This document shows positions 1 to 64,000 of a stretch of 64,000 nucleotides of DNA, piece by piece. The position numbers were made by a program, and so were the translations under genes. Below the pieces are notes generated by a model, which saw nothing but the letters and a program-made list of their open reading frames with translations, was not told the DNA's origin and ran no database searches. The stretch is taken from assembly GCA_000146465.1 (NCBI GenBank), contig CP001950.1. One strand, written 5' to 3'. The number at the start of each line of letters is the position of its first letter. Positions within the stretch are counted from its first letter, which is position 1.

Positions 1-149
1 TGAATGCAAGTGAAGAAATTAGTAGTGTCATTCTAAAATTCGGCCTTATTTTACCCATTCCAAGGGTTTATTTATTTGTGTTTTTGAGCAGGTAGGTTTG
101 GCAAAAAACGGGATGAAACCTACATCAAAAAGCGTTTGATCCCTGGAAT

Positions 150-968
150 TTAGGTTATCTTGGTGCAGAAAGGAATAAGGTCTTTGTAATCGTCGGCCCA
201 AAATGGACCGAGAAGTTCGTAAGAATAGAGGATTCTTTTTCCTTCTCTTATGGCCCGTTTTTTCTGGAGCTTCACAGAAAACAAGATTCCGTTTTCAAAT
301 GGATTTTGGGAAAGAATGAAAGGTATACAGAAAGATGAAGATATGGGGATGTTGACTATATAGTCAAACACCAAGGCTATTTCCAGCCCTTTAATGATCA
401 AGAATGATCCTTCTTCTTCAAACACAATCTCATTTCTGATTAGCTCTTTTTTCAGCCCAGCAGTGGCTTTTAGACACGAATCAAACAACAGAAAGTTGTT
501 TTTGAGTTTCACACAAAACTTAGTGTTGTTCTTTTTGTATTCCCTGAACGCTGACTTAATTGCTATGAGATATTCCGAATACATTCTCCTAAAGAGTGGA
601 GATCCATCATTCTTTGTCTCAAGTTCAAAAGGAAATTTGTACATCTTCTGCTCCTGTGCTTGGATTTCTATGTCTGCCATCAGGACCATGGAAGTGAATA
701 TTCCATAAAGAATCTTTTCATCCTCAACTTTAGGCTTTTCCTTGTTTCTTACAAGAAGTTCTTCAAAGATAGCATCTTCCATTCGATTATCTCCAACTGG
801 GCATTCCTCATTGCTTATCTTGATCTTTTTGTACAATGACCGAGATAAAACATCGAACGGATTGTCGCTTACCTTGGATAGGATGTCTATTTTCTCATCT
901 ATCCCGCTACTTCTATTAAGTTTTCCTCCATCTTCATCTTTTACATTATGATTCCAAGTTCCTTCCAT
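150..968 (-). CDS. Hypothetical protein. The track ORF runs 150..1184; the probable start is the internal ATG at 968 (MEGTWNHN...).
   Basis: Long uninterrupted ORF with no recognisable motif. The N-terminal 70 codons of the track ORF overlap the divergent neighbour, and an internal ATG removes that overlap. Confidence 0.45.
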   Translation of the reverse strand: MEGTWNHNVKDEDGGKLNRSSGIDEKIDILSKVSDNPFDVLSRSLYKKIKISNEECPVGDNRMEDAIFEELLVRNKEKPKVEDEKILYGIFTSMVLMADIEIQAQEQKMYKFPFELETKNDGSPLFRRMYSEYLIAIKSAFREYKKNNTKFCVKLKNNFLLFDSCLKATAGLKKELIRNEIVFEEEGSFLIIKGLEIALVFDYIVNIPISSSFCIPFILSQNPFENGILFSVKLQKKRAIREGKRILYSYELLGPFWADDYKDLIPFCTKIT

Positions 969-994
969 GTCTCTGTCAGGCCTATATTTTCCAT

Positions 995-2317
995 TTGATG
1001 TGGAGACGACCTGTATCTTACATTCCTGCTTTATTGAAAATTTTTGCCAAGTCCAAAGACATGCCGGGATTAGTAGGAGGGATACTGGAAGATTATGGGA
1101 ATATTCCACAGAAGATAGGTTTTTTTCTAGGGAAAAGAAACGGAAGTACAATAGAATACATAGTTCAAAATACATCTCTAACATACTCTCAGGTCATGCA
1201 TGGCCTTTCCTTGATGATACAACGTAGACTTGTGAGATACTTTCAGTACGAAAAGAAAGTCCATTATGTGTTGGATGTAGATATGGTATACAGGAGGATG
1301 TATTTTGGAATTTATTGTAATCTCATCGAGGATATGTTTGGAGCAGATGCTGCAGAGAAGTTCATGGAGGTTCTGATAGATGGCTTTTCTAAGGCGGATA
1401 TCTTCTTAGAGGAAAAAATAAGGGAGATTATCGATGCTGGAATGATAATCCCAATAGGAAGAAAGGAAGCAAGTCTACTAGTTGCTGGGGCAAGAGATCC
1501 GACAGAATGGATGAGAAGAGCTAGAATGGAGAAGGAAGAGGAAAAAACGGAAAGAAAAAATCGAAAGACAGAAGAAATCCAAAGGTTTTATATTGTTGAT
1601 TTTGGCCTTCTCGATAGCATATTGATAAATAACATGCTCTTATCCTTTGTTAGGAAGAGATATCTATCTAAGGCTGAAAAGATCTACAGGTCGATTCTCA
1701 AGTGCAATCTAGTCTCGATCGACTCCATAATTGGCAGTTTTGAAGAGGAGACGAGTATTTCTCGGGGGGACATTACTTCATGCATCAAATACTTTAGTAA
1801 CTGTGGGCTGCTTCAAAAGAGCTTGGACTGCTCTGAGACTTATTTCAAGGATGAAGATAGTGTAAAAGAAATTCTTGTGGTTGACATCTTAAACCGGATT
1901 CTATCAGAAAACAGTAAGGAAGGACAGAGGATTTTCAATATGATGCTAGAGTACAAAACACTGGAGGATAAAGATATTGTAATCAAATCTCTTATTCCTT
2001 CTTATATGGTCAAGAAATCACTGATTATGCTTCATTCAAAAGGGTTTGTGGTATTAAAGCGCACGGAATCTGGGGAATCAAAGCCGGTCCTCCAATGGGA
2101 GGTAAACACAGGTCGTGCATCAAAAGTTGTTAGAGAGGAAATTAAAGAAATGCTGGAAGTATCTTGGGCCTCGGTAAACCAGAGGTGGAAATACATAGGG
2201 CTCAATGGAGATGGTGAAGACGAAGGATATAAGGCTCTCGACCATATGTTAGGTTTATCATTAGACTTCTTTATTCTTGGAGTTCGAAATATGGACTTCA
2301 AGTCTGAGATGTTTTGA
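995..2317 (+). CDS. RNA polymerase III subunit RPC82/RPC3-like, with tandem winged-helix domains. The start may be the internal ATG near 1061.
   Basis: The N-terminal segment (...IPQKIGFFLGKRNGSTIEYIVQNTSLTYSQVMHGLSLMIQRRLVRY...YVLDVDMVYRRMYF...) aligns by eye with the conserved N-terminus of RPC3/Rpc82: IVEKIGVHLIRTG...TSLDQVKKALCVLVQHNLVSY...YEAQCSRVLRMLRYPRYI. Confidence 0.5.
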   Translation: MMWRRPVSYIPALLKIFAKSKDMPGLVGGILEDYGNIPQKIGFFLGKRNGSTIEYIVQNTSLTYSQVMHGLSLMIQRRLVRYFQYEKKVHYVLDVDMVYRRMYFGIYCNLIEDMFGADAAEKFMEVLIDGFSKADIFLEEKIREIIDAGMIIPIGRKEASLLVAGARDPTEWMRRARMEKEEEKTERKNRKTEEIQRFYIVDFGLLDSILINNMLLSFVRKRYLSKAEKIYRSILKCNLVSIDSIIGSFEEETSISRGDITSCIKYFSNCGLLQKSLDCSETYFKDEDSVKEILVVDILNRILSENSKEGQRIFNMMLEYKTLEDKDIVIKSLIPSYMVKKSLIMLHSKGFVVLKRTESGESKPVLQWEVNTGRASKVVREEIKEMLEVSWASVNQRWKYIGLNGDGEDEGYKALDHMLGLSLDFFILGVRNMDFKSEMF

Positions 2318-3555
2318 AATTTTTGAAGAATGATTTAGACATCCCAGAAATAATGGCTAAAAGCTTGGAACAAGCACTTCTAAGAATATCCGAGTTGGAG
2401 GAAAAGATAGAAAACCAGCAGATAATAATCGACGCTCTTGTGGCTCGTATGAAAAAAATGGCAGGAAGCGATACGAGTATAGCTTTGGAGAAATGTTGCA
2501 AGGAGCAGGAGGAATGTAATCCTAGAAAGGAAATTTCCCAGGATATGGTACGCCTTGAATTTAGAAAAGAAGAAGGTAAAAAGGACCGAAAGGATGGTCT
2601 GTCTTTTGAGGAGGAGATTGAGGACTTGTTTAGACGGGATAAGGTTCCCAAACAATTCAAAGATACATTTACAATTGAGGCTCTTATATCTTACTCCAAA
2701 GAATCGCACAGCTTTTCATTAAATAGTAGAGTGGATGTGAAGATGAAGAAATCATTCCATACAAATGTTAAGCAGCAGATTGACAAGATTTCAAGACACA
2801 TTATGGTGAATCTAAATACATACGACCTCAACACTATCTGTTCAACACTCAATCTGATTTCGGGAGACCTTGAGTATCAGCATAAGCTGGTGACTGCTCA
2901 TGACATCATCCTTTTCATTGATGACTTTTCAAGGATACCGTTCATTATTTCCGCCTTATTCAACAACCAGGGAATCCGTAACGACGTGTTAGGGGAGACC
3001 ATAAAGGAAATCCTGCTTCACCAATGCATGGTTGATAGCGATATACATAAAAATCATCCCCATATTGTAAGCTATTATAACAAGATAGTCAGTAATTTCG
3101 AACTCCATCCGAAAGAAAAGTCCTTGAAGGACATATGTGCCAACCTAGTTGTAAGTTTCGATGTCTTCGAGAATGGAGCTTTCAATCCGATGATATTTCC
3201 AAGTATGTATTCTGTAAGGGCCCTATGCCATTATATGGACTGGGACTATGCATATAACGAGTTCATATGCACAGTGCTCTACCCGAGGCTGAGGGAAACT
3301 CGCGATCCCCTGTGTGCTATCTACATGTCTACTGTAGCATTGAATGCGATGAGAGTATTTGGAGCCATTGAAAGTGTAGAGCTTGTATTTGAAAAACTCA
3401 AAGAGTTTATGAATGATGCCTCGGACCTATCCATAACCATCTATCTATTTATTAAGCAAATCGATCCCCAGAGAGCCAATGTGTGGTATGAATCACAGGT
3501 GGAGAGGATAAACCATGTCGATGGAGAATATTTGAAAAATCTCCTATTGTATTAA
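2314..3555 (+). CDS. Hypothetical protein with an N-terminal coiled coil
   Basis: 413-codon ORF. The N-terminus has a heptad-like pattern (LEQALLRISELEEKIENQQIIIDALVARMKKM). No family motif recognised. Confidence 0.4.
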   Translation: MKFLKNDLDIPEIMAKSLEQALLRISELEEKIENQQIIIDALVARMKKMAGSDTSIALEKCCKEQEECNPRKEISQDMVRLEFRKEEGKKDRKDGLSFEEEIEDLFRRDKVPKQFKDTFTIEALISYSKESHSFSLNSRVDVKMKKSFHTNVKQQIDKISRHIMVNLNTYDLNTICSTLNLISGDLEYQHKLVTAHDIILFIDDFSRIPFIISALFNNQGIRNDVLGETIKEILLHQCMVDSDIHKNHPHIVSYYNKIVSNFELHPKEKSLKDICANLVVSFDVFENGAFNPMIFPSMYSVRALCHYMDWDYAYNEFICTVLYPRLRETRDPLCAIYMSTVALNAMRVFGAIESVELVFEKLKEFMNDASDLSITIYLFIKQIDPQRANVWYESQVERINHVDGEYLKNLLLY

Positions 3556-3612
3556 TGTGGAAATAAAGTTTTTGGAGTGACACAGAAGTGCGAAATTTTG
3601 TACCCTTAGAAG

Positions 3613-4530
3613 ATGAACAAAGAGGCCTTTGAACGGCTTCCTCAGGAAAAGAAGAAGATCATAGAAACAGCGTACTTCAGTGCTGTGAGGAAGGAAATAT
3701 CCGCGTCCCAGTTTTTTGGAGTTTGTAAAGAAGCACTAACCAAAGATCAGTTTGAAAGTCTGTTTTCAAACAACACGCCTAACAAGGAACAGCAAGAAGA
3801 AATGAAGACAGAGCATCTTCAAGATATTATACAGTACTCCGGAGTAGATTTGAAAGAAGAAGCGGAGCATATTGTCAGAGAGACAGAGACAAACATCAAC
3901 TTTGGAGAATACGAAGAAGAGGATCTAAACAATCAGATAGGAAGTCTGCTAAATATACCTCTATTCAGAGAGTTTGTAGCTAGGATTGGAAACTCAAGAA
4001 GAGTAGGGATTAGTGAAGAGTCGTTTTTTCTTCTTTTTCAAGTTGTTAAGAGGAAGATACTTGATATTGTGGAGAAGATGGAGGAATCTAGCAAATGGAG
4101 GGTTGAGTACAACCTGTCTGAATTTATAATAAGGATAAATAACGACCTTAGCAGACAGCTATGGTGCCTCGAACAGATAGAAAAGGCAGAACTTGAAAAG
4201 TTTACCATTCGAAAGGGAGAGGAGGAAGGAAGGAAGAAGGTTAAAAAAACGATTCAGGAAAGAGAGGATCTGGTGATTAAGAAAAGGTTGAGTAATACGG
4301 TTGCACTGGCGGCTCTTGGAATCCAACAAAAGTCTTGGATGAGTGCAGAAGACGTCCGGGTGAATGAAGAGAGTACAACCTTCAATTCGATCTACTCGCC
4401 GTTTGATGAAAAAGCATTGGAGAGGAAAGTTGTAAACAGAACCATAACGATGAAGGACTTTTTATATGTATTGGAAAGAGATAGGCGATATAACAAATCT
4501 ATTTTTACTATCCAACATTATTTCAGATAG
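3613..4530 (+). CDS. Hypothetical protein
   Basis: 305-codon ORF in the gene-dense region. No recognisable motif. Confidence 0.4.
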   Translation: MNKEAFERLPQEKKKIIETAYFSAVRKEISASQFFGVCKEALTKDQFESLFSNNTPNKEQQEEMKTEHLQDIIQYSGVDLKEEAEHIVRETETNINFGEYEEEDLNNQIGSLLNIPLFREFVARIGNSRRVGISEESFFLLFQVVKRKILDIVEKMEESSKWRVEYNLSEFIIRINNDLSRQLWCLEQIEKAELEKFTIRKGEEEGRKKVKKTIQEREDLVIKKRLSNTVALAALGIQQKSWMSAEDVRVNEESTTFNSIYSPFDEKALERKVVNRTITMKDFLYVLERDRRYNKSIFTIQHYFR

Positions 4531-4602
4531 GGATATTTTTGATTTCCACGTCTGTTCTTTGTTTTATACTTAATTATGGTGGGGATCTAAAAACAGCGAA
4601 GA

Positions 4603-4890
4603 ATGGACAAAGAGAGCCTCGAAAAGTTTGAAGCCCAGATCTCTGTCCTATCTAGCAAGGAGATTGAGAAGGTCATGAAAAGATTGAGCAAGGATGAGTT
4701 TGATGTGTTTATAGAGATTCTAGAGAGGCACAACATGGACTTGGATAGGGATCTTGAACATGGCAAGAATGAGCTCCTACAAAGATTAGAAAACCATAGG
4801 ATTCTTTTTGAGGATGCTTGGAATGCGATTCCCGACGGGGTTAGAAAGCATTTGACGGGATATTATCAATCCATGAATGATATCCTGTAG
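4603..4890 (+). CDS. Small hypothetical protein (95 aa)
   Basis: An ORF that fills the gap between neighbouring genes. Charged and helical. No motif. Confidence 0.3.
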   Translation: MDKESLEKFEAQISVLSSKEIEKVMKRLSKDEFDVFIEILERHNMDLDRDLEHGKNELLQRLENHRILFEDAWNAIPDGVRKHLTGYYQSMNDIL

Positions 4891-4981
4891 AAAGGGTTCT
4901 ATTCGCTTGATAATAGTAAATACCTTTTTACTTACGTTTTTGATATTTGGATGGATTAAAGCCCTTAACCTAAGCCTGCAT

Positions 4982-6016
4982 ATGGAAGACTACATTGGAA
5001 TAAGGCTGTTATTTGAGACGTCCAAAGGAGTAATAAGCGGGATGCTTCGTGCCGTTGATGAGAATTCAGGGAAGCTGATTATTGAAGACATGAATGAAAT
5101 GAAGGATGTTCTTATCGAAGACATTCAAAGGCTGGAGATTGCCGAGGAATCTTCTCCAAATCTTTCTGTAGGACATAACTCCAAAGAGGAAAAAAGGCTT
5201 GAAAACACGCCATCTATCGATGTAGATAGTAAAGGAATGGCAGGAAAAGTCGTTTCTGGAAAGCACTTGGTAGGCTATTCTTCGAGAAAGGAGAACCTTG
5301 ACCTGGTATCTGAGAAATCTAAAAGCGGCCAAACAGACGAAAGCAGAACAAGCTATGAGAATGATGATAATGTTCGATCCTCTAGTAAAGTTGGAAGCGA
5401 CAGAAGAAGAGATGGTTATAATCTGGAAACCTCAGAAGAAGACTACTACCGAATGATGGGAAGGGCATTTAGCTACTTTGGGCCTCTTGAAGAAGAGTTC
5501 TGTTCTATTGCTGCACGTCAAACATACAGAATATTCTCTACATACTTCAATAATTCAAGTCTAAGGGTGGAGGTGTTTGTGGCAGGTGACGATGTCTTTT
5601 CAAGTATAGGGTTTATACTTGGAAGGCTACTTCTACACACAGGGAAGATGTCTTCTATAATATGCAATGAAAATCTCTTGAGGAACACAAGGTATAGACA
5701 GTCCTATCTAAACTCGGGAGGAGTTATTACCAACAGACCTGCCCCGGAGCCAAGCATACACATTTATTCTTGCAATAAATCTTTAGTTCCCGCCTGGGCC
5801 AGGAACAACATAAGAGGATCGATCTATTTGGACATGCCAGGGCACAACTCCGAGGAGAAAGAAACAAAAATAGGTCTTTGTTTTGGGTCAATACCAGCTT
5901 ATCATCGAAGATTCAACGGGATAGTGTACTTTGTCGACATAGAGTATCCAGCTCCTCTTTATGAAGAGTTCGGGCTTCAGAAGCCTACAAGAAGTAAGAT
6001 CCACAAGGTAAAGTAG
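4982..6016 (+). CDS. Enhancer of mRNA decapping Edc3-like, with an LSm-like N-terminus and a YjeF-N domain. The track ORF is 4877..6016; the start is probably at 4982.
   Basis: The N-terminus (GIRLLFETSKGVISGMLRAVDENSGKLIIEDMNEM) resembles an Sm/LSm fold. The C-terminal half (FSYFGPLEEEFCSIAARQT...VFVAGDDVFSSIGFILGRLL...GIVYFVDIEY) has YjeF-N-like spacing. This is the Edc3 domain order. Confidence 0.45.
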   Translation: MEDYIGIRLLFETSKGVISGMLRAVDENSGKLIIEDMNEMKDVLIEDIQRLEIAEESSPNLSVGHNSKEEKRLENTPSIDVDSKGMAGKVVSGKHLVGYSSRKENLDLVSEKSKSGQTDESRTSYENDDNVRSSSKVGSDRRRDGYNLETSEEDYYRMMGRAFSYFGPLEEEFCSIAARQTYRIFSTYFNNSSLRVEVFVAGDDVFSSIGFILGRLLLHTGKMSSIICNENLLRNTRYRQSYLNSGGVITNRPAPEPSIHIYSCNKSLVPAWARNNIRGSIYLDMPGHNSEEKETKIGLCFGSIPAYHRRFNGIVYFVDIEYPAPLYEEFGLQKPTRSKIHKVK

Positions 6017-6021
6017 CTGTT

Positions 6022-7722
6022 TTAATTTTCGATGAAGTTCTCGAAAAACTTGCTCACGCTTAAGGACGGCTCCTCCTCTCCATTGGAATCATAGAGATTC
6101 CTAAGATCCTTACCTTCAATGTTAAGGGATTTAAGGTCCAAGATGTCGTCCACGCTGAACATTTCAAAAGCCTTTTTAAGTTCTACAGAATCAAACAGGG
6201 TATTGTGCATTTCCTTAACTATTAAAAGATAATCTTCTAAGGATATTCTGCCCTCGGGATTCCCAAAAGGAACCATTCCCTCATCCACCGAAAGACCTAA
6301 CTGGCTCAAACACCAGCAAAGATCCATTGGACTTATTCCACATTCATTTTTCTTCACTGCCTTGTTGAACAGAGCAGTGGCACTTTCAAGAATCTTGTCC
6401 TCTTTCTCTCTTTTGCTCAGAATCTTTTCCAAGGTTTCAAGTTTCTTTGCAGCAATATTCTTAAATCCCTCCTTCTGAGTCTTTGTCAAGGGATGTGTAA
6501 AGGTCATCTCCATAAGTCTGCTCTTAAGCTCAGAAGTACCTTGCATCTGTTCCTTCATGTTTTCTCCTTTGGCAAATACATGCTTGAAAAATTCAAATAT
6601 TCTATTTAGAGCATCAAACTCGGATTGGAAGGAAGGATCAAACAACTTCTTGATTTCAATGCTGTTCGCAATGCTCTCCGGATGCAAGGAAGGGAACTCA
6701 AGCTTATCGAGAGACACGTCCTCCGGTGGGAAATATCTTTTTATTCTGTAGAGGTCATGGATTGCGTTTATACTTCCAAAAAGAGAATGAATCTCGGTAG
6801 ACTCATGCATTGCCTTGGAGTTTGTTTCAAGCATTAGTTCAAATGCCTTGTTGAGGCTTCTTATCATCTTGCATACCTCTTTTTTCTGATTACTCAAGTC
6901 TTGTATCAAGGACCTTAAGCTTCTTGCTTTAACCTCATAAAGGTTTCGGGCTTGTATCGACCAGTCCACAGCTTCCAAAACCCCCTTAACTCTGTTCAAA
7001 GCAAGCTTTTCCTTCTCATACTCCTTGAATTTTCTGTAGTATCCAGATACATATGTCATAATACTCTTTTCGTCGGGAATCGATACCTCTGCAATATCTT
7101 CTACATCCAGCAGCTTCTTGATGTTTAGAGACTTCTCTGCAATCCTAAACGCTTGGCTTAAGTTATAGGCCTTTTTTGAAGGCTTAAGCTCATGAAAGTT
7201 TGGAACAAGGTCTGGCCGGAACCTATGGATAATTGCATTGAATGCAAGCCCATCCTGCCAGCTTCGAGAAAAATCAACTACATTTACATTTTTGTATCCA
7301 TTGGTCACTTCCTTGCACCATCTAAGCAATTCGTTTCTTATAGAAAGTTCCCCTGCCTCTGTAATCTCTGCAATAGATAGCCTTAAGATCAAAGACCACA
7401 CAAGTCCTAATATAAGCTTTGGGTTTCCATCAACAATATCAGCTGGCCCTATGTTTATGAGCTTGACTTTCTTTCCTTTTATAAAGGACAGAATCCTCTC
7501 TACGTTTTCCATTTTTTGGATTCTTGTGCATGGGGCCGGGTTGTATTCAACCACATCCTTCTGCAAAGCCGTCAACAAATGTGCAAGCTTCACTCCGTCG
7601 CAAAGATCTTCAAATATATCTCCGATCTCCTTATGCCCTCCCTTCACCAACTTCTCATTCACCCACTTCGTAAACGTTTTCTTTTGGACTTCTTGCCATT
7701 CTTTCTCCTCTTGCTGCGTCAT
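6022..7722 (-). CDS. Alpha-actinin-like actin-binding protein: tandem calponin-homology domains, a spectrin-like rod and an EF-hand-like C-terminus. The track ORF is 6022..7800; an ATG at 7720-7722 gives MTQQEEKEW.
   Basis: Classic CH-domain signature QKKTFTKWVNEKL...LCDGVKLAHLLTAL. A second CH domain follows (LILGLVWSLILRLSI). Then a coiled-coil and a C-terminal EF-hand-like loop (GRISLEDYLLIV). Confidence 0.5.
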   Translation of the reverse strand: MTQQEEKEWQEVQKKTFTKWVNEKLVKGGHKEIGDIFEDLCDGVKLAHLLTALQKDVVEYNPAPCTRIQKMENVERILSFIKGKKVKLINIGPADIVDGNPKLILGLVWSLILRLSIAEITEAGELSIRNELLRWCKEVTNGYKNVNVVDFSRSWQDGLAFNAIIHRFRPDLVPNFHELKPSKKAYNLSQAFRIAEKSLNIKKLLDVEDIAEVSIPDEKSIMTYVSGYYRKFKEYEKEKLALNRVKGVLEAVDWSIQARNLYEVKARSLRSLIQDLSNQKKEVCKMIRSLNKAFELMLETNSKAMHESTEIHSLFGSINAIHDLYRIKRYFPPEDVSLDKLEFPSLHPESIANSIEIKKLFDPSFQSEFDALNRIFEFFKHVFAKGENMKEQMQGTSELKSRLMEMTFTHPLTKTQKEGFKNIAAKKLETLEKILSKREKEDKILESATALFNKAVKKNECGISPMDLCWCLSQLGLSVDEGMVPFGNPEGRISLEDYLLIVKEMHNTLFDSVELKKAFEMFSVDDILDLKSLNIEGKDLRNLYDSNGEEEPSLSVSKFFENFIEN

Positions 7723-7829
7723 CTGGGATAACCCTCTTTTCCAATTATAAAAGTATTGTGAGTCTAGGCAGTCAAGCATAAAATTAACAAAAGAAAACAA
7801 GTCACATATTTTAGTTATGACAGCAAAGA

Positions 7830-8864
7830 CTACACAAAAATAAGCTCATGGACAACCACAGCCTGCGGTATGGTCTCGAAATCCAGCCGGTATAACTCTC
7901 TTGTGATGGTTTTGACATACTCTAAATCGTCTAGTGTTGTAAAAGCCGCTTGGGGATGCAGAACCAGACTGAACAATCCCAACAACGAATCAATGTTCAT
8001 TTCTGTCACTCCAGAGTTCCTGTCAATCATGCTAAGAAGTTCAAAGAGTGAAACAAGCAATTTCCTTTCTGTATCGGTAAATATAAATGGCATGTATGAA
8101 AATAGTGCTTCTCTTGCATGCCGGTCATTTGAGATGATACAGGATCTAATCCTCTCAAAAGCTTCTATGGGAACTAGACCATCCAGATGCTCTCTTATAT
8201 AGTTTTTAAGAGCATTTGCCAGCACTAGAACATCTATACTTTCAATGTCTGTGCATTTGTTTTCATGTAACTGCCTTGCTATTTTTGCAGCACTTAGCTT
8301 GTCTGGCTCATACCTAAAGATAAACTTGGTGGATATTGCTCTTCTCTTTAGCGACTCAATGACGTCAAAGACCATTGGATTGATCTGCCGACAATGTCCT
8401 ATCCTTCTCTTTTTTTGAAAGCAATTCATCCAAGCAAAAAGTGTATTTGTTGTTCTTTTTCTAAATGCATTGCAACAGAACCTGTTAAGCTCGATTTTCT
8501 GTGCAGTGGATAGAAGATCATATCTAAATTCCCGGGACTCTCCTTCAACTCCAATAAACGGAAAAATAGAAGACTTCCTTCTCCCCTGGATGGTTGTTGA
8601 ACTGAAAAGATCTTCATATAGCCGTGCATTGAAGCTTCGAATCGATCCTGGAAAAGAATTATCTTTCAATGATTTTCCTAGGATACGATCGTTCTCCGAA
8701 ATGGGCTGAAGTATGACCTGAGGACTGCACTCTTGAGAACATGTCGAAGATGAAACTCTTGATTCAGGTAGTGACTCATCTGTCCTTGAATATGTTTCTT
8801 CTATTTCCTTCATCTCGGCTATGTTGAAGATCTTTCTTTTCTTTGGAAAATCTCTTAACATCAT
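7830..8864 (-). CDS. RhoGAP-domain protein (probable)
   Basis: The segment KFIFRYEPDK...IDVLVLANALKNYIREHLDGLVPIEAFERI matches the RhoGAP arginine-finger region and the helix pattern (GIFRxSG ... hh.llK.flReLPePL). Confidence 0.35.
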   Translation of the reverse strand: MMLRDFPKKRKIFNIAEMKEIEETYSRTDESLPESRVSSSTCSQECSPQVILQPISENDRILGKSLKDNSFPGSIRSFNARLYEDLFSSTTIQGRRKSSIFPFIGVEGESREFRYDLLSTAQKIELNRFCCNAFRKRTTNTLFAWMNCFQKKRRIGHCRQINPMVFDVIESLKRRAISTKFIFRYEPDKLSAAKIARQLHENKCTDIESIDVLVLANALKNYIREHLDGLVPIEAFERIRSCIISNDRHAREALFSYMPFIFTDTERKLLVSLFELLSMIDRNSGVTEMNIDSLLGLFSLVLHPQAAFTTLDDLEYVKTITRELYRLDFETIPQAVVVHELIFV

Positions 8865-9013
8865 GGGGTTTGTTTATCAACCTTCATAATGTGACGGATA
8901 TAGTCATGGTAATAAGATCTATAATTCATAAAAAGACCTGGTTGAGGTAATACATTAATGAATCCCGCCACCGTAGTATCTACCAGGAGCCCGTTTCAGG
9001 TTTAAAGAAATGA

Positions 9014-11482
9014 ATGAAAATTTCTAAATCCCGACAGATGCCAAAACTCCTAAAAAACTTTGGGTTTTCATCTCTTAGAAAGTTTTTAGCAGCCTACGAT
9101 ATTCCAGATCTTCCAAACATAGTAGATAGGGTGTATATCAAGGCAGATAGAAAGCCTTCAATTTCCTCGTTTGACTGCAAATTGAAGGAAATAGAACTTA
9201 TATCAAAGGCTATCAGAATGCTTTTGTCAAGAGACAAGGAAAACCATCTATGTGCGGGATACAAAAGGTGGAGTTCTGGGCCTCACGATTCAGACTTTAG
9301 AATTTTATGCTACTCACCCAGCGCCTCTTCAAAGATACTTAGGTCACACGAGTGGAGCCATTTGATGAAGTCGATTGGCGACGAGCTAGCTTTTTTCATC
9401 CTCACGGAATGTCTTGTGATTCAAATGTTAAATGGTAGTTATATCTTTCTAGCAGGAGACTTCAAAAGCCTCAGCAAGATGGCCATTGAAAGGGGGAGCA
9501 ACGCTATAAATAGGAGTGTAATCTTTTACAAACATAACCAGAAAATAAGCTTTTCTTCACTTTCCGCTTTTGAATATGTTTTTGAAGCTCACAATTCGGA
9601 AAAATATAAGACAATACAGAGAGACACCAGAGATATACTAGAGAGTATAGAAAAAAGATGGAAAAAGATTCCCATTCACTCTATGTTCAGGTCCTTTTTT
9701 AAGGACGAGTTGACTCTCGAGGGAAAGGGTAATATTTTGGAGTGTAGTGTCAAGCAGTCTAAGTTAGTGAACTTTTTGTTCCTCATTTCAAAGAAACTGC
9801 TTAAAGATGCCTTTGACTCCCATGCATTCAGAATACTGAAATCCAAGCTCTCTTTGTTGGTCCATAGGAACCGCTATGAAACAGTCAGCAAAAATGAGAT
9901 AGCAAAGTACTTTAGAATCTCTCGATTCAAGTTCTTCCGGGCCTATCGATGTAGAAGAAGTGAATTTATTTTCAGGTCCAAGATATCCTCAAGATTTCTT
10001 GTCTATGTGATGGAAAAGCTGATGATACCAATAATTTCAAGGCATTTCCATTCCACAGAAACTTCCTTTTCAAAGTTTAAGGTTCACTACTTCCCAAGAC
10101 CTATCTGGCAGCATTTTTCCGATATTTATATCGAAAGGTTCTTGAAAAGGTTTGAGCAGGTTGAAGAGAACAAGACATATCCTTATTCGGAGCTAAGATG
10201 CATTCCAAAGATGAGTGGAGCCAGGGTTATTTCGAATATGTCCAGAATTAGAAATGGGAGACCGTCGATCAACAGGAATATATATCCTGAATTCTGTGTT
10301 TTAAGAGAGGAGACTCGTGGAATGCTTGGAAATTCGATTCTAAACCATTCGGGAATGTACGAAAAACTTATTCCTTACTTGATAAAGTCCACAAAACCTT
10401 TGTATATCCTAAAGGTAGATCTTTCTGGTTGCTTTGATAACATTCCTCAGGATGAAGTTGTGAACCTAGTGAAGAGACTACTTAGTAAAAGCCGGTATTG
10501 CACAAGAAGCTTTTCTACACTAGGGGAGGCAAACGGGGAACTAAAGAACAGATACGTATGCAAAACAACTGATGTTACAGAAGCCATCGATAGATTGACT
10601 ATGGAGTCTAGTGTCTTTGGAAATAGAATAGTTAAGGAAAATTCGAACCAAAGGATTTTGAGCAGAGAAGAAATTGAGGGAACCATGATAAACATTATCA
10701 AAAGAAACTATGTAAGATACAAAGGAAAGTTCTTTATTCAGAAGACCGGGCTTGCCCAAGGGTGTGTGGCATCTACTCTTTTATGCAGCCTCTACTACAA
10801 GAGGATCGATGACCTTTATTTTGACAAGGTCTTCAAAGAAGGCATTCTTACAAGGTATGCCGACGACTTTCTTGTGGTATCTCCATCCTTAGACGAAATA
10901 ATGAAGTTTCTGGAAGTGTCTCAGTCCATCTCGCACCTGGGGGTTAATTTTAGTAAGGAGAAGATAGAATCAAACTTTGGTTTGGAAGAGTATTTTAAAA
11001 ATACATCCAACATCTCCGAACTCTCCGAACATAAGAACAAGATGAAAATAACCGACAAGCCCATAAAGTGGTGTGGAACAAAGATATATCCCAATAAGTT
11101 TTCAATTAAGTCGTGCACTATGGATCCATATCTTCCCTTTTCTACCGCTCATAGCTCGACTAGGCCTGGAAAGGCTTTGGAGTTGAGGATGAGAAAGTTG
11201 CTACGGAATCGAATGTCCAGAATTTACATAGACCCAAACAACAAAAAAGCATATGAAAACTTATATGATACGTTTCTGTTCTGTGGGAAGAAGGCGTGCC
11301 TTCTTCTCAAAAGGATGGATTTTATCAATTGTTCTTTTGCTCAAAGGATTCTTGAATGTTCAAAACATTTTGCCTTTAAGGTCTGTAGGAAGAATGGAAT
11401 CTCCATAACAAAGAAGAAGATAGAGGACATAGCCTCTAAGGCCTTCAAGAAGAGTGGCATTAGCAAAGTGATAAGTGCTTAG
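9014..11482 (+). CDS. TERT: Telomerase reverse transcriptase (TERT). A second in-frame ATG at 9038 is preceded by a CCC motif.
   Basis: RT motif 2 (SELRCIPKMSGARVISNMS), motif A (LYILKVDLSGCFDNIPQDEV), motif B' (FFIQKTGLAQGCVASTLLCSLYY) and motif C (LTRYADDFLVVSPS) are all present in canonical order. Confidence 0.85.
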   Translation: MKISKSRQMPKLLKNFGFSSLRKFLAAYDIPDLPNIVDRVYIKADRKPSISSFDCKLKEIELISKAIRMLLSRDKENHLCAGYKRWSSGPHDSDFRILCYSPSASSKILRSHEWSHLMKSIGDELAFFILTECLVIQMLNGSYIFLAGDFKSLSKMAIERGSNAINRSVIFYKHNQKISFSSLSAFEYVFEAHNSEKYKTIQRDTRDILESIEKRWKKIPIHSMFRSFFKDELTLEGKGNILECSVKQSKLVNFLFLISKKLLKDAFDSHAFRILKSKLSLLVHRNRYETVSKNEIAKYFRISRFKFFRAYRCRRSEFIFRSKISSRFLVYVMEKLMIPIISRHFHSTETSFSKFKVHYFPRPIWQHFSDIYIERFLKRFEQVEENKTYPYSELRCIPKMSGARVISNMSRIRNGRPSINRNIYPEFCVLREETRGMLGNSILNHSGMYEKLIPYLIKSTKPLYILKVDLSGCFDNIPQDEVVNLVKRLLSKSRYCTRSFSTLGEANGELKNRYVCKTTDVTEAIDRLTMESSVFGNRIVKENSNQRILSREEIEGTMINIIKRNYVRYKGKFFIQKTGLAQGCVASTLLCSLYYKRIDDLYFDKVFKEGILTRYADDFLVVSPSLDEIMKFLEVSQSISHLGVNFSKEKIESNFGLEEYFKNTSNISELSEHKNKMKITDKPIKWCGTKIYPNKFSIKSCTMDPYLPFSTAHSSTRPGKALELRMRKLLRNRMSRIYIDPNNKKAYENLYDTFLFCGKKACLLLKRMDFINCSFAQRILECSKHFAFKVCRKNGISITKKKIEDIASKAFKKSGISKVISA

Positions 11483-11563
11483 TCAACCGGGGAATAAGAC
11501 TCTTTACCTAAGTAAACGTTTTAATGTGAATCTTCTAAGCTTCATTCAAGAACTCTAAAACAT

Positions 11564-12865
11564 TTAGCTCTCAAAGTCTAATCTCTGCTTACTTCGGAAC
11601 CTTTCGGGACTTTTGTCTCTCAAGCCACCGCTTAGCCTTCTACTAAGGGGCGAATAAGCTGGACCTCGGGCATTGCTATGCTCCTTGTCGTCGCTAGTTA
11701 GTTCCATGGTGATTTTATTCGATACTGTTTCAATAGGCCTTCCCAGCACAGGAACGCCTCTTCTCCCATCTCTTGAGTGCAAAAACCATCTAGGCATCAT
11801 GATGGTAAGATGAGGCTTGTAAATCCAATTGTAGACATAGTCAATTGACAGTTTCATTGCTCCAACCTTGTATTTCATGTTCAACTTGTCTCTGCAGGCC
11901 ATCATTAGCAGGTGCGATGGAACAGAATCTCCACATATTGATCTTACAGCACATATAAACAAGTCATTCAGGCCCAGAAAGTTTACAAGGCCTGTCCCTT
12001 TCTCCTTAGACATAAACATTAGAACAATATGTAAAATGTTTCTAAGAGAAATATCATCAACATTGAAGATATCAAACAGAAGATAAAGAGCATTGAGTAA
12101 CGATTTTGCCCCCATGTACCTTTTCATATCCAATCTTACTCCACTATGAAGAGAATCTCTATAACCCCCCTCAAGTAAACACCCATCGAAATCCTTTTTT
12201 TCAAAAAGGATCTTTGCAACTATTTTTCTATACAGCCCATCAAGAAGATATCCTATATATCTATCTCCATGGTAAATCGATATTGCAAACACATTGAACG
12301 ACAAAAACAGCCTCATTCTGTCATCGGGATTCTGTAGCAAAAACAATGTTCTCAGCATTTCCTGGCTAGTAAGTCCTGATCTCTGAACCGGAGTGAGTCT
12401 AACAGGCCTAAATCCATCAATCATCTCCTCAACATCCCCAAATAAATTGAAGCTGTCCAGAAGAAAGCCGAGAAAAAGGCTTTTATCCACACCATCTATT
12501 TGGACCATCAATCCTTCCGATAAGATTGCAAGCTCCTTTAAGAAGTCAGAAAACCCCATGACAAAATGAAGGGAACTCTTAAAGATATTGTAGTTGATTC
12601 TAATCTTTCTCTCCCATCCATTAGTTTTTACAAAAAGAATCCTCTCTATGTTCATTCTGGCCATTGTGTCATGCCCTGCTCGTCTTTTATAGTTGTTCTC
12701 GTCCTCCATAGTGTACTTCTCCCTAGCTTTCTCTTCATGATCTTCATAGCTGCTGATGCATTTTTGTACATACTTTCGTGCGCTAGTGTAAATATAGTTC
12801 ACGGGCATTCCTACATCGATCTCATCATCAAAATTAACTTCTAAGCATGCGATCCCGTCTTCCAT
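11564..12865 (-). CDS. Hypothetical protein with an RS/SP-like C-terminal tail
   Basis: 433-codon ORF. The C-terminus is SPLSRRLSGGLRDKSPERFRSKQR. No family assignment. Confidence 0.4.
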   Translation of the reverse strand: MEDGIACLEVNFDDEIDVGMPVNYIYTSARKYVQKCISSYEDHEEKAREKYTMEDENNYKRRAGHDTMARMNIERILFVKTNGWERKIRINYNIFKSSLHFVMGFSDFLKELAILSEGLMVQIDGVDKSLFLGFLLDSFNLFGDVEEMIDGFRPVRLTPVQRSGLTSQEMLRTLFLLQNPDDRMRLFLSFNVFAISIYHGDRYIGYLLDGLYRKIVAKILFEKKDFDGCLLEGGYRDSLHSGVRLDMKRYMGAKSLLNALYLLFDIFNVDDISLRNILHIVLMFMSKEKGTGLVNFLGLNDLFICAVRSICGDSVPSHLLMMACRDKLNMKYKVGAMKLSIDYVYNWIYKPHLTIMMPRWFLHSRDGRRGVPVLGRPIETVSNKITMELTSDDKEHSNARGPAYSPLSRRLSGGLRDKSPERFRSKQRLDFES

Positions 12866-13126
12866 CCGTTACGGCTGTGATTAAAATTATTTTGTTCATT
12901 TTTATTATAAAGGTAATTTAAAATGTGTTTAAAATTAGATTTGTTATTCCATCGGACCTTCTTTTCTTGTAAACATTTACTTTTCTTGAAAGAAATAGAA
13001 CCTGGCATTTTGATCTTTCATCCGGCTAGATGCTCTTTATTTCCTGCTCTCCAAATGTAATGTTTATCAGAGAAACTAAGCCGATTAAAACATAAAGGAT
13101 TAAAATACACCCAGGCTCACCCCAGG

Positions 13127-13855
13127 ATGTCTAATTTGGATTTCTGCACTATCTACACAACAACAGGCCAAATTGATCAACTTTCCTATGCACAAAAGGC
13201 TGCAGATTCAGGCGATACATGTATCGGAATAAAAAGTAGGAATGGAATAGTTCTATTGGCAGAAAAGCCTCGGATTTCTCCCCTCTATGTGCTTGAATCT
13301 GATGAAAGGATAAAAAGAGCAGGAAATTCTGTTGCAGTTGTATCCACAGGATTGACTCCAGATGTGTTTTATGTCGGGTGTGCAGTTAAAGATCATGTAT
13401 TCCATCACAAGGAAAACTTCAACGAGGACCCCACTCCGGAGATTATGAAGGTCTATCTGAATGATATATTCCATTATTTCACTAGAAGCATTAATCTCAG
13501 GGTTTTGGGGGTAAATAGCCTGGCAAGTGTATACAAGGAAGGAAGGTTTTCATTACTGCATACCGATTGCTCTGGAAAAACACTCTCCTACAAGGCAGCA
13601 TGCATAGGAAAAGGAACGAGAAGAATCAAGACAGAGCTTGAGAAGCTAGACATCGACAATATGACGATTGAGGAGATGGTGGACACAGGGGTGAAAGTGC
13701 TGTATATGGCACATGATCCTTCCAAAGACAAGGAGTTCGATATTGAAGTTGGAATTGTATCTACAGAGACAGGGGGAAAGCTAAGAAAACTTGAAAGTAA
13801 TGAGATACAAATATTTGTTGACAAGCATAAGCACATGAGTGTTGATGAAGACTAG
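13127..13855 (+). CDS. 20S proteasome alpha-type subunit
   Basis: N-terminal alpha-subunit signature (FCTIYTTTGQIDQLSYAQKAADSGDTCIGIKSRNGIVLLAEK) and overall length. The upstream CACCCAGG sits directly before the ATG. Confidence 0.8.
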   Translation: MSNLDFCTIYTTTGQIDQLSYAQKAADSGDTCIGIKSRNGIVLLAEKPRISPLYVLESDERIKRAGNSVAVVSTGLTPDVFYVGCAVKDHVFHHKENFNEDPTPEIMKVYLNDIFHYFTRSINLRVLGVNSLASVYKEGRFSLLHTDCSGKTLSYKAACIGKGTRRIKTELEKLDIDNMTIEEMVDTGVKVLYMAHDPSKDKEFDIEVGIVSTETGGKLRKLESNEIQIFVDKHKHMSVDED

Positions 13856-13906
13856 GGAAAGGCCCCTCTTGTTCTGCAATAAATCCCTTGGTCTACTGCA
13901 CCCTTT

Positions 13907-14689
13907 ATGACATCTGTAATAAACTACCGATTTCGCTCGAATAAAAACTTTTCACGGATTGTATTCCAAGGAACTGGACTACCTTTGTGGGAACTCAAGT
14001 ACGAGATAATCAACCAAAGAAAGATGGTCTCGAAGGATTTCGACCTACTATTTTTCGATGGAGAAACGGATGAAGAAATAAATGACGAATATCAGATCAT
14101 TTCGATGAATAGCCATGTGATAGTAAACAGGATTCCCTTGTGGATGTCAAAAGGAGGATACAATGTCAAAGAGAAGAGGCTTGAGTCCCAGACCCATCAC
14201 CACAATACACAAAGACATGGAAAGACTGTTCCTGAAAGCTATGTGTGCTTCCGGTGCGGGCAAAAAGGACATTATATTCAGAACTGCCACACAAATCAAG
14301 ATAAGGCATTTGACATTCTGAGAATCCGGAAGCCTTCGGGGATTCCCAAAGACTTTCTTGTCCCTGTATCTGGAGAAAGTGTCCCAACAAATGCTGCCAT
14401 GTTAGTTACTCCGGAAGGAGGATACGTTAAAGCTCAGCCTCAGGTTCAAGAATGGAAGAAGTACAAGCAAAGGACTAAAATGACAGTTGAGATTCCAGAC
14501 AGACTGAAATGTCCTTTGTGTCACTGTTTACTTGTAAATCCGATGAGAACAAACTGCGGACACACATTCTGTGATCAATGCGTAGGGATCGATAGAAAAT
14601 GCTATGTGTGCTCGAAAGTTGTTGAAAACTTCACGCAAGACATAGCCATGAAAGTTGAAGTTGAGAAAGCTATAGAACAAAGAAGATAA
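13907..14689 (+). CDS. Mpe1/RBBP6-like: DWNN domain, CCHC zinc knuckle and RING finger
   Basis: DWNN N-terminus (MTSVINYRFRSNKNFSRIVFQGTGLPLWELKYEI). Zinc knuckle CFRCGQKGHYIQNC. RING CPLCHCLLVNPMRTNCGHTFCDQC. Confidence 0.75.
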   Translation: MTSVINYRFRSNKNFSRIVFQGTGLPLWELKYEIINQRKMVSKDFDLLFFDGETDEEINDEYQIISMNSHVIVNRIPLWMSKGGYNVKEKRLESQTHHHNTQRHGKTVPESYVCFRCGQKGHYIQNCHTNQDKAFDILRIRKPSGIPKDFLVPVSGESVPTNAAMLVTPEGGYVKAQPQVQEWKKYKQRTKMTVEIPDRLKCPLCHCLLVNPMRTNCGHTFCDQCVGIDRKCYVCSKVVENFTQDIAMKVEVEKAIEQRR

Positions 14690-14784
14690 GAATATGCTAA
14701 ACAATTAAAACACCATATAAATATTCTAAAGAAAGGCAACCATAAAACTTGTATTTGTTATAAGTGAAGCCCAAGAGTCTCTTT

Positions 14785-16137
14785 TTAAAGTATGTTTTTG
14801 TAGAGGAAGTATTCAAAGAAGGGGTTGTCCGGAATTGAGTCAACATGTGTAGAGTCCTGGTCGAACTCCCGGCATCTTGGGTTTGTACAGTCTGAAAACT
14901 CTATGTCATAGTATGCAGAGATGTCCTTAATTAGACTTCTGAATTCGGGCACGGATCTGGAGCAGCAGCAGAGAATAAGTCTTTTGAGGAGGACATGTGC
15001 TCTATGGATTGGCTGGCGTATCTTTATAAATAAGAATCTGATGACCTTGACGAGTTCATCATTGTCCACAATCTCAGGGTTTATTGGATGAATCATGGAG
15101 TACAGAAGATCCACCAATCCATTGAAATCATAGCATTCATCCTCATACAAGGTTAGTATGGAAAGGATCCCCTGGACCTTGGCGTCAGAGGGTATCTTTG
15201 AAAGGCTGTTGTTTAGTAGGAAATAGAGGCCCTCCATGAACCCTGGACGAAGAATTTTCCTATACTTCACAAGCCCCATAAACACATATTTATAACACTC
15301 GTATCTATCTCCCTTAAGAACCGTGAAGTACAACCTTTGAATGGCATCATAGATCCTCTTACAACTTTTCATTTCTTCAATACGCCCTTCGATGTCCTCT
15401 TCATCTTTAACCTCAGACTGAAGACTTAGACGCTCTTTCTCCATCTTCTTAAGTTTTTTGTTAAATATGCGTTTTCTATGGAATATGCTATTCTTGTCTC
15501 TCCTGGATACTCCCCTGTTTGCCTCCCAATACTCTTTGGCTTTCTCTTCATCACTCTTCAAAGAGTTGTTTACAAATGGAATGTCCAACAAGTATTCCAG
15601 AATCAAGGGATTGTACTCGAAGTCAAGCATCTGGTCTAGTATAGTTGCAATCAACTCACCGGAACAATCGCTTCTCAGCTTCAACTTTATTGTGTTGCAG
15701 CACATCATCGGTACAGACCCCTTTCCAAGAGATCCTCTCAGAACCCCCGAGACAATCTTGTCTGTGGCATTAAAGTGGTCGAAATGCTGTAAGACCTCGC
15801 ACAATGAGATATAACTTTCGTTAGATATATCATCAACCATGGTCTTTACATAAGATGTGTACCATTTAAGAAGATTCTTATCATGGTCTTTCAAGTGAAG
15901 AGCATCTCTTTTGTCTTTCACCACGTCTTTCAAAGACCTCACTTTGTACAGAGGAATGACTGCTTTAAACACTTTAAAAAGAGACAGATAAACCATTCCC
16001 TTTGCTTTCCCTTCAAATGATCCATTTCTAAGCATCTCAAATATTCCCTCCATCATATCTAGGTTCTCCTGTGGGTTTTCTATGATCTTTGTGCATATGG
16101 ACCCAATCTTCGACTTCTGCTGATCCATTTTATCCAT
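14785..16137 (-). CDS. Hypothetical alpha-helical protein; possibly a NOC3/CBF-domain nucleolar protein
   Basis: 450-codon ORF, all-helical composition. Weak resemblance only. Confidence 0.3.
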   Translation of the reverse strand: MDKMDQQKSKIGSICTKIIENPQENLDMMEGIFEMLRNGSFEGKAKGMVYLSLFKVFKAVIPLYKVRSLKDVVKDKRDALHLKDHDKNLLKWYTSYVKTMVDDISNESYISLCEVLQHFDHFNATDKIVSGVLRGSLGKGSVPMMCCNTIKLKLRSDCSGELIATILDQMLDFEYNPLILEYLLDIPFVNNSLKSDEEKAKEYWEANRGVSRRDKNSIFHRKRIFNKKLKKMEKERLSLQSEVKDEEDIEGRIEEMKSCKRIYDAIQRLYFTVLKGDRYECYKYVFMGLVKYRKILRPGFMEGLYFLLNNSLSKIPSDAKVQGILSILTLYEDECYDFNGLVDLLYSMIHPINPEIVDNDELVKVIRFLFIKIRQPIHRAHVLLKRLILCCCSRSVPEFRSLIKDISAYYDIEFSDCTNPRCREFDQDSTHVDSIPDNPFFEYFLYKNIL

Positions 16138-16257
16138 CGGCTAACAGTATATTTTTTATTGGAGCAAAAAGCAGATTGGTTGGAAACCAAATATGGAAGA
16201 ATTGATAAGATTTATTGACTTAGATACGGATATACTGAATGACCACGACAGAACTTC

Positions 16258-16611
16258 CTACGGTTCTATCCGAGCTTCGTTGTCTATCTTTTGCTTGCTT
16301 GGGCTACACTGGCACAAGATGGAAATCTTACTTATATAGATGAAAGGCTTCATTTCTCTAATGCAAAGAACATCTCCATCTATTTCGTAGTGAATTTTTG
16401 AAAGACAGATGCAATTGCTGGCCTTGTGCTTCTTGCATTTGCTAATATCACTTTCACACCTGCCGTTCTGGTTGCACTGTTCTCCTGTATTCCCAGTACC
16501 TTGAGACAAATACAACACAAGTGTGTCTTCTCCAGAAACTTCCCCAATTCGAATATCCCCGGGCCTGGCTTCGGTGTTTGGAATACTGTTTTCGGCGGTG
16601 TTCTCCTCCAT
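16258..16611 (-). CDS. Small Cys-rich hypothetical protein (117 aa)
   Basis: ATG verified at 16609-16611. Cys cluster: CNQNGRCESDISKCKKHKASNCICLSK...CQCS. It lies in an otherwise 558-bp gap. Confidence 0.3.
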   Translation of the reverse strand: MEENTAENSIPNTEARPGDIRIGEVSGEDTLVLYLSQGTGNTGEQCNQNGRCESDISKCKKHKASNCICLSKIHYEIDGDVLCIREMKPFIYISKISILCQCSPSKQKIDNEARIEP

Positions 16612-16695
16612 CTTAGGAATTCCGTCTTTGCACCTCGGAGCGTTTTATCTGTTTCATACATGACGTCAAAATAAGGAGATGATAGGATCTATCTA

Positions 16696-17448
16696 TTGAC
16701 CATCTGCTTGGAAGCAGAAGAAAGAGACCTGGGCAAAGAAGCAAGATTTCCCTGCAAAATTTTACCCAAGATGATTGCAGTAATAGACACAGGATATTTC
16801 ATAGAAAGGCAGATTCCTACAGACAAGGTGATTAGGGGATATGTTACAGATTCTGTTATAAATGAACTTAAGACTGCAGAGTCTGAAGAATATCTCAAGT
16901 TCTTCTCCTTCATGATAGAGGTAAGGAATCCTTCGGAAGAATATGTAGAGAAGGTTAGAAGAGATCTTAGAAAAGAGGTCAACAACTTGAGTAATACAGA
17001 TATCGAGGTTGTAGCACTAACACTGGAACTAAAAGATGAGGTCTCGGAAATGTGGGTTGGGCCGGAAAGCCAGAACCAAGAGGAAGTTGTTTGCTTTACA
17101 AATGACAACGGGATAAAGAATGCGTTATTGCGGTACACTATATACGAGAGCTCTATGTTTTCCTCTCGAAAGTATAAAGTCCGATGCTATGGATGTTTTA
17201 GCCTTTTTTCCGAGAATCTGGACTTCTGCAAAAAATGTGGACATCGAACACTGACAAGAATAGCCGTTGGAGACACGGAGAATGGGGAGGTTATGTTTTT
17301 TAAGAAAGGATACGAATACAGGAAGCCAAAGACACTTAAGAATGCAAAGGGAGTGGAACTCCGGAGTGCAGATCAGAGAGAGTATGTCCAGTATCAAAAA
17401 AATCTAAAGAGTAAAAGCAACAGGTCCCAGAGAGGACTAGATTTCTGA
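16696..17448 (+). CDS. NOB1: Nob1-like endonuclease (PIN domain plus C4 zinc ribbon). Probable start at ATG 16771.
   Basis: PIN start MIAVIDTGYFIERQ. Zinc ribbon CYGCFSLFSENLDFCKKCGH. Confidence 0.65.
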   Translation: MTICLEAEERDLGKEARFPCKILPKMIAVIDTGYFIERQIPTDKVIRGYVTDSVINELKTAESEEYLKFFSFMIEVRNPSEEYVEKVRRDLRKEVNNLSNTDIEVVALTLELKDEVSEMWVGPESQNQEEVVCFTNDNGIKNALLRYTIYESSMFSSRKYKVRCYGCFSLFSENLDFCKKCGHRTLTRIAVGDTENGEVMFFKKGYEYRKPKTLKNAKGVELRSADQREYVQYQKNLKSKSNRSQRGLDF

Positions 17449-17457
17449 AATCATGAG

Positions 17458-17778
17458 TTATTGTTTATTGAGGCTTATGATGTCGTATAAAAAGAATAAA
17501 CCTTCCGAAACTATCACTTTTTTTATATCATCTGCCGATACCTCTTGCTTCTGTCTCTTACCAGATATCTCCTTTGCCTTGTTCAATATAAACTCTGAGA
17601 GGATGGAGACGTATTTCGATATCAGTTTCATTCTTCTCTCTTCGGTGCTAAGGTTTATTAAAGCTGCAATATCAGAAACATTTTGAAGATCTAGAATCTT
17701 AGCTGGAGCCTGTTTCCCTCCATCTACCTTAATCTTTTTACAAACCGTCAGTATATTGTTTCTGTATCCCATAGGCAT
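17458..17778 (-). CDS. Small hypothetical protein; possible histone-fold
   Basis: 106 aa. Helix-loop-helix-like segment PAKILDLQNVSDIAALINLSTEERRMKLISKYVSILSEF...ADDIKKVI. Weak. Confidence 0.25.
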   Translation of the reverse strand: MPMGYRNNILTVCKKIKVDGGKQAPAKILDLQNVSDIAALINLSTEERRMKLISKYVSILSEFILNKAKEISGKRQKQEVSADDIKKVIVSEGLFFLYDIISLNKQ

Positions 17779-17876
17779 CCCTGGGTGGAGGATTTATATT
17801 TGTTAGATAAAGACGGAGTACAATCTCCTTCCAAAGATTGTGAGGGCCTATTTCTGGAATCTGAAAACACCGTTAA

Positions 17877-18806
17877 ATGAAGGGGAAAGACTTGAAGGAA
17901 GAAATAAAAGAATCCTCTGGAGAAAATCGAGTTATGTTCGGAAATCCTACAAAGAGGCTTGCCTGTATTGGAATGAATTGGAGAAACATAAATGTCAAAG
18001 ATCTGTTTAAGATCTTCAACTCAATTCTACTGGGCTCATCTCCTCTGAGTGTGAAGCTCTGTAAAACCAAGATAGGAAGAGAACGTCTTGGAGACAACAA
18101 CATTTTTGTCAAGAGCTGTGAAGAGGGAAGGATCGATGAATGTTACACTGCTGTTGCCGAATTTGAGGATGTAGATGATTCAAAGCACATATATACTGCA
18201 TGCGACGGAGTAAGATTAGGGAACTCGGGAATGGTGTTTGATCTGAGATTTGTGCCGGACTCTCTTGATCTTCAAAACGTATGTGATGAGGCTTTCAACG
18301 ATGACGGATGTGAAGAAAAGGACTTTGTTGTCAGAGAGAAGAAAGAGGAGGAAGATGATAGTGAGATAGAGTCTCGGCTTGAGAAATTATTCAAAGAAAA
18401 GGAAATCAACTTCGACCTTGTCTCCGAGCTGGTCGACATGTCTGATGATGAGAACATTTCCGGCCTGCAAGACCATCTGCCAATTTCTTCGGAGAACGAG
18501 AAGAGCAAGTTCCTAGAGTCCAGCTCCGACGATTTTAACGACGAAATATCGGAGGATAAGGAGATCGAAAATAAGAAAGCCAAGAAGAAAGAGTCTAGTA
18601 AGAAAGACATAGAAACCATTCCCAGAGGAAAGCCAATAGACGAGTGTGATGGCTTTATGTTTGATCCAAAAGACAAAAGATTCGAGGCAATATTTGAAGA
18701 CGAAGACTTTGCCATTGACCCCACACACCCCGAGTATAAGAGAAAGGGCGGTTTGAAGGAGATATTAGATGAAAAGAGAAAAAGAATTAAGGATAACATT
18801 GATTAA
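17877..18806 (+). CDS. Acidic protein with an RRM-like N-terminal domain; possible nucleolar factor
   Basis: RRM-like core (RLACIGMNWRNINVKDLFKIFNSI...CYTAVAEFEDVDD), followed by long D/E/K/S-rich low-complexity sequence. Confidence 0.35.
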   Translation: MKGKDLKEEIKESSGENRVMFGNPTKRLACIGMNWRNINVKDLFKIFNSILLGSSPLSVKLCKTKIGRERLGDNNIFVKSCEEGRIDECYTAVAEFEDVDDSKHIYTACDGVRLGNSGMVFDLRFVPDSLDLQNVCDEAFNDDGCEEKDFVVREKKEEEDDSEIESRLEKLFKEKEINFDLVSELVDMSDDENISGLQDHLPISSENEKSKFLESSSDDFNDEISEDKEIENKKAKKKESSKKDIETIPRGKPIDECDGFMFDPKDKRFEAIFEDEDFAIDPTHPEYKRKGGLKEILDEKRKRIKDNID

Positions 18807-18860
18807 AGTTTCTTTGGATTAACACACAACCGGTTTGAGATTTACAATAGTGCAAGTAAA

Positions 18861-19050
18861 CCGTTTATTCTTAATAGATTTTCAACTTCTTTGATCTCCA
18901 GTGTCTTCTTGCCTTGTTGTACTCCCCCTTGTGCTCCTTCATCATTCTCTTCCATGCAGGAATCTCTCTGTTCCTCTTCAAGGCTCTCATGAGCCTTGTC
19001 TTCACCAAAGCAGTCTTTCTTGATCCCTAGAAATTAACCCGAGTCAAATC
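18861..19050 (-). CDS. RPL39: 60S ribosomal protein eL39, with a 31-nt intron. Exon 1 is the ATG at 19048-19050. The intron is 19017-19047. Exon 2 is 18861-19016.
   Basis: Exon 2 encodes [51 protein letters not shown]. This aligns with eL39 ([50 protein letters not shown]). An in-frame TAG precedes GGATCA, and the ATG lies 31 nt upstream. It is followed by GTAAGG and the intron ends TTAATTTCTAG. Confidence 0.8.
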
Positions 19051-19127
19051 GCCTTACCATTTCGTCGGGGCTCAAATTTTTCTCAAAATAACCTTACCGA
19101 GGAGCTTCCAAGATGAGGAGCCAAAGG

Positions 19128-20258
19128 CTATTTTTTCATCTGCTCTCTCTTTTTGCTATTTTCCCGCATTGCATTGTAAAATGTGCAGAGTTTCTCGATT
19201 GTTAGGCTGTCCTTGAGGCTTTCCAATATACTGCAAACAACTCTTATGTTGTTGGGTGTGTCTTTATCTTCTCTGATCCTATACAATTTCCACCCACCCT
19301 TCCTCAGTACAAACTCATCAAGATCCCAGTAATATCCGTCGTTGTCGTACAGAAACTCTCCTATTTTTCCATCTACTTCCTCGTCTTCACAAAAAAAATG
19401 GCCAAACACAACATCCTTTCCTCTCTTTCCACTGCACACCAGATCGTATACATGGCCAAACTCCTTGGCCTTTGTAATCTTAAAATCTATTGTGTTCAGA
19501 AACGTAGGCTTCCACTTGAGAATTACACCTCTTTTCCCTACCGAGTAAGGCTCATCTGTAGGAGTGAATATTAAGCCGTCATTTCCATGCTTCAGGTCCG
19601 GGATCTTCTTGTACACCTCCCAGAAACCATAGCTCTTCATCATCTGTTTAACATAGAAATGTATACTGATACATCCAGGCTCCTGGCCCTCAGCCCCAAT
19701 TGGAATTCTCTTCGGCTCAAACCCATCCTCGTCCTCTTTTTTTAAGGCTTTGGTCTTTTCGACACTTCCCTTCATTCTATCCACAAACATTTGTGCGTAT
19801 CCAAGCCTTTTATACAAGTTCTTAAGTATCTGGGGAGCGTCTTCATATATCAAGCAATCAAATATGGCGTAAGTGGTGACTGTGCCATCTTCCAGAAAGA
19901 TCTCTCCATCTATCAAGACAGTCGAGGAAAAGGGAAAGTTCATGTCCAATTCGTAGAAGTCGTTTTTTCTATCGTAAAAGTATCCTTTGGATATGCCCAT
20001 CTTTTCTGTAACAAGCAGCAAAGCTCTGATTCCGTCGGACTTCTCGCACACAAGGAAGTCCTTGCTCAACAAAAGATCAATGTTGTCCAGTGTTAGAGAC
20101 ACTGGATGGCATCCTGGAAACCTTTCTCTTTTCTTGGCCCCTGCTATGCAAAGCTTCTGGTATATGCCTATTCTGAGGGCCTCTGCCTCCTCGGACGGAA
20201 CTTTGTTCCCTAGATGTAAGAGCTCCATGACCGATTCAGGACTCCGACAAAACTGCAT
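19128..20258 (-). CDS. CEG1: mRNA capping enzyme, guanylyltransferase subunit (Ceg1-like). The track ORF 'starts' at a GTG at 20276; the first ATG is at 20256-20258.
   Basis: KxDG motif I (LVCEKSDGIRALLL) at the expected distance from the N-terminus, with nucleotidyltransferase and OB-domain order. Confidence 0.75.
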   Translation of the reverse strand: MQFCRSPESVMELLHLGNKVPSEEAEALRIGIYQKLCIAGAKKRERFPGCHPVSLTLDNIDLLLSKDFLVCEKSDGIRALLLVTEKMGISKGYFYDRKNDFYELDMNFPFSSTVLIDGEIFLEDGTVTTYAIFDCLIYEDAPQILKNLYKRLGYAQMFVDRMKGSVEKTKALKKEDEDGFEPKRIPIGAEGQEPGCISIHFYVKQMMKSYGFWEVYKKIPDLKHGNDGLIFTPTDEPYSVGKRGVILKWKPTFLNTIDFKITKAKEFGHVYDLVCSGKRGKDVVFGHFFCEDEEVDGKIGEFLYDNDGYYWDLDEFVLRKGGWKLYRIREDKDTPNNIRVVCSILESLKDSLTIEKLCTFYNAMRENSKKREQMKK

Positions 20259-20285
20259 TTTCCATAGCCCATCCACAATGAAAAA

Positions 20286-20403
20286 GATTACAGCACCCGG
20301 GATTCCCGAGTGGTCTCCCGCCTCAGTACTATCCGGGCTCGCACAGGCTTAACTGCGGAGATCTGACGAGTTCCGGTGCTTTTCTGTGGATATGGCCGTA
20401 ATC
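20286..20403 (-). rRNA. 5S ribosomal RNA (118 nt), with a T5 terminator at 20281-20285
   Basis: The minus-strand sequence GATTACGGCCATATCCACAGAAAAGCACCGGAACTCGTCAGATCTCCGCAGTTAAGCC...GATAGTACTGAGGCGGGAGACCACTCGGGAATCCCGGGTGCTGTAATC matches eukaryotic 5S nearly block for block (UACGGCCAUACC...GUCUGAUCUCGGAAGCUAAGC...UAGUACU...GGGAGACCGCCUGGGAAUACCGGGUGCUGUAGGC). Helix I is a 9-bp closing stem (GAUUACGGC/GCUGUAAUC). A TTTTT run follows. Confidence 0.9.
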
Positions 20404-20493
20404 AGTCATAAATCCTTTCGACTATAAAAACAGTCCCAAAACTCCAAGCCAAAACAGAACCATCTTTTAATTAACTACACCTGCCCTCCAAAC

Positions 20494-22560
20494 TCATTCC
20501 TTCTCCCTAAGCCTTATATACTCCAGCACCTCAGACCCGCTCAAAATCCTCTTTTCGTTCAAAGTCTTTATCCTGGAAAACACTTCGAAATCTCTATCCC
20601 GGATCTTCTTCAAGACTCCTGTCTCCTCGCCATCGTTGTCCTCCTCGTGTGTTTTGACCTCGGCAAAACCTCTGGTCGCTGTAAAGCTAAACAGCTCGTT
20701 TATACATGACTTGTTGAAGAATCTACTTAGCCCAGGGTTACTCAAGACCTTCTTCCCAAGTAGATCTTTAAATATCTGCTTTTGATAAACCTTCTCTTCA
20801 ATTGTATCCTTGCAAATAAACCTATATATTTCCACACCTTTTCTCTGTCCATATCTCCATGCCCTCTCCTTGGCTTGTGTGTCTGTCGATGGATTCCAGT
20901 CCGGGTCATATATAACAATTCGAGACGCTCCAGTAAGATTTAGTCCAAGGCCTCCTACCTTGGTTGTCAAAAGAAACATGAATATGCTATCATCCTTGTT
21001 GAATCTATCCACAAGCGAAGACCGACTCGACGTCGATGTTCTACCATCCATTCTTAAGTATGCGTACTTTTCAACACACTTCTCTATTATATCTAGCATC
21101 CTTATTGTCTGCGAAAACACCAGTACTTTGTTCCCCTCACTCTTCCATTTCTTGAGAAGATCCATCAGAATCTTTATCTTACACGAGGAGCTCACAAGCC
21201 CATACTGGCTCTCTTCTTTCTTCAAAAGCCCCAAGGTCTCCTCGTTATTTTTTTCGCCAGATGCTTCTTCAGAAAGGTCTTCAGAACCGTCTTCCTTTCT
21301 GGGAATAAACAGTCTTGGATGATTGCATACCTTCCGAAGCATGGAAATCCCACTCAGAAGGTTCGCCTTTCCAATCAGAACCTTCATTATGTGTTTTGAC
21401 TCGAGAATCCTGTTGTAGAGTTCAATTTGGATTGGTGTCAACGTGCAGAATATTATTTTGTCTTCCTTGGAAGGAAGCTTATGCGAAATCTGCGACTTTG
21501 TTCTTCTTAGTATATACGGCTCTATCAATGACCGGAGCATCAAACTGTGTCTATAAGCCTTTTCAACCTGGAGATTGCTAGCACTCTTGTACCCTCCTCT
21601 ACGTATTATCTCCTCAAACTCCTCATGGAAAGAGGTGTGCGACCCCAGAAGCCCCGGATTGACAAAGTCAAACATAGACCATAGCTCCCCAAGGTTATTC
21701 TGGATGGGCGTTCCAGAAAGAACAAAGCGACTCCGAGACCTTACTTTCTTCACTGAAAGTGTGATCTGCGCATTTCTGTTCTTTATCTTGTGCCCCTCAT
21801 CTAGGACCAAAGTATCCCATAAAAGGTCCTTTGCCCTTGCCTTGAACTTCTCATACGACATCAAATACACTCCTCTGCAGTCCTCGGCTGGGAATCCAAA
21901 GAAAACTCTTACAAACGGATAAAATCTTTTCCATTCCGCCATCCATTGCGAGACTATTGTGGCTGGACACAGTATTAGTGCCTTTTCGATGGATTTGTTG
22001 TGGAATAGAACTGCTAAAAACACAATCATTTGGATCGTCTTCCCAAGCCCCATATCATCTGCAAGAACTCCACCTTTCTCTCTCTTATACAGCCCCAGCA
22101 TCCATGCCACCCCATCCCGCTGATATTCAAAAAGCGAGTTCCAAAGGAAATCTGGAATCTCAAATCCCTCGCATATACTACTTTCCTTTCTTAAATTCTC
22201 CTGGAACTCATTCTTCATAATTCCCATGTGATTGCAGTACTTCTCAATCGACTTCTCACACCTTTCGTTGAAGACTTCAATGTCCTTGTCATCTTCCATC
22301 CCAGACCATTCGAAGTCGATATTCCTCTTCTCTTCTACCTCCTCTTTTCTACTGTCCTTCTTGCACATAATCGATTTGTCTGCTGCAAGCCTGCTTTTAA
22401 CTTCCTCTATCTCTCTCTCCAAGTCCTTAACCTTCCCCATATCTCCTTTACCTTTGTGTGCCTCTATTTTCTTCTTTAGCTCATCGATCTTGGAAGATGC
22501 CGCCCTCTCCAAGTACTTTTCAACAAACGACTTCTCATAGTCTTCGGCTTTACAGTCCAT
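20494..22560 (-). CDS. SNF2-family DNA-dependent ATPase (ERCC6/Rad26-like or Rad54-like)
   Basis: Helicase motif I LADDMGLGKTIQ, motif II DEGHKIKN, and a C-terminal helicase domain. N-terminal coiled coil. Confidence 0.75.
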   Translation of the reverse strand: MDCKAEDYEKSFVEKYLERAASSKIDELKKKIEAHKGKGDMGKVKDLEREIEEVKSRLAADKSIMCKKDSRKEEVEEKRNIDFEWSGMEDDKDIEVFNERCEKSIEKYCNHMGIMKNEFQENLRKESSICEGFEIPDFLWNSLFEYQRDGVAWMLGLYKREKGGVLADDMGLGKTIQMIVFLAVLFHNKSIEKALILCPATIVSQWMAEWKRFYPFVRVFFGFPAEDCRGVYLMSYEKFKARAKDLLWDTLVLDEGHKIKNRNAQITLSVKKVRSRSRFVLSGTPIQNNLGELWSMFDFVNPGLLGSHTSFHEEFEEIIRRGGYKSASNLQVEKAYRHSLMLRSLIEPYILRRTKSQISHKLPSKEDKIIFCTLTPIQIELYNRILESKHIMKVLIGKANLLSGISMLRKVCNHPRLFIPRKEDGSEDLSEEASGEKNNEETLGLLKKEESQYGLVSSSCKIKILMDLLKKWKSEGNKVLVFSQTIRMLDIIEKCVEKYAYLRMDGRTSTSSRSSLVDRFNKDDSIFMFLLTTKVGGLGLNLTGASRIVIYDPDWNPSTDTQAKERAWRYGQRKGVEIYRFICKDTIEEKVYQKQIFKDLLGKKVLSNPGLSRFFNKSCINELFSFTATRGFAEVKTHEEDNDGEETGVLKKIRDRDFEVFSRIKTLNEKRILSGSEVLEYIRLREKE

Positions 22561-22614
22561 AATGAAAGGGAAAATTCAAAACAATATTTAATATCCGACT
22601 TCTTCTCACTTTCC

Positions 22615-23397
22615 TCATAGCTGTTCACAATGGTGAAATAGTGCTTTAATCTCTTCCTCCCATAGCATCTTACACTCGTTGAGCTTCTCCATAACCTCAT
22701 TGTCTATAGAAACCCCAACTGTATTACTCCGCAAGCGGATCTTATTAACAAGATACACAATGTCTTCTACGGCACTTTCCTTGTCACCTAACATCACAAT
22801 CCCAAGACACATTGTGAAGTATTTGATCTCAAGATCTTTGTACATCTGCAAGAGCCTTGGCCTGTACCGTCCTACTCCAACCATTTCGTTCAACCATCTA
22901 TCTAACTCCTTCGGGGCCTCTAGAGGTATTTTCCTCACATATTCGTCCACCTCTTCGTCAATTCTATTCTCAATGTATTCATGGATCTTCAGGCCATTTG
23001 TCTCGTCGTATTCTTGGAGTTTCTTAAGAAGCTCTATCCTTGATACAGTCGAGGGTTTTCTTGTCTTTGAGTAAACACTCTCAAGGTGGTCTATCATCAT
23101 TAACCTAGGTTTTTCTCGTTTCAAGCCTAGGATGCACATACATTTAATGATCTGGTTTATTCTCTCCTTACTGTTGAATGCTATGCTTCTCTTGAACTCG
23201 CTGGTTAGAAACCCCTCGAGGTCCTTACACTTGTCTGCATCCGTGGTCAGTATCTCCAAAAGCATTTCAATGTTCTGAGTTTTCTTTGCTTCCTCAACAA
23301 TTCTCCTCACCTCTCTTTCTCTTCTTTCATGCATCAAGCGGGTGTGCTCCTTCTTCAGCTCGTACCATTTGTTAAGCTTGTTTACCAGAGATTCCAT
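22615..23397 (-). CDS. Hypothetical helical protein; possibly PCI/MIF4G-like. The track ORF is 22615..23562; the probable start is ATG 23397.
   Basis: The N-terminal 55 codons of the track ORF are hydrophobic junk. The internal ATG (MESLVNKLNKW) was verified. All-helical. Confidence 0.35.
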   Translation of the reverse strand: MESLVNKLNKWYELKKEHTRLMHERREREVRRIVEEAKKTQNIEMLLEILTTDADKCKDLEGFLTSEFKRSIAFNSKERINQIIKCMCILGLKREKPRLMMIDHLESVYSKTRKPSTVSRIELLKKLQEYDETNGLKIHEYIENRIDEEVDEYVRKIPLEAPKELDRWLNEMVGVGRYRPRLLQMYKDLEIKYFTMCLGIVMLGDKESAVEDIVYLVNKIRLRSNTVGVSIDNEVMEKLNECKMLWEEEIKALFHHCEQL

Positions 23398-23740
23398 GGG
23401 CTTGCCTTCATGACTCCGAAAACAAGTATATAATCCATGTCTGCTTCCCATCACGATACAATGGCATCTGGACAGAGAGACAGAGAAGACACATTGTACG
23501 AGAGTACTTTCTACGAGAAAAAAAACAACGAGGAACAAAGGAAGAACAACGGAAATTCTCACTATTTTCTCACAAAGCTCCAGCTAAACTTTAAAAGTAT
23601 CTTTGAAGGAGGCAAGAGATTCCATTCTGTAGAAAATATGCATCAGAACGAAGAAACAAATTCCTAAATTCTGAAGATTCCTTTAATAAAGCCTTAACTT
23701 CCTGATGCGCTATGTAAACTCTTTATTTCAGACGCCCTAG

Positions 23741-26665
23741 ATGAAAGAGGAAATCGTTTTCTGCCAGACACACATAGATTTTTACATGAGTGACTCGGGA
23801 CTAAGCTATCCACATCCCGTGTTCGCCATATTTGGAAACATAGAGTCTGGAGAGCCGATTCAGGTGCTTGTCAAGAACTTTTTTCCTTACTTCTATATAG
23901 AAACTGTCAACGGCAAGGAATACAAGGAGGAAGATATAAAGGATTCCATTCAAAGGCTCGATATAAAAGCCACAGTGGTAGAAGTTGAAGCCACGATGAA
24001 ACAAACCATACTGGGATATACAGAAGGGAAATCAAGGTTCTACAAGCTGACTCTGAACACGCCCCATGTTTCTGGAGCTCTGCGGGCATTCCTTGAGAGT
24101 GGAATAACAATTAGAAGAGAGAAAGTTCGATTCCGAGTGTACGAGAGCAGCTTTCCCTTTGTGTTGAGGTTTATGTGTGACCTTGGGATTGTTGGAATGA
24201 GCTATCTAAAAGTAAGGAAGTATGAGGTTCTAGACGGTAAGTATCTAACGGTGAGCACGTCTTATGAATCCTTAGAGCCCCTTCCGCCTGTAGGCGTTTA
24301 TGCTATTCTTCCGCCCCTCAAGGTTCTAAGCCTGGATATAGAATGTGTAAGTATTGGAAACGCCTTTCCCTCTTCTAAGACGGATCCTATTATTCAAATA
24401 GGAAACACTCTAACGATGTTTGGAAGTGATAAATACTTGTCTCAAGACATATTCTGCCTAAAGGAAACCACTGGGATTCCCGGCGTCAATGTTCATTGGT
24501 ATGAGACAGAAAAGGAACTTCTGGAAAGCTGGAAAAAATACTTCATGGAACTTGATCCAGACATCATTATAGGATACAACGTGAAGGGCTTTGATCTTCC
24601 TTACATTCTCGGTCGAGGAGAAGTGCTTGGAATCGAGAACTTCTCTATTCTAGGAAGGTCCAAGAAGAAAGCAAGAACAAGAGACACAACAATGTCTAGC
24701 AACATGTTTGGATCTATAATGACCACGGAGGTGGAGATTGAAGGACGTCTGATAATAGACATGATGGTTGTGATACGAAGAGACTTCAAGCTAAGAAGTT
24801 ACTCATTGAACTCTGTCAGTATACACTTTCTGAAGGAGCAGAAGGAAGATGTTCCCTATTCATCCATTGGGGAACTCCAATCCAAGGATAAAGATACAAG
24901 AAGAAGAATAGCCTCTTATTGCCTAAGAGATACTGTACTGCCTCTTCGCTTGTTCTCAAAGCTGAATGTTCTAATCAATTATGCTGAGCTGTCTAGGGTG
25001 ACAGGAGTCCCCATAGAATACTTCTTTACAAGAGGAACAGCCATCAAGATATTTGCACTTATCTATAGAACAGCTTCCAAGGAGGGTTTTGTAGTTCCTG
25101 AAACAGATCCATTTGAATCTGGTAAGAAGTACGAGGGAGGATTTGTCATCGAGCCTAAGAAGGGGTTCTATGGAAAACCTATATCTGTAATGGATTTCAC
25201 CTCTCTGTATCCTTCGATAATGATCAGCCATAACCTTTGTTATACCACATTACTCACGAAGGATCAATACAGAATCCTTGGAGGGATCAGAACGCCAACA
25301 GACAACTATTTCTGCTCACCTGAGAGAAAGAAAGGCCTTCTTCCAAGGATTCTGGTTGATCTGCTAGACTCGAGGAAGAAGATAAAGGAGGAGTTGAAGA
25401 AGGAAAAGGATCCGGCAGTCAAGGCATGCCTTAATGGAAAGCAGCTGGCTGTGAAACTCTGTGCCAATTCTCTGTATGGGTTCACAGGAGCATCGAAGGG
25501 GAAGCTTCCTTGTTTTGAGATATCTCAGAGTGTAACGGGGTTTGGAAGGGAAATGATAATGCTTACGAAGAAGCTGATTGAGGAGAACTTTTCCAAGAAA
25601 AACGGATACACACATGATTCGGTTGTGATCTATGGAGACACAGATTCTGTTATGATCAATTTCGACGAGGAGGACATAAAAAAGGTTTTTGAGATGAGCA
25701 AGGAGATATCTGAGTTTGTGACAAGCAAGTTTATGAAGCCTGTGTCTCTGGAGTTTGAAAAGGTTTATTACCCATATCTGCTCATTAATAAGAAGAGATA
25801 CGCTGGCCTCCTGTACTCGAATCCAAACACAGCTAGCAAGATAGACACAAAAGGAATTGAAGCTGTAAGAAGGGACAATTGTGGGCTTGTTAAGGAAACT
25901 GTCGAGACGGTACTTGAGATGATTCTTCATGAGAAGAATGTTGAGAAGGCCAAGCAATTTGTTCGAGATGTTGTAAGAGACTTGTACCTGGGGAGGATAG
26001 ACTTGAGTCTTCTAGTGATTTCGAAATCCTTAACGAAGTCTGGGGAGAAGTATGGAAGTAGACAAGCTCATGTAGAGCTGGCGGAGAAGCTTAGGAAAAG
26101 AGACGAAACCACGGCACCTGTGCTTGGAGACCGGGTTCCATATGTGATAGTGAAGAAGGGCAAGGGAATAGCAGCATATGAAAAAAGTGAGGACCCTGTG
26201 TATGTATTGGAAAACAACCTTCCGATCGACACAGAATACTATATTGAGCAACAGCTTTCGAAGCCTATGGAGAGAATATTCGAGCCTGTTATGGATAATG
26301 TGGACGAGTTGTTTAAGGGCGACCACACAAGAGTCGTGCAAAGGGCATCTCTTAAAGGGCCGATGAACACCTTTTTGAAGCTAGCGGATGTCTGTGTTGG
26401 ATGTAGAGCAGAAGGAAAGATCATATGCAGCAATTGTAGAAAGGACTTTCATATCCATCTTCAGAAAATGCAACAGGAAGTGGAAAATAAAAAAGAAAGA
26501 TTGAATAGTTGCTGGGTGGAGTGCCAGAGGTGCCAGGGAAGCATCCATAACCAAGTATTGTGTGTTAATAGAGACTGCCCAATCTTTTACATGCGAACAA
26601 AGGTGAGAAAGGAGTTGATTCCCCTTAATGAAAAGCTCGGGAAATTAAGGTCTTTTGAGTGGTGA
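23741..26665 (+). CDS. POL3: DNA polymerase delta catalytic subunit (family B)
   Basis: Exo motifs. Pol motif A (DFTSLYPSIM), motif B (KLCANSLYG) and motif C (YGDTDS). C-terminal CysA/CysB zinc modules (CVGCRAEGKIICSNC...CQRCQG...CVNRDCPIFY). Confidence 0.9.
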   Translation: MKEEIVFCQTHIDFYMSDSGLSYPHPVFAIFGNIESGEPIQVLVKNFFPYFYIETVNGKEYKEEDIKDSIQRLDIKATVVEVEATMKQTILGYTEGKSRFYKLTLNTPHVSGALRAFLESGITIRREKVRFRVYESSFPFVLRFMCDLGIVGMSYLKVRKYEVLDGKYLTVSTSYESLEPLPPVGVYAILPPLKVLSLDIECVSIGNAFPSSKTDPIIQIGNTLTMFGSDKYLSQDIFCLKETTGIPGVNVHWYETEKELLESWKKYFMELDPDIIIGYNVKGFDLPYILGRGEVLGIENFSILGRSKKKARTRDTTMSSNMFGSIMTTEVEIEGRLIIDMMVVIRRDFKLRSYSLNSVSIHFLKEQKEDVPYSSIGELQSKDKDTRRRIASYCLRDTVLPLRLFSKLNVLINYAELSRVTGVPIEYFFTRGTAIKIFALIYRTASKEGFVVPETDPFESGKKYEGGFVIEPKKGFYGKPISVMDFTSLYPSIMISHNLCYTTLLTKDQYRILGGIRTPTDNYFCSPERKKGLLPRILVDLLDSRKKIKEELKKEKDPAVKACLNGKQLAVKLCANSLYGFTGASKGKLPCFEISQSVTGFGREMIMLTKKLIEENFSKKNGYTHDSVVIYGDTDSVMINFDEEDIKKVFEMSKEISEFVTSKFMKPVSLEFEKVYYPYLLINKKRYAGLLYSNPNTASKIDTKGIEAVRRDNCGLVKETVETVLEMILHEKNVEKAKQFVRDVVRDLYLGRIDLSLLVISKSLTKSGEKYGSRQAHVELAEKLRKRDETTAPVLGDRVPYVIVKKGKGIAAYEKSEDPVYVLENNLPIDTEYYIEQQLSKPMERIFEPVMDNVDELFKGDHTRVVQRASLKGPMNTFLKLADVCVGCRAEGKIICSNCRKDFHIHLQKMQQEVENKKERLNSCWVECQRCQGSIHNQVLCVNRDCPIFYMRTKVRKELIPLNEKLGKLRSFEW

Positions 26666-26796
26666 AGAGCGAAATAAAGTAAAGATGGATGTTGTGTGTT
26701 TTCTTTTTGGGCAAAGAACCGAAAACATATATTACTTAGCAAGTTCTGTGTATGAGAGAGAAGAAGCACAATGAACACGAGTATTTATTGAAACAA

Positions 26797-27108
26797 TCAG
26801 TAGCCAATATACTTGATACCCATTCTTTTTAGGGAGTGAAGAATATCTGAACATGTGATAGTCTTTCTCTTAGCATGTGTGGAGTAAATACATGCGATGG
26901 AAAGAGTATCTCTGATATATTCTCTTGCTGCATTATTTATTTCTTTAAAGCAACCTCCGCCGACTCTCCTCACACCAGCACGCCTGGCAATTCTCCTGAT
27001 TGCTGGCTTGGAGATGCTGTCTGTCAGCCCGGACTGTTTTCTGTGTCTCTTTGCAATTCCCTTTGCTGCCTTACTCTTTCCTTTTGCACTGATACTCTGT
27101 GTATTCAT
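26797..27108 (-). CDS. Histone H4 (divergent)
   Basis: GAKRHRK-like AKRHRK, KPAIRRIARRAGVRRV, and TEHAKRKT-like STHAKRKTIT. 103 aa. ATG verified at 27106-27108. Divergently paired with H3. Confidence 0.85.
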   Translation of the reverse strand: MNTQSISAKGKSKAAKGIAKRHRKQSGLTDSISKPAIRRIARRAGVRRVGGGCFKEINNAAREYIRDTLSIACIYSTHAKRKTITCSDILHSLKRMGIKYIGY

Positions 27109-27435
27109 TTAGGGGATTCTGTTTTGATGTTTTATAGTTTTATTTTTGGCGGGGACATTCCCTCCAATCTAATTATCTATTCTAAACATTCTAATTTGTA
27201 AGTTCTGGACCTTTTTTTTGGAAGGTACTTACTTTGGACAGCGAAAAAGATGCACAGTCCCTCCTAAAGAGATGAATCTGCCATATTTGTACTGAGAGGA
27301 GCTGTGATAATAATTAAATACGTCTTTTTGGACCAGCCTTGTTTCTATAGCCTGGATTTCTTGCAAGAAGGCATTTGGCGCGAAAATCTCCCGGCAAATA
27401 AAATTATAAATATACACTGGAGATGAAGGACAGAA
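27109..27435. promoter_or_regulatory. Bidirectional histone H4/H3 intergenic promoter region (327 bp)
   Basis: The H4 (minus) and H3 (plus) start codons face away from each other. The AT-rich spacer contains the imperfect palindrome GTAAGTTCTGGACC-T8-GGAAGGTACTTAC at 27199-27229. Confidence 0.5.
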
Positions 27436-27858
27436 ATGTCAAGAACAAAACAGACAGCTTCAAAAGCACTTGGAGGAAAGGCTCCCAGAAAGGGCATGTC
27501 GATGAAGTCGGTCCCGTCGTCTGGATCTTCATCTGCCGTGCCTAAGGGGACGAGGTTCAAGGCTGGAGCTCTTGCCCTGAAGGAGATAAGAAAATACCAG
27601 AAGAGTACAGATCTGCTTATAAGGAAGAGGCCGTTCCAGAGGATGGTCCGGGAGTTATGCAAGAGCGGAGAAGGCATAAGATTCCAGGCTTCTGCAATTG
27701 TTGCCTTCCAGGAGGCTGTTGAAAATTTCCTTACAAATCTTGTGGAAGATGCCTATAGATGTGTTCTACATGCCAAAAGAGTTACTCTGATGCCGAAGGA
27801 TATTTGTCTTGTGTATAAGATAAAGTATGCGAACATTTTGTATGCAGCCCTTGACTGA
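27436..27858 (+). CDS. Histone H3 (divergent; could be the sole H3 or a variant)
   Basis: MSRTKQTASKALGGKAPRK...LKEIRKYQKSTDLLIRKRPFQRMVREL...LHAKRVTLMPKDI. The core is conserved. The tail residues equivalent to R8 and K27 are altered, and the C-terminus is extended. Confidence 0.85.
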   Translation: MSRTKQTASKALGGKAPRKGMSMKSVPSSGSSSAVPKGTRFKAGALALKEIRKYQKSTDLLIRKRPFQRMVRELCKSGEGIRFQASAIVAFQEAVENFLTNLVEDAYRCVLHAKRVTLMPKDICLVYKIKYANILYAALD

Positions 27859-27938
27859 AATAAAGTATTTTTATTCTTCTTGATTATAGGAATCTTTATG
27901 AACGGGAACGGAATATTTGGAGCGCACTGCCCCCCTCC

Positions 27939-28595
27939 ATGGGGGATGTTGTTTACATAGTCCATAGACAGCTTGAAAGAATACCAACCATTCCAGAGCA
28001 TGCGAGAACAGTTGACCTCCGCCGGAACAACATATCGGTTATGGCTTTGAACAAGGCAGAGTCTGTCGAGTATCTTGATCTATCAGACAACAGAATAAAG
28101 GTGATTTCCGACCTTGAAAATGTTCCGAATCTAAAGGTGTTGGATCTAAGCTACAACCTAATCACAGAAATTTCCATTCCCCGCATGGGTCTCTCGGAGC
28201 TGTATCTGATTTCTAATGACATTTCGACGATCCATGGGCTAGATCTTCCCTGCATCAAGAAGCTAGACATGGCCGTAAACGACATCTGTCAGATTGAAAA
28301 CCTCGAGAATTGTGCAACTCTAGAAGAGCTCTACCTCGGAAGCAACAGAATAAGAACAGTAGAAGGACTGTCCGAGCTCAAAGATTTGAAGGTATTGGAT
28401 CTTCAAAACAATGAACTTGAAGTGGTAGATTGCTCGGCAGTACCTTGTAATGTTGAAGTTCTTCTTCTTGGAGAGAACAGAAACCTTCAAATGATTGAGA
28501 ATCTCGAGTCATTAAAGAATCTCCGGATTCTGGGGCTGGAGAAGACAAGAGTGCCTTCTGATCTATTTGAGGGGTGTTTTACTGTTTGGCGCTAA
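27939..28595 (+). CDS. SDS22-like leucine-rich-repeat protein (PP1 regulatory subunit)
   Basis: Tandem 22-residue LRRs of the SDS22 class (LDLSDNRIKVISDLENVPNLKVLDLSYNLITEI...). Confidence 0.6.
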   Translation: MGDVVYIVHRQLERIPTIPEHARTVDLRRNNISVMALNKAESVEYLDLSDNRIKVISDLENVPNLKVLDLSYNLITEISIPRMGLSELYLISNDISTIHGLDLPCIKKLDMAVNDICQIENLENCATLEELYLGSNRIRTVEGLSELKDLKVLDLQNNELEVVDCSAVPCNVEVLLLGENRNLQMIENLESLKNLRILGLEKTRVPSDLFEGCFTVWR

Positions 28596-28812
28596 CTCTT
28601 GCGAGCCCTCAATTGGTAGGACTTGATTCTTCAACACATAGGCCATTGGATAAGGATACTGACAAAACATTACCCATGGAGGAATGCTTTGAAAAAGAAA
28701 ACAAGAAAGGATGGATTAGCATCCAGGATTCAATGAAAAGATCTAACGACTTTTGGCTCAAGGATGACGATGCAACCTCCTATCTGAACAGGTTTGTTGT
28801 GTAGCCAAGGAA

Positions 28813-29235
28813 TTGGTAATTAAAATGGTTTTCTATGAAGCATTCTTTGAGTACTTTTCCAATCTATCCTCCGATAAAGAAATTTTCCATCCAGAACTAT
28901 CCCATATGATTGGAGGCCGATCAATCCTGAAGTTTCCATTTGTTGGTATTAGAAAAGGTATTTCGGGGAATGCAGTTCCCGGACTTGCATTGTCAATGGC
29001 TGTCCTTAAGCCCATTAGTGTTGTGATGCCCAAGGTCCTCACAGATAACCTCTACAAGGGTGCAATGGCGCTTGCTACTCGCCCGTTTTGTGTTGGAGAC
29101 AAAATTAAAATCGACAAATATGATGGACTTGTGAGGGACATAAGCTTTTGGTATGTGACGCTGGAGAGAGGAAAAGGCTATGTGTTCATACCCATGTCCC
29201 ATGTATATAATACTGTTGTTGAGCTGTTCAAATAG
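28813..29235 (+). CDS. Truncated MscS-like mechanosensitive channel protein (pore helix plus beta domain only)
   Basis: Hydrophobic TM3-like helix (AVPGLALSMAVLKPISVVM). It is followed by the MscS beta-domain signature FCVGDKIKIDKYDGLVRDISFWYVTLERGKGYVFIPMSHVYNTVVELF (compare [36 protein letters not shown]). Confidence 0.55.
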   Translation: MVIKMVFYEAFFEYFSNLSSDKEIFHPELSHMIGGRSILKFPFVGIRKGISGNAVPGLALSMAVLKPISVVMPKVLTDNLYKGAMALATRPFCVGDKIKIDKYDGLVRDISFWYVTLERGKGYVFIPMSHVYNTVVELFK

Positions 29236-29297
29236 CTTCAATGATGCTTAAGATGCAAAGCTATCCAGATGGAAACAGGCATCATAATAAATAAGGT

Positions 29298-30824
29298 TTA
29301 TTCTCTTGTTCTTTCTCTGGGCTTGCACTTGACAATTGCATCGCACTTGATTATCATTTGTGCAGCCTCCGATGCAGCAGTAACAACACGATGCTTGATT
29401 CTAAAGCTGTCCACAACCCCAGACTCCTTCATACAACCAACACTTCCGCTACGGACATTTACTCCATAGCTTGTCTTACCAGAGTTGTGCTCGGCCCTCA
29501 GACTTGCCCTTATGCCTTCTCCATCATATCCTCCGTTGTCCGCGAGTATCTTTGGAATTTGCTGCAAAGCATTTGAAAATGCTAAAATGGCTTCACTTTC
29601 AATCCCAGGAACCTCCATGGCATAAGTGTTTAGGTCGACTGCCATTGCCATCTCACTGGACCCTCCTCCATAGACAACACGCGGATCCTGCTTTATCTTC
29701 GACAGAACACATAGTGCATCATGAACACTTCTTTCTGCCTCGTCCAGCATCTCTTTCGATGATCCACACAGGACAATGGTGCTTGCTCCACTCTTCACCC
29801 CGCTAAACTTTATTGCTCTTTCGTTTCCAATGTAAACATTCTTGACATTCTTGCAGGTCCCATAGCATGTTTCATCCATGCTGTCGAACGTACTCAGTAT
29901 CTTTCCTCCAAGCACATTGGAGAGTCTTTCAACCCCATCAAAGTCTGCATGTTCAATGGCTTGGATTCCCTTTATCTTCAGGAGCTGGAGAGGATAATCG
30001 TATATAAGCTGTCTATTAATAAACATATTTATCCCGTTCTGGGAAATCCGCTCCACCTTTTCTTGAATCTTTCCCTTCTCCACCTTCTCCATCTCCTCAA
30101 GCTCCCCCACAGAGCTGACATTGATCTTAGCCCCAAATATCTTAATTTTGTCTTGATCCATGCTGGTGTTGGCTATCAGGATCTTTGGATCGTTCACCTC
30201 CTCTATTCGGACGTCTTTCTTTAGAAGAAACCCATCGTCGAGATATGAGTCCTCGAGCTTCCCAGAACACTTGATCACCTGTACAAGATTCAAGTCGTTC
30301 CTACCCCCAAGGTTCTCAATAGCATTGACACAGATGTTGCAGAACTTCTCCAGATCATACTTCAGAACCTTCGAGCACAGTGTTGTCCTGGCAAGCTTGA
30401 CCAGATCCTCTTTCGATGGGTTGAAGCTAATTCTCTTCAGCACTTCAGAACACCTAGCCTGTGCCATTCTATATCCCTTAAGGATCTTCGTTGGATGCAT
30501 CTCCAGCTTGCTGGCCTCCTTGACAAGTAGACTTGCCAAAATTGCAACAGAAGTCGTCCCATCTCCTTCCTCCCAGTCCTGTCCAGTGCTGGAGTTGATC
30601 AATATCCTTGCAGACGGGCTGTCGATCATCAGGTTCTTGAGAATAAATGCCCCGTCGTTGGTAACATGGACGCTTTGTCCCTTCAGCATCTTAAGCATCC
30701 CCTTTGGTCCAAGGGTTGTCTTCAGTATGTCTCCCACAATATCCGTCCCTGCAAGAATCGTTCTCTTTGCATCATCGCCTTTTTCCTCGGTGGTTCCCAG
30801 ATTTGCATGGCTGAAGATGTTCAT
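29298..30824 (-). CDS. T-complex protein 1 (CCT/TRiC) subunit, beta-like. The track ORF runs to 30950; the probable start is ATG 30824.
   Basis: Group II chaperonin signatures TTLGPKGMLKML, VTNDGAFILK, and GDGTTSVAILASLL. Confidence 0.8.
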   Translation of the reverse strand: MNIFSHANLGTTEEKGDDAKRTILAGTDIVGDILKTTLGPKGMLKMLKGQSVHVTNDGAFILKNLMIDSPSARILINSSTGQDWEEGDGTTSVAILASLLVKEASKLEMHPTKILKGYRMAQARCSEVLKRISFNPSKEDLVKLARTTLCSKVLKYDLEKFCNICVNAIENLGGRNDLNLVQVIKCSGKLEDSYLDDGFLLKKDVRIEEVNDPKILIANTSMDQDKIKIFGAKINVSSVGELEEMEKVEKGKIQEKVERISQNGINMFINRQLIYDYPLQLLKIKGIQAIEHADFDGVERLSNVLGGKILSTFDSMDETCYGTCKNVKNVYIGNERAIKFSGVKSGASTIVLCGSSKEMLDEAERSVHDALCVLSKIKQDPRVVYGGGSSEMAMAVDLNTYAMEVPGIESEAILAFSNALQQIPKILADNGGYDGEGIRASLRAEHNSGKTSYGVNVRSGSVGCMKESGVVDSFRIKHRVVTAASEAAQMIIKCDAIVKCKPRERTRE

Positions 30825-30857
30825 CTGGGGTGAAAATTTTGTTCTTCTTGTAAACCC

Positions 30858-32669
30858 ATGAACGAAGAACTTCCTGTGGCTCCACTTGTTATGAAGCCCA
30901 CAAGAATATACAACTATACTCAGCTGATAGCGTGTCTGAAGGCGAAGCAACAGAAACTGTCAAGATACAAGGCTTCAATACCGCCTAGTCCCTTCAAAGG
31001 TATCCTTGGGCCCAAGCAATGCCAATTTGATGTTGAGGACATAGTTAATGGGTTTCTGCATGAAAAGCTTAGGGCCAGGCAAAGGGAACATGAGAAGTCT
31101 ATGGACAAGATGTTTTCCCAATGTGTCAGGAGACATATTAAGGAGCTGAAGAGGGAAAACGATCTTTTTGTGGTTGGGAACAGCAAGATTGGAGGGAGGA
31201 TCAAGGCTTTGGAAGATGTGTTTGACAAGGATTTTGAAGACAAAGAGGGGGCCAATATCGCTGAAATGGAAGGGAAGGGCAAGTTCTTTGACGATGCTTT
31301 CCTTCTTGACATGTATATGTTTCTTAAGAGACTGAAACCTTCGGACTCCTTTGATCAAGAGATTAAGTTTCTTGGAGATGAATACTTGAGATATGTGGAG
31401 AGGTTTCTAAAGGAGAATGCAGACAAGATTAAAGAGCCACTTTGGGGGGAAGAAGACAAGATTTCTGTTTTTACCAAGCTTCGATATAGCAAGGAGGAAT
31501 ATGGCCTCGAAGTGTATGAGGGGAGATATATGTTTGCAGAGCTCTACACTCTTTTTAGATGTGGACTCTTGGATTCTGCAAAGGGACTTCTTGAGCGATT
31601 CCATGTTTTTTTTGAGCACATTTCACACAGATTCAAAACAAGCTTTGGTAGTTGGATTACCACAAGAACAAAACCGGCAGTTCCTGTCAAGATAGGGGGT
31701 TCTGACGACCTTTTCAAGGCGTTTCTTCTCGGATTGATGGATGAAAAAAGCAGAAGGATGGATGAAAGGATTATTGGCAGCATTGAGGATTTTGTGTGGA
31801 TGAATCTGATCTCGATTAACGAAGGGAGATCTGCCTCTGAGATTTTGAAGATGTTTAGGAACTACCAGAATCCAAAGGGCCTTTTCCTTGCATATGTGAT
31901 GCTTAAGGACTATGATAAAGCAATGAGCTTGATGTTCAAGGGAGACTTCTCTATAATTCCATCTTATTTCATAATGAAAGCCCTCTGTCCTCGATGCAAG
32001 AATAAGAAAGTGTTTGTGGACTTTGTGTTCTTGGCAGCCTCCCGATTTTCATCGACTACAAGAAAGGTCGAAATTATAAGCTCCTTGAAGTCTGTAATAG
32101 AAGGATACTATGAGATAGTTCCCGAAATGATAGTCAAGATGGGGCTATACGATGTACTTGGGATTGATTCTGGAGCCTGTTTATACCTCGATAAGAAAGT
32201 TAACCAGAAAGTTATCGAGATACTGAAAGGAAAGAATGAGAAGAAGAAATTAATCAAGCTCTACTATTTGATTGATGATGAAACACTTGTTGTGGATCTC
32301 ATTAACGAAGCGGTTACCGAGGCAATTCTCTCAGATACGGACATTGACGAATATCTTGAGATTATCGAGTACTATGAAAGGGTGGAATGTACAAGACAGA
32401 CCCGAATGATGTCTGCATTGAAGAGCTTCTACTTGTTCAAAAGAAATCCCTCTCCCTCTACACTTGGAGAAACCCCATTGCTTGACTCAGACTTTGATCT
32501 GACGAACTTCCGATATGTAGTTGAAAAGATTTTTAAGCCAGCATGCGACATTGTGGAGAAGATGGGAGACAACGAGATGGCAAGGACCTTGTTTAAGCTT
32601 TGTGGAGTTCTTGGACTTGGAGACGAGATGTCAAGCTATGCAAACAGACATCTTGTACTACTTATATGA
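30858..32669 (+). CDS. Hypothetical alpha-solenoid protein; possibly nuclear-pore or trafficking related
   Basis: 603-codon ORF that starts 34 bp after the corrected CCT start. No family assignment. Confidence 0.4.
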   Translation: MNEELPVAPLVMKPTRIYNYTQLIACLKAKQQKLSRYKASIPPSPFKGILGPKQCQFDVEDIVNGFLHEKLRARQREHEKSMDKMFSQCVRRHIKELKRENDLFVVGNSKIGGRIKALEDVFDKDFEDKEGANIAEMEGKGKFFDDAFLLDMYMFLKRLKPSDSFDQEIKFLGDEYLRYVERFLKENADKIKEPLWGEEDKISVFTKLRYSKEEYGLEVYEGRYMFAELYTLFRCGLLDSAKGLLERFHVFFEHISHRFKTSFGSWITTRTKPAVPVKIGGSDDLFKAFLLGLMDEKSRRMDERIIGSIEDFVWMNLISINEGRSASEILKMFRNYQNPKGLFLAYVMLKDYDKAMSLMFKGDFSIIPSYFIMKALCPRCKNKKVFVDFVFLAASRFSSTTRKVEIISSLKSVIEGYYEIVPEMIVKMGLYDVLGIDSGACLYLDKKVNQKVIEILKGKNEKKKLIKLYYLIDDETLVVDLINEAVTEAILSDTDIDEYLEIIEYYERVECTRQTRMMSALKSFYLFKRNPSPSTLGETPLLDSDFDLTNFRYVVEKIFKPACDIVEKMGDNEMARTLFKLCGVLGLGDEMSSYANRHLVLLI

Positions 32670-32698
32670 AGGAAGTTTAATGGCCAGGTAATTATTCG

Positions 32699-33733
32699 AT
32701 GTTTCCAGTACCCCATATCCTTATGAAGTTCAACTCTGCCGACTTTCCGATTATGAAGAGGATGTTGGTGGCTCGGGAGGAAGGGATATACTATGAGATG
32801 GAGAAGAACAGCCTGGCCGATACATGGGATAGGTTGCTGGAGTATTACAGCGAAAAGATCCTAGAGGAGCACAAAGAAGAGATTGAAGAAGAGGAGCTTT
32901 ACAGAATACTTTGCAAGGCAAGGGTGGAAGCGGAAACAGGGAGAAGGGTATATGAGCTAATTGATAAAGATGTGCTTGAGACACACAAAGTGAAACCACG
33001 GAGTGTAGACAGGTGTGAATTCAAGACATATATTCTGGACTCGTGCATCAGGATATTAAGAAAGGGGATTTCTGAACTTAAAGATGGGATTGAAAAGGAA
33101 TCAAGAGTCTGGTCAAAAGTGGAAGGAGCTAGCATGCCTGTAAGGCTAGTGAGAGGAAAGGTTCAAGTCTATGTAACAGAGACGGAATATCTAGTAGTGA
33201 ATGAGGAAGGAGACTATGTTTACCCAAGTGATTGGAATGCTCAAGGAGTGACATGCAAGATTAGATATATGGATGTTCATTTGGAATGTTCTGTGCTTCC
33301 AAGGAACAGCATGGATAAGATAGAAATGGTTAAGGAGTACTTTCTTGAAAGATCAATTATTCAGAAATTTATTCGAAATGACATTGAGATCGAGATAACT
33401 CCAATGGAAAATCCTTCGGAAAGGGAAGACATAATCTGCAAGTATGTAGTTTGCCATCTAAAGAGAGGAAAGAGCATCAAAGAGATATTTGAAAAAGTCA
33501 ATCTCTATCTTTCAAGAAAGCTTGTTGATATCATTGTCTCTGGAAGTAAGAAATGCACTGTCTTAAGGTACAGTGGCCATGTTCTTGAGGACGGATTACC
33601 CGAGGTATTTTTTGTACTTACGGATAACAAGGTCGTCAAAGCCATGAGACAACAGCCAGGGAAGTTTGAGATATTTGTAAATGAAGTTCCGATTAGATCC
33701 TTTCGAAATTATATCTCAAGAGAGGAGCCTTGA
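32699..33733 (+). CDS. Hypothetical protein
   Basis: 344-codon ORF. No motif. Confidence 0.4.
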   Translation: MFPVPHILMKFNSADFPIMKRMLVAREEGIYYEMEKNSLADTWDRLLEYYSEKILEEHKEEIEEEELYRILCKARVEAETGRRVYELIDKDVLETHKVKPRSVDRCEFKTYILDSCIRILRKGISELKDGIEKESRVWSKVEGASMPVRLVRGKVQVYVTETEYLVVNEEGDYVYPSDWNAQGVTCKIRYMDVHLECSVLPRNSMDKIEMVKEYFLERSIIQKFIRNDIEIEITPMENPSEREDIICKYVVCHLKRGKSIKEIFEKVNLYLSRKLVDIIVSGSKKCTVLRYSGHVLEDGLPEVFFVLTDNKVVKAMRQQPGKFEIFVNEVPIRSFRNYISREEP

Positions 33734-33900
33734 AGCCTTTACTTCCTAAATCTATGGACCATGCAGGGCTTTGAATAAAGACTTTGGTGTTCAATCTTTT
33801 CTACTTTCTTTGCAAACATCCTGGCCTAATAATAAACCATTTCGGTTGGAACTCGCTTCTTAAGTTGGTGGTTATCTAACTTGAAGTTTACAGCCCAGAG

Positions 33901-34248
33901 ATGATAAGATGTGTCTATACAATGCAAAAGCATAAGAAGCTGAAAACATGGATGGACGGCTTTATAGAACAGAAAGGGAAAAGAATACATCTTTACAACA
34001 CCGACATGGTGAAGATAGACAGTTTGGTTGCTTCTTGTCTAGATAACGAGATGGAGACCCCAAAATACCTTTTGTACATCGAGTCTTTTGAGGATCCTGA
34101 GGAAAATGAGATAAAGCATCAGGAAAATCCTCCTTCTACCTCAAGAACATTGAAAGACAGACCAGAAAAAGACATAGAAGGTAATGTGAAATGTTCTTCA
34201 CCACAAGGAAGGTCTGAAGAGGAGATAATAAATTTGTTTCAAGGGTAA
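33901..34248 (+). CDS. Small hypothetical protein (115 aa)
   Basis: ORF in a spacer. Acidic C-terminus. No motif. Confidence 0.3.
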   Translation: MIRCVYTMQKHKKLKTWMDGFIEQKGKRIHLYNTDMVKIDSLVASCLDNEMETPKYLLYIESFEDPEENEIKHQENPPSTSRTLKDRPEKDIEGNVKCSSPQGRSEEEIINLFQG

Positions 34249-34261
34249 CATGGCTTTATTA

Positions 34262-35011
34262 TTACCTAAGAGTCTTTTCAATACTGCTTTCAAATGAAGA
34301 CACAACCTTTCCATCTATTCCATTCAGTTTTAGATTGTTTCTCTTTTCAAGAACGTGTTCCCTCTGTGCATTGATGTTGGATATGACGTTATCCATCACT
34401 TCCTTGAAGACTCCTATCCTTAGCTTCTTCAATTCGCTTACCACAACAGCAGCAAGCTCTGGAAACCCAATACTCTTTGAAAACACAGACATGTGCTGCA
34501 GAAGAAGAGATCCTGCCTCCTCTATAACAAACATCTGATGCTCTTCGCTTTTTGTCCTACTGGGGTCCGGATTAACCATGTCGTAGCTTATTTTTCTTCC
34601 CTCAACTGAAAGATTCTTTACGGATATGGCATTCTTCAATATTCTGATTATATAGAAGGATAAAGGGACATAAAACTTCGACCCAGCTACAGACTTAATA
34701 GCTCGAAGGCAGAATATCGAATACCGATAATCTTTATATGTTTCTATTATTCCTACCAGAAGCTTTATGTAATCTCTGAAATCAGAGTGCTTTTTTAGAC
34801 ACTTACTTAAAACCTCTATCATAAATGTGATCTTTGAAAGATCTGGGTTTTTGGTTCTGGCATATTTCTCTAAGTAAAATATTTCCGCATCGACATCCTT
34901 CGGATTCAATACATAATTTTGAATGTCCTCGGGAAGTGTTAATGCCTGGGATGTGTATATCTTTGAAAGATAGCTTTCCTCCAATTCCACACCATTGTCC
35001 GTTTGTGTCAT
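34262..35011 (-). CDS. Noc2-family nucleolar protein-like (probable)
   Basis: SIGFPELAAVVVSELKKL resembles the conserved Noc2 motif S-[IV]-AFPEL...LK. Confidence 0.35.
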   Translation of the reverse strand: MTQTDNGVELEESYLSKIYTSQALTLPEDIQNYVLNPKDVDAEIFYLEKYARTKNPDLSKITFMIEVLSKCLKKHSDFRDYIKLLVGIIETYKDYRYSIFCLRAIKSVAGSKFYVPLSFYIIRILKNAISVKNLSVEGRKISYDMVNPDPSRTKSEEHQMFVIEEAGSLLLQHMSVFSKSIGFPELAAVVVSELKKLRIGVFKEVMDNVISNINAQREHVLEKRNNLKLNGIDGKVVSSFESSIEKTLR

Positions 35012-35529
35012 TTTGGGGATTAGAAAATACCAAATATACTCTTAAAATTCCAGAAATGCTTACGTGTTTTGTAAAATCTCAAGGAAGAGCTGATCTTCTC
35101 AAATGTCCACATCTGTCCCCAGAAGGTCCTTTGAAGTAACTTTAGAACTCTTATATTGTTATTTGTCTTTAAGCTGTACTTAATCATCCAACACCCTGAA
35201 TTTGGAACTTCGGAAATATTCCCCCAACCGGTGCCAAATAGAGCAAGAGGTCTTTCTACAAGGAGAGGTGGCAGTCCAGTGGAGGATCTCCTCGAAAACT
35301 ACTTCTGGTTGAGTAGATTCGAGAGTAGCCACTGTTGGTTTGATCCCATCAGACAAAGGGACAGGGTAGATCCTATTTCGTGTGGGCCCTTTGGATGGAA
35401 GGGCCTGGAGAGCAGCGGAGGGCATGTGTTCTCCGGCAATAGAGAGCCCTGGTGAATTCATCGAGTTCCTGAAGCCCCTGATGATCGAAAGTCCTGCAAT
35501 AAAAAAGTTTATTAGATGCATTTGAGACT

Positions 35530-36315
35530 ATGCAGGAAAAGGTAAGTAACTTTGATGACCACATGTGCGATCTGGAAAAGAAGATTAAAGACATCGAAAC
35601 AGCTTTCCAACCCATCCTTCTTTCCAAGGAATCCCACAAAAGATCGTTGCCTGAAGATAGTTTTCTTAAGAACATATATCTTGTGTTGATAATTGTGTTA
35701 TGCATACAGGGTGTTCTCTGGTACACAGACAATGAAAAGTCTTCTGCTGGAACTGTGTGGAACATGGTAGTGTACTCTGTGGCAGTTGTGGGGACGATTC
35801 TGTACATGGCCTGGGTGTGGGGATTTGGCGGAAGGAGATGGACTAGTGTTGCGAGCATGGTACCTATGATGGTTGGATTTCTGAATTTGGGGAAGAGGGT
35901 GAGCTGTGAGTACGGGATGGAGATGGCAGGGCTTGGGTTTATGATGGTTTGTATGGAGAGTCTTGCAAGACACGGGATGTCATCATGGGAGATTTTGGCA
36001 GGATTGATTGGAAATGGAATTGTAGTGATGGGATGGGTCAGTTGGGCTACAATGAGGGATAGATATGGAGAGAGGATGGGCCAGTGGATGTGTGGGGGAC
36101 TTATTGTGTTTGGAATTCTCATGGCTGTGATGATGTATATGAAGGAAGGGAGAAATGTGGAAAGGAGCACTGGAAGTTATATGGTGTTTATTATGACAGT
36201 GGTTGTTGGAACAGCTGTGTCTTATGCATGTGGAGAGGATTACAGACAACTTGCAACTAAGAGGTTGTTCCAAAGACCTCGGATTGTGGAAAGTAAATGC
36301 CAGAATCCAATTTAA
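35530..36315 (+). CDS. Candidate multi-pass membrane protein with a W/G/M-rich composition. Its coding status is uncertain.
   Basis: 261-codon ORF with a hydrophilic coiled-coil-like N-terminus, then 5-6 hydrophobic segments rich in Gly-zipper-like GxxxG/W. A 265-codon antisense ORF also exists. The plus strand is extremely C-poor. Confidence 0.35.
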   Translation: MQEKVSNFDDHMCDLEKKIKDIETAFQPILLSKESHKRSLPEDSFLKNIYLVLIIVLCIQGVLWYTDNEKSSAGTVWNMVVYSVAVVGTILYMAWVWGFGGRRWTSVASMVPMMVGFLNLGKRVSCEYGMEMAGLGFMMVCMESLARHGMSSWEILAGLIGNGIVVMGWVSWATMRDRYGERMGQWMCGGLIVFGILMAVMMYMKEGRNVERSTGSYMVFIMTVVVGTAVSYACGEDYRQLATKRLFQRPRIVESKCQNPI

Positions 36316-36360
36316 TACCCAATTTAGATATGTATTTGTTTCTAGATATAGAACTAGGCA

Positions 36361-37281
36361 TCAAACATCAAAATAAACTTCAAAGTATAAATCTTTGTAC
36401 AAAATCTTTAAGTCATCCTGAGAGATATAATGGATGTTCGTGTGATCAATAAGGCCTAGACCTCCCTTTCGACATATCTCAGACGTAAGCTTCTTTGTAG
36501 CCCTTGAACTCGTCTTGGCTAGTTCTGTGAACATCTCCTTGCTAACAAGAATGTTCAATAGAAACGGCCGTTCTTCAACCACCCTCAGCAAAAAAAATAC
36601 CATCTGCTTATAGTTCTTGTCTATGTATTCCTTGACAAGAGAAATAACCTCTTCGTTGTTAAAGTTGAGTATCCAGTCCAATGGCAAGGTGTTGAACACC
36701 TTCATCTTTTCTTCGGGAAACAATGGATTCATGAGAACCATGCCGAAAAATTCCCTGAACACCTCTGCTTTGCAGCTGAACAGTATGTAGAAGTCCAGAA
36801 ACTCTTTGAATCGTGAGATTCTCTTACCCATTTCCCTGATTACAGATGAAGAGTCTAGTTGGCAGAAGTCTGAATAGAAGAAGTCCTTCAGGAATTTGAG
36901 TCTGTTAAACTCAAAAGGAAGTAGGGTGAAGCCTATCCCACAGTTCGACTTCGAAAGCGCCCATTTTATATCGATCCCTGCATTAGCCTTCTGTCTCTTA
37001 AACACCCTCGATTGGTTTTCTCTTATTCGGCTTTCGATCCTAAGAACATCAACCTCCTTCTTTAGCTTTTCCATCCTTTTCAAGCCGTCTAACACCGTTC
37101 GACTTTTTTGCTCCTTCATAGCAAAGTTCTGCGTTTCCAGTGCAATCATGTTCTGCCTCAGTATCATTATTTCCCCTGTAAGTCTCATGTTTTCTTGCCG
37201 AAGTCTTCCCAGTTCCTTCCCCAGCCTTTCGTCATCTTCATCATCACCACTAAGCACTTCTGATCCTCCAAACCCCCTCAT
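36361..37281 (-). CDS. Hypothetical protein with an N-terminal coiled coil
   Basis: 306-codon ORF. Leucine-zipper-like N-terminal heptads (LGKELGRLRQENMRLTGEIMILRQNMIALETQN). Confidence 0.4.
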   Translation of the reverse strand: MRGFGGSEVLSGDDEDDERLGKELGRLRQENMRLTGEIMILRQNMIALETQNFAMKEQKSRTVLDGLKRMEKLKKEVDVLRIESRIRENQSRVFKRQKANAGIDIKWALSKSNCGIGFTLLPFEFNRLKFLKDFFYSDFCQLDSSSVIREMGKRISRFKEFLDFYILFSCKAEVFREFFGMVLMNPLFPEEKMKVFNTLPLDWILNFNNEEVISLVKEYIDKNYKQMVFFLLRVVEERPFLLNILVSKEMFTELAKTSSRATKKLTSEICRKGGLGLIDHTNIHYISQDDLKILYKDLYFEVYFDV

Positions 37282-37303
37282 TTCTATCTTCTGTTTGAAA
37301 AGA

Positions 37304-38305
37304 TTATCTGCACTCCCCGCCTATGCTTAAGCTTGCCCTTGGAGAGGCTTTACTTATAGGTAGAACAAAAACAAGGTTATCAAGCTCTATCCTATATGAA
37401 AACTTTACGGAAAACAGCTTACAATCAAAAGTAAAACAATCATGTTCAACCCTGAGAGGAACTGCTTTATAGAGACACATGTCCGAGTTGAATTCTTTCA
37501 GGAGCCTCTCCTCGCCATTTGAAACCTCTCCGCTGATAAATTCAGTTACCTCCAGTATTATTCTTGTTTTCTTGGAATTTCTCTTATACCATATCATCAT
37601 CGTATCCTCTTTAACAAGAAGCTTTCCATATTCAACTGTAGCAACCTCTTCCTCATCGTCCTGAACAGTGACTTTGTATCTGTCCTCCTCAACCTCAGAA
37701 CCCTCCATGGATACATAGAAGTATATGTCTCCCTTACTTTCCAGTTTGTACCTCTCCACAACCTCTCTCATGAATCTAGGGAAGTCTTCAAGAAAATGCA
37801 TCTTTCGTCCTACCATCTCCTCAGTTGTTCCATAGTCTTGTCCAGCCTTGTTTCTTAGAAAGTCAACAATCTCCCCGAATGCAGTATCATCCGTGTTTCC
37901 AACCCTAATCATGTCCGAATGGACTATTATGTTTTCCATCTTCTTCAAAGGCTTGAATCCAAACGGATGGACACTAAACATCTTTGTTCTTACTTCTCTC
38001 GTTACTCCATAATATACCTCGACAATTATCGTGTAAACAACCTCCAGGCTTCTCAGTTTCATCGAAGGAAGAGCATCTCTCGGTATGATACATCTGTAAA
38101 CAGTTTCCGAGTCTTCTTTCATCGAAAGTTCAACGGGCTCAGACTCCAGAAATCTAATCTCCTTCCTGTCCATCCTCACAATTCCTGCAATCCTTGCTGC
38201 CAGGAAATCAGGTCTTTTGGATGTCTCCTTGCACTTCCTCCACTTTATGCATGATTTGAACACTCCTCCTGTATAGGCGTCACAAGGCCATATTTCAAAA
38301 TCCAT
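37304..38305 (-). CDS. Hypothetical protein; possibly an arrestin/Vps26-like beta-sandwich
   Basis: 333-codon ORF. Composition suggests alternating beta strands. No firm motif. Confidence 0.35.
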   Translation of the reverse strand: MDFEIWPCDAYTGGVFKSCIKWRKCKETSKRPDFLAARIAGIVRMDRKEIRFLESEPVELSMKEDSETVYRCIIPRDALPSMKLRSLEVVYTIIVEVYYGVTREVRTKMFSVHPFGFKPLKKMENIIVHSDMIRVGNTDDTAFGEIVDFLRNKAGQDYGTTEEMVGRKMHFLEDFPRFMREVVERYKLESKGDIYFYVSMEGSEVEEDRYKVTVQDDEEEVATVEYGKLLVKEDTMMIWYKRNSKKTRIILEVTEFISGEVSNGEERLLKEFNSDMCLYKAVPLRVEHDCFTFDCKLFSVKFSYRIELDNLVFVLPISKASPRASLSIGGECR

Positions 38306-38405
38306 GCTCAGAGAACAACAGGGATTCTAAAGTCAGTTTTTACTTCTTCCTGGATAAGATAGGTAAAGAATCAGATCTAAGTCTTTAATTAAGTGCGTCT
38401 TTGGA

Positions 38406-40349
38406 TCATCTTCTTCTGTCCAGTTTACTCCTTTCAAAAGGATCGTCGTCGGCTGCATTGAAGATTCCACCGCCTCCAAAGAGGCCCCCTAGCCCCTTGT
38501 CATTTCTTTCCTCTGAATCCACATATCCTATGCTTGGCTTAGCCGGCTGCTGAGAAGACCCTCCCTCAAACAGACCTCCAAATAGACTTTTTCCATTTCC
38601 AAATATGTTCCCCATAGACCCTGTTAGATCAATCTGCTGCTGCGGCCTAGCTTGTTCTTGTCCTGTGCTTCCGGGTACTGGAAAGCTCTGTAAGCCAGGA
38701 ATTCCACTACTACCCGAAAGAAAGATATTTCCTCCTTCTCCAAAAGAAAAGTTAGCCCCCGAGTCTTGTACGGCTTCTCCATATCCCCCCAACTTTCTCT
38801 TAAGGAGCGAAGATCCCGGTGTTGGTGAATGCAATTCTACCGATTCTTGTCCCATGCCAGACTGGGCCGGGAAAGATCCCCCTCCAAATACAAAAGGCTT
38901 GGTCTCAGGTGCCTTACCATCTGAAGCAAACGGACTGGAGATGTTCTCGTGATTTACAGTAGAAGGTGAATCTTGAGCCGGAGGAAGTGGAGCTCCCGAG
39001 TTGAAGAGAAACATAGATGTATCTCCTTGCACATTTGGTGTCCTTCCATCCCAGAATCCAAACTTCTTCGGCTCCTCCTCCACTGCAGGGCCTTCTTTCT
39101 TTTCATTTTCTAAGGATTCGTTGATTTCCCCTCCAAACACAAATGGCTCTTGCATCTGAACAGCATCCTCAACTTTTTTTGCATCTTCACTCATCTCAAC
39201 AGCCTCCCTATCATCAGATCCATTTTCCTTGGTCTCGGAAATGGGCTCTAAAATAAAATAAGGCTTGGATGGAAGAGATTCAGATTCATTACTGGTTTTT
39301 ATACCAACCTCTTTTCTGTCTTCCTGTCCACTACCATTTAGGACTTGTTCTGGCTCTGCTTCTTTATCATTCTTCTCACCATCATCTTTAATGCCTCCAA
39401 TCTCCGTCACCTCATTTCTACTCTCATCAAAACTAGCCTTTCGGCTCTTAATCTTCTCTATATCAAACAGTTGCTCCTTCCTTGCCTCGCTAAGAACTCT
39501 CGTAAGCTTCTTTCTCTCCTCGTCTTCTAGATCATCCATATCAAACTTGTCATCAGTCACATATCTTGCCACTGCCCTTTCAACTCCAAAGTCCTTCTCA
39601 AGATAGAAATATGACTTAGGAACTCTCGACTCCCATCTGTCTTTTGCCATCTGCCTTCTCTTCTCAGCTCTTTCCCTCTCCTCCTTCCTTCTCTCGTTTT
39701 CCTTTCTTTCATATTCTTTCCTTATTTCATACTCTACACATCTTTTACAGTTATACTCCCCTCCAAAATTACATCGGACTTTCCTTTCTACAACTTCGGA
39801 GTTCAATTTCTTAATATTTCTTTCGCAGAAATATTCTTCTTCCTCATCGGTAGACACCTCCCCTAGTTGAAGGAAAAGATTGTCCTCTGCATCATAGCAG
39901 ATTGCCTTTTCAATCGTCTCCATAGGCGTCTTCCCCTCTACTCTGTATTTCTTTGGAAGAACTCCCCAGCTAACATCATTCTCTTTCTTCAGGGCATACT
40001 TCTTTTGATATCCCCTTTTCCGATGCTTCTTAGGCTTCCCTTCGCCCCCCTTCGTATCCCCAGCCCCCAAGTCTCCTTTCCACTTCGCTCCTGCCTTTCT
40101 TTCCGATCTTTCTATCTCCACTCTCTTCAGCTCCTCAAATCCTTCGTCTAGTTTCTTTCTACATCCTGGCTCCGATATTGCCTTGCACAACTCTTTTATT
40201 CGATCAAGCTCAGAAACCTCAATAGGCTTTTCGCTTTCAAATCTAGAGCACAACTCCTTGTATGAGTTCAGATCCACCTTCTTCCCAGGCTGGAGTGCAT
40301 CTTTAACGCTGTTCCATGCCTCCTTGATTCTCTCGTAAAACCCTGCCAT
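38406..40349 (-). CDS. FG-repeat protein (putative FG-nucleoporin-like) with a central charged/zinc-finger-like region
   Basis: The C-terminal third contains multiple FG/FGG repeats (FVFGGEINESL, FVFGGGSFPAQ, FSFGEGGNIF, NIFGNGKSLFGGLFEGG, LGGLFGGGGIFN). Confidence 0.45.
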   Translation of the reverse strand: MAGFYERIKEAWNSVKDALQPGKKVDLNSYKELCSRFESEKPIEVSELDRIKELCKAISEPGCRKKLDEGFEELKRVEIERSERKAGAKWKGDLGAGDTKGGEGKPKKHRKRGYQKKYALKKENDVSWGVLPKKYRVEGKTPMETIEKAICYDAEDNLFLQLGEVSTDEEEEYFCERNIKKLNSEVVERKVRCNFGGEYNCKRCVEYEIRKEYERKENERRKEERERAEKRRQMAKDRWESRVPKSYFYLEKDFGVERAVARYVTDDKFDMDDLEDEERKKLTRVLSEARKEQLFDIEKIKSRKASFDESRNEVTEIGGIKDDGEKNDKEAEPEQVLNGSGQEDRKEVGIKTSNESESLPSKPYFILEPISETKENGSDDREAVEMSEDAKKVEDAVQMQEPFVFGGEINESLENEKKEGPAVEEEPKKFGFWDGRTPNVQGDTSMFLFNSGAPLPPAQDSPSTVNHENISSPFASDGKAPETKPFVFGGGSFPAQSGMGQESVELHSPTPGSSLLKRKLGGYGEAVQDSGANFSFGEGGNIFLSGSSGIPGLQSFPVPGSTGQEQARPQQQIDLTGSMGNIFGNGKSLFGGLFEGGSSQQPAKPSIGYVDSEERNDKGLGGLFGGGGIFNAADDDPFERSKLDRRR

Positions 40350-40407
40350 CCTCTCTGGGTCAACAATAATTTTTTCTCAAAAAAGTACTCTTGAAGTCAA
40401 CTTTATT

Positions 40408-40671
40408 TCAATCTTTACATTCCTTTGCCTCTTCCTTTATGTATCTCTTCAATCGACAAAGACTATTAAGGATCTCGAGGTCGTTTCCTCCAAATCTTTC
40501 ATTGTCTTCTCTACATCTAAGGACATCTGTCACACAACTCCTTCTTCTGCATCCAGGACATCTGTCATCAGACTTCAAATGCCTTTTGATGCACAGATAG
40601 CAGAAACTCTGCCCACATCGGGTCTCATGTTTAACAGAAATCTTCCAATGGCATATCCCACACAATTCCAT
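40408..40671 (-). CDS. Small RING-finger (C3HC4) protein
   Basis: CGICHWKISVKHETRCGQSFCYLCIKRHLKSDDRCPGCRR. Confidence 0.55.
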   Translation of the reverse strand: MELCGICHWKISVKHETRCGQSFCYLCIKRHLKSDDRCPGCRRRSCVTDVLRCREDNERFGGNDLEILNSLCRLKRYIKEEAKECKD

Positions 40672-40707
40672 AAAGGGCTGTTCTAGATATATTTAAATCT
40701 CATCCCA

Positions 40708-41070
40708 TCACCTCCTTTCCAATTCCTTCTCCATCTTTACATACTTCAGAATCCTCCTCATAGCTCTCTTGAGAATCCCAGATATCCATAAAATCGACAT
40801 AGAACACTTAAGACCAGAAATCTCTCCTATAGTTGCAATCGTAAACAGGACGTATTTGCATGCAGGTGCATCACATCGGATCACTGCTATTTGACTATGC
40901 GGTAAGTATTCAACAACCACCAGATTCCCCACCATTGATGCTCCATAGCTTCCATAATCAATCCCAACCTTCGACTTAACAATTGATCCCAACATCTCCC
41001 CCAGGGCCCTGCTTTGATCTCCCTCGTGCCGAAGTCGGATAACTATATACCTTGCTTTCACACGAATCAT
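40708..41070 (-). CDS. POP5: RNase P/MRP protein subunit Pop5/Rpp14 family
   Basis: N-terminus MIRVKARYIVIRL (compare MVRFKNRYLLCEL). Size 120 aa. Confidence 0.55.
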   Translation of the reverse strand: MIRVKARYIVIRLRHEGDQSRALGEMLGSIVKSKVGIDYGSYGASMVGNLVVVEYLPHSQIAVIRCDAPACKYVLFTIATIGEISGLKCSMSILWISGILKRAMRRILKYVKMEKELERR

Positions 41071-41093
41071 CTAGGGCTAGAAAATCCATTCTA

Positions 41094-42380
41094 TCAAACA
41101 TTTATCGTCTTCATCTCCTCTTTACAAGCAACCAGAAATGTCCCTTTCAATCCCAGCCCCCGCAGGACGTCATCCACATCCGTTGGTGGCTTTATGTCCA
41201 TGGGAAAAACTCCTCGCCAAATGCTAAACCGTCTGAGAATCCATTTGTCTTCGGAAATTAAGATAATTGGAACACCTGGCCTACCTAGATAGAGTCGCTC
41301 AACATCCTCCATAGAATCTGTACAAACTACAATTCCTTTTACGTAAGGAAACATTTTGTGAAATCCTAAGTCCTTCTTGGTTTCTTGATAATACGTCTCT
41401 GCCTTAATACAAATGTTCCTCATAAACTTGACAGTCTCAATAGGAAACATCCCAACAGCCGACTCTCCGCTCAGCATCACACAGTCGCATCCCTCCAGAA
41501 CTGCATTTCCAACATCAGAAATCTCCGCTCTGCTTGGTGTGTCCCGGGAAGTCATACTTTCCATCATCTGTGTTGCACAGATTGCAGGCTTCTTCCCTCT
41601 TTTGGTCTCCAAGAGTATCTTCTTCTGCGCACTAAATGTGTCTACCAGCCCAACCTCTGCCCCAAGATCCCCCCTTGCAATCATCACCCCGTCCGAGCAC
41701 AAGACTATTTCCTCCAGATTCTTCATTCCTAGGCACGACTCTATCTTCGAAACCACAGGAATCCTATTCCCCACAACCTTTCTTATCTCCTCAACATCCT
41801 TCTTGGAATTCACAAAAGACGCAAAAATCATGTCTATTCCATTCTCCAGACCAAAAACAATGTCACTCCTGTCTTCATCACTCAAAAACTTAATCCCTAC
41901 ATCTATGTTAGGAAAGTTCATGGACTTGTTGCTCCTGATTATCCCACTGCTCAGCACCTCGCATCCAAATCCATCTTCTTCTACATCGACTACTTTTAGA
42001 TCTATTCTTCCATCATCGACCGATATCCTATCCCCCATTCCCAAGGACCTAAAGTCAATCCAAGGTATCCATATGCTCTTTCCAGAGGAGACCGATGAAA
42101 ATCGGAGAATGTCTCCTCCATTAACCTCGATATTCTTATCTCCTGGTGTCCTAATCCTTATCTCAGGACCCCTTGTATCTAATGCTATTGAAACATACCT
42201 CCCCAAGCTACAGATGGCATCCTTTATGTTCCTAATAACCTCCAGATGCTCTTCTCTTGATCCATGGCTGAAGTTGAGTCTCGCAACAGACATACCCGCA
42301 TCAATCAGGTCTTTGATCTTCTCCTTTGAGGACGAAGAAGGCCCAATGGTACATACTATTTTTGTCAATGAAGCCTTCAT
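41094..42380 (-). CDS. PYK: Pyruvate kinase. The track ORF runs to 42551; the ATG at 42378-42380 gives MKASLTKIVCTIGP.
   Basis: TKIVCTIGPSSSSKEKIKDLIDAGMSVARLNFSHGS. The catalytic region is MVARGDLG-like (IMIARGDLGAEV). Confidence 0.9.
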   Translation of the reverse strand: MKASLTKIVCTIGPSSSSKEKIKDLIDAGMSVARLNFSHGSREEHLEVIRNIKDAICSLGRYVSIALDTRGPEIRIRTPGDKNIEVNGGDILRFSSVSSGKSIWIPWIDFRSLGMGDRISVDDGRIDLKVVDVEEDGFGCEVLSSGIIRSNKSMNFPNIDVGIKFLSDEDRSDIVFGLENGIDMIFASFVNSKKDVEEIRKVVGNRIPVVSKIESCLGMKNLEEIVLCSDGVMIARGDLGAEVGLVDTFSAQKKILLETKRGKKPAICATQMMESMTSRDTPSRAEISDVGNAVLEGCDCVMLSGESAVGMFPIETVKFMRNICIKAETYYQETKKDLGFHKMFPYVKGIVVCTDSMEDVERLYLGRPGVPIILISEDKWILRRFSIWRGVFPMDIKPPTDVDDVLRGLGLKGTFLVACKEEMKTINV

Positions 42381-42502
42381 AGATGAATGGGACAAATCCT
42401 TTCCAAATTTATCAATCTTGTTTTGAGATACATGATAGGTTCTTTGGAGATAGGGGCCGATCCAGAGTATGGACATAATCCAATGCTTCTCCCTTTGAAG
42501 GA

Positions 42503-42973
42503 ATGAAGACTGTTGCTGTTGTAATGAAATCTTTGGATGAGGAAATCCCATTGTCTAAGAACTCTGTTGGGGATGGATTCCTAGGATCAGCAAAGCATGT
42601 TGTAATGATATTTATAGAGAAGAACAAGATGTTTCTCTTCAATGATCCTCACTTGATGCTTGAGTCGGAAAAGACCCTGAGGATGGAACAGAAGCTCCAT
42701 AGAAAGGCTGTTGTTGAACATCTGGAAAAGGCTGCTCAGGCTGTGAAGAAGTTAAACTTCAAGGCCGAAGTATCGAAGTTGGTGATTAATGGAGATGAGA
42801 AATACAAAATAGAAAAATGCCTGGCATGTCTGGAGGTCCAAGCAGTGATGTTCATCGGTAGACATAAGAAAAAAAGGTTTTATGAATGCTTTGTCCAATC
42901 GTTGGAGGACTATGTGTTTGAGGCTATGAAGATTCCTATTATCAAGATACCAGCTTCTAAGCATCGGTCTTGA
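42503..42973 (+). CDS. Hypothetical protein (156 aa)
   Basis: ORF divergent from pyruvate kinase. No motif. Confidence 0.35.
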   Translation: MKTVAVVMKSLDEEIPLSKNSVGDGFLGSAKHVVMIFIEKNKMFLFNDPHLMLESEKTLRMEQKLHRKAVVEHLEKAAQAVKKLNFKAEVSKLVINGDEKYKIEKCLACLEVQAVMFIGRHKKKRFYECFVQSLEDYVFEAMKIPIIKIPASKHRS

Positions 42974-43006
42974 AGCATTTGAACCATAGATTTACTTAAA
43001 AATAAA

Positions 43007-43675
43007 TTACAACCTAATAGATCCAAGGATTCTTTTGCACATCAATGCTGTGATGAGTTTACACCCACAAATGCATCCAACTGCGATTTCATTCCGTACT
43101 AGACATATCTCTGAGATCACAATTGAGTTGGATGCTATGCATAGGAACTCTATTACAAGAAGATATTCTTCCCATTGGTACTTCCACATTATCATGATGA
43201 ATATAAATAGATAGTAGAAGCTTGAAAGAAGGAGTGAACTGGATAACTTTAGAAATCGAACATGCCTATGGAACACAGTGAATGCCAGCACCAGAAGGAG
43301 AACAGTTTCCACAAGACTCTCTAGGGCATCTCTGCAGATGGTGGCTATGGTTGCAATCAAATTCACTTTCCCGGAACTCTCTCCAAAGAAGAGAATCCTA
43401 AGGGCCCCATGGTGGTGAAGTATAGGTCCTGTAAGCACCTTGGCGATTAGCATAAACAAGGCGCTTCTGGTGAGATCCTTTTTGTTATTGAAGAGATAGT
43501 GTCTGAAGATCCTCCTCTTCAGCAAGAGAAGATCTACAAGCTTCATCAAACTATTCAGCTCAAAGTATCTGTCCATCTTCTTGGAACATAGTTGGCACCT
43601 CGAGATCTGCTTGGCAGAGGAGTTCTTGAGAAACAGATGCTTTGCTCTATTTCCACATTCTATGCATACATACAT
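43007..43675 (-). CDS. ARV1: Arv1-like protein (Arv1 homology zinc ribbon plus TM helices)
   Basis: N-terminus YVCIECGNRAKHLF...ISRCQLCSKKMDRY matches the AHD zinc ribbon (ICIECG...C..C), followed by hydrophobic segments. Confidence 0.6.
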   Translation of the reverse strand: MYVCIECGNRAKHLFLKNSSAKQISRCQLCSKKMDRYFELNSLMKLVDLLLLKRRIFRHYLFNNKKDLTRSALFMLIAKVLTGPILHHHGALRILFFGESSGKVNLIATIATICRDALESLVETVLLLVLAFTVFHRHVRFLKLSSSLLLSSFYYLFIFIMIMWKYQWEEYLLVIEFLCIASNSIVISEICLVRNEIAVGCICGCKLITALMCKRILGSIRL

Positions 43676-43698
43676 TAGAGATTCCTTAGGGCTCTAGA

Positions 43699-44778
43699 AT
43701 GTTTTCAGGACAAGATGAAGTTTTATGGATCCCAAGACCCCTAGGAATGGCTGTTGCATATATATTCGACGAGGAGGTTGGAATGTTCCATTACGGGCCT
43801 AGGCATCCCATGAAGCCGTTTAGAATGGTGGTTACACACTCTCTAGTGAAGTCGTTTGGCCTTGACAAAAAGATGACGATAGTCAAACCGGCACTCTTTC
43901 CTCTGACATATCACCCAAAGGAGTATCTTGAGAATCTCGGGAAGAATGAAACACCGGACTGCCCAAACTTCATTGGCCTTTCTAGATTCTGCGAGCTGTA
44001 TGGAAGTGCCTCTATAAACTCGGCAATGATCCTCTCTGAAGGAAGATATGACACAGTTATTAATTGGAGCGGAGGTCTCCATCATGCACATAAAGCGGTT
44101 CCCAGCGGATTCTGCCATGTAAATGATATTGTGATGGCGATTCTGGAGCTTCTCAAGACATATCAGAGAGTTATGTATATAGATATAGATGTTCACCATG
44201 GAGATGGAGTGGAGGAAGCCTTTTTGGAATGTGATCGAGTGCTGACACTTTCCTTCCACAAGTACGGAGACGGCTTCTTTCCCGAGACAGGAACTCTGGT
44301 CACAACAGGACACAGGGCTGTGAATGTTCCTCTCCTATCAGGAATTGATGATGCAAGTTACAGATACATTTTCGAGCCTATTGTGGAGTCTTGTGTTAAG
44401 AAGTTCTCTCCAGATGCAATTGTCCTGCAGTGCGGAGCAGACTCCTTGGGTGAGGACAGGCTAGGATGTTTTAATCTCTCTATAGAGGGCCATGCATCTT
44501 GTGTCCGGTTTGTGAGTTCTCTCGGAATTCCTCTGCTCTGTCTAGGAGGTGGAGGATACACCCTGACGAATGTTGCCCGATGTTGGGCATATGAGACAGC
44601 TGTTTTGTGTGGAGAGGATCCGATTACGGATATTCCTGCAGACAATCCCTTCTACACGTATTTCAGTCCGTCGTATGTGGTTAATCCTGTGTTCAAAAGG
44701 AAGTATGTCAATAGAAACGATAGGGAGTACTTGGACATGGTTATGAGTTTCATTCTTGACAAAGTAGACAAGTTTTAA
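43699..44778 (+). CDS. Class I histone deacetylase (Rpd3/HDAC1-like)
   Basis: GFCHVNDIVMAILELLK...YIDIDVHHGDGVEEAF...GGGGYT. Confidence 0.9.
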   Translation: MFSGQDEVLWIPRPLGMAVAYIFDEEVGMFHYGPRHPMKPFRMVVTHSLVKSFGLDKKMTIVKPALFPLTYHPKEYLENLGKNETPDCPNFIGLSRFCELYGSASINSAMILSEGRYDTVINWSGGLHHAHKAVPSGFCHVNDIVMAILELLKTYQRVMYIDIDVHHGDGVEEAFLECDRVLTLSFHKYGDGFFPETGTLVTTGHRAVNVPLLSGIDDASYRYIFEPIVESCVKKFSPDAIVLQCGADSLGEDRLGCFNLSIEGHASCVRFVSSLGIPLLCLGGGGYTLTNVARCWAYETAVLCGEDPITDIPADNPFYTYFSPSYVVNPVFKRKYVNRNDREYLDMVMSFILDKVDKF

Positions 44779-44834
44779 GAGGTCCTTGAAATTATAGAAC
44801 AAGCGATTTTGGAGAATAAATTTTTTGCCCATTC

Positions 44835-45725
44835 ATGCCAGTAGAGAAGCTTGAGAAGATCAAGTCGCAGGTTGAGTTTTACTTTAGTGATGCAAACTTC
44901 CGGGTAGACAAGTTCCTCCGGGAGCAATCCCTGGTAAACGACGGCTATATTCCGATCAAAACGATTGTCTCGTTCAACAAGCTTCGGAATCTTGAAGCAA
45001 CGGTTGAAGATGTTAAGAAGGCCCTTGAAGACAGCAAAGTGGTTGAGCTCAAGGACGATATGATAAAGAAGGTTGAGACGGAGGAGTATCTCTCGTATGT
45101 TATGGAGAAGGACATAAACAAGAGGGTAGTGTACATCGATGGGTTTGAGAAGGATGCAACTCTTGAGGACATCAAAGAAATATTATCGCCACATATTATT
45201 CCGGTTCTTATTAGGATGAGGAGAGACAAGGGGAAGAACTTCAGCGGAAGCGTGTTTGCAGAGCTGAAATCTGAGGAAGAGGCCCAAAAGGCCTTGGAGG
45301 AGAAGATTCCAGTTAAGAAGCAAGCGGAGGACGAAGAGAGGTCCAAGAAGCAGAAAAGCGAGGAGAAATATCTTTTAATTATGGCAAAGGACGAATATCT
45401 CAAGGAGAAGGAGAAGATATCTGGAGAGAAGAAGGAGATAGAAGCAAGAAAAGCCCTTGAAAAGGAGTTTGTACCCAAGCTATTTAAATACGAGTGTAGC
45501 GAGGATCTTGACATTAAGACTGTGAAAAGTCTAGTCAAGAACACCGCTTTTGTGGATACAAAGCAGAAGGTGATAAGGATGAAGCATGCAGAGGATTTCA
45601 AGGAAAAGAAGTTTGAGGAGGAAGGAAAAAGCCTGACCCTCGTCAAGATGGAAGAAGATGAAGCCCTTGAGTACTGTAAGAGCATCAAGATTGCACCCAA
45701 GGGATCGAAACCCGGAAAGAAATAA
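44835..45725 (+). CDS. La-motif protein (La/LARP family)
   Basis: La motif at the N-terminus (KIKSQVEFYFSDANFRVDKFLREQ), then an RRM-like region, then a K/E-rich tail. Confidence 0.65.
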   Translation: MPVEKLEKIKSQVEFYFSDANFRVDKFLREQSLVNDGYIPIKTIVSFNKLRNLEATVEDVKKALEDSKVVELKDDMIKKVETEEYLSYVMEKDINKRVVYIDGFEKDATLEDIKEILSPHIIPVLIRMRRDKGKNFSGSVFAELKSEEEAQKALEEKIPVKKQAEDEERSKKQKSEEKYLLIMAKDEYLKEKEKISGEKKEIEARKALEKEFVPKLFKYECSEDLDIKTVKSLVKNTAFVDTKQKVIRMKHAEDFKEKKFEEEGKSLTLVKMEEDEALEYCKSIKIAPKGSKPGKK

Positions 45726-45765
45726 AGGATTTATTTACATCCGGCTTTTATTGATAATTGTTTAA

Positions 45766-46227
45766 TTGGAACCCATGACGAAGTACAATGTTACATTGAG
45801 AGTCTATCCCCTTGGGGACGAAACACTCAAGAGGTTTGTTGCCTCAGCGTTGAAACGGGAGGAGGTCCATATCTGGCACACATCCATCGAGGTTTATGGA
45901 ATAGAATACTTCTTCCAGAATGGAATAGTGAAGGCGGTTCCGGGATCTACTTCCCATGGAACTCCTTTGAAGACCCATGATCTAGGAACCACAGAGATTC
46001 CAGAGATTGTGTTTGAAGACTTTCTTCTTTCTATAACAGAGGATTTTGCTCCTCACAAATATCATCTACTTAGAAACAACTGCAACAACTTCACAAATAT
46101 AGTGGCTTTGTATCTGGTTGAGAAAAGCATCCCGGAATATATTCTTGAGCTCCAAAATACTGCATTGGAGTCTGAGGCTGTGTCGTCCCTGGTTGATATG
46201 TTTTTTGGATCTCCCGGGAAGATATAA
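45766..46227 (+). CDS. PPPDE/DeSI-family putative deSUMOylating peptidase
   Basis: VTLRVYPLGD...HIWHTSIEVYGIEYFFQNGI...NCNNFTNIVALYLVEK. His and Cys dyad context of PPPDE. Confidence 0.6.
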   Translation: MEPMTKYNVTLRVYPLGDETLKRFVASALKREEVHIWHTSIEVYGIEYFFQNGIVKAVPGSTSHGTPLKTHDLGTTEIPEIVFEDFLLSITEDFAPHKYHLLRNNCNNFTNIVALYLVEKSIPEYILELQNTALESEAVSSLVDMFFGSPGKI

Positions 46228-46229
46228 GG

Positions 46230-47363
46230 CTAGATCTCTCCTTCCTCCTTCTCCTCCCAAACCACTTCGAAGTACTTATCCACTGCTCTTTTGTCTATTT
46301 GGCTGATCTCCTCTGTCCTTTCCTTCTCGTATCTTTTCAACTTGTTTTCCAGATCGTTGACAAACTCAAAGTATACCTCCTTGGGACTCTCCATACTCCC
46401 CAGAAGATTCCAGAACGGCTCTGAGTTCTTGAATAAATAAAATGCATCCTTGAACTTCATCTTGTAGTAGATCAGCCCTCTACTATACAGACTGTTCAGA
46501 ACTTGCCTAAACTCCTCTCTGTAATGGGGGATTTTCTCGGCCATTGATGTTTTTTTCTTCTCGATATCCAACAGAAACTCTCTTTCAAGTCTACGGAAGT
46601 ACCGAATAAACGAAAATAGAACCACCTTTCTATCAAATCCCTCCATTTCCTTCATCTTAAGGACGTCGCTTGCCGAGCTGTTCAGATCAATTCCACAGGC
46701 TCGGAATATCTCTTCCAACTTCCCTGCTGTCGTACCCCCCATATGCTTCTCAATATACACCTCATAGCATCCAAACTTGTCCTTGATCCTGGAATAGTAT
46801 GGATGTCTCGAAAATACACTGTTGAAACCAAAGAAATCAGACACTCCGACGTCGACCTTGCAAACCTCGTCTACATAATATTTCTGCCTTTGGACTTCCT
46901 CCTCCCTGTTATTTTCCTCCTTATCTTCAAAGTATTTCCTCACCAGGGACTCTCGAACGTCCATTCTTATCGCCCGGAATATAGGCTCTGTAGACAGCTT
47001 ATAAAATACATCTTTCATGTTTTCTACCTTGTACTGCTCCATTAGCCTGTACAGTAGATACTTAGATGTTTCGTGGTCTGTTATCCTCATGTTCATCCCT
47101 ATTCCTTTTATCAGCGTCTTTCCTTTTCTCTTTTCTCCAGGCCTCTCCCATCTGCTTTCCTTCGTGATAGTGTTATGATAAAAGACTTTTCCTTGCCTGC
47201 TTCTACACTCAATCCATGGATCCACGTCGAAGTCTTCGTCCGAATCTTTAAGTACATCGGGTTTGCGAAAACTGCTTTTCCCCGTCTTCTTGTTGTAGTA
47301 GTATGTCTTGCCGTCGGGCGCAACTAGTACTTCATAGTCCACTTTTGCATCTTTGGCCTCCAT
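46230..47363 (-). CDS. Prp40-like protein with WW domains and FF-like repeats. The track ORF runs to 47471; the ATG at 47361-47363 gives MEAKDAK.
   Basis: Full WW domain (DPWIECRSRQGKVFYHNTITKESRWERP), preceded by a degenerate WW (YEVLVAPDGKTYYYNKKTGKSSFRKP). The C-terminal half has FF-like helical repeats. Confidence 0.5.
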   Translation of the reverse strand: MEAKDAKVDYEVLVAPDGKTYYYNKKTGKSSFRKPDVLKDSDEDFDVDPWIECRSRQGKVFYHNTITKESRWERPGEKRKGKTLIKGIGMNMRITDHETSKYLLYRLMEQYKVENMKDVFYKLSTEPIFRAIRMDVRESLVRKYFEDKEENNREEEVQRQKYYVDEVCKVDVGVSDFFGFNSVFSRHPYYSRIKDKFGCYEVYIEKHMGGTTAGKLEEIFRACGIDLNSSASDVLKMKEMEGFDRKVVLFSFIRYFRRLEREFLLDIEKKKTSMAEKIPHYREEFRQVLNSLYSRGLIYYKMKFKDAFYLFKNSEPFWNLLGSMESPKEVYFEFVNDLENKLKRYEKERTEEISQIDKRAVDKYFEVVWEEKEEGEI

Positions 47364-47436
47364 TTCAGTTAGGGTTCTCTTAAGAAGAAAGCATATTTTG
47401 TTTATACACAGGCATTCTCTCTTCATTAAGAATACA

Positions 47437-48063
47437 TTATTTATTACTGTTCCTATTCTTCGATCTCGCATTCAGCTCATTGCAATTATAGCAATAGAAC
47501 TCGTTGAGATCGTATTCGCTCGGATGAACCAAGCCGTTGTGATGATTGCATCTCTTACAAATCAACGCATACATAGTACTTGGATCGTCCCCCAGTACAA
47601 TGTCCGTGACACTGTCCATCATCCCCCTTCTTCTTTGCTTAATGCTTCCAAAGTAATGCCTTCTCATCGACTCGCTCTCGTACTTGTCAATAACTTTCTT
47701 TGTCGCTTCAAAGGACTCCTCTTTTTTCAAAAGGGCAATTTGCTCCTTCTGTATCTCTTTTAGAGCTTCAACACTAGACTCCAGTCTTTGGATTCGGATC
47801 TCATACAAATAGATCAAAACACACCTCACTATATAGCATCCAAGTGCACTTCCCACTCCAAACAGCACCATGTTCTGATCATCGGCATACGAGTAAGCCA
47901 TAGAAAGAACAATGACCACACATGACGCCAGAAACATCTTTATTCTAAGACTGTTCAGAGCCCCAGAAAGGTCCTTGGCTGCTTTCTCTTTCTTGCTTAT
48001 CTGCTCTTCAAGCCTTACCAAGCTTTCTCGCAGCGGAACGTTTCTTGAGAGCACATTCCCCAT
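47437..48063 (-). CDS. LNP1: Lunapark-like ER membrane protein
   Basis: N-terminal myristoylation consensus MGNVLSR. Two TM helices. Coiled coil. C-terminal C2C2 zinc finger (CKRCNHHNGLV...FYCYNCNELN). Confidence 0.6.
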   Translation of the reverse strand: MGNVLSRNVPLRESLVRLEEQISKKEKAAKDLSGALNSLRIKMFLASCVVIVLSMAYSYADDQNMVLFGVGSALGCYIVRCVLIYLYEIRIQRLESSVEALKEIQKEQIALLKKEESFEATKKVIDKYESESMRRHYFGSIKQRRRGMMDSVTDIVLGDDPSTMYALICKRCNHHNGLVHPSEYDLNEFYCYNCNELNARSKNRNSNK

Positions 48064-48107
48064 TCAGAGGGGTATCCCGCGAGACTTTGAGTCTAACAAA
48101 CTAAATT

Positions 48108-48791
48108 TTAATATTCCTCAACAACATCAAACACTTCCTCCTTCTTGATTTGGACCGAGTCCAAGGGATAAACCAATGTGTCTGTGTTTTCACACACTCC
48201 AACCCTCTTGTAGTTCCGAAGAAACTCGACTCCAGAGTAGTCGATCACACACACATCGATGTTGGATCCAGAGTACAGATCGTTGAGGATCCCAGCCTGA
48301 ACAGCATCACATGCGAGCTCAATGGCCTCATTCTTATCCATGGCCCTGTACTTGCTTTCGAGAACCCCAATGGCTGCAAGAGACCCAGATCCTAGAGATG
48401 TGAATAATGTAGAGTTTGACGATCCATGGGGATGAATATCCAAAAGATGGCATCCCTCAGAGTCTATCCCTCCAACAATTAGAGCTGCTCCTATTTGCCC
48501 TCCGTATTTATGCAGGTGGTTCACACACACCTTTCGGAAATGAGATACAAGAGGTGCTCGGAAATACTTTCTTTCAAAGAGTCGGAGCTCCCGTGATGCC
48601 ATTCTCGCCACCCTTTCTGCATCTGCTGCAGTCCCTGCTCCACAGCACATAATCTTGTCTGAAATCCTGTGAATCTTTTCACAGTTCTTATCCGAGACCA
48701 CAGGCCCCTGTGTAGATCGTGTGTCTGCTGCAAGTATGACTCCCGTCTTGTACTTCATCCCTACAATTGTTGTTCCTGTTTTTGTTATCAT
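48108..48791 (-). CDS. 20S proteasome catalytic beta-type subunit. The track ORF start at 48863 is a TTG; the first ATG at 48789-48791 gives MITKTG|TTIVG.
   Basis: Propeptide-cleavage and active-site context TGTTIVGMKYKTGVILAADTRST. Confidence 0.8.
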   Translation of the reverse strand: MITKTGTTIVGMKYKTGVILAADTRSTQGPVVSDKNCEKIHRISDKIMCCGAGTAADAERVARMASRELRLFERKYFRAPLVSHFRKVCVNHLHKYGGQIGAALIVGGIDSEGCHLLDIHPHGSSNSTLFTSLGSGSLAAIGVLESKYRAMDKNEAIELACDAVQAGILNDLYSGSNIDVCVIDYSGVEFLRNYKRVGVCENTDTLVYPLDSVQIKKEEVFDVVEEY

Positions 48792-48891
48792 CCGGGGTTG
48801 CCTATACTCAATATTAATCAGGCCTTTGCATCTTCCACTAGCAAATAACAAAGAGGTGCACAAATATTAAAATCGATTTTCATCCCTGCTT

Positions 48892-49695
48892 ATGGTTTTC
48901 AAGGAGATTACCATATCGCTTGCATATGTGGCCCAGATAACCATTCTTCTTTCTCTGGACGTCTTATTTCTTCTCTTTACGGTCCAAAGATCCCTCTACT
49001 TCTTTGGGAAGGGAATGAAAAGAAAGCCTGACGCCATACGAGTCCGATTGATTCCTAAGAGCCAGAGCGATCTTTATCTTATAGACGGAATTTCTGGAAT
49101 CGATCTCATCTATCTTCCTGGAAACTTTGTAGCTGTGGAGGAGCATATAGAGTTCTGCAAATATCTATCCAAGATCTTCGAGTGCAATGTGATTTCCATG
49201 GTGTATAGAGGAGTGGCAGGGAACGGATATTCTCCATCTGAGAAGGGCATAGTGGAAGATCTATCTCCAGCCTCTAGATGGCTTTCAAGAAGGAGTACTC
49301 GGAAAGTTATCCTGGGGTTTTCTATAGGATCAGCCGTAGGAATCCGTTTGGCAGAAAAATGTCGTGTTGATGCTCTAGTTCTTATAAACCCGTTTATATC
49401 ACTAAGGGAGGTGGTTGGGAATGTCTCCTTTGGTAGGATTCTGAAGCACCTCGTGATTGATGAGTGGAACAACCTAAACCGAATGAAGAACATCAATGTG
49501 CCTGTCTATTTTGTTGTTTCCTCCAATGACGAAATAGTTTCTCCATCCCATACGGACGAGCTTATCAAAAGAACAAAGCATCCAAAGAAGATTGTGATTC
49601 GCAATGCCGATCACAACGAGCCCATGCGGAATTTCACAACACATTTATGCTCTCTAATGGATGAGGTACTAAGAAAAACACCATCGGGTGGATGA
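48892..49695 (+). CDS. Alpha/beta-hydrolase fold protein
   Basis: Nucleophile elbow GFSIGSAVG (GxSxG). A downstream Asp and His (NADHNE) are consistent with a catalytic triad. Confidence 0.55.
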   Translation: MVFKEITISLAYVAQITILLSLDVLFLLFTVQRSLYFFGKGMKRKPDAIRVRLIPKSQSDLYLIDGISGIDLIYLPGNFVAVEEHIEFCKYLSKIFECNVISMVYRGVAGNGYSPSEKGIVEDLSPASRWLSRRSTRKVILGFSIGSAVGIRLAEKCRVDALVLINPFISLREVVGNVSFGRILKHLVIDEWNNLNRMKNINVPVYFVVSSNDEIVSPSHTDELIKRTKHPKKIVIRNADHNEPMRNFTTHLCSLMDEVLRKTPSGG

Positions 49696-49723
49696 GGAAT
49701 ATGGATTTTATTACCTGCTTGCT

Positions 49724-50737
49724 TTAATGGGGATGAGAACAATGAATTACAGCAGCACTGGTTAGATAACCTGCCAGAAGGGTCAGTATCCCATGGATCC
49801 TGTTTACCTTTGGATGGTTGAACATCGGTGGAATCATTTCAATAGACACCATGAACATTATGCTTCCCAGAGCAAGTCCTTTGAAGATACCTCTGATAGT
49901 CTGGTTGAAGAACCCAGGAGCAGAGCCTATCATGATCCCGATGGGTGTGAGGGACGAGTAGAACACAGCGAGAATCAAGCCGCTTGAAAAGTTAAATCCT
50001 GAAGTGAACAAGGGAACTCCAAGGGCAAAGGACTCAAGGATTTTGTGTAGAATGAGCCCCATCTCCATCGAGCCTATCTTGTCAATAGAGTTGAATGCCA
50101 GTCCCTCGAAGAACGAATGGATGGAAATTCCTAGTATGTATATAAATACTTGTGTCTTCGAAGATGTATTCTTTATAGCTTCACTAGGATCGCAACATCC
50201 TAGTCTCTCCCCCTCTTTTTTGGAGTCATGGGCACTCGAGGCTTTTGCAGAAATTTGAGGAGACTTGATGTTTTTTTTCGCATCTACTACGTGATGGATA
50301 TCTTTTCCATGGCACCCGCCCCCATGGGCATGTTCCTTCTTTTCATTTTCCTCACAGTGCTTGTGTTTTAAAACAATAGAGTCAATGGCCAAAAGAAAGA
50401 TAAAGGAAAGGCCGGCAGTGAAGAATCCAAGAATGGGAGACTCATGGGAATGGTGGCCATGGTTGTGGTCATGTTCTTTGCCTCCATGGCAGTCGGAGAC
50501 CATGTGTGGACTCAGCTCCAGAAGCTGAACACCAAGAAGAAATCCTGCTGTTAGAAGAGTCAGAAAAGGGAATATCCTCTTGACTACTTTTAGAGAAGTA
50601 ATGACTTTTGGACTCAAGCAAATAATTAGTGACGACGAGAACACCATTGCTGCAAACAACACTACTTGTGAATTCATTTTTGAAGGGTGGTAAAATGTTT
50701 GATATTGAATATAGCCTAAAACATAATTCAGCTGCAT
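49724..50737 (-). CDS. ZIP (Zrt/Irt-like) metal transporter
   Basis: His-rich loops (HGGKEHDHNHGHHSHE, HAHGGGCHG). ZIP signature helix HSFFEGLAFN. Confidence 0.75.
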   Translation of the reverse strand: MQLNYVLGYIQYQTFYHPSKMNSQVVLFAAMVFSSSLIICLSPKVITSLKVVKRIFPFLTLLTAGFLLGVQLLELSPHMVSDCHGGKEHDHNHGHHSHESPILGFFTAGLSFIFLLAIDSIVLKHKHCEENEKKEHAHGGGCHGKDIHHVVDAKKNIKSPQISAKASSAHDSKKEGERLGCCDPSEAIKNTSSKTQVFIYILGISIHSFFEGLAFNSIDKIGSMEMGLILHKILESFALGVPLFTSGFNFSSGLILAVFYSSLTPIGIMIGSAPGFFNQTIRGIFKGLALGSIMFMVSIEMIPPMFNHPKVNRIHGILTLLAGYLTSAAVIHCSHPH

Positions 50738-51342
50738 GTCTTTGCTATCTCCTTTCCTATGGAGTTCTTATCTCTTATTCCCAACTTCACTATCCTCTTC
50801 AGATTCTCAGAAATGCCATTGTTTCCACATAGAACTGCATCTGCTATATATTCATACACATCCCTCCGGGAAATTCCTAGTCCCTCAATATACCCAAGGA
50901 ACATGGAAACCACATCTCTACTATCTCCAAGAAGATCGATAGATAAGCAATATCCCTTGTCCTTCATCTTGAAGTGTCTTTCTCTCATCTTGGCCTTCTT
51001 GATGTCTTTTCTATGCTTTACATATTCTCTCTCGATTAGAGCCCTCTCCTCTCTATCAAAAGGCAGCATCTGGGTAGGAGGGCTTTGGAGCCAGATGATG
51101 CTTGCCATTTCCTGCAGATGGATATAAAAATAAAAAAATGATAGAGTTTCCATGGGTGTTCCCTCACTATTTAGGTGGCTACAACTCTCCCATAGGGAGG
51201 CAGTGCACAGCATCATGGAAAAGCCATCTGTAGACTGTCTGTATCTCGACTTTAATGCAATAATCCATACATGCATCAAGCCCGGGTTGGGGTCTGAGGA
51301 AGAGATCGAAAGAGATCTGTATAAGACCGTGGGAGACTTCAT
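50728..51342 (-). CDS. Hypothetical basic protein; the start is uncertain and probably an internal ATG
   Basis: The C-terminal 120 aa are K/R-rich (EREYVKHRKDIKKAKMRERHFKMKDKGY). The N-terminus of the track ORF overlaps the XRN start on the other strand. Confidence 0.3.
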   Translation of the reverse strand: MKSPTVLYRSLSISSSDPNPGLMHVWIIALKSRYRQSTDGFSMMLCTASLWESCSHLNSEGTPMETLSFFYFYIHLQEMASIIWLQSPPTQMLPFDREERALIEREYVKHRKDIKKAKMRERHFKMKDKGYCLSIDLLGDSRDVVSMFLGYIEGLGISRRDVYEYIADAVLCGNNGISENLKRIVKLGIRDKNSIGKEIAKTCS

Positions 51343-53122
51343 TGACTACATCCTCCTCAGAACGCGGCCTAGGAAGCTTCTATACATAGCAATCGATGGG
51401 GTGGCTCCCCGAGCAAAGCTGAGCCACCAACGGGCACGCAGATACAAGTCTGCCCTTGGGAAGAAAGAAGGGAAGGCTCCTGTGTCTACTGGGAAGACAG
51501 ATCCTACAGCGTCGTCAATAAGCGAGAAGACTGAGGAGGCCACCGATGTGGAGTTCACAGGAGAAAGCTCCCTATACGACAAATTCATTGCAGAAGATCT
51601 TTCTGAGTCCTCCTCTCTTGCCATGGATGTGGAGGCCGAGAAATTCGATTTGAATTGCATTACTCCCGGAACACCTTTTATGGAAAGACTCCATAATGTT
51701 CTGATTTCCTATATCCAATACAAGCTCAGCAAAGACCCAGAGGTTTCCCATCTGAGAATAATATACTCCAGTTACCTGGTTCCTGGAGAAGGGGAGCAGA
51801 AGATCATGAGCTTCATAAGAAACCAAATTCCAGCTGCAAAGAACGATGTTCACATGATTTACTCGCCTGATGGAGATCTGATCTTTCTTGGGCTCTCTCT
51901 TTACAAAAGCAGGGTGTTGATAATGAGGGACTACTTCAGTCCAAGCAAAGCACGCAAGAAAAAGATCTGCACAAAATGCGGGCGGACAGGACATTCAAAT
52001 GATGAATGTGGAGTGTTTGACAACTACCACTTTGTGTATGTTAACATTGCGGAGCTTAGATCAAGACTTATCAGGGAGTTCAGAAAACACACGACACAGA
52101 GATTCAACGAGGAAAGACTTCTAAGCGACTGGATATTCCTTTGCTTTCTGCTTGGAAATGATTTTGTGCCATCGATCCCGTGCCTCGACATAAGATTCCA
52201 TTCCATCGATACTTTAACAGAGATTATGATGAAAAACTTTTCGGAGACGAAGTCATACATCACCTGCAATACATCCATCAACTACCAAGTGCTTCGGAAC
52301 TTCTACACTATTCTTGCTCGCAAGGAAGACGGTCTTTACCACCGGAAGTCACAGTCTCTGGACAGACTTAGAGAGGAGTTGAAGGACATGCCGAACATTA
52401 TCTATGAGAAGATTCCAATTCATACAAAAACAGGAAAAATTCAATATTACACCTCGAAGCTGAATGCCAAAACAGACTCTGACATCAAGAACATATGTTA
52501 TGAATACATCAAGGCACTCTACTGGGTATATTCATACTATATTCTTGGATACACCGGATGGGACTGGTATTATCCACACCATTTTGCACCTCTTGCAGCA
52601 GATCTGTCGAAGCTTTCCATCAGTGAGATCCGAATCAACTCTGGGCTTCCCTTGAGGCCTCTAGAGCAGCTTTTGGTTGTCCTCCCGCCAATGAGTAAGG
52701 GAATGGTTCCCCGAGAGCTTCAACCGATATTCAACAACTACAAGGACTACTATCCAGAAGATGTAGAAACCGACATGTTTGATAAGGTTTATCTGTGGCA
52801 AGAAGTTGTTCTTCTTCCGTTCATGGACTTCCGAAGTATTTTGTCCGAAAATGCTTCAAGATTCAACTCCCTTGGATATGAGGATTTAAGCAGAAACCTA
52901 AGAAGTTTAGATCTGTTCTTCACAGTTGACAAGAAGTCTACAGAGACCATCTTGAACATGTACTCGGAGCTCAAGCCAATGTGTTTTATCAAAGACCCTG
53001 GATACACCGGAAATCTCTCCCCTTATTCATCTGCAAGCTTCCCTGGAGACATGGCTGAGTACAACGGTACTCAATTCGTTAACAGAACCATTGCGGGCTT
53101 GATAGAGCCGAAGAAGAATTAA
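51152..53122 (+). CDS. 5'-3' exoribonuclease (XRN2/Rat1-like, truncated) with a CCHC zinc knuckle
   Basis: XRN N-terminus MGVPSLFRWL...CLYLDFNAIIH. Acidic catalytic residues (YIAIDGVAPRAK). Zinc knuckle CTKCGRTGHSNDEC. Confidence 0.8.
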   Translation: MGVPSLFRWLQLSHREAVHSIMEKPSVDCLYLDFNAIIHTCIKPGLGSEEEIERDLYKTVGDFIDYILLRTRPRKLLYIAIDGVAPRAKLSHQRARRYKSALGKKEGKAPVSTGKTDPTASSISEKTEEATDVEFTGESSLYDKFIAEDLSESSSLAMDVEAEKFDLNCITPGTPFMERLHNVLISYIQYKLSKDPEVSHLRIIYSSYLVPGEGEQKIMSFIRNQIPAAKNDVHMIYSPDGDLIFLGLSLYKSRVLIMRDYFSPSKARKKKICTKCGRTGHSNDECGVFDNYHFVYVNIAELRSRLIREFRKHTTQRFNEERLLSDWIFLCFLLGNDFVPSIPCLDIRFHSIDTLTEIMMKNFSETKSYITCNTSINYQVLRNFYTILARKEDGLYHRKSQSLDRLREELKDMPNIIYEKIPIHTKTGKIQYYTSKLNAKTDSDIKNICYEYIKALYWVYSYYILGYTGWDWYYPHHFAPLAADLSKLSISEIRINSGLPLRPLEQLLVVLPPMSKGMVPRELQPIFNNYKDYYPEDVETDMFDKVYLWQEVVLLPFMDFRSILSENASRFNSLGYEDLSRNLRSLDLFFTVDKKSTETILNMYSELKPMCFIKDPGYTGNLSPYSSASFPGDMAEYNGTQFVNRTIAGLIEPKKN

Positions 53123-53139
53123 ATACCGCCTCTGAGTTT

Positions 53140-54417
53140 TTAATCGAAATCCTTCATATCAAATCTCACCACTTCCAGCTCTCTTGTTCCTGTGTCCAGA
53201 ACAACCACTTCATGTCTCTTGGAAAACTTTGGGATTGTAAAAAACAATGTGGAGTTATCTTCGGATTGCCCATCAAGAAACTCGTCGGTGCCTCCTACAC
53301 AGAAATAGTCGATTGGATCCGCCACAACAAATAGGTCTTTTCCTGAGAAAGGCACCGATGGCACAGTATCAGGGGCTGTTGGACAGACATGGCCCGCTTT
53401 CATTAGCACTCTCATTGCATTTATAATGTTCCTTTCACTGTTCATACTTTTTGGCCTTATATCTTCTATCTTCTCCATGTCCAGATGCATTTTGTATTCA
53501 AAGGCCTCTCCCTGGACATCCTTCAGGTCCTGGGGGAGATATCTTAGAATATCTTCAATCACAAATCTTGTTGTGGTTAGTACCTTTCTTCCATCTATGT
53601 CCAACCGGCAGGGATTTGCGTGAGAAGCCACAGCAAATGTAAACAGCTTTGGATGGACAGGCATCAAAGGTAGAATTTTCGATCCAAAGTCTCCTGTGTT
53701 TGGAACAAGATTAATCTTTGCCTTGGCATATCCCAGAACATCATCCAGCTCAGAAAGCATCTGTCTACTGACTTCCTTGCTCTCCCCAAAAAAACTTCCA
53801 ATGACAACATATTCGCTCACCCCAACGATTCTCAGGTAGTCGCATAGAACCATCATTCTTTCTTTGTTTTTACTTCCATCGTCTAGAGAAAGTCCGCTTA
53901 TGAAGCAGAGCCTTTTGCCTGGCCTTACTTCGCTAAAACCCAAAGGAAGGCTCCGGGGATTCGAAAACGGGAAAATAATGTCCTCTGCAAGGAATTTTCC
54001 CTTTTTTGCTCTCCTTCCTTGGACTCCGACACACATCCCGGTGCATAACACAAAATGCTTCCGGTATATATCCCCGACATCGAGGAACTCAAGCTCTATT
54101 CTCCCACTCCCGTCTTCTAAGAGATATTTTATGTCCTCTGTGTAGTATGTCTTCGTTTCCACCTCTTTGAGCTTCTTGGATTTTCTGTCGATCTTGTCGA
54201 ATATCGAAGGCTTCAAGTCGCTGGCCACAAAAAGAGTCCCGACAATCACACATGTTGAGGTATCCAACTCCTCCTCAACCCCAAGAATCGTGTCCAATAT
54301 AGGAACCCCGTTCTGGGCCCTTACAGACCTTATAATATAAGGCTTTAACTCTGCAAGCCTTGCATCATATGTTCTGTTGAATTGGTGCTCGTAGCTCACC
54401 GATGCCAGATCATCCAT
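53140..54417 (-). CDS. DNA polymerase B-subunit family (Pol delta small subunit, or Pol alpha/epsilon B-subunit-like)
   Basis: N-terminal OB-like region and C-terminal calcineurin-like phosphoesterase-fold spacing. Family assignment only. Confidence 0.4.
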   Translation of the reverse strand: MDDLASVSYEHQFNRTYDARLAELKPYIIRSVRAQNGVPILDTILGVEEELDTSTCVIVGTLFVASDLKPSIFDKIDRKSKKLKEVETKTYYTEDIKYLLEDGSGRIELEFLDVGDIYRKHFVLCTGMCVGVQGRRAKKGKFLAEDIIFPFSNPRSLPLGFSEVRPGKRLCFISGLSLDDGSKNKERMMVLCDYLRIVGVSEYVVIGSFFGESKEVSRQMLSELDDVLGYAKAKINLVPNTGDFGSKILPLMPVHPKLFTFAVASHANPCRLDIDGRKVLTTTRFVIEDILRYLPQDLKDVQGEAFEYKMHLDMEKIEDIRPKSMNSERNIINAMRVLMKAGHVCPTAPDTVPSVPFSGKDLFVVADPIDYFCVGGTDEFLDGQSEDNSTLFFTIPKFSKRHEVVVLDTGTRELEVVRFDMKDFD

Positions 54418-54508
54418 AAGAGAAACAGGGGTTAAAGAGGTCTCGTCCCATGGAAAGTAAATAGTTTATTGAAGTGTTGAGGCCATGAGGGTTTATAATA
54501 GAGAAGGC

Positions 54509-55381
54509 CTATCTCCGGAAATGTATATAGAACTCATGGATACTCCCGGCAACCTCCTCTAATATCGGCAGGTCAAAGGGAAAAAAGTATAGGCAGTCGT
54601 GGTCGTGGCTGGAAAACTCTTTGCATTCGTAATCAAACAGCTCACAAAACATCTCAACCACATTCTTGTTCATATATCTCGCCATTCCAGAACTGAAGAT
54701 CCGTTCTATGATGTCCTTTGCATCTGCTACAGACTCTCTTCTGAAGCAAGAGATATACAAAAGACATTGATGAGCTGCAACCGATTGGATCGAAAGAGAC
54801 TTTCCATACGATCGGACATAGGCCTGATAGTCTTGGACATACATTGCCTTAAGACCCTCGTCCACTTTGCACCTCACAATTAAAGATGATAGATAGGGAA
54901 GAAACGCAATTGGATTTTTGCGGACTAGTTCGAGCAGAAACCCAAAGACTGCTTGTGGATTTCGATGGCATAGCTTGAAGAGGAGGAACTGGATGTTCCG
55001 TGTCCTTGAGAGCATCGAAGTCTCAAAGGCCTTGAACACCTCGTCGATCTTGAAGTCGTATATAGCATTGTCTAGATTCTCATATGCAAATAGAAACAGC
55101 TTGATCTTCTCTCTGAGCTTTGCATGGCCTCCCTCTATAGGTGTGTCGTAGTCGGAAACCACCTCGTCCCATTCATCCTGCGTCAGTATCCCATGCATCA
55201 CACTGATGTAGGCATCAAGATTCGTAAGTTCCCGTACAAGACTCTGAATGGTAGGTCTCATCAATGTTCTATCATGTGCGTAGAGTACCATTCTGTCTGC
55301 AACAGACAGATCAATAGGCGCCTTCCTCAAGCTCTCCAGGAATTCCAATCTTTCTTTATAAGTTAACGCCATGGGGATCAA
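54509..55381 (-). CDS. Hypothetical helical protein
   Basis: 290-codon ORF. No motif. Confidence 0.35.
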   Translation of the reverse strand: MIPMALTYKERLEFLESLRKAPIDLSVADRMVLYAHDRTLMRPTIQSLVRELTNLDAYISVMHGILTQDEWDEVVSDYDTPIEGGHAKLREKIKLFLFAYENLDNAIYDFKIDEVFKAFETSMLSRTRNIQFLLFKLCHRNPQAVFGFLLELVRKNPIAFLPYLSSLIVRCKVDEGLKAMYVQDYQAYVRSYGKSLSIQSVAAHQCLLYISCFRRESVADAKDIIERIFSSGMARYMNKNVVEMFCELFDYECKEFSSHDHDCLYFFPFDLPILEEVAGSIHEFYIHFRR

Positions 55382-55440
55382 TTTTTTTACAGTTTAATGC
55401 AAAAGTTCGAATCTACAAGACTAAAGATATTTATTTGGTA

Positions 55441-56514
55441 TTATTTTAAAGACATCTTATCTCTTCCCGGTGGGGGCCCTGATTTCCACTCCTCCTCAAG
55501 CCTCTTGTAGTACTTCTTGTGTTCCTCCAAGTTCGAGAGGGCTTGATTGTATAGGAATCTGAAGTCTTCAAACACTAGGGAAAACGAGTCTGCCAGAGGA
55601 ATCGATATCTTCTCCAACAGATTGACATCTTCAGATATGTCTTGAAGGGTTCTACGATAATTATCATCGTCGTACATCTCCGACCAGAATGCAATCGAGT
55701 TCTTGTTGAAGATTCTGTAGTCCTTGTAGCACGATCCAAGATCGGCTATCTTCACGATCATTTTGAGCTCGATCTCCGATATTTCTCCAGCCGCCTTGTT
55801 CCTTATCTTTCTCCCTTTCCTTTCCTCAAAGTATTTAGTATTGAACTCCTCGATTATCTCTTTGTTCATCTTCAAGTCCGTTGCAAATATCATTTCTTTG
55901 ATGAAGTTCAATTTTTCCCTCATCTCTTCATCCTCCAGGTCTCCAAACAGTGCATGCCTATACTTGCTGATAATCCTTTTGCATATAGTTGCATGGATCA
56001 GTTCAAAGGACATTGTTTCATCAGAGTTCCCGTACAGGCTCGACAGTCTTTCGATCTTTTCTCGGTTTTTCTCTCCAGGATGCCCTATATCGTGTAGTAC
56101 AAGCGCTATCATCAAGCACATCTTATCCATTATCGGTAAAGAGTATTTCTTCTCCAGTCTTTGAAGAATAAAGTCCCCAAAATATAGTGTGTTTATCAAA
56201 TGATCAAGGTTGTGGTACTTATGGGGAAGCATATGAAAAAATGAAAATGAAAAAAAGGAGTCCAATGTCTCCGGACTCACCCCAAGAAGACTAAACCTAG
56301 AATCTCTCAGAATCGTTTTTATAGCTGCCGATATTCCATCGGCAAGAGATATTTCTTCTAGGTGAAAGAACCTGTAAGAAAATAAATTCATTGGAAGGTC
56401 TTCCATCGACTTGGAGCCAAAGTCCTTTCTATCTTGAACAGTTCTTATTATTACATCGAATGCATCCTTAGATATCTCTTTATCTTGATTCATTCCCGTT
56501 TGGATTTCTACCAA
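55441..56514 (-). CDS. HD-domain phosphohydrolase; cyclic-nucleotide-phosphodiesterase-like
   Basis: LVLHDIGHPGEKN resembles the PDEase HD(x)H(x)G(x2)N signature. Helical catalytic-domain length about 330 aa. Confidence 0.45.
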   Translation of the reverse strand: MVEIQTGMNQDKEISKDAFDVIIRTVQDRKDFGSKSMEDLPMNLFSYRFFHLEEISLADGISAAIKTILRDSRFSLLGVSPETLDSFFSFSFFHMLPHKYHNLDHLINTLYFGDFILQRLEKKYSLPIMDKMCLMIALVLHDIGHPGEKNREKIERLSSLYGNSDETMSFELIHATICKRIISKYRHALFGDLEDEEMREKLNFIKEMIFATDLKMNKEIIEEFNTKYFEERKGRKIRNKAAGEISEIELKMIVKIADLGSCYKDYRIFNKNSIAFWSEMYDDDNYRRTLQDISEDVNLLEKISIPLADSFSLVFEDFRFLYNQALSNLEEHKKYYKRLEEEWKSGPPPGRDKMSLK

Positions 56515-56623
56515 GGGTCGATATACAAAGTATTTCTTTATTCTATGCCTTTTGATACGGTTTTTTCTTTAATTTAATATTAAAAAATTTATTCGTTAAC
56601 AATAACCATATCTTCAGGTAATA

Positions 56624-57193
56624 TCATGTAGCCGAAAAGTTAAAATTTTCTCTTTCATTTTCTATAACAGAAATTCCCAGATTGTTTTTGAATGCCTGGA
56701 CTGCGATGATATAATGAGGTGTCTTGAGATCGACCTTTAGAGAAAGGTTTCCTGTTATGAGGTCGAAGACCTTTTCCTTTGTATCTGGGTGGCACATTCT
56801 TCCCTCATACATGATTTTATAGCTCTTGTTTTCATCAAGCCCTCTAATGCTTTCCAGAACTTTCCCTTCATCAAACCGGAAGAATTCTTCCAGAGGCCTT
56901 ATAGGGAGTACATATTCAAATCTCGTTTCTGATTCCCGAAGCTTGGAAAATAGTGCTGAAGACGACTCACTACTTCGGTTCTCTAGGAACAGAATACATC
57001 TGTATCCATCGTGTTTGCGAAACTTTGTTGAGCTTTTATATTCTTCAATTTCCTCTTCAAGAATCTTTCGAATGCTTTTTCCTGCAGTATCTTTCTTTGG
57101 GGTCTCAATCAGCCCCTCTAGCTTTCCAACCACTTCTTTTAGTCCTTTGGTCTCTTTGTTCAGACGGCAGGAGACAAAGAAGCCAGTTCTCAT
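56624..57193 (-). CDS. THUMP-domain protein (Tan1/THUMPD1-like), tentative
   Basis: N-terminus GFFVSCRLNKETKG resembles THUMPD1 (G.LVTC..GKEK). Size 189 aa. Confidence 0.3.
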   Translation of the reverse strand: MRTGFFVSCRLNKETKGLKEVVGKLEGLIETPKKDTAGKSIRKILEEEIEEYKSSTKFRKHDGYRCILFLENRSSESSSALFSKLRESETRFEYVLPIRPLEEFFRFDEGKVLESIRGLDENKSYKIMYEGRMCHPDTKEKVFDLITGNLSLKVDLKTPHYIIAVQAFKNNLGISVIENERENFNFSAT

Positions 57194-57239
57194 GGGGTGA
57201 TGGCGTGATATCTCTTACAGCCTTGCCCCGGAGATCTAA

Positions 57240-59093
57240 ATGGAAGGAAAATCCGACGTGGAAATCATAGAGGAGTACACCGAGCTTCTTGGAAGCCATG
57301 AAAGCCTGTACAGAAGAAAGACATTGCTTGCAGGTGTTGAAGAAAGAGATCTGTCCTACTTCAACTTCATTGGACAGAACAAATGTAGGAAAACAGTTGT
57401 AGGGTTGTTTGGTTTTGGAGGAGCAGGAAAAACATCCTTGGTTAAGCTGCTTGGAAGCAGAAGTACCATCCAGGCCACTCGTGAGTGTCTATCTACAGAG
57501 ACCCCTTATGAGGCCGAGAGAAGATGCACGATCCATGTCCATCCGACCACTGTTTTCTTGCAAAGAAAAAACGGTATTTCACACATAATGACACTTTTAG
57601 ACACACCCGGACATGCGGATCTGATTCCAGAGACCATCAAGACATTAGAACAGGTAGATACAGTTGTTATGGTTCTTGACATCTGTAGAGATTTATCTCT
57701 CCAGTACGAACTACTTTTTGGTGCTATTGAAGCAAGTAAAAAACCTTTGATTGTGGTATTCAACAAGATGGACCTCATTGGAAAAGAAGGCATTGCAGTT
57801 GCAGCTAGCAGGATAAAATATCTTCGAGATATTATTGAAGCATACTTAAATCCCAGATGCTGGTTTGTAAGCTCTTTCAAGGAGTCCAAGCTCAGTAAAC
57901 TGGATACAACCATAGGCAGATTAATTGAAGAGTATGTAGATGACTTCGATTCATTTATAGAAAGAATTATCAGTAAGGAGCCAATAACACATGGCGATAG
58001 AGACAAGATGGAATGTCTAACTGGGTTTCTATGGGTTGGGGGAGTATTATTGTGCAGCCTTGTGCCTAAAACCGACATCGGTGTAGGATTCCAAGTTGAA
58101 GTGTATGGTACTACCCTGACAATTGAAAGACTCTATCTTCCATTTCCAGGATGTCTTGTGAAAACCCAACAAATTCAAAGCAAGATTGGAGTATTGGCAA
58201 AGTTCCCAGAGGACATGCTACAAAAGGTTGTGATCCCGGGATTCCAAAGGGACCCGAGATTGATGAAGGAGGTTCTTAAAAGAAAAGGAGTGGAATATGG
58301 TAATCCAGAGTTTCTTGAAGTAGAAGATCCCCTGGTTCGAGTCCAGGTGAGTCCTGATAATGAAGATCACTTCTCATTGGGGACTTGGAAGTTAAGGTTA
58401 ATGTATCCAAGTCTGAAGATCGACGGAAAGATTCTGTATGGAGACGGGGAGTTGTTTATGGATACAGTGCTGTATGACTTAAGGAATAGCCTAGGCATAA
58501 AGTTTGAGGTTCTAAGTGTTTCTTCAAATCTTAAGGAAATCTTTGGAGTCTCGTTTACAGAGGAAGTGGATACAGGAAGAGGCCTGGTAGTTGTCAAGGG
58601 AGGCCCTACCAGAACTATGGGCAAAATCCATGACTTTGGAGCAGTAGAGAAACGGATACTGGACAGGGGACTTCTGGCCAAAGATCCCTTTGTACATTCA
58701 TATTTAGAAGTATCTCCTGTGAGCGAAGAAGTGGAGTTGGAATGTCTTAAAAGGTTGGAGAATTCTGTGATCGGACATGTCTCACTTCTAGAGCCTCTAT
58801 ATCTAGTCGAAATAGTATATACTTCAGACTCCGAGGATTTGGTCAATGAAGTGATCACCTCTTCCTTTGGAGAAATCATCTCCCGAAAGCCTTCTCCCTT
58901 CAACGAACTCAAAAACATCCTGTGCTACATCCCTGTTCCAGAGTCGTTTGGGTTTGAGACCGACCTTAGGGTCTATTCCTGCTCAAGAGCAGACTGCGTC
59001 AAGATACCCTTTTATTGGCGTCCTGTGGCAGACAAAGACAGGACTCACCGTCTAGCTAGATTCATAAGAAAAGCCAAAAGGCCCGAGCCATAG
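57240..59093 (+). CDS. EF-G/EF2-family translational GTPase, divergent (EFL1/Ria1-like or Snu114-like)
   Basis: G1 GFGGAGKTS (aberrant). G3 DTPGH. G4 NKMD. The C-terminus ESFGFETDLRVYSCSRADCVKIPFYW matches the EF2/EF-G domain V motif ESFGFTxDLR...F.HW. Confidence 0.55.
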   Translation: MEGKSDVEIIEEYTELLGSHESLYRRKTLLAGVEERDLSYFNFIGQNKCRKTVVGLFGFGGAGKTSLVKLLGSRSTIQATRECLSTETPYEAERRCTIHVHPTTVFLQRKNGISHIMTLLDTPGHADLIPETIKTLEQVDTVVMVLDICRDLSLQYELLFGAIEASKKPLIVVFNKMDLIGKEGIAVAASRIKYLRDIIEAYLNPRCWFVSSFKESKLSKLDTTIGRLIEEYVDDFDSFIERIISKEPITHGDRDKMECLTGFLWVGGVLLCSLVPKTDIGVGFQVEVYGTTLTIERLYLPFPGCLVKTQQIQSKIGVLAKFPEDMLQKVVIPGFQRDPRLMKEVLKRKGVEYGNPEFLEVEDPLVRVQVSPDNEDHFSLGTWKLRLMYPSLKIDGKILYGDGELFMDTVLYDLRNSLGIKFEVLSVSSNLKEIFGVSFTEEVDTGRGLVVVKGGPTRTMGKIHDFGAVEKRILDRGLLAKDPFVHSYLEVSPVSEEVELECLKRLENSVIGHVSLLEPLYLVEIVYTSDSEDLVNEVITSSFGEIISRKPSPFNELKNILCYIPVPESFGFETDLRVYSCSRADCVKIPFYWRPVADKDRTHRLARFIRKAKRPEP

Positions 59094-59129
59094 AATATTA
59101 GGCCGCAGACATCCTTTATTAATGAAGAG

Positions 59130-59933
59130 TTACTTTTTCATTCCACTTTCCAATACTGCAGCCCTGTAGCTTTCATATATTTCTCCTGCAGTGTGATCAA
59201 TGAGTCCATAGATATGGGTACTGAGAAGCAGCTCCCTCAATGCAGGAAGGTCGCAATGCTCCGGGTTGTCTATACTCACCTTTCCCCACTGATAGTTTCT
59301 AGCCCGTGAGTCGAGGTTTTCTCCATCTGCAGAAATGATCAGAAACGGAACAAGGCTGTTTAGATCATTTCCTGCTGTCGGGGAGGAATAGAGCTCGGGA
59401 TCATCCAGGTTAAATGTAGGGATCTTGTAGTATTTTAGCTGTCTTATGACCTGCTTCTTGATCTCAATTCTCTCAGAAATACTCAGCCCGTCGGCTTTAC
59501 TGATCACAGGGATAATGTTAACCAACCCCGAGATCTTCTTCAGAAACACAATGTCTCTGTTCTTAAGCCCAAAAGATGTTGAAGGTATGAAATACAGGAG
59601 GCAATGGACTCTTGTGTCTTCGTACTTGGGATTTCTCCGGATCTTGGATTCCTCTGTTATGAACATGTCTAGCTGAGCTTTGATAAAGTTACAGATTGTC
59701 TCCTGGATCTCTGTATCGTCAAAGGTTTCTCCAAACCCTGGCGTGTCTATCAGGGTGATTCTTTGCATGATTCCTTCGCAGTCCAGGTTAAGCATATAGA
59801 GATCGATCCCTTCTTGGCCTTTCGATGTGATAATCTCTTTCCCTATCAGAGTGTTGAAGAACGATGACTTTCCAGATCCCTTCGGCCCGGCTGCCATGAT
59901 CGTGAATCTTCTGTTCTGTCTCCGAATAATCAT
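59130..59933 (-). CDS. Septin
   Basis: G1 GPKGSGKSSF. G3 DTPGFGE. G4 NIIPVISKAD. Septin-unique element context. Confidence 0.75.
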   Translation of the reverse strand: MIIRRQNRRFTIMAAGPKGSGKSSFFNTLIGKEIITSKGQEGIDLYMLNLDCEGIMQRITLIDTPGFGETFDDTEIQETICNFIKAQLDMFITEESKIRRNPKYEDTRVHCLLYFIPSTSFGLKNRDIVFLKKISGLVNIIPVISKADGLSISERIEIKKQVIRQLKYYKIPTFNLDDPELYSSPTAGNDLNSLVPFLIISADGENLDSRARNYQWGKVSIDNPEHCDLPALRELLLSTHIYGLIDHTAGEIYESYRAAVLESGMKK

Positions 59934-59989
59934 TTGTTTGTTTATTAGCCTAAAGATTTAATAACAAAAGCCGGAACTTTTGGTCTCTA

Positions 59990-60646
59990 TCATTCTAGGC
60001 AAGGTGAAAAGAAGTCTTTGAAGCACTTGCTAATAGCATGGCAAGCATCCACTCCTTCAAGAATCGAGGATTGGAGCCTCTCCTGCACAATCCTTCCGTT
60101 CAGAGATAAGTAAGCAATATTCTTTTTGTTCATTAGATATGCAACAGTAACAACAGGAGTCTTCAGGCTTTCCTCAGTAGACGTAAGGTCAATACAACCC
60201 TCCGAAACAGTGGCTGAATAGCACATATCCCTCAGAGGGATTCCAAAGTATGACAAGCACAAAGTTATGCAATTAATCATTGCAGAAAGAAGAGATCCCC
60301 CATCTTCCCGGACAATAACTTTGATGTCTGCCGATCCTTCAGGAAGCAGGACGCTACTGAAGATGTCCAGTAAAAGCCCCTCATATTCCAGTGCTCTTCT
60401 CTCGTTGATAGGCTCTTGTCTTGAGACCACGTAGAACTCAACCCCAATGCTTATCTTCCCAACCTCTCGAGAACCTCTACATGCAGCAGACACCTGGGTA
60501 TTTCCCTGTCTTATCTCCACAATCCCTTCGTCTCCAACCATTCTTCTCCTTGCCTCGACCCTTCTTAACTCCTTGGGCTTTCTTCCATCTTCTCGGAATC
60601 CCTGTTCAGAGACTAGCATGGCACCAGGACCGAAACAATTTTGCAT
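59990..60646 (-). CDS. Exosome RNase PH-domain subunit (Rrp41/Ski6-like)
   Basis: REDGRKPKELRRVEA, then RNase PH fold spacing. Confidence 0.6.
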   Translation of the reverse strand: MQNCFGPGAMLVSEQGFREDGRKPKELRRVEARRRMVGDEGIVEIRQGNTQVSAACRGSREVGKISIGVEFYVVSRQEPINERRALEYEGLLLDIFSSVLLPEGSADIKVIVREDGGSLLSAMINCITLCLSYFGIPLRDMCYSATVSEGCIDLTSTEESLKTPVVTVAYLMNKKNIAYLSLNGRIVQERLQSSILEGVDACHAISKCFKDFFSPCLE

Positions 60647-60701
60647 AAAATAGCCTTTTGGAGCTGAAAAAAGATTCGCTGGGGAAATCCTCTAAAACAC
60701 A

Positions 60702-61346
60702 ATGGGCCCTGAGTATGCACAATGTAAGGATTTACTTAATTCCAAGAACGTTCGGGATATTGTAAACATATCGAGGCTGCTTGGAATGCCACAGAAGGCC
60801 ACATACTTTACCCTGGCAATTTATTACAAATATATCTTCATGCTCAAGGACAGAGAGGCCATTCCAATAGGTGCAGCATGCATATTACTATCTGGAAAGG
60901 TAAATGGATCACTGAGAAGCCTTGGGCAGATTCTAAGGACAAGCTACAAATACTATGGAATGGATCCAGAAAGGTTTTTTCAGGAAGACTACAAGGATGC
61001 AATCGACATTGAACTTCATGCTTGTATTGCAATGGACTTTAACTTCGAGATGGAGGATCCTTATGGATTTCTGGAGAAGATGTGCATGGACAACGACATT
61101 GACAGGTCAAGGGCGCAAACTATATGGGTTATGCTGAACGATACAATGTATCTACCCTTCGTACTGTCGTTCAGCATAAAAAGCATTGTTGTAAGCTGTA
61201 TATTTATTTCAGACATTGTCAGGGGCAATGGAGAAGAGGACATCAATGGATTCAAAGACAAGTACAAGCTCGCTGAAATTGATAGTGCAGAAATCGGGTT
61301 TATTTCCAACGAGATTGTATCGTTCTATGAGCGTGTATTGAAATAG
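60702..61346 (+). CDS. Cyclin-box protein (transcription-type cyclin C/H-like)
   Basis: Cyclin-box helices (KATYFTLAIYYKYIF...IELHACIAMDFNFEMEDPYGFL). Confidence 0.4.
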   Translation: MGPEYAQCKDLLNSKNVRDIVNISRLLGMPQKATYFTLAIYYKYIFMLKDREAIPIGAACILLSGKVNGSLRSLGQILRTSYKYYGMDPERFFQEDYKDAIDIELHACIAMDFNFEMEDPYGFLEKMCMDNDIDRSRAQTIWVMLNDTMYLPFVLSFSIKSIVVSCIFISDIVRGNGEEDINGFKDKYKLAEIDSAEIGFISNEIVSFYERVLK

Positions 61347-61384
61347 ACAGACATCCACATCGAAAGATTGGCTTCTGAATGATG

Positions 61385-61636
61385 TTATGACATGGTATTT
61401 TTGCAACATTCATCCACCCAGGCTGAATACACATCGATGCCTGTGGTAAGCTTGTTTGCTTCGCAGGTGAAGCTTGCGTCACACACAGAGCAATTTGCAA
61501 ATCCTTTCATCAATGGCCTCTTGACTGTACATTGGACAACGTTTTCATGGTTGCAGACCGGACAGTTGAATCTCTTTTCGAGTTTGGACTGCCTTTTTGG
61601 GGCGTTAATCTTTCTCTTTACCCTTTTCCTACTCAT
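61385..61636 (-). CDS. ELF1: Transcription elongation factor Elf1 (zinc ribbon)
   Basis: MSRKRVKRKINAPKRQSKLEKRFNCPVCNHENVVQC...CSVCDASF matches the Elf1 architecture (basic N-terminus plus C4 ribbon FxCPFCNHE). Confidence 0.75.
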   Translation of the reverse strand: MSRKRVKRKINAPKRQSKLEKRFNCPVCNHENVVQCTVKRPLMKGFANCSVCDASFTCEANKLTTGIDVYSAWVDECCKNTMS

Positions 61637-61703
61637 AAGGGGATCTTTGAAGCTAAATTAACATATCTCTTGGATACATGAGGGTGGGATTTCCAACCCA
61701 GAA

Positions 61704-61988
61704 ATGGACATACTGGATGCTGAGGAAAGTGATGTTGATTTAATCGAGCTTCAAGGAGAGGTTGAGAATATGGAGGCCTTTGATGGGAGGCTCAACAAGG
61801 AGCTTGTTCAGCTTGAGTTTGGAACATGTGTTCTTCACGGAAGAAAGATTGACAAAGAGTTTAATATCATTGAGACAGACGTCTGCAACGGAAGGCCTTG
61901 TTTAAAAGTCATAAAGAAGGTTAAATGTGTATATTTATTTGATAAGCCTCCTAGGTATAGAAGCTCAGGCCTAGGGCGTGGAAACTAA
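61704..61988 (+). CDS. Small hypothetical protein (94 aa). Its 3' end overlaps the UBA3 stop by 4 bp on the opposite strand.
   Basis: Acidic N-terminus, then a small beta-rich domain. No motif. Confidence 0.3.
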   Translation: MDILDAEESDVDLIELQGEVENMEAFDGRLNKELVQLEFGTCVLHGRKIDKEFNIIETDVCNGRPCLKVIKKVKCVYLFDKPPRYRSSGLGRGN

Positions 61989-62837
61989 GCATCCGTGTTG
62001 CACACAATGCATTTTTCGTCTCTGTCTAAAATCAGCTTTTCCAAAGTAATATTCTTCTCCCCGCTGTAGAATATGAAGTCGTAGTGCAGGTTTGTTGCAT
62101 CTATCAACCCGCATGCCAAGCTTGCACACACAGAGTTAATAAAACACACATTCGGAATTATCTCGTCAAACATCCCAACAACATCAAATGCATTTACTTT
62201 CAGATTCTCCTCTGCAAGAGCATTGAATTCATTGATTATTTTCTTGATCTTTTCCTCCCTACTTCCCGGCTCCTCTCTCCTGAGCTCTACCAAGGACCGG
62301 AGTGTTTTCTCTCTGTTTTCCGGTGTTATCTTCTTTGGCAGAGATCCCAAAGAACATATCTCAGGGCCGTCTTCTCTGTATAACTCCCTGATACAATATA
62401 AACATGAAGAGCCTCTGTAGACTGCCTTTGCATGTGCCCTGTATCCACTTATTCCACAGTCGATAAGAAGTTTACACTCAGATTTTCGGAACATCAGGTT
62501 CAGGTTCATTCTTCCTTCGATGTTGTCAAGAGCCCCAAAGATCACGTCGTACTGATTCAAAACATTGATAGGAACCTCCTCTATCCTTCGTACTAGGAAG
62601 CTTGCTCTACCTCCATACTGCTTGTTTATAAACTCGGCTGCCTTCTCTGACTTGTATTTCCCTTGATCCTCCTTTGTAAACATGAAAAGCCTGTGGAGAT
62701 TTGTCAGATGAATTCGGTCATGGTCAACCACAAGTATCTTGCTCGCCCTTCCACCCAAAAGCTTCAGTAGCTCCATTCCAGTTCCTCCACATCCTGAAAT
62801 TAGTTACTCGCCACTTACCAACTAGAACTATCCTCAT
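61985..62837 (-). CDS. UBA3: NEDD8-activating enzyme E1 catalytic subunit (UBA3-like), with a 25-nt intron. Exon 1 is 62819-62837 (ATGAGGATAGTTCTAGTTG). The intron is 62794-62818. Exon 2 is 61985-62793.
   Basis: The spliced N-terminus MRIVLVGCGGTGMELLKLLGGRASKILVVDHDRIHLTNLHRLFMF...KSEKAAEFIN aligns with UBA3 (KVLVIGAGGLGCELLKNL...[20 protein letters not shown]...KAEVAAEFLN). The Rossmann GxGGxG is only completed by exon 1. The catalytic Cys context is SSCLYCIRELY. The intron is GTAAGTGGCGAGTAACTAATTTCAG. Confidence 0.75.
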
Positions 62838-62909
62838 AAAGGGCATAGGCAAAAGACATTTCACATTCAAGACATACTCATTTTTATTTGAGACTCTCAT
62901 GTCAATGTG

Positions 62910-63968
62910 CTAAAAGGTCTTGAGCACATCTGGATACATCTTCATTATCTTTTCCTGTACATCAATGAGAATTAAGGCTTGATAAACAAGAAACAGCTCG
63001 TCATAGCTTACCGCACATTTCAGAGCTTCCTCATAAACATGCCTCCCGTCCTTATCGTTTCTCCCAAGGAGAATCCCTCCTAGATACACATAAGGCTTAA
63101 AGAATCTTCTATCGGCCTCAATTGCAAGCCTGAAGTATTTTTCGGCCAATTCGGCTTCGTTCTTTGTCTGTGCAGCTATCCCTTTGAGCAGAAGAAATCG
63201 AGGATCCTTCTGGAAATGCTCCTCAAAGGTTGACATCACCATCTCCAGTCTCGCATCCTTGTTCCTAATGTAGTATTCACAGGCAATAGACAGGATACTG
63301 ATACTAAGTGGATGGGCTTCAAGTGCTCTGTTCAGGAACTCCTGTGCTCTTTCACTTCTTCCATGCCCCACCTCATAGATTATCCTGTCTACATACAGAA
63401 AGTCATGGTTTTCACATTCTAGTGCCATGTCAATGAACTTCTCATACAATTCATGGTTCTTGAGATTGAGATGGATCTTGGATGCATAGAATAGAACGGA
63501 GACGCTTTTGCTGTTCTTGGACACAAAGTCTTCTATGTCCATAGGTGTATCTCCGTGAAGAGTTTTAAGATACTCCCGGAGGCTGATTGAAAAAATCATC
63601 TTTTCGTTCTCTAGTAGAGAAACAGCTTCCATGTCCTTTCCCCTTACATGGACTATTCCTGCAACCACAAACCTTGATATACTGTCATCTCTCTTCTCTG
63701 CCTTCTCAAAGGCCTCATCGTACTTCCCACCTCGAATAAGCCTAACCAACTCGTCATTTACAAAAGACTCGCTTTCAAACAAATCAGGAAAGGTTGCGAA
63801 GAAGTTTTCATATGAAATCTTGGACGGGCATGCCTCCCTTGTACCTGCCATCTTCCTGGCCTCGGCCTCTGCTTCCAACTTCAAAATCTCCTGTGCAAGC
63901 TTTCTATACTTCTCGTCCTTTGTCACAAGCCCGCACAAAAAGGCATCGCAAAGGGTCTCTCTCCTCAT
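62910..63968 (-). CDS. TPR-repeat protein (may extend beyond the window end)
   Basis: Repeated 34-residue TPR-like helices (YFRLAIEADRRFFKPYVYLGGILLGRND, etc.). Confidence 0.5.
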   Translation of the reverse strand: MRRETLCDAFLCGLVTKDEKYRKLAQEILKLEAEAEARKMAGTREACPSKISYENFFATFPDLFESESFVNDELVRLIRGGKYDEAFEKAEKRDDSISRFVVAGIVHVRGKDMEAVSLLENEKMIFSISLREYLKTLHGDTPMDIEDFVSKNSKSVSVLFYASKIHLNLKNHELYEKFIDMALECENHDFLYVDRIIYEVGHGRSERAQEFLNRALEAHPLSISILSIACEYYIRNKDARLEMVMSTFEEHFQKDPRFLLLKGIAAQTKNEAELAEKYFRLAIEADRRFFKPYVYLGGILLGRNDKDGRHVYEEALKCAVSYDELFLVYQALILIDVQEKIMKMYPDVLKTF

Positions 63969-64000
63969 CTCCAGAGCCCTGTGGCATTCGTATCTTAGCC

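Follow-up and report, generated by a model that had tools for sequence, protein, structure and literature searches.

A split eL39 gene in Encephalitozoon intestinalis, with a start codon set apart from the remainder of its coding sequence by a 31-nt intron

In Encephalitozoon intestinalis, whose nuclear genome is to our knowledge the smallest known, a short gap between two larger reading frames almost certainly holds the single-copy gene for ribosomal protein eL39, with its start codon separated from the following codons by a 31-nt intron. The window analyzed here is a stretch of 64,000 nucleotides (GenBank assembly GCA_000146465.1, contig CP001950.1). The gene lies on its minus strand at 19060..18871, and the landmarks listed in Table 1 were read from the reverse complement of positions 18600..19400 and located by script. 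The interval 18807..19127, bounded by a convergent 309-aa ORF and an upstream 382-aa ORF, was confirmed to be free of ORFs of 60 aa or more, and the longest ORF in the frame of exon 2 has 45 aa and begins with TTG. An Rfam scan found no RNA family overlapping the locus.

The gene had been proposed by a model that saw only the DNA letters and a list of ORFs (the sequence-only reading), and each of its statements about the sequence itself holds true. An ATG followed directly by GTAAGG is found at 19060..19052 on the minus strand, the spacing to exon 2 is 31 nt, the intervening sequence ends in TTAATTTCTAG, and a TAG directly before exon 2, the one that holds the AG of the 3′ splice site, closes the exon-2 frame. 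When the ATG is joined to position 19026, the proposed 52-residue peptide is reproduced letter for letter, and without splicing the frame of the ATG ends after 8 codons (MVRRFDSG and a stop). The coordinates that came with these statements were wrong, being in every case exactly 10 too low: exon 2 had been placed at 18861-19016, the ATG at about 19050..19048 and the junction between 19016 and 19048, and the true positions are those of Table 1, with a predicted splice junction between 19058 and 19026.

Table 1. Positions of the eL39 gene, its presumed expression signals and other features noted in the window
Feature	Position	Strand	Basis or remark
Second GTAAGG, rejected as splice site	19097..19092	minus	32 nt upstream of the ATG
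Conserved upstream block GGTTATTTTGAGAAAAATTTGAGCCCC, 27 nt	19093..19067	minus	presumed core promoter and transcription-start signal
AAATTT-like signal in upstream block	19079..19074	minus	matches published motif
CCC-like signal in upstream block	19070..19067	minus	matches published motif
ATG, sole coding part of eL39 exon 1	19060..19058	minus	sequence; annotated gene start in CP075166.1 and JBLUPL010000019.1
eL39 intron, 31 nt, GTAAGGCGATTTGACTCGGGTTAATTTCTAG	19057..19027	minus	GT-AG, phase 0, after codon 1
eL39 intron 5′ splice site GTAAGG	19057..19052	minus	sequence
eL39 intron branch-site-like motif TTAATTT	19037..19031	minus	putative branch A at 19034
eL39 intron 3′ end CTAG	19030..19027	minus	sequence
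eL39 exon 2, codons 2-52 and TAA stop	19026..18871	minus	PF00832 match, identity to ADM12169.1
eL39 stop codon TAA	18873..18871	minus	closes exon 2
AATAAA, candidate polyadenylation signal	18869..18864	minus	1 nt past stop (TAA-G-AATAAA)
mRNA capping-enzyme ORF, 382 aa	19128-20276	minus	GTG start 9 nt from 5S rRNA gene
5S rRNA gene	20285-20403	minus	RF00001, 97.6 bits, full length
AAATTT...CCC...ATG copy	9017-9040	plus	before a non-ribosomal-protein start
AAATTT...CCC...ATG copy	16756-16773	plus	before a non-ribosomal-protein start
AAATTT...CCC...ATG copy	30822-30840	minus	before a non-ribosomal-protein start
AAATTT...CCC...ATG copy	55373-55387	minus	before a non-ribosomal-protein start
Exon 1 of second probable split gene	62819-62845	minus	
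Second probable spliceosomal intron, 25 nt, GTAAGTGGCGAGTAACTAATTTCAG	62794-62818	minus	
ORF into which exon 2 of that gene runs	61985-62776	minus	Pfam ThiF

The spliced 52-aa peptide matched the Pfam family PF00832 (Ribosomal_L39) with 59.8 bits (E = 1.9e-16) against a gathering cutoff of 21.6 bits, and the match extended over positions 1-42 of the 42 in the profile. A phmmer search of the PDB sequences returned 39 eL39 chains with E-values up to 1e-5. The best of these was chain O9 of the E. cuniculi ribosome (7QEP), a protein of 52 aa that is identical at 51 of 52 positions and aligns from 1-52 to 1-52 (E = 1.3e-29), followed by the eL39 chains of the Vairimorpha (6RM3, 1-52 to 1-52) and Paranosema (6ZU5) ribosomes. 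In these two microsporidian chains the alignment starts at residue 1 or 2, and the animal, plant and fungal chains align 1-49 to 1-49 with the spliced peptide. The claim of homology to eL39 along the whole length is thus borne out by full-length alignments to chains of solved ribosomes.

An exact-sequence look-up showed the spliced peptide to be ADM12169.1, the 60S ribosomal protein L39 of E. intestinalis ATCC 50506 (52/52), a sequence that is also deposited as UTX45971.1, KAL7345093.1 and KAL7349001.1. The cluster of ADM12169.1 includes the 52-aa L39 of E. cuniculi, E. hellem and E. romaleae, and in a protein search the 52-aa entries of E. hellem and Ordospora colligata were 94% and 81% identical, respectively. 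All 6190 of 6190 nt around the gene are identical to the E. intestinalis sequences CP075166.1 and JBLUPL010000019.1. In both, the annotated gene spans 190 nt and its 52-aa product is not a colinear translation of this span; such an annotation therefore describes a split gene with a 31-nt intron. A first exon that consists of the ATG only, as had been suggested, is the structure annotated in these two assemblies, and four related species have the same structure. GenBank records of E. intestinalis and of four relatives thus already contain the gene together with its protein and intron, and the novelty implied by the sequence-only reading does not stand, as the gene escapes a simple ORF track only and is present in existing annotation.

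In order to compare the locus across E. intestinalis, E. cuniculi, E. romaleae, E. hellem and O. colligata, we found the corresponding loci by exact-protein look-up. The gene order is common to all five species (SNF2 helicase, capping enzyme, L39, ESF1-like, NOB1). Subtracting the common 159-nt coding sequence from gene spans of 189-191 nt gave an intron of 31 nt in E. intestinalis, 32 nt in both E. cuniculi and E. romaleae, and 30 nt in both E. hellem and O. colligata. In all five the intron stands directly 3′ of the ATG, its length is not restricted to multiples of three, and an unspliced read reaches an in-frame stop codon inside it. The 5′ ends are GTAAGG or GTAGGT, and the 3′ ends consist of TAAYTT followed by 0-2 bases and AG. 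The ends carrying the branch motif read TTAATTTCTAG in E. intestinalis and CTAACTTCTAG, CTAATTTTTAG, CTAACTTTAG and GTAATTTTAG in the orthologues, so that the branch-site-like motif of E. intestinalis, TTAAT, departs slightly from the genus consensus, the other species having CTAAC, CTAAT or GTAAT; it is the only copy of the five with T in place of both C's of the consensus. By analogy with UACUAAC, A19034 is the putative branch nucleotide. A single occurrence of the signature ATGGTARG-N(12-30)-TAAYTT-N(0-3)-AG was found in the window, where 0.02 would be expected, a count that is illustrative only, since the site and its orthologues were already known when the pattern was drawn up.

Intron identity between species was 62-84%, compared with 81-98% for codon positions 1 and 2 of exon 2. 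Position 3 of the same codons was 46-81% identical over the ten species pairs, an asymmetry typical of purifying selection.

Some gene calls near L39 in this comparison deserve mention. In E. romaleae (CP003526.1) the SNF2-type helicase is divided over two adjoining ORFs, of 390+ aa and 298 aa, instead of the 687-703 aa found elsewhere, and the capping enzyme has 288 aa versus 364-376 aa in the other species; the stretches concerned are 1-1575 and 2063-2929 of the extracted CP003526.1 piece, and the short calls suggest frameshifts, sequencing errors or start-codon mis-calls. In E. intestinalis the capping-enzyme ORF is probably over-extended, because its GTG start lies only 9 nt from the 5S rRNA gene, and its start differs between the two assemblies (366 aa vs. 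376 aa). That 5S rRNA gene, situated between the SNF2-type helicase and capping-enzyme genes, is the only Rfam match in the window.

The eL39 ATG is kept in all five species, 6-7 nt past CCCC. The upstream block is shared without any change by E. intestinalis, E. romaleae and E. hellem, differs by 1 base in E. cuniculi, and takes the form AAAAAAATT...CCCC in Ordospora. AAATTT and CCC signals have been reported to precede all E. cuniculi ribosomal-protein genes, together with 5′ UTRs of only a few nucleotides (Peyretaillade et al., PMC2803860), and we presume from its sequence that the block is the promoter signal of the eL39 gene. From the placement of the AAATTT and CCC signals, the ATG at 19060 would mark the very 5′ end of the transcript, with a first exon of a handful of bases and a 5′ UTR that probably measures no more than a few bases. 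On the 3′ side, GAATAAA stands immediately after the L39 stop codon in all five species. AAUAAA is reported as the microsporidian 3′-end signal (PMC2803860), and the copy at eL39 would be expected to serve in 3′-end formation. A second GTAAGG was considered as a splice site and rejected: it reads CAAGG, GAAGG or GAAGA in the other species, and a site that is both unconserved and upstream of the promoter-like signal is unlikely to be used in splicing.

The pattern AAAATTT-N(1-8)-CCC-N(1-10)-ATG was found 4 times in the window, versus 0.47 expected. Copies of AAATTT...CCC...ATG also stand before starts of genes that do not encode ribosomal proteins (Table 1), among them a NOB1-like PIN-domain gene and a putative chaperonin-like gene, the latter so called from the look of its N-terminal sequence. 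Such copies fit the published idea that AAATTT...CCC marks highly expressed genes.

The best-surviving alternative is an eL39 gene that does without splicing, and we consider it very unlikely. Translation would then start inside exon 2, either at the TTG at 19008, giving 45 aa, or at the first ATG in frame, giving 39 aa (MRALKRN...), and the arrangement of ATG, GTAAGG and TAG upstream would be incidental. The 45-aa ORF is indeed present in the ORF finder list, and its product scores 60.4 bits in Pfam, which is as good as the spliced product; since both cover profile positions 1-42, Pfam is unable to separate the 52-aa from the 45-aa product. Furthermore, L39 products of 39 aa have been called automatically on two Logan assemblies, and short Encephalitozoon introns are reportedly spliced inefficiently. 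The comparison between species, however, argues against both internal starts. The TTG reads TTA in E. cuniculi and O. colligata, and it therefore cannot be a conserved start codon. The first seven codons of exon 2, leading up to this position, encode GSRKTAL in all five species, and each of the ten pairs shows 0 non-synonymous differences and at most 4 synonymous ones (AGA/AGG, AAG/AAA, ACT/ACA, TTG/TTA). The Vairimorpha and Paranosema ribosomes likewise have eL39 chains with the GSRKT N-terminus, and other eukaryotic chains align from residue 1, while the 39-aa product lacks profile positions 1-5. The ATG, the signals at the intron ends and the upstream promoter signal are kept in the five species even though the length of the intron varies by 1-2 nt, and the annotated introns of E. 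cuniculi have been confirmed by published RNA-seq (PMC3629993).

It is still harder to regard the locus as a decaying, unexpressed pseudogene with the functional copy elsewhere in the genome. The gene is small, split and confined to a short intergenic gap, and a second copy could lie outside the 64-kb window. Against this, the reading frame is intact, the codon positions of exon 2 point to strong purifying selection, the promoter and poly(A) signals are conserved, L39 is syntenic in all five species, the protein search gave one L39 sequence per species, and a near-identical E. cuniculi L39 is listed in the ribosome structure 7QEP. Together these make a pseudogene extremely improbable. Finally, although short basic peptides are prone to spurious similarity, the idea that a Lys/Arg-rich ORF resembles eL39 by chance has a negligible probability and is refuted by the PF00832 match across the entire profile, by the phmmer matches to 7QEP and 38 further eL39 chains, and by the identity of the spliced peptide to a deposited L39 protein.

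The eL39 gene with an intron after its start codon is therefore the reading that we retain, and the literature bears on whether this intron is removed. The 2001 annotation of E. cuniculi already contained the L39 intron. L39 is listed with the ribosomal-protein genes of this species that have introns, and O. bayeri has a homologous intron (Corradi et al., 2009, PMC2784321). In T. hominis L39, a related motif was found at the position of the E. cuniculi and N. ceranae intron (Heinz et al., 2012, PMC3486916). RNA-seq then confirmed splicing for every E. cuniculi intron annotated up to that time (Grisdale et al., 2013, PMC3629993), and as the annotated set includes L39 (PMC2784321), it follows from the two papers together that the E. 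cuniculi L39 intron is spliced. Its removal in E. intestinalis is presumed here by analogy with this orthologue. The same study found that most short E. cuniculi introns are spliced in <50% of transcripts, many in <20%, and that spliced transcripts are the minority for 30 of 37 introns (PMC3629993); its main text does not name L39, and we found no splicing level for the individual L39 intron there. ECU09_0395, a highly expressed gene (FPKM about 650-1140), was considered as a possible E. cuniculi L39, an identity that we do not assert. When the spliced junction GAAATGGGATCAAGRAARAC was sought in metagenome contigs, as cDNA or an intron-less copy, the search returned 8 chance matches, 0 of which continue as eL39.

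Among known systems, ADM12169.1 is the same gene over the same 190-nt span and shows no difference. E. cuniculi RPL39 (CAD27011.1 / NP_001402292.1; 7QEP O9) has the same neighboring genes, an intron directly after the ATG with a GTAAGG 5′ end and a TAAYTTCTAG-type 3′ end, and the upstream AAATTTGAGCCCC signal. It differs in having an intron of 32 nt instead of 31 nt, the branch-site-like CTAAC where E. intestinalis has TTAAT, and the one protein difference K39R. The introns of yeast ribosomal-protein genes are hundreds of bases long, efficiently spliced and served by a much fuller spliceosome, unlike the short introns of microsporidia. What the two share is the 5′-biased position, as there are ribosomal-protein genes in S. 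cerevisiae whose introns lie at the start codon or beside it (PMC2784321).

Microsporidian ribosomal-protein genes (L19, L27a, L37, L37a, L39, S26 and others) are known for short, 5′-biased introns of 22-76 nt, which are GT-AG, lie in or next to the start codon and when retained lead to a stop codon or a frameshift (PMC3629993, PMC6349667, PMC2784321). The eL39 intron is a typical member of this class. It has GT-AG ends, a GTAAG-type 5′ site and a branch-like motif, its 31 nt fall within the published 22-76 nt range (PMC3629993), and in all five species its retention breaks the frame and its removal restores full-length eL39. When the sequence-only reading called the arrangement characteristic of microsporidian ribosomal-protein introns, it was in agreement with published descriptions, in one of which L39 is listed by name (PMC2784321).

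A second probable spliceosomal intron, of 25 nt, was noticed elsewhere in the window, at 62794-62818. In contrast to the L39 intron, it is located 19 nt into its coding sequence. Its removal would join MRIVLVG to CGGTGMELLKLL... and thereby restore the GxGxxG nucleotide-binding motif of a ThiF/E1-type enzyme. With the spliced N-terminus, the Pfam ThiF score of the ORF at 61985-62776 rises from 66.5 bits, with a match that starts at profile position 45, to 84.7 bits, with a match that starts at 22.

The eL39 locus adds little in the way of discovery, as papers on microsporidia have dealt with the L39 intron since 2001-2012. Its use lies in what it shows about method: a split gene of fewer than 60 aa with a first exon of one codon can be recovered from raw sequence, although a reading made from sequence only can misplace coordinates by one full ruler block of 10 nt. 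Both ORF-only tracks and automatic callers get the gene wrong. The automatic calls on the Logan assemblies mentioned above (proteins P0007 and P0008, of the same cluster) take the first ATG of exon 2 as the start of a 39-aa L39, which indicates that gene callers unaware of introns mis-annotate eL39.

With regard to expression of the gene, we propose that the AAATTT...CCC signal would direct transcription to start a few bases upstream of the ATG, and that the pre-mRNA would present the AUG followed at once by a 31-nt GT-AG spliceosomal intron (GUAAGG...UUAAUUUCUAG). Splicing would join the AUG to GGA UCA AGA... and so make the 52-codon frame, and the AAUAAA right after the stop codon would direct 3′-end formation. 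The product would be the small basic protein eL39, a predicted constituent of the 60S subunit. As unspliced transcripts would yield only an 8-residue peptide, eL39 output would depend fully on splicing, by a spliceosome that is known for its inefficiency in this genus. With the altered branch-site-like motif TTAAT in view, retention of this intron could be read as a true throttle on how much eL39 is supplied, species-specific or regulated, beyond mere inefficiency, but this is doubtful. With an exon 1 that consists of the AUG alone, every unspliced eL39 transcript would be non-productive, and given that the splicing of short E. cuniculi introns is mostly below 50%, most eL39 transcripts may be non-productive.

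Follow-up and report, generated by a model that had tools for sequence, protein, structure and literature searches.

Three 5S rRNA genes are listed for Encephalitozoon intestinalis in Table 1 of its genome paper, and also three for E. cuniculi; the 5S rDNAs are counted there among the core genes (Corradi et al. 2010, PMC4355639). In E. cuniculi the three copies are non-tandem, are unlinked to the rDNA units, and carry an internal control region (ICR) together with a TATA box (PMC3369914 Table S4). TFIIIB is present in this organism, and TFIIIA was not found (PMC3369914). TATA-dependent Pol III promoters have been proposed for microsporidian ncRNAs (Belkorchia et al. 2017, PMC5499648). With respect to Pol II genes, work cited in PMC3629993 and PMC2803860 describes close or overlapping transcription units as part of microsporidian genome compaction. 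In E. cuniculi, 5' UTRs mapped by RACE were <7 nt long, and CCC-like and AAATTT-like signals directly preceded the start codons (Peyretaillade 2009), and the 5' UTRs of the intracellular stage are among the shortest known. In the spores of the same species, long 5' UTRs, initiation within upstream genes and read-through of poly(A) signals leading to polycistronic RNAs have been described.

We have compared these systems with a locus in a 64-kb stretch of E. intestinalis DNA (the window), where a 5S rRNA gene lies on the minus strand between the genes for an SNF2-family ATPase and for the mRNA capping guanylyltransferase, CEG1. Rfam family RF00001 matches 20403..20285 (-) with 97.6 bits (E = 5e-20). 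The match is full-length, covering model positions 1-120 of 120 without truncation, and the search, suggested beforehand as a check, gave a score well above the gathering score of 38, far from anything expected by chance. The gene at 20285..20403 (-) is 119 nt long, including the first U of the terminator. Right behind it a T5 run, by its sequence a Pol III terminator, can be read directly at 20281..20285 (-), and a T4 or T5 run is found at the same place in 6/6 species. The original prediction, made from the sequence alone, had named both the minus-strand 5S rRNA and the T5 run behind it, and both are borne out; that 20403..20285 is a genuine eukaryotic 5S rRNA gene with a Pol III T-run end is fully supported. 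The spacer of 217 nt between the ORF calls at 20276 and 20494 (ORF-free 20277-20493) had also been given correctly. Calling the gene unannotated, on the other hand, is true for the ORF track only. As three 5S genes have already been published for E. intestinalis, the 5S in the window is not a new gene; the three dispersed copies reported for this species almost certainly include it. The 5S gene beside CEG1 is a real and correctly placed feature, ordinary and previously known. Its importance beyond annotation hygiene is small, namely that a seemingly empty 217-bp spacer of the ORF track is a known rRNA gene. It should be mentioned that rRNAs in the T2T assembly were annotated with RNAmmer. In a permissive Rfam scan of the 64-kb window (E <= 0.05) the 5S gene was the sole match, with no further ncRNA, and ARAGORN found no tRNA in the window. 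A scan of 20100-20600 for sigma-70 promoters and intrinsic terminators, which are bacterial-type signals and irrelevant for a eukaryote, gave 0 matches. A literature search yielded no directly usable cryo-EM source naming the Encephalitozoon 5S.

When the Rfam consensus structure was threaded on the window 5S, 32 of the 34 model pairs were canonical, in agreement with the expected formation of helices I-V. The closing stem of 9 bp that had been predicted is present as helix I (9/9 bp, GAUUACGGC / GCUGUAAUC, one G-U). A plain MFE fold recovered helices I-III and refolded the IV/V arm, with z = -3.2; this misfold does not count against the 5S assignment, as both the covariance model and the threading fit. 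Orthologous RF00001 matches of 92-104 bits were found in E. cuniculi, E. hellem, E. romaleae, Ordospora colligata and O. pajunii. The E. intestinalis 5S is 92-93% identical to those of the other five species, and the corresponding values are 64-77% for the adjoining coding DNA, 48-58% (or 48-66%) for the SNF2-to-5S flank and, for the spacer between the 5S gene and the CEG1 ATG, 60-66% within Encephalitozoon and 22-25% against Ordospora. Across the six species 94.1% of the cells are paired, compared to 31-44% in controls with the partners slid. Substitutions in the 5S pairs are mostly G-C<->G-U exchanges, all but one of the substitutions in paired positions keep pairing, and one pair is compensatory (AU<->GC at positions 19/59). 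The covariation signal, consisting of one pair in which both partners changed and of five other pair types, is not above shuffles; at 95% identity, the six 5S sequences vary too little for this test to be informative, and nothing in them contradicts the structure.

These comparisons also bear on whether the copy could be a decaying or non-functional relic. Some redundancy is conceivable for one of three copies, and nothing specific speaks for decay. The score of the copy is on par with those of its orthologues, its identity between genera is retained despite diverged flanks, base pairing survives nearly every change at paired positions, and both the TATA-like element described below and the T-run are retained. 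The pseudogene reading was rejected on these grounds, and we regard it as extremely improbable. Judged from the aligned sequences, strong purifying selection acts on the copy, which is very probably functional.

A TATA-like element, TTTTTATAG, is located at 20422..20430 (-), spanning -27 to -19 from the 5S +1, and is the probable binding site of TFIIIB/TBP. The element reads TTTTTATAG or TTTTTGTAG in Encephalitozoon and, at the same position, TATAAATA or AATAAATG in Ordospora. Upstream TATA elements also serve Pol III genes in fission yeast as well as the 5S genes of Neurospora and plants. By analogy, the element in the window would fit the TFIIIB-driven Pol III initiation discussed for microsporidia. 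Within the gene there is a box-C-like sequence, GGGAGACC. It is noted that the box-C region equals the Rfam consensus (GGGAGACCAC) and that RNA structure constrains the same stretch. The literature is split on the internal promoter, with the ICR scored as present in the E. cuniculi 5S (PMC3369914) and a second paper stating that the C-box 'could not be characterized'.

The Pol II gene upstream of the 5S gene encodes an SNF2-family ATPase of 688 aa (20494..22560 (-); Pfam SNF2-rel_dom, E = 1.2e-67, and Helicase_C) and ends with a TGA stop codon at 20496-20494 (-). An ATTAAA at 20466..20471 (-), which starts 22 nt past the stop and is invariant in four Encephalitozoon species, is the likely polyadenylation signal of SNF2; AUUAAA is the poly(A) signal of about 25% of the genes on E. 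cuniculi chromosome II. On the other side of the 5S gene, CEG1 (19128..20228 (-); Pfam mRNA_cap_enzyme and mRNA_cap_C) encodes 366 aa and is 100% identical to the 366-aa protein of E. intestinalis ATCC 50506; the locus maps to contig CP075166.1, where the 5S gene falls at about 68133-68251 (complement). A literature search returned no directly usable biochemical paper on E. cuniculi Ceg1. The median intergenic gap in the window is about 56 nt by crude ORF-based gene calls.

A few observations on the surroundings may be recorded here. Downstream of CEG1, after a gap of 67 nt, a gene for ribosomal protein L39 was seen at ~18871-19060 (-) (L001 5169-5358). Its length of 190 nt, compared to a product of 52 aa, points to a short intron of ~31 nt. 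L39 was not called in O. pajunii and was called as only 39 aa in L009, a relative whose CEG1 is ~63% identical. The SNF2 orthologue of E. romaleae (L005 1445-3513) appears as two abutting ORFs of 390 and 298 aa, a split that suggests a frameshift or a sequencing error. The window is otherwise very compact, and the crude ORF-based calls leave a few long gaps, of 638 (61347-61984), 358, 346 and 321 nt. No Rfam family or tRNA match was found in these gaps of >300 nt, in which small genes, genes with introns or uncurated ncRNAs may be hidden.

The distance between the two transcription units depends on where CEG1 starts. The capping-enzyme start had been predicted at 20256-20258, ~25 nt from the terminator. 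An in-frame ATG does exist at 20258-20256, 22 nt past the T-run, but it is not the start of CEG1; the conserved and annotated start is the ATG at 20228-20226, 52 nt past the T-run. In nine orthologues, out to Nosema granulosis, the N-terminus M-E/D-L lies at the equivalent of 20228-20226. Use of the upstream ATG would add a 10-residue N-terminal extension, MQFCRSPESV, to the E. intestinalis enzyme. This ATG is in frame and open in E. intestinalis only, and a GGG-like motif is present within 15 nt upstream of it. However, E. cuniculi and E. hellem have the corresponding ATG in another frame, and that of E. romaleae, which is in frame, runs into a TGA directly ahead of the main ATG. None of the 8 other orthologues has the extension, and the deposited protein of 366 aa begins with MEL. 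Considering that these three sister species lack a usable start at the 20258 position, while the MEL start is common to the nine orthologues, we rejected an E. intestinalis-specific start at 20258 as quite improbable. First-ATG logic misplaces the E. intestinalis CEG1 start by 10 codons, which is a known microsporidian pitfall; in E. cuniculi, 18% of start codons were re-annotated (Peyretaillade 2009). The GTG-initiated ORF, said to overlap the terminator, starts at 20276, 4 nt short of the T-run at 20281-20285, and does not overlap it. The deposited CEG1 of E. romaleae (L005, CP003526.1, 3767-4867) has 288 aa, the first of which is an internal Met. Over the translated stretch, the ORF has no stop between this Met and the conserved MEL start 78 codons upstream, and the annotation looks N-terminally truncated.

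With CEG1 starting at 20228, the 52-nt spacer between the 5S terminator and CEG1 is close to the median gap of the window. It contains a conserved block, AAATGnnnTTTTG, at 20248..20260 (-), which includes the ATG at 20258-20256 and is invariant in the four Encephalitozoon species, even though its ATG is unusable as a start in three of the four. By analogy to the known signals, AAATGnnnTTTTG could serve CEG1 as a promoter signal of the AAATTT-like or TATA-like kind, or Pol III as a back-up terminator (T4 at 20252-20249), or both. Closer to the gene, a CCC-like motif, TCC, at 20239..20241 (-) lies 11-13 nt upstream of the CEG1 start and is likewise invariant in four Encephalitozoon species, with a perfect CCC at its position in E. 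hellem. In Ordospora, an unaltered CCC or CCCC stands directly before the ATG, as it does in three further relatives, with CCCC in N. granulosis and in the contigs L009 and L010. E. intestinalis has only the TCC before 20228, but a GGG just upstream of the 20258 ATG, and CEG1 transcription in this species may start upstream of 20258. It is also observed that three ATGs in three frames (20272, 20265 and 20258) fall within 17 nt just past the 5S terminator of E. intestinalis. As read from the sequence, they would form an upstream-ATG trap for transcripts that start in the 5S gene or read through it.

The order SNF2, 5S, CEG1 is kept in four Encephalitozoon species (E. intestinalis, E. cuniculi, E. 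hellem and E. romaleae) and in two Ordospora species (O. colligata and O. pajunii). The spacer from the 5S gene to CEG1 measures 52-56 nt in Encephalitozoon and about 210-240 nt in Ordospora (208-234). In three other relatives, SNF2 and CEG1 are separated by 8 nt (N. granulosis, L011 2990-3003), 38 nt (metagenomic contig L010, 1709-1752, in which the upstream gene is assumed to be SNF2) and 71 nt (L009, 2927-3003). An RF00001 match is absent from all three, and the gaps are too small for a 119-nt gene. The gene order around CEG1 is disrupted in Vairimorpha necatrix and Glugoides intestinalis, where no 5S gene was found in the vicinity. Since relatives without the 5S gene have SNF2-CEG1 gaps of only 8-71 nt, the adjacency of SNF2 and CEG1 is older than the 5S gene at this place. 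From this distribution, the simplest and probable course is an insertion of the 5S gene in an ancestor shared by Encephalitozoon and Ordospora; alternatively, a loss of the 5S gene in L009 may have occurred. Following an insertion, the spacer downstream of the 5S gene would have shrunk from about 210-240 nt, as in Ordospora, to the 52-56 nt of Encephalitozoon. The 8-nt gap in N. granulosis also means that the CEG1 promoter of this species must lie inside the SNF2 coding sequence, and junctions of this kind show that it would be unremarkable in this phylum for a Pol II promoter to sit within the gene upstream.

The original prediction further held that the promoter and leader of CEG1 must lie inside the 5S gene or read through it. 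This claim of forced overlap rests on the ATG at 20258, which is specific to E. intestinalis, and it is not supported as stated once the true start is taken, for which the spacer is of about the median length for the window and the 5' UTRs known from E. cuniculi are short enough. With 52 nt available and 5' UTRs of <7 nt, there is room past the terminator for the leader and probably for the core signals as well. The 265-bp gap between SNF2 and CEG1 would then be tiled with separate, non-overlapping signals, all on the same strand. The SNF2 stop is followed by the ATTAAA, by the TATA-like element that would recruit TFIIIB, by the 5S gene with its box-C-like GGGAGACC, and by the T5 run. Past the T5 run would come the 52-nt spacer with the AAATG..TTTTG block and the CCC-like motif, and then the CEG1 ATG at 20228. 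Transcription of CEG1 would most likely start a few to ~15 nt upstream of 20228, past the 5S terminator. A start site in this position matches the short 5' UTRs of Encephalitozoon and makes the two units adjacent rather than overlapping, and the Pol II pre-initiation complex would, by its geometry, abut the 5S terminator.

An overlap of the Pol II and Pol III units, with the CEG1 mRNA beginning inside or upstream of the 5S gene, either from an embedded promoter or by read-through from SNF2, has to be weighed against this arrangement. The spore transcripts of E. cuniculi, with long 5' UTRs that often initiate in upstream genes and with polycistronic read-through, provide a precedent for it, as does the CEG1 promoter of N. 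granulosis, which is necessarily inside the upstream gene. Geometry would also bring a pre-initiation complex, if centred ~30-40 nt ahead of a start near 20235, into contact with the 3' end of the 5S gene or its terminator. However, the start codon is not 25 nt from the terminator, as this reading presupposes, the signals of intracellular-stage transcripts hug the ATG, and the spacer, normal for the window, holds conserved promoter-like blocks. In E. intestinalis, a leader from upstream of 20272 would also include all three ATGs noted above, each in a different frame, and the equivalent leader of the sister species would contain out-of-frame or terminated uORFs. These upstream ATGs and uORFs would impair the translation of CEG1, which argues against a productive mRNA of this type. 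Overall, we consider overlapping units unlikely. Given the read-through in E. cuniculi spores, some SNF2-5S-CEG1 read-through RNA is nevertheless plausible, and a minority of transcripts might contain 5S sequence.

With the identity of the 5S gene, its structure, its T-run, the purifying selection acting on it and its position in six species all established, we propose that this locus very probably consists of a functional Pol III 5S gene, a known copy, within the 265-bp SNF2-CEG1 gap, with the CEG1 unit adjacent and non-overlapping. A more speculative proposal, to which we attach little credence, is that, once the 5S gene had entered an SNF2-CEG1 junction that was tiny in the ancestor and had the CEG1 promoter within SNF2, its Pol III complex and nucleosome-free region might have come to act as a platform or insulator that defines CEG1 transcription, with the AAATG..TTTTG block doubling as a fail-safe terminator and a Pol II core element. 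If this were true, expression of the capping enzyme would be coupled to 5S and ribosome synthesis. The tight fit beside CEG1 is normal for an ultra-compact genome. Of mild interest are the conserved way in which Pol III and Pol II signals are packed and the invariant AAATG..TTTTG block, a candidate signal for one or both polymerases. With the signals of two polymerases packed within ~265 bp, the locus would be a convenient test case for interference between Pol III and Pol II.

Compared to the three dispersed 5S genes described in Encephalitozoon, the window 5S shows the same full-length model match, five-helix architecture, T-run and upstream TATA-like element. It has the same lack of linkage to the SSU-LSU rDNA, the same non-tandem arrangement and the same low copy number, and no substantive difference is seen. 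As in the TATA-dependent Pol III promoters proposed for microsporidia, a conserved TATA-like element is present, here ~20-28 nt upstream of +1, and E. cuniculi has TFIIIB subunits with TFIIIA undetected. The element in the window is slightly nearer to +1 than the canonical -30, and its role is assigned from sequence. The locus also resembles the compacted microsporidian transcription units, as these are presented in the two papers that cite the work, in the same-strand spacing of tens of nucleotides and in the CCC-like and AAATTT-like signals close to the start codon. For those units there is published evidence of read-through and of initiation further upstream, and the pair described here is known from sequence. 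In the cases presented in those papers, both neighbours are Pol II genes; in the window, the upstream neighbour of CEG1 is a Pol III gene.

Follow-up and report, generated by a model that had tools for sequence, protein, structure and literature searches.

A window of 64,000 nucleotides from the Encephalitozoon intestinalis genome (GenBank assembly GCA_000146465.1, contig CP001950.1; all positions are those of the window) carries two adjacent open reading frames on the + strand, one of 76 aa (28574-28804) and one of 140 aa (28813-29235), the latter resembling the mechanosensitive channel MscS. A first-pass annotation read them as a possibly degraded or split gene for a bacterial-derived channel. 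The question is whether the locus holds one broken MscS gene or genes that are complete as they stand. The second answer is preferred, with a probability of about 85%: the locus comprises two independent, intact E. intestinalis genes, Eint_090480, which encodes a 109-aa MscS2, and Eint_090475, which encodes 42 aa, and the 140-aa and 76-aa frames are by-products of bacterial start rules. The region is identical in E. intestinalis CP075166.1 (6,330 of 6,330 nt, 0 mismatches).

Limits and integrity of the two genes

Both frames were produced by bacterial ORF rules, with a TTG start for the 140-aa frame and a GTG start for the 76-aa frame. They exist as first listed, but only under these rules, and their limits are wrong for a eukaryote. 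The 140-aa frame is an artefact of the bacterial start rules and the true product has 109 aa. The conserved, annotated MscS2 CDS (Eint_090480; 28906..29235, +; 109 aa plus stop) is nested in the 140-aa frame, and its protein (P0001) is 100% identical to Eint_090480. Its ATG at 28906 is common to the MscS2 orthologs (107-109 aa) of 13 related loci. The in-frame upstream extension of the longer frame (28813..28905, +) is a noncoding spacer with the MscS2 start signals AAATTT (28880-28885) and CCC (28901-28903), which are motifs defined by Peyretaillade 2009 (PMC2803860). A GAAATTT...ATCCCAT block directly 5′ of the ATG is conserved; transcripts of this genus have 5′ UTRs of less than 7 nt. Among the loci compared, codons 28813-28905 are open in E. 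intestinalis only, and in-frame stops are found 5′ of the ATG in 10 of 11 related loci. The N-terminal extension (136/140-aa versions) was rejected as coding sequence because it is closed in these 10 orthologous loci and contains the start signals. MscS2 is under purifying selection (dN/dS 0.08-0.13); with a ratio of about 0.1, the gene is not degraded.

The upstream neighbour (27939..28595, +) encodes a 218-aa LRR protein (Pfam LRR_4, E 1.8e-25) and is syntenic across all loci. The downstream, convergent neighbour (29298..30824, -; 508 aa as annotated) encodes a CCT/TCP-1 chaperonin subunit, identified from the ORF list and from PF00118 on the gene called at 3393-4919 of locus L025, which corresponds to 29298-30824 of the window. 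The convergent spacer between MscS2 and the chaperonin gene has 62 nt and contains AATAAA (29286..29291, +), found by pattern scan and likely to serve as the polyadenylation signal of MscS2. The gene order histone-LRR-sORF-MscS2-CCT-Nic96 is common to E. cuniculi, E. hellem, Ordospora and uncultured relatives. A scan for bacterial promoters and terminators gave nothing above chance and is not applicable to a eukaryote.

The last 42 codons of the 76-aa frame are its only conserved gene part. They correspond to Eint_090475 (28676..28804, +; MEECFEKENKKGWISIQDSMKRSNDFWLKDDDATSYLNRFVV), a separate annotated small gene whose acidic 42-aa product, with an invariant Trp, is 100% identical to protein P0011. 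The 5′ part of the frame, from its GTG start (28574..28675, +), is not a gene: its protein is not conserved between species, and it shares 22 nt with the end of the LRR gene, which stops at 28595, and extends over the intergenic spacer. The ATG of Eint_090475 is directly preceded by CCC (28673-28675). ATTAAA (28819..28824, +), located by pattern scan 15 nt past the stop, is its likely polyadenylation signal, and an A/T-rich signal lies 13-36 nt past the small-gene stop in most orthologous loci. An orthologous small ORF is found in 13 of 13 related loci. Its pN is well below its pS, and Eint_090475 is under purifying selection. The E. cuniculi ortholog, ECU09_0465, is transcribed, and its 5′ and 3′ ends were mapped by RACE (Belkorchia 2015, PMC4589312). 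That study reported no ortholog outside Encephalitozoon, whereas the present comparison also recovered orthologs from Ordospora and from several uncultured relatives.

The two frames could derive from a single MscS gene that a frameshift or a stop has cut in two, now either a pseudogene or in need of correction. Some features of the locus fit such a history: as listed, the frames are adjacent on the same strand and 8 nt apart, and the gap between the LRR gene and MscS2 (310-341 nt) is long for this genome. The C-terminus of the small protein (EPxxxNRF) also resembles E. coli MscS 181-189 (EPVRRNEFI; 9 columns, E 0.064, probability 0.9%), but this segment follows the beta domain in MscS and does not precede it. 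The match is the sole one to MscS and was treated as chance, and the small protein was rejected as an MscS remnant. Apart from it, the protein has no MscS similarity; it has no Pfam match at E up to 10. With GRAVY values of -0.4 to -1.35 and a net charge of -2 to -7, it is a strongly hydrophilic, acidic protein and thus unlike TM1-TM2. The small gene is in different frames relative to MscS2 in different species, 10 of 11 loci have in-frame stops between the two, and a GTAAGT-type splice donor is absent from every locus examined. Each of the two has a CCC start signal of its own, RACE mapped separate ends for the small gene's E. cuniculi ortholog, and purifying selection acts on both genes. A frameshift or an intron joining the two frames was therefore rejected, and with it the earlier suggestion of a degraded or split gene. 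A broken MscS gene can be set aside as wholly improbable, and the reading of two intact genes is retained below.

Two other identities of the small protein were considered. DSS1/Sem1 was rejected (hhalign probability 0.3%, with an approximate human DSS1 query). APC13 is an unsupported lead: its I-x-DL-[IM]...DD-x-W motif aligns (E 0.02, probability 2.3%, against a single approximate sequence), and APC13 is absent among the PDB matches of the small protein.

Architecture of MscS2 and its family

The MscS beta domain (residues 46-105 of 109; 29041..29220, +) is matched by Pfam PF00924 (MS_channel_2nd) above the curated cut-off (hmmscan, 33.6 bits vs 20.2, E 4.3e-8). A frame with an MscS beta domain and without TM1-TM2, as first proposed, is thus real and not due to chance. 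In hhalign, residues 43-103 of the MscS2 profile align with residues 112-173 of E. coli MscS (probability 91%, E 9.5e-7); the E. coli sequence used was validated against PDB 6rld. The AlphaFold model comprises two helices, four strands (residues 66-96, pLDDT 73-84) and a final helix. All its top Foldseek matches in the PDB are MscS-family channels (YbiO, MscS, MSL1, YnaI, T. cruzi MscS; probability 1.00). An NCBIfam search gave only a sub-threshold MscK match.

Upstream of the strands is a TM3b-like amphipathic helix (residues 43-58, KVLTDNLYKGAMALAT; 29032..29079, +), which is a helix in the AlphaFold model and is aligned to residues 112-127 of E. coli MscS (YggB, 286 aa; PDB 6rld, 2oau). As read from the hhalign alignment, N48 and G52 correspond to N117 and G121. 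The TM3b helix and the beta domain are homologous in the two proteins, and the RPF, G and IP fold positions are shared (P60/G64/G74/P96 in MscS2, P129/G133/G143/P166 in E. coli). Unlike these parts, about 60% of the E. coli protein is absent from MscS2. Only TM3b and the beta domain can be aligned with confidence to E. coli MscS.

The absence of the TM1-TM2 paddle, as first noted, is confirmed: just 42 residues precede TM3b and they include no further hydrophobic segments. The C-terminal alpha/beta domain, together with the beta-barrel, is also absent, as MscS2 stops 6 residues past the aligned beta domain. The pore-lining helix and the beta domain had both been described as retained. This stands for the beta domain (PF00924) and for TM3b (hhalign), but TM3a is placed by position and by a low-confidence AlphaFold helix. 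The candidate TM3a-like pore-lining hydrophobic helix (residues 23-39; 28972..29022, +) lies outside the confident hhalign region and contains Lys35 and Pro36; pLDDT is below 50 at residues 1-26 and 34-38. Only 7 of 14 close MscS2 orthologs reach 1.6 or more in a 19-residue Kyte-Doolittle window. Because of this marginal hydrophobicity, of Lys35 and Pro36, and of the low-confidence model, membrane insertion of the N-terminal helix and its role in a pore are given as candidate properties only.

Eint_090480 belongs to the bacterial-like MscS2 family of microsporidia, which is drastically shortened; Nakjang et al. 2013 (PMC3879972) defined the family, and a structural study followed in 2024 (PMC11262690). 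By sequence and synteny, Eint_090480 is orthologous to ECU09_0470 of E. cuniculi, the MscS2 already published: the proteins are 76% identical and their genes are syntenic. The identity proposed for the gene, that of an MscS-family member, is upheld by this relationship and by the PF00924 match. MscS2 was described as single-copy, bacterial-like and drastically reduced, and ECU09_0470 as expressed (PMC3879972). MscS2 is reported to be the single bacterial-type MscS relative carried by all microsporidia, and one MscS2-like region was found by a six-frame HMM scan of the window. In Berg 2024 (PMC11262690), the E. intestinalis protein is one of 35 aligned sequences. It is already described, and it is an ordinary, annotated family member.

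The gene had also been singled out as even shorter than a canonical MscS. This is not a special feature: 109 aa is the median length of 49 MscS2-like matches, and lengths down to 73 aa are published (Berg 2024, PMC11262690). All 49 matches stop within a few residues past the beta domain. Eint_090480 can be aligned from end to end to 29 further MscS2 proteins, all of which stop at the same position, and its architecture is the reduced one (about 73-140 aa, ending just past the beta domain). Like ECU09_0470 and the MscS2 of Nematocida displodere, it has a short N-terminus, a TM3b-like helix and a beta domain, and ends a few residues later; it differs from the known microsporidian MscS2 in nothing of substance. 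An N-terminal LxFPF motif is found in MscS2 of the Encephalitozoon/Ordospora clade and is not obvious in distant members.

Possible functions of MscS2 and of its small neighbour

Expression, heptamer formation and membrane location of MscS2 in E. intestinalis would follow by transfer from orthologs. A truncated N. displodere MscS2, studied by low-resolution cryo-EM, forms a heptamer (8.3 Å; Berg 2024, PMC11262690) that keeps the TM3-like helix and the beta domain. By analogy, seven E. intestinalis subunits may form a ring that surrounds a wide central opening and is held together by the beta domain and TM3b, and the N-terminal helix, one per subunit, may anchor the ring to the membrane or line a pore. 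Since neither the tension-sensing paddle nor the ion-filtering vestibule is present, such a pore would probably be a poorly selective conduit, gated differently or largely constitutive. Speaking against a membrane pore, forms of E. coli MscS from which both C-terminal domains had been removed failed to insert into membranes (cited in Berg 2024, PMC11262690). In E. cuniculi, ECU09_0470 is detected by RNA-seq and its expression falls from 24 h to 48 h after infection (PMC3879972, PMC11262690); by the same kind of transfer, MscS2 would probably be used in early or proliferative stages.

A different function can be envisaged, in which MscS2 is no longer a membrane channel and the beta-domain ring is re-used as a soluble or peripheral heptameric scaffold. 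The Kyte-Doolittle threshold is reached in just the 7 of 14 close orthologs given above and in a handful of more distant MscS2-like matches. Transmembrane predictors were inconclusive in Berg 2024 (PMC11262690), and membrane binding was called unclear by Nakjang 2013 (PMC3879972). The loss of the sensor paddle and of the vestibule fits a scaffold too, and at least 4 canonical MscS1 genes per genome could cover mechanosensation (PMC3879972). Against a scaffold, the TM3b-like helix, which is needed for gating of E. coli MscS, is conserved, including its N and G positions, and at the N-terminus the Encephalitozoon clade conserves the LxFPF motif with a hydrophobic stretch after it. The N. displodere protein also required detergent-type handling, and its heptamers associate via their truncated hydrophobic ends (PMC11262690). 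A scaffold is rated as a rather doubtful option with a real chance of being correct, and the membrane conduit described above is kept as the working description.

The small gene and MscS2 might form a functional two-gene unit, co-regulated, in which the minimal channel would have the acidic 42-aa peptide, with its Trp, as partner or regulator. In 13 of 13 loci of the Encephalitozoon/Ordospora clade, MscS2 is immediately preceded by the small ORF, in the same orientation; the spacer between them has 75-114 nt in ten measured loci and 293 nt in an additional one (L014). Two divergent lineages (L011, L013) have the pair in inverted orientation to its CCT and LRR neighbours, as a single block, with the genes still together. 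However, gene order is almost fully conserved across this clade, so that adjacency carries little weight, and the inversion is one event whose prior odds of including both genes are roughly even. A distant microsporidian MscS2 locus (L023, encoding an 87-aa MscS2; a single locus from a subgroup query) has no small ORF upstream, and a polyadenylation-like signal follows the small gene while MscS2 has its own start signals. A functional unit is therefore considered unlikely. Its more specific form is considered very unlikely: Eint_090475 would be a dedicated partner of MscS2 in Encephalitozoon and Ordospora, for example a cytoplasmic plug or regulator replacing the lost vestibule, and the pair would be kept by selection. 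If this were true, selection on the unit would have kept adjacency and co-orientation through the inversion. The reading preferred here remains that of two independent genes.

As a separate observation, inversion of the pair leaves the small gene on the upstream side of MscS2.

Origin and nearest relatives outside microsporidia

A bacterial origin of MscS2 is suggested by a published CAT60 phylogeny of this short domain, in which MscS2 is placed with bacteria (Nakjang 2013, PMC3879972). In a neighbour-joining analysis of 67 columns, Kimura distances were saturated (1.5-1.9) and no group was clearly nearest. Identification of a bacterial donor was dropped for these reasons. The high rank of Elusimicrobiota tandem proteins, obtained with an Encephalitozoon-only profile, was lost under a broader MscS2 profile.

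The best-scoring non-microsporidian matches to the MscS2 profile are prokaryotic mini-MscS (150-185 aa; e.g. Aquifex MAG HHJ64058.1, Ca. Muiribacterium PLX17285.1); the best PDB sequence match (E 2.6e-4) also belongs to this group. Where top non-microsporidian matches carry a taxon name, it is that of a bacterium or archaeon (Aquifex MAG, Muiribacterium, Pseudomonadota, archaea, Elusimicrobiota). The mini-MscS, like MscS2, end right after the beta domain, as do PDB 9seh/9sdg (a 171-aa small-conductance mechanosensitive channel) and T. cruzi MscS (PDB 9bgq). In contrast to MscS2, the members of this group have two to three clearly hydrophobic TM helices (median of 3 Kyte-Doolittle segments, vs 0-1 in MscS2). 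No paper was found for PDB entries 9seh, 9sdb, 9sdg and 9sed.

Descent of MscS2 from an older eukaryotic, organelle-type mini-MscS, and not from a direct bacterial transfer into the microsporidian ancestor, was weighed against these data. Three proteins (P0066, P0077 and P0097; 79-231 aa) are among the best non-microsporidian matches to the broad MscS2 profile. Their IPS(A/S)xVYS...V ending resembles the microsporidian IPTSxVYNxVIE, the N-termini of P0066 and P0077 resemble organelle presequences, and short MscS-like channels are also found in protists, as in T. cruzi. However, P0066 and P0077 come from short metagenome contigs without a taxon name, the other top matches with a taxon name are bacterial or archaeal, and the published phylogeny puts MscS2 with bacteria; the saturated distances favour neither origin. 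This descent is accordingly given a low probability.

The outcome for the locus is mostly negative: the gene is intact, unsplit and 109 aa long, and the ORF next to it is a small gene in its own right, already known. Two additions of modest weight are made. ECU09_0465/Eint_090475 is not restricted to Encephalitozoon and travels with MscS2, and the nearest non-microsporidian relatives of MscS2 are vestibule-less prokaryotic mini-MscS. Of the known MscS-like proteins, MscS2 is the most compact one, of bacterial type and kept in every microsporidian genome; as its nearest relatives already lack the C-terminal vestibule, part of its extreme reduction may predate the transfer.

Identity and length of the MscS2 gene

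The protein read from ATG 28906 to 29235 matches the annotated 109-aa Eint_090480 of Encephalitozoon intestinalis at every residue (100% identity). Its identity to the 108-aa E. cuniculi protein is 76%, and to orthologs from E. hellem, Ordospora and uncultured relatives 61-79%. Nakjang et al. 2013 described the E. cuniculi ortholog, ECU09_0470, as "MscS2": bacterial-like, single-copy, "extremely reduced in length", its acquisition being placed in the last common microsporidian ancestor (PMC3879972). The E. intestinalis protein is also one of the 35 MscS2 proteins aligned by Berg et al. 2024, who concluded that MscS2 is reduced to a TM3-like helix and the beta domain (PMC11262690). The gene is therefore already known, as an unremarkable MscS2 of microsporidia that has been both annotated and published.

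The first-pass annotation assigned the family correctly, including the lack of TM1-TM2; TM3b and the beta domain are retained. The translation of its 140-aa ORF matches Pfam PF00924 (MS_channel_2nd, MscS beta domain) with E 4.3e-8 and 33.6 bits (curated cut-off, 20.2 bits), and its 76-aa upstream ORF has no Pfam match. The PF00924 search, which the annotation itself had put forward as able to refute the assignment, therefore supports it. When 30 microsporidian homologs are combined into a profile, hhalign aligns it to TM3b and the beta domain of E. coli MscS (residues 112-173; sequence identical to PDB 6rld) with a probability of 91% and E 9.5e-7. The AlphaFold model of MscS2 (input alignment of 8 sequences; mean pLDDT 63.6, beta domain 73-84) comprises helices 23-39 and 43-58, four strands within 66-96 and a final helix 97-108. 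Foldseek of this model against PDB returned only MscS-family channels (YbiO, MscS, MSL1, YnaI, T. cruzi MscS), with probability 1.00.

Both proposed ORFs are present, only under bacterial ORF rules and with wrong boundaries: 28813-29235 begins at TTG, and 28574-28804 has a GTG start that lies inside the last part of the upstream leucine-rich-repeat (LRR) gene. The 27-31 codons preceding ATG 28906 are open in E. intestinalis only, the same frame carrying stop codons in 10 of 11 orthologous loci. Inside this stretch, directly 5' of the ATG, DNA alignment reveals a conserved GAAATTT...ATCCCAT block, with an AAATTT signal at 28880 and a CCC signal at 28901. Such AAATTT-like and CCC-like signals sit immediately 5' of Encephalitozoon start codons, and 5' UTRs in the genus are shorter than 7 nt (Peyretaillade et al. 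2009, PMC2803860). Given these stops and start signals, the product is 109 aa, not 140. Nor is this length unusual: 109 aa is the median length of the 49 MscS2-like hits found by an exhaustive HMM search over 1.84 billion representatives, every one of which stops a few residues past the beta domain.

Two adjacent genes in a conserved locus

With the locus at its centre, a stretch of 6,330 bases shows 0 mismatches to E. intestinalis CP075166.1 (73754-80083) and is also identical in a second E. intestinalis assembly. The flanking genes are eukaryotic: a histone H3-type gene (27436-27858) and the LRR gene (27939-28595) upstream, and a CCT chaperonin subunit gene (29298-30824) convergent to MscS2. 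The order histone-LRR-small ORF-MscS2-CCT-Nic96 is common to E. intestinalis, E. cuniculi, E. hellem, Ordospora and uncultured relatives. Gene calls on identical E. intestinalis DNA disagree between GCA_051312815.1 and GCA_024399295.1: only one of the two includes the small gene, and they give the histone H3-type gene different lengths, 120 aa and 140 aa. Elsewhere in the window, a 5S ribosomal RNA gene lies at 20285-20403 on the (-) strand (Rfam RF00001, 97.6 bits); no other Rfam family and no tRNA gene was found there.

MscS2 had been suspected to be degraded or split. Nei-Gojobori estimates give it a dN/dS of 0.08-0.13 between Encephalitozoon species, at odds with degradation. The 76-aa ORF contains a separate conserved gene of 42 codons (ATG 28676-28804), annotated Eint_090475. 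It belongs to a set of small CDSs that Belkorchia et al. 2015 first predicted and then validated; ECU09_0465, the ortholog in E. cuniculi, is transcribed, and RACE located its 5' and 3' ends (PMC4589312). Eint_090475 has its own signals, with CCC at 28673 and ATTAAA 15 nt past the stop. Its non-synonymous divergence is well under the synonymous one (dN/dS 0.19-0.29 where computable). Its frame relative to MscS2 varies by species (in-frame in E. cuniculi, shifted in the others), and GTAAGT-type splice donors are absent from all loci examined. The locus holds two genes rather than the pieces of one; the split-gene suggestion, like the ORF boundaries, was wrong.

The small protein has no match in Pfam, NCBIfam or PDB. 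Its hydrophilic, acidic character (GRAVY -0.4 to -1.35, net charge -2 to -7) rules out a remnant of the TM1-TM2 paddle. Comparisons with DSS1, APC13 and MscS gave nothing significant. The family consensus reads ...[KS]D-x-FW-x-x-DDD-E-P-x-x-x-NRF[VI]-x, in which the Trp is invariant and the DDD-EP-xxx-NRF tail conserved. The EP-xxx-NRF-V/I part resembles EPVRRNEFI, residues 181-189 of E. coli MscS, which directly follow the beta domain (hhalign E 0.064, 9 columns); this likeness is probably due to chance.

Belkorchia et al. 2015 detected no ECU09_0465 ortholog in organisms other than Encephalitozoon (PMC4589312). Orthologs do occur: Ordospora has one, as does each of the related uncultured lineages examined (13 loci), and in every case the gene sits immediately 5' of MscS2 on the same strand. 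The orthologs lie at about 2760-2890 in the O. colligata locus (L005) and, in further loci, at 2752-2886 (L009), 1021-1152 (L010), 2760-2891 (L012), 2805-2924 (L011), 2809-2925 (L013) and 277-402 (L014). The O. colligata protein ends (about 2860-2890) in ...KQEFKIDLLYE; the related Ordospora protein P0016 ends in ...KQEYNSRFIL and fits the consensus. The discrepancy could stem from a frameshift, from strain variation or from misassembly of one of the two.

In two divergent lineages (L011, 2805-3330; L013, 2809-3324; JGI metagenomes 3300073837 and 3300073835), the two genes have been inverted together between CCT and LRR and are still adjacent and co-oriented. This hints at a link between the two genes, weakly, because gene order hardly varies across the clade and one event accounts for the inversion. 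At the one distant MscS2 locus recovered (L023; 87 aa, 2450-2713 of the 292-kb JGI metagenome contig Ga0308170_10000044, from a distant microsporidian), no small acidic ORF lies upstream, and the preceding gene is transcribed divergently.

Relatives and origin of MscS2

Every non-microsporidian match to MscS2 profiles that bears a taxon name comes from a prokaryote. The Encephalitozoon-clade profile scores best against proteins of 400-840 aa with two TM3-plus-beta-domain modules each, traced to Elusimicrobiota genomes. This tandem family (MAG contigs L015-L022; P0030, P0032, P0034, P0039 and others) has a signal-peptide-like N-terminus and modules without C-terminal vestibule domains; P0037, a listed tandem hit, has three matched stretches instead of two. 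The best matches to the broader profile are "mini-MscS" proteins of ~120-230 aa ending <=21 residues past the beta domain; named sources are an Aquifex MAG, Ca. Muiribacterium, Pseudomonadota MAGs and archaea. By sequence, the closest PDB entry is the 171-aa channel 9seh. PDB 9seh, 9sed, 9sdb and 9sdg are recent entries for a 171-aa "small-conductance mechanosensitive channel" that likewise ends at the beta domain; a literature search found no paper describing them.

C-terminal domains are lacking in 84 of the 113 non-MscS2-like hits (46 short and 38 tandem forms). On score ranking only, this suggests that vestibule loss may predate transfer and that microsporidia may mainly have removed TM1-TM2. 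A neighbour-joining tree resolved no bacterial donor over 67 shared columns, at which Kimura distances are saturated (1.5-1.9). A non-bacterial route of MscS2 into microsporidia keeps a small probability, since three of the top matches, on short ENA/Logan contigs, carry no taxon name (P0066, 231 aa; P0077, 203 aa; P0097, 79 aa; a mini-MscS family ending just past the beta domain) and the N-termini of P0066 and P0077 look like organelle-targeting presequences.

A candidate minimal conduit

Compared with E. coli MscS, MscS2 has TM3b and the beta domain and lacks TM1-TM2 and the entire C-terminal vestibule. The fold-shaping positions P60, G64, G74 and P96 are kept (P129, G133, G143 and P166 in E. 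coli). MscS2 of N. displodere still assembles as a heptameric ring, resolved at 8.3 Å (Berg et al. 2024, PMC11262690). By analogy with that structure, the beta domain and TM3b would hold seven subunits together in a ring around a central opening of ~26 Å. The candidate membrane-spanning, pore-lining segment (residues 23-41, AVPGLALSMAVLKPISVVM) contains Lys and Pro, is modelled at low confidence and is hydrophobic enough to reach a Kyte-Doolittle threshold in just half of the close orthologs (7 of 14). The main mechanistic rival, a ring repurposed for a non-channel role, appears rather unlikely. On the best reading, MscS2 is most likely a minimal heptameric conduit, weakly selective and gated otherwise than MscS. 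ECU09_0470 is expressed, with a significant drop from 24 h to 48 h after infection (PMC3879972). The conduit would be employed in early or proliferative stages.

Follow-up and report, generated by a model that had tools for sequence, protein, structure and literature searches.

The InterC proteins are restricted to Encephalitozoon, where their genes lie either in subtelomeres or in the core of chromosome IX, X or XI, and of the E. cuniculi interC genes that occupy chromosome cores, most are found on chromosome IX (PMC4704409). They possess 5-8 C-terminal transmembrane helices and an N-terminal domain that is predicted to be cytosolic (Dia et al. 2016, PMC4704409). The soluble N-terminal domain comprises ~250-300 aa of a full length of ~500-550 aa; it is absent from the open reading frame (ORF) that is annotated in the DNA analysed here, and present in the true gene. 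In E. cuniculi an inverted pair of InterC genes surrounds the same DUF5097-ATG9-CAF1A block that accompanies this gene in the core of chromosome IX of E. intestinalis. A CCC-like motif has been described directly upstream of start codons (PMC2803860).

A second point of comparison is provided by assembly errors of the early short-read period. The 2010 assembly was generated from 31-nt reads using Velvet with k = 19; nested PCR, cloning and Sanger sequencing served to connect its scaffolds (PMC4355639). Misjoins produced by early de Bruijn-graph assembly of short reads have their breakpoints at the borders of near-identical paralogues, within one read length, and they leave the missing block on the other copy of the repeat and a gene split into two annotated fragments, all of which is seen at the present locus. 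As with other repeat misjoins, the locus also breaks later SPAdes assemblies, in which the contigs of other isolates (151-nt reads) stop within the InterC gene as well, at the equivalents of window 35759 and 36114. Unlike the usual collapse, the join shows neither sequence common to its two sides nor a run of N, and private base differences surround it, a combination which points to manual or PCR finishing rather than to the assembler alone.

The window, by which is meant the whole stretch of 64,000 nucleotides that was analysed, is part of chromosome IX of the 2010 Encephalitozoon intestinalis ATCC 50506 assembly, and it was compared with CP075166.1 from the 2023 long-read telomere-to-telomere (T2T) assembly, which represents this strain too. 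A sequence-only reading had drawn attention to positions 35012-36315, in which it saw a spacer that might hold an unrecognised RNA, followed by a C-poor stretch open on both strands. The present analysis indicates that the locus is very probably the scar of a repeat-induced misassembly in the 2010 short-read reference, and neither a new RNA nor a new gene. Its features are as follows.

34262-35011, minus strand: Noc2-family gene Eint_090530, 249 aa, unique sequence, forming the left flank
35012-35480, no strand: Noc2/DUF5097 divergent intergenic region, 469 bp, natural, found also in T2T (about 82860-83328 of CP075166.1) and other isolates
35165-35513, plus strand: retained 349 nt, the start of copy A of duplication R (blastn)
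35312-36256, no strand: five private substitutions flanking the junction to left and right; between 24262 and 47281 the sequence differs from T2T nowhere else
35373-36170, minus strand: antisense shadow ORF of 265 codons, not a gene (no Pfam match; explained by composition)
35475-35513, plus strand: CCCC start signal (35475-35478) and DUF5097 codons 1-11 (gene call and conservation in four species)
35513-35514, no strand: probable misjoin, blunt and without microhomology, at which 5,206 bp are absent relative to the other assemblies read
35514-36315, plus strand: 3' 802 nt of an InterC (DUF1686) gene, containing Eint_090540 (35530-36315, 261 aa)
35749-36240, plus strand: complete DUF1686 (PF07937) multi-pass transmembrane domain (Pfam), the core of the C-depleted, G/T-rich stretch
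36361-37281, minus strand: Eint_090550, 306 aa, unique sequence, forming the right flank, its protein exactly that of ADM12184.1

Identity of the plus-strand ORF

The ORF at 35530-36315 (261 aa) is an exact match to Eint_090540 (ADM12183.1 / XP_003073543.1), which is encoded on a 233,397-bp contig. The proposal that it is coding and specifies a membrane protein is borne out: it gives a full-length match to PF07937 (DUF1686) that scores 76.6 bits, the cut-off being 25 (E = 3e-21), with residues 74-237 aligned to profile positions 3-182 of 182, and it contains at least five hydrophobic segments (five or six separate ones by the crude method of taking 19-residue Kyte-Doolittle windows scoring >=1.2). 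The sequence-only reading had stated that a clear protein homologue of this ORF would tell against its view of the locus as anomalous, and such a homologue exists. The assignment to the InterC family rests on Pfam, because a homology search with the 261-aa ORF recovered its own cluster only, using a tool that needs shared exact words, of which distant InterC members share too few.

The same reading had annotated the ORF as a candidate membrane protein and had not recognised it as the C-terminal 47% of an InterC gene, of which the window holds the last 266 codons. BLASTP aligns Eint_090540 with residues 290-550 of the 550-aa protein UTX45990.1 at 258/261 identities, and its start corresponds to an internal Met, residue 290 of UTX45990.1. 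Homology to InterC extends 16 nt upstream of ATG 35530 and ends exactly at the junction. The InterC proteins UTX45990.1 (550 aa) and Eint_091090 / UTX46047.1 (499 aa) likewise contain a full-length DUF1686 domain above threshold and share with the window copy several C-terminal hydrophobic segments, and a G>C skew in the C-terminal half is common to InterC paralogues, E. cuniculi members and the window copy. The window copy differs from the family in having no ~290-aa N-terminal domain, a difference that is attributed to a break in the assembly and not in the gene itself.

Comparison with other assemblies

The two flanking genes anchor the comparison. Eint_090530 matches PF03715 (E = 6.8e-16, Pfam) and its protein is identical to ADM12182.1, while Eint_090550 is, in T2T, the next gene past the 550-aa InterC gene. 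The complete T2T gene order is Noc2 (minus strand), the 469-bp intergenic region, DUF5097, ATG9, the CAF1A-like gene (minus strand), the 550-aa InterC gene and Eint_090550. Window segments 24262-35513 and 35514-47281 are at least 99.93% identical to T2T CP075166.1 and to the contigs of two further isolates, in all of which an extra 5,206 bp lies between 35513 and 35514 (CP075166.1 83362-88567; contig L001 5646-10851; contig L002 11769-16974). The missing segment contains DUF5097, ATG9, the CAF1A-like gene and the first 284 InterC codons. A third isolate has the gene order of T2T, as read from consecutive KAL protein accessions, and the window is discontinuous at 35513/35514 relative to every other readable assembly of E. 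intestinalis. This discontinuity, which is invisible from sequence alone, had been missed by the sequence-only reading. The stretch to its left is ordinary genomic sequence, with 35012-35480 collinear at >=99.9% with contigs L001, L005 and L006, and the DUF5097 gene call in contig L001 starts at 5613, which is window 35481.

Across the 23 kb from 24262 to 47281 the window differs from T2T at five positions (35312 A, 35445 A, 35878 T, 36079 G and 36256 A), all of them inside 945 bp around the junction, a clustering for which the rough chance probability is 1e-5. Three of the five alter InterC residues (L>F, S>G and S>T). A consensus mixed from paralogues was considered as their source and rejected, since these alleles occur neither in copy B nor in the 499-aa InterC paralogue, which were the paralogues compared; the substitutions could be PCR or cloning errors, the product of low-quality contig ends, or derived from a third paralogue.

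Repeats at the breakpoints

The left side of the junction lies within a direct duplication, R, of 3,416 bp, the second copy of which is 60 kb downstream. R consists of 316 nt upstream of DUF5097, DUF5097, ATG9 and 84 nt of the 3' end of the CAF1A-like gene, and its two copies (L007 9685-13100 and L001 5297-8712) are 99.56% identical by blastn; for the part that is retained in the window, L007 9685-10033 against window 35165-35513, blastn identity is 96.8%. On the right side, the C-terminal half of a second InterC gene is 98% identical at the DNA level. The left breakpoint falls 27 nt past the last site that distinguishes copies A and B (35486), as the sequence enters a 1,330-bp stretch in which A and B are identical, and the right breakpoint falls 5 nt after one, and 23 nt before the next, of the sites that separate the InterC gene from its paralogue. 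All of these distances (27, 5 and 23 nt) are less than the length of the 31-nt reads of 2010, for which k was 19. No bases are shared across 35513/35514. A repeat-derived sequence had been offered by the sequence-only reading as a fallback, and this was right in spirit, in that the ORF is a member of the InterC multigene family and each breakpoint lies at a repeat border.

Position of the missing genes in the 2010 annotation

The missing genes are present in the 2010 annotation about 60 genes away, as Eint_091130 (DUF5097), Eint_091140 (ATG9), Eint_091150 (CAF1A-like) and Eint_091160, and locus tags together with accession order position them between Eint_091120 (lectin-like) and TSR3. The same locus in T2T contains only the lectin-like gene, DUF5097-B, ATG9-B and TSR3. 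Eint_091160, which is flagged 'partial', is 276 aa long and 100% identical to T2T InterC residues 1-276. The flag could have meant that Eint_091160 lies at a chromosome end, but its locus tag puts it in the interior of the chromosome, with the CAF1A-like gene on one side and TSR3 on the other. A stretch of about 23 nt of InterC is contained in neither of the 2010 fragments. The placement of the missing block at the other copy of the repeat is judged from locus tags and consecutive accessions, and not from the 2010 DNA.

Base composition and the antisense ORF

Among all 786-nt windows of the 64 kb, C on the plus strand does reach its lowest level in the ORF region, at ~35652. The description of the region as having almost no C was correct as to the depletion and overstated as to its degree, C being 12.6% over the ORF and 10.5% over 35700-36260, compared with a window average of 21.5% and with 13-18% on the coding strands of neighbouring genes. 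An equally strong mirror-image depletion of G occurs near 39300, and 2.7% of windows are as extreme on either strand. The C depletion is modest and typical of the InterC family, and the C-poor, G/T-rich composition is produced by the Gly/Val/Met/Trp-rich transmembrane DUF1686 domain together with a general excess of G over C on the coding strands of this genome.

The overlapping long ORFs reported on the two strands are both present, with 261 codons on the plus strand (35530-36315) and 265 on the minus strand (35373-36170). The minus-strand ORF stays open because low plus-strand C makes CTA and TCA rare (5 occurrences of each, and 7 of TTA, in 798 nt). It has no Pfam match, and it was rejected as a gene on the grounds that it matches no family, that composition explains it, and that the opposite strand encodes a protein which does match a family.

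The spacer

What had been described as a 518-bp ORF-free spacer is a composite of the 469-bp intergenic region, 11 DUF5097 codons (MIESPAIKKFI, from ATG 35481), the junction and 16 nt of InterC. There is no long ORF between the Noc2-family gene and ATG 35530, as claimed, but the spacer is not free of ORFs, containing one of 99 aa on the plus strand and one of 113 aa on the minus strand; neither has a Pfam match, and both were discarded as candidate genes for want of a family. It may also not be the longest gap, as had been stated, because a crude map of ORFs >=100 aa, in which the median gap is 56 bp, contains a longer one of 638 bp at 61347-61984. The claim of a higher GC content applies only slightly to the spacer as a whole (43.4% versus 41.6% for the window) and clearly to its 3' half (52.6% over 35230-35480).

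Both of the motifs quoted by the sequence-only reading are present, GGTTTGATCCC at 35337-35347 and CTGATGATCGAAAGTCCTGC at 35478-35497, and their interpretation as RNA elements has not stood. The CTGATGA...GAAAGTCCTGC box consists of a CCC-like start signal followed by DUF5097 codons 1-6, conserved as coding sequence in four species. The T-loop-like box at 35337-35347 is not conserved in E. hellem, E. romaleae or E. cuniculi, belongs to no tRNA according to ARAGORN, which found none in its search, and differs at 35339 in copy B within the species. The sequence GAAAGTCC at 35487-35494 resembles the conserved region CR-I of RNase P/MRP (GAAAGUCC-like); this reading was rejected, since the sequence constitutes DUF5097 codons 3-5 (Glu-Ser-Pro), shows coding conservation in four species and matches no RNase P or MRP model of Rfam at E up to 10.

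The suggested non-coding RNA found no support in Rfam, which gave no family match in the spacer even at E up to 10. Over 34600-36700 the best matches had E = 1.3-7.3, far under gathering scores, with no RNase P, MRP, SRP or spliceosomal RNA, and no match at gathering score was obtained at the orthologous loci. BLAST comparison of the intergenic region with E. hellem, in which the orthologous gap is 410 bp, E. romaleae and E. cuniculi yielded similarity only in the last ~45 nt next to the DUF5097 ATG; BLAST was relied upon for this comparison, the identity of global alignments against shuffled sequences being noisy (baseline 0.33, standard deviation 0.14).

Alternative explanations

If the absence of the 5.2-kb block here, and its presence 60 kb away at the paralogous locus, were genuine features of the stock sequenced in 2010, the blunt junction could be ascribed to end-joining, the clustering of private substitutions around it would have a natural place, and the event would fit the tendency of InterC genes, and of the sequences flanking the DUF5097-ATG9-CAF1A block, to be rearranged from one species to another (see also PMC4704409). 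Such a structural variant is nevertheless very unlikely, because it needs three coordinated breaks, because the long-read assembly of the same ATCC strain is intact at the locus, as are three other isolates, and because breakpoints that both lie less than 31 nt from paralogue-distinguishing sites are expected of contig ends and not of biological breaks. The loss of ~23 nt of InterC from both fragments also tells against it. Nor would a single unequal crossover between the 3.4-kb copies suffice, since it would remove the 60 kb from Eint_090550 to Eint_091120 that the 2010 annotation retains. Were the variant real, InterC genes and their flanking duplications would be active breakpoints of block relocation in cultured Encephalitozoon, and it would have left a promoter-less half InterC gene whose expression might begin at the internal Met. 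The gene model held in RefSeq, in which Eint_090540 is a stand-alone 261-aa membrane-protein gene with a long 5' intergenic region, draws on the intact ORF and on the presence of the entire Pfam DUF1686 domain within it, but is almost certainly wrong: the protein coincides with a C-terminal portion of the 550-aa protein of the same strain, the homology to that gene passes upstream through the ATG and halts at the junction, the other InterC members inspected are 499-550 aa long and have the N-terminal domain, and ATG 35530 has no CCC-like signal before it, such as is present before the cut-off DUF5097 ATG at 35481.

It is likewise highly improbable that the 469-bp region hosts a lineage-specific non-coding RNA, whether a very divergent RNase P/MRP RNA, an SRP RNA or an sn(o)RNA. 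The region is long for a genome with so small a median gap, its 3' half is GC-rich, all four species have a long region (340-807 bp) ahead of DUF5097, and the minus strand has a somewhat more stable fold than its shuffled versions (z = -2.38, equalled by 2/200 shuffles); the plus-strand fold, however, has z = -0.76, so that the folding signal is not convincing overall, Rfam and tRNA searches and cross-species alignment gave the negative results described above, and both quoted boxes are otherwise explained. Moreover, the copies of the duplication differ by 3% upstream of DUF5097 (10 differences, four sequences compared) versus ~0.03% in the adjacent 3 kb (1 difference), which makes the upstream part the least constrained part of the duplication.

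Proposed origin of the junction

Misassembly accounts for the locus by the following sequence of steps. Duplication R (3.4 kb) and the near-identical second InterC gene would have made the region hard to assemble, and the repeat, the CAF1A-like gene and the 5' half of InterC would have been attached at the locus of the downstream copy; the original locus would then have been closed by joining the two flanking contig ends at 35513/35514. The exact finishing step, which we infer, may have been direct abutment of the contigs or the use of a cloned PCR product, and manual or PCR-based finishing must be assumed because the junction is blunt, while assembler collapse usually joins through shared sequence. 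The comparison directly establishes the identity of the ORF, the absence of the 5.2 kb, the destination of its genes and the position of the breakpoints with respect to paralogue-distinguishing sites. Three considerations may be held against misassembly, namely the blunt junction, the private substitutions, which the inspected paralogues do not explain, and the dependence of the placement on locus tags and accession order.

Implications

An anomaly of composition or spacing can flag an assembly error, and comparison with another assembly of the strain resolves the question quickly. The biological significance of the locus is small, since the InterC/DUF1686 proteins are a described family and the 2023 T2T assembly already makes the correct arrangement public. 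For the annotation of E. intestinalis, Eint_090540 (XP_003073543.1) and Eint_091160 (XP_003073605.1) represent one 550-aa InterC gene in two halves, the proper place of Eint_091150 and Eint_091160 is the Noc2 locus, and DUF5097 and ATG9 (Eint_091130 and Eint_091140), which are listed once in 2010, have one copy per locus in T2T; the five bases around the join are probably wrong. Comparisons of synteny or gene content that are based on the 2010 assembly would falsely infer both a relocation of genes and a truncated gene.

Identity of the plus-strand open reading frame

The features of the locus, on the coordinates of the window, are listed below.

34262-35011, minus strand: Eint_090530, Noc2-family gene, left neighbour of Eint_090540
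35012-35529: 518 bp without a long ORF, from the Noc2-family gene to the ATG at 35530
35373-36170, minus strand: 265-codon ORF overlapping the plus-strand ORF
35513|35514: junction
35530-36315, plus strand: Eint_090540, ORF of 261 codons
right neighbour of Eint_090540: Eint_090550 (306 aa)

The plus-strand ORF matches the Pfam family DUF1686 (PF07937) over the entire profile (E = 3e-21, 76.6 bits, cut-off 25), and its exact sequence is deposited as ADM12183.1 / XP_003073543.1, which is Eint_090540 of Encephalitozoon intestinalis ATCC 50506, carried on the 233,397-bp contig that represents chromosome IX in the 2010 assembly. [quoted passage not shown] The proposal of the sequence-only reading that the ORF encodes a membrane protein is thus borne out, though for half a gene: apart from three substitutions, the 261 residues are residues 290-550 of the 550-aa InterC protein of the telomere-to-telomere (T2T) assembly (GCA_024399295.1), and InterC homology extends 16 nt 5' of the ATG at 35530, ending exactly at the junction.

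A missing segment and its displacement

In the T2T assembly, which is of the same strain as the window (ATCC 50506), the gene order is Noc2, DUF5097 (507 aa), ATG9 (467 aa), a CAF1A-like gene (354 aa, opposite strand), InterC (the 550-aa DUF1686 protein) and the 306-aa gene. The same order is found in the contigs of isolates ATCC 50603 and ATCC 50651 and, from consecutive protein accessions, in all three isolates. When compared by blastn with the T2T and isolate contigs, window segments 24262-35513 and 35514-47281 are 99.93-100% identical, and exactly 5,206 bp, corresponding to CP075166.1 83362-88567, are missing at the junction, which is blunt, with no shared bases. Only five base differences separate the window from the T2T sequence in 23 kb, and all of them lie inside 35312-36256, flanking the junction on both sides, a clustering whose chance is roughly 1e-5.

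The genes missing at the junction are present elsewhere in the 2010 annotation, where their placement was read from locus tags and accession order.

Eint_091130: DUF5097
Eint_091140: ATG9
Eint_091150: CAF1A-like
Eint_091160: 'partial', 276 aa, 100% identical to residues 1-276 of T2T InterC

These four genes stand between Eint_091120 (lectin-like) and TSR3, about 60 genes downstream of the junction, while the T2T second locus holds only the lectin-like gene, DUF5097-B, ATG9-B and TSR3. This second copy (B) of DUF5097 and ATG9 lies 60 kb downstream of the first (A), outside the window, and is a 3,416-bp direct duplication of it with 99.56% identity. In the 2010 assembly, compared with T2T, the duplicated block has therefore been shifted from the first locus to the second along with the CAF1A-like gene and the 5' half of InterC, and the first locus has been closed; some 23 nt of InterC (codons 277-284) are absent from both 2010 fragments. 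ATG9 has 400 aa in the 2010 annotation (Eint_091140) and 467 aa in the T2T assembly and three isolates, and the RNA helicase adjoining the block has 395 aa in 2010 and 399 aa in T2T; these size differences point to further gene-model or sequence discrepancies around the misassembled block.

Origin of the discontinuity

For the 2010 genome, Velvet (k = 19) assembled paired reads of 31 nt into 137 scaffolds, which were joined via nested PCR, cloning and Sanger sequencing (PMC4355639). The left breakpoint falls 27 nt past the last base that distinguishes copies A and B (35486), where 1,330 bp of complete identity between them begin, and the right breakpoint falls 5 nt past one, and 23 nt ahead of the next, base that distinguishes InterC from its paralogue Eint_091090 / UTX46047.1 (499 aa), which is located near copy B and is 98.4% identical to window 35514-36263. 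It is at these positions that short-read contigs specific to one paralogue must end. Even with 151-nt reads, the 2025 SPAdes contigs of the isolates stop within the transmembrane domain of InterC (window 35759 and 36114), because at least 210 consecutive nt match the paralogue exactly, and the InterC proteins of the isolates were consequently deposited as 'partial' 365-aa sequences; gaps in the accession numbering suggest that these assemblies are likewise interrupted on either side of copy B.

Unequal crossing-over between the direct repeats, as a single event, is excluded: it would have removed the intervening 60 kb, which is retained in the 2010 annotation. Simple mixing of paralogues as the source of the five base differences is rejected for the two paralogues compared, since the alleles agree with those of neither copy B nor Eint_091090, and the most economical reading is that these are errors of the finishing step, arising for example from a cloned nested-PCR product or from poor contig ends.

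Duplication and synteny

Copies A and B (T2T chromosome IX loci L001 5297-8712 and L007 9685-13100) differ at 15 positions, which are crowded towards the edges, with 4 in the last 50 nt, a single one in the central ~3 kb and 10 in the first 322 nt, essentially the upstream part of the duplication, which is therefore its least constrained part. Either gene conversion still acting on the centre or selection on the two genes would fit this pattern. Copy B keeps 84 nt from the 3' end of the CAF1A-like gene, which makes copy A the ancestral one. All four species share a conserved DUF5097-ATG9-CAF1A block (E. hellem, E. romaleae and E. cuniculi loci L008, L009 and L010, around position 6001), with differing left sides.

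E. hellem, left of the block: Noc2; region upstream of DUF5097, 410 bp
E. romaleae, left of the block: locus-2 genes (261-aa gene, mannosyltransferase, lectin-like, TSR3); upstream region, 807 bp
E. cuniculi, around the block: inverted pair of InterC genes; upstream region, 340 bp

The variation of these neighbours among species makes the region upstream of DUF5097 a recurrent rearrangement point.

The spacer

The 518-bp spacer (GC 43.4% overall, 52.6% over 35230-35480) is a composite of 469 bp of natural intergenic sequence, 33 bp of DUF5097 and 16 bp of InterC, and its two small ORFs (99 and 113 aa) match no Pfam family. The DUF5097 start codon is the ATG at 35481, which leaves 11 codons before the junction and is preceded by CCCC at 35475-35478; a CCC-like motif lies directly 5' of most Encephalitozoon start codons (PMC2803860). 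The 'CTGATGA...GAAAGTCCTGC box', which the sequence-only reading had listed as a structured-looking element, is this start codon with the first codons of DUF5097, conserved in four species. Conservation among species reaches ~45 nt 5' of the annotated ATG (window 35424-35480; columns ~830-860 of cross-species alignment A1), reflecting either a start further upstream in some species or a conserved promoter element. An in-frame ATG at 35424 would lengthen DUF5097 by 19 codons, and a 526-aa version is present in a Logan assembly (protein P0008); 5' UTRs shorter than 7 nt are reported for Encephalitozoon (PMC2803860).

At 469 bp, the intergenic region, which is genuine, is long by the standards of this genome (median gap 56 bp on a crude ORF map), and it had been suggested that the spacer might contain a noncoding RNA. 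This is not supported: Rfam gave only sub-threshold noise in the spacer and no match at gathering score in the orthologous loci, a tRNA search of the spacer found none, fold energy relative to shuffled sequence was z = -0.76 on the plus strand and a marginal -2.38 on the minus, no cross-species alignment was seen 5' of DUF5097 beyond the ~45 nt adjoining the start codon, and within E. intestinalis this upstream part is where copies A and B differ most (10 of 15 mismatches). The sole Rfam match at gathering score in the window is a stand-alone 5S rRNA gene (20285-20403, minus strand, 97.6 bits). On the crude map the longest gap between ORFs of at least 100 aa is 61347-61984 (638 bp), which has no Rfam or tRNA match and only small ORFs (89 and 94 aa on the plus strand, 83 aa on the minus).

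C depletion and the minus-strand ORF

The sequence-only reading was partly confirmed in that the spacer lacks a long ORF and the ORF region has the lowest plus-strand C content of the entire window (12.6% over the ORF and 10.5% over 35700-36260, against a window average of 21.5%), but the anomaly is smaller than was suggested: the coding strands of adjoining genes have 13-18% C, and 2.7% of all 786-nt windows are equally extreme on one or other strand. The strongest strand-specific depletion in the window, exceeding that of the flagged region and forming its mirror image, is in 500 nt at ~39296-39800, with 8.2% G on the plus strand. That stretch falls in a minus-strand gene (38406-40349) for a low-complexity, Gly/Glu/Lys-rich protein of 647 aa with no Pfam match on record.

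The plus strand of the ORF is C-poor because Val, Gly, Met, Leu and Trp, residues with G/T-rich codons, abound in the DUF1686 domain. An excess of G over C is found in the C-terminal halves of T2T InterC, its paralogue and two E. cuniculi InterC genes, and is absent from their N-terminal halves. The 265-codon minus ORF, which has no Pfam match, is long because low plus-strand C makes CTA and TCA rare, so that TTA supplies most antisense stops.

Conclusion

At this locus an older reference sequence was wrongly joined within a member of a known gene family; the arrangement is an assembly artefact and not a biological feature. The correct structure of the locus is already public in the T2T assembly, and the error matters to users of the 2010 assembly.

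Follow-up and report, generated by a model that had tools for sequence, protein, structure and literature searches.

A predicted 25-nt mini-intron near the 5' end of a UBA3-like E1 gene in Encephalitozoon intestinalis

The window analyzed here, a stretch of 64,000 nt, aligned to E. intestinalis contig JBLUPL010000020.1 (GCA_051312815.1) with 0 mismatches over the 4,800 nt compared. Its G+C content is 41.6%, and a value of 41.4% has been published for E. intestinalis (PMC4355639). Near the end of the window, the minus strand carries a gene for an E1-like protein, in which exons of 19 and 809 nt (828 nt, or 275 codons plus the stop) are separated by a putative 25-nt intron (Table 1). Upstream of it lies a TPR-repeat gene, for which an ORF of 352 aa was called from an ATG at 63968. 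Because no stop closes this frame before the window edge and the protein is annotated with a greater length, the TPR gene extends past the end of the window. A search with Rfam over the window detected the 5S rRNA gene and nothing else, and a tRNA search of the window found none; three 5S genes have been reported for E. intestinalis (PMC4355639).

Table 1. Positions of the E1-like gene, its putative splice signals, and neighboring features in the 64-kb window
Feature	Position	Strand	Remarks
Complete 5S rRNA gene	20285-20403	-	Rfam RF00001, 97.6 bits
Convergent 94-aa ORF	61704-61988	+	
Exon 2, 809 nt	61985..62793	-	Includes stop TAG 61987..61985; residues 7-275, ThiF/adenylation domain
Candidate catalytic-Cys codon TGT	62354..62356	-	Cys153 (EICSLGSLP); aligns with human UBA3 PMCTIASMP, Cys216 in crystal numbering
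Predicted spliceosomal intron, 25 nt, GTAAGTGGCGAGTAACTAATTTCAG	62794..62818	-	Phase 1; from the sequence and orthologue comparison
3' AG of the intron	62795..62794	-	
Branch-point-like CTAAT	62803..62799	-	Putative branch A at 62800; motif 4 nt ahead of the AG
5' splice site GTAAGT	62818..62813	-	Within the 25-nt intron of the E1-like gene
Exon 1, 19 nt, ATGAGGATAGTTCTAGTTG	62819..62837	-	Start codon 62837..62835; codons for M-R-I-V-L-V, then base 1 of Gly7
In-frame ATG	62844..62846	-	9 nt 5' of the annotated start; use would add M-P-F; absent from all orthologues
AATAAA	62883..62888	-	In the 72-nt spacer, 3' of ATG 62900
TPR-repeat gene, 3' part	62910..64000	-	Stop TAG 62912..62910; annotated 476 aa in E. 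intestinalis

Removal of the intron unites the two reading frames into a 275-aa protein beginning MRIVLVGCGGTGMELLK. The junction (62819|62793) joins G|GA to form Gly7, and the ATP-binding GxGGxG loop across it reads VGCGGTG. The ORF called without splicing has 263 aa (62776..61985, MELLK...), and its Met directly follows the G-C-G-G-T-G loop. Upstream of this ATG the frame still reads L-I-S-G-C-G-G-T-G, without a start codon, and the nearest in-frame stop is a TAA (62806..62804) inside the intron. The earlier note on this DNA had described the ORF as starting inside the nucleotide-binding motif and had proposed the same junction with the E1 motif restored, all of which agrees with the spliced product; it had also placed a TAA immediately upstream of the ORF, and the stop is there, although 9 codons away makes "immediately" a loose description.

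If the intron is retained, reading from ATG 62837 frameshifts and ends after 37 residues, and initiation at ATG 62776 yields a product without the nucleotide-binding loop. Splicing would complete the loop, which only the spliced mRNA would encode, and given these two outcomes splicing would be required for an active enzyme. The Pfam ThiF profile (PF00899), searched against the protein as the earlier note had suggested for a check, scored 85.2 bits with the spliced product versus 66.5 bits with the unspliced one, a gain of 18.7 bits, and its match began at position 21 rather than 45. Similarly, the PDB alignment with human UBA3 opens at the Met of 62837 and continues uninterrupted over the junction (mrivlvgcggtgmellk versus cKVLVIGAGGLGCELLK).

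The spliced 275-aa product is identical, residue for residue, to ADM12211.2, a "ubiquitin activating enzyme E1-like protein" of E. intestinalis ATCC 50506, and to the further E. intestinalis records KAL7345038.1, KAL7346984.1, and KAL7348933.1. UniRef names the sequence NEDD8-activating enzyme E1 catalytic subunit, and the same protein sequence is found on five E. intestinalis contigs. The annotated gene, which starts at window position 62837, is 853 nt long and specifies 275 aa; therefore, the 25-nt intron is already in the annotation. Because product, span, and start all agree, the proposed exon-intron structure is the existing public annotation, the gene is the same as that of ADM12211.2 without any difference, and the feature is known and ordinary. 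As a discovery it carries little weight, since GenBank already has the intron together with the spliced product, for E. intestinalis as well as for related species. The original annotation of the E. intestinalis genome from 2010 contained only 14 spliceosomal introns (PMC4355639), and the ".2" of the accession suggests that this one was added in a later revision.

We compared orthologous loci over the region of exon 1, intron, and exon 2. The 19-nt exon 1 has a counterpart in all related loci compared, and an intron of 23 to 28 nt follows it at the identical phase-1 position in nine taxa: E. intestinalis, E. cuniculi, and JGI 3300073837 (25 nt each), E. hellem, an E. romaleae-like contig, and SRR21633403 (26 nt each), Ordospora colligata (24 nt, with a GTATGT donor), SRR29713749 (23 nt), and SRR21023581 (28 nt, with a CTAAC branch motif). 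The ends of the intron are conserved (GTAAGTG ... YTAATTTnAG) and the branch-like motif is kept as YTAAT or CTAAC in all nine, whereas the middle differs in both sequence and length. Each of the nine introns, if retained, shifts the frame or brings in an in-frame stop, leading to a truncated reading. The gene order (TPR gene, E1, convergent 94-aa ORF, Elf1 zinc ribbon, 214-aa ORF, and RNase PH) is maintained throughout.

The intron is also annotated in several of these relatives. Gene spans at NCBI are 853 nt for E. cuniculi M970_090870 (25-nt intron), 854 nt for E. hellem CP119070.1 (26-nt intron), and 867 nt for 280 aa in O. colligata CWI42_100320 (24-nt intron), and the E. romaleae orthologue XP_009265239.1 is a 275-aa protein. 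With the E. intestinalis gene these four share the 19-nt exon 1, the phase-1 position, the splice signals (5' GTAAGTG and 3' YTAATTTnAG, apart from the Ordospora donor), and the synteny from the TPR gene through E1 and the 94-aa ORF to Elf1; they differ in the intron middle and length, and their proteins are 54 to 74% identical to the E. intestinalis E1. The central claim of the earlier note, that a 25-nt intron splits the E1 gene, is thus borne out by the identity of the spliced product with ADM12211.2, by the annotated span, and by the intron that eight other taxa carry at this position.

Two loci lack the intron. In one (L007; DRR353006, 1501-1540), the sequence reads ATGAGAATACTCCTAGCAG|GATGTGGAGGG, which is exactly the predicted spliced junction, and a more distant one (L011; SRR31913113, 1501-1570) is likewise intronless. 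The exact junction in the first would fit cDNA-mediated intron loss. Viewed together, the orthologous loci record one non-ribosomal mini-intron kept across Encephalitozoon and Ordospora and two losses, a pattern that fits models of reverse-transcriptase-mediated loss.

The splice signals themselves could have arisen by chance, so we scanned both strands of the 64 kb for a strict pattern (GTAAGT N6-20 YTAAY N2-5 AG). The single match was at the site in the E1-like gene; in shuffled windows 0.23 matches were expected, and 19 of 100 shuffles contained at least one. The motif alone is weak evidence because shuffles match this often, and it is the placement and conservation of the intron that are decisive. 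A relaxed scan of the whole window (GT[AG][AT]GT ... NTAAY ... AG, up to 90 nt) returned 18 raw matches, among which we found no other convincing intron; the remaining matches join no ORFs sensibly. An alternative donor at 62877, which would give an 84-nt intron, was discarded because it would remove the conserved exon 1.

These results bear directly on whether there is any splicing here at all. The GT...AG could be fortuitous, with the 263-aa ORF from ATG 62776 as the true product, or the locus could be a frameshifted pseudogene or an assembly error. About 19% of shuffled windows do contain the strict motif by chance, and prokaryote-style gene callers do report the 263-aa ORF (P0001), but that product would lack the family-invariant GxGxxG loop. 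Moreover, the identical position, conserved signals, and variable middle and length in nine taxa, the intronless relative with the exact junction, and the single protein sequence on five E. intestinalis contigs all argue against it, and we regard this explanation as barely credible. A pseudogene or assembly error in particular was rejected because five E. intestinalis contigs carry the product and because the exon-intron structure is shared between species.

Short GT-AG introns with a GTAAGT-type donor have been described for Encephalitozoon (PMC3629993), and introns outside ribosomal protein genes are a documented class there with many members (PMC3629993, PMC6349667). The earlier note had called a spliceosomal intron in a non-ribosomal gene rare in such reduced genomes, and this documented class is a caveat to that view. 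The E1-gene intron has the GT-AG ends, the GTAAGT donor, and a branch-like motif near the AG, and its 25 nt fall within the class range of 22 to 76 nt; retention breaks the frame, removal restores a conserved protein, and the position is common to the orthologues. None of its features differs in kind from those of the short spliceosomal introns of the genus, and judged by its sequence it is a typical Encephalitozoon mini-intron. Katinka 2001 and Lee et al. 2010 are reportedly further sources on these short introns.

In E. cuniculi, RNA-seq confirmed the splicing of all annotated introns (Grisdale et al. 2013, PMC3629993), and we infer from the sequence comparisons that the intron is likewise removed in E. 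intestinalis. Short Encephalitozoon introns are often spliced from <20 to 50% of transcripts, most from <50% (PMC3629993; for background, Whelan et al. 2019, PMC6349667), so much of the E1 mRNA may stay unspliced. Judging from how the locus tag M970_090870 is numbered, ECU09_0870 is probably the E. cuniculi orthologue. The supplements of Grisdale 2013 mention this locus in the expression table alone, where its FPKM values during infection are 93.6, 126.2, and 120.4, and a full-text literature search for ECU09_0870 found no paper.

Three in-frame ATGs lie 5' of the intron, at 62837, 62846, and 62900, which are 72, 63, and 9 nt, respectively, past the TPR stop. The earlier note had listed two ATGs in addition to the first, of which the one at 62844-62846 is present; the other, at 62868-62870, is a TTG (Leu codon), and the third ATG is at 62900 instead. 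Its placing of the exon 1 start 9 to 25 nt past the TPR stop also does not hold, as the conserved and annotated start is at 72 nt. ATG 62837 is invariant among the orthologues and is the only conserved candidate start. A C-rich motif abuts it (GCCCTTT here; CCTCCCC, CTCCCTC, CTCCCTT, and CTCACCC in relatives) and resembles in sequence the "CCC-like" signal reported 5' of microsporidian start codons (PMC2803860). The AATAAA in the spacer probably serves the TPR gene as its poly(A) signal; AATAAA or ATAAA is found at the equivalent relative place in the orthologous spacers.

Translation from ATG 62846 or 62900 would give a protein of 278 or 296 aa. Both codons share the frame of exon 1 and are separated from it by no stop, but neither is conserved in any orthologue, whereas 62837 is invariant; the stretch homologous to UBA3 opens with the Met of 62837, the probable TPR poly(A) signal sits between 62900 and 62846, the CCC-like signal is directly ahead of 62837 (PMC2803860), and all public annotations start there. 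Use of an upstream ATG is thus very improbable, and 62900 was rejected because it is unconserved and lies 5' of an AATAAA. Several lines favor the predicted start at ATG 62837.

The spacer (62838-62909, minus strand) also contains a conserved GTGAAATGT/TTAAA-like element about 25 to 30 nt ahead of the start. This element, the AATAAA, and the C-rich motif all recur in the orthologous spacers, which suggests that a terminator and a promoter may be squeezed into 72 nt.

Pfam matched the spliced protein with ThiF alone, and the E2_bind domain (PF08825) was not found in it. Residues invariant in the orthologue alignments include G7, G9, G10, and G12 of the loop, Asp96, Arg101, and the cysteines C137/C140, C153, and C268/C271, with C137/C140 and C268/C271 forming two CxxC zinc motifs. 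In an AlphaFold model the mean pLDDT was 78.4, falling below 50 at residues 146-156, around Cys153. Lys129, also invariant among the orthologues, aligns with Arg190 of UBA3, the ubiquitin-excluding gate documented by PDB entries 3DBH, 3DBL, and 3DBR; the residue here is thus basic, though a Lys in place of the Arg.

The names given to the orthologues conflict: "sumo-activating enzyme subunit 2" (E. hellem CP119070.1), "ubiquitin activating enzyme E1-like," "NEDD8-activating protein uba3," and "hypothetical protein" are all in use. We built a profile solely from the microsporidian orthologues and scored it against UBA3, SAE2/UBA2, and UBA1. It aligned with UBA3 at 106.4 bits over the full length (positions 2-273), whereas SAE2/UBA2 reached 81.7 bits over the N-terminal half only (positions 2-140) and UBA1 63 bits. 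Foldseek searches with the AlphaFold model placed UBA3 chains at all of ranks 1 to 13, with an rmsd of 7.5 to 8.2 Å versus 11 to 14 Å for SAE2. Because both the profile and the fold comparisons rank UBA3 first, UBA3-like, the label also chosen in the earlier note, is the best-supported one from sequence and model alike, and the SUMO name given to the E. hellem orthologue seems the less probable of the two.

That name nonetheless represents a reading to be weighed, in which the protein is the catalytic subunit of the SUMO E1 (an orthologue of UBA2/SAE2), with an unchanged gene structure and a different modifier. The NCBI record of the E. hellem orthologue carries it, and SAE2 chains are significant in the sequence and fold searches; human SAE2/UBA2 (1Y8Q_B) has the same E1 adenylation fold and is the second-best match. 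Opposing it are the profile comparison, in which SAE2 scores lower and matches over the N-terminal half only, the poorer structural fit, the invariant Lys129 at the Arg190 gate position, and the UniRef, JGI, and Ordospora annotations of the family as NEDD8 E1. We consider the SUMO assignment rather unlikely and the naming conflict resolvable in favor of UBA3-like.

Human UBA3 (1TT5_B, 1R4M_B, 3DBL) is the best match in both sequence and fold, at an identity of about 23 to 25%. The two proteins share the adenylation domain with GxGGxG, the two CxxC motifs, the position of the catalytic Cys, and a basic residue at the gate position, which is Arg190 in the human protein and Lys in that of E. intestinalis. 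They differ in length (463 versus 275 aa), and the E. intestinalis protein has neither the N-terminal extension nor the C-terminal UFD/E2_bind domain. In every microsporidian orthologue the chain stops shortly past the second CxxC, by only a few residues, whereas a canonical UBA3 (P0015) runs about 100 residues further. Because this E2-binding domain, a defining feature of UBA3, is absent, the protein is a minimal UBA3-like E1 and not a verified NEDD8 E1; its specificity for NEDD8 we infer from the similarity to UBA3. A search of the literature on neddylation in microsporidia found nothing relevant.

Based on the above, we are highly confident that the locus encodes a small UBA3-like E1 catalytic subunit of 275 aa, the E. 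intestinalis member of its orthologue group, and that its coding sequence is split after nucleotide 19 by a 25-nt mini-intron. In the proposed working of the gene, the reduced microsporidian spliceosome would recognize the GTAAGT 5' splice site, the CTAAT branch site, and the 3' AG. It would pair with GUAAGU, use the A of CUAAU at 62800 as the branch point, an assignment suggested by analogy with yeast UACUAAC, and cleave after the AG at 62794. Together with a ULA1-like partner, the enzyme would most likely adenylate a NEDD8/Rub1-like modifier and activate it as a thioester, with the identity of the modifier presumed from the UBA3 likeness.

A further proposal concerns the UBA3-like E1 of both Encephalitozoon and Ordospora. 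Since it has no ubiquitin-fold (E2-binding) domain, it might recruit its E2 in a noncanonical manner, and the 5' mini-intron, probably spliced inefficiently, might have been kept as a throttle on the amount of active enzyme. At least two related lineages are without the intron and presumably unharmed, which speaks against a throttle, and we consider this combined proposal speculative and unlikely.

For annotation, the practical consequence is that ORF-only or prokaryote-style calling shortens the E1 gene to 262 to 271 aa, with loss of the ATP-binding loop, and that several entries in large collections are affected. Truncated records of 235 to 271 aa (P0001, P0004, P0005, and P0007 from Logan assemblies, P0010, P0012, and P0013) start at or after the Met that follows the GxGGxG loop; P0012 is an NCBI Ordospora record of 237 aa.

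At the other end of the E1 gene, the convergent 94-aa ORF, for which Pfam gave no match, overlaps the gene end at 61985 by 4 nt. The two stops are interlocked, as CTAA yields TAA when read in one direction and TAG when read from its complement, and the annotations of E. intestinalis, E. cuniculi, and E. hellem all show this 4-nt overlap.
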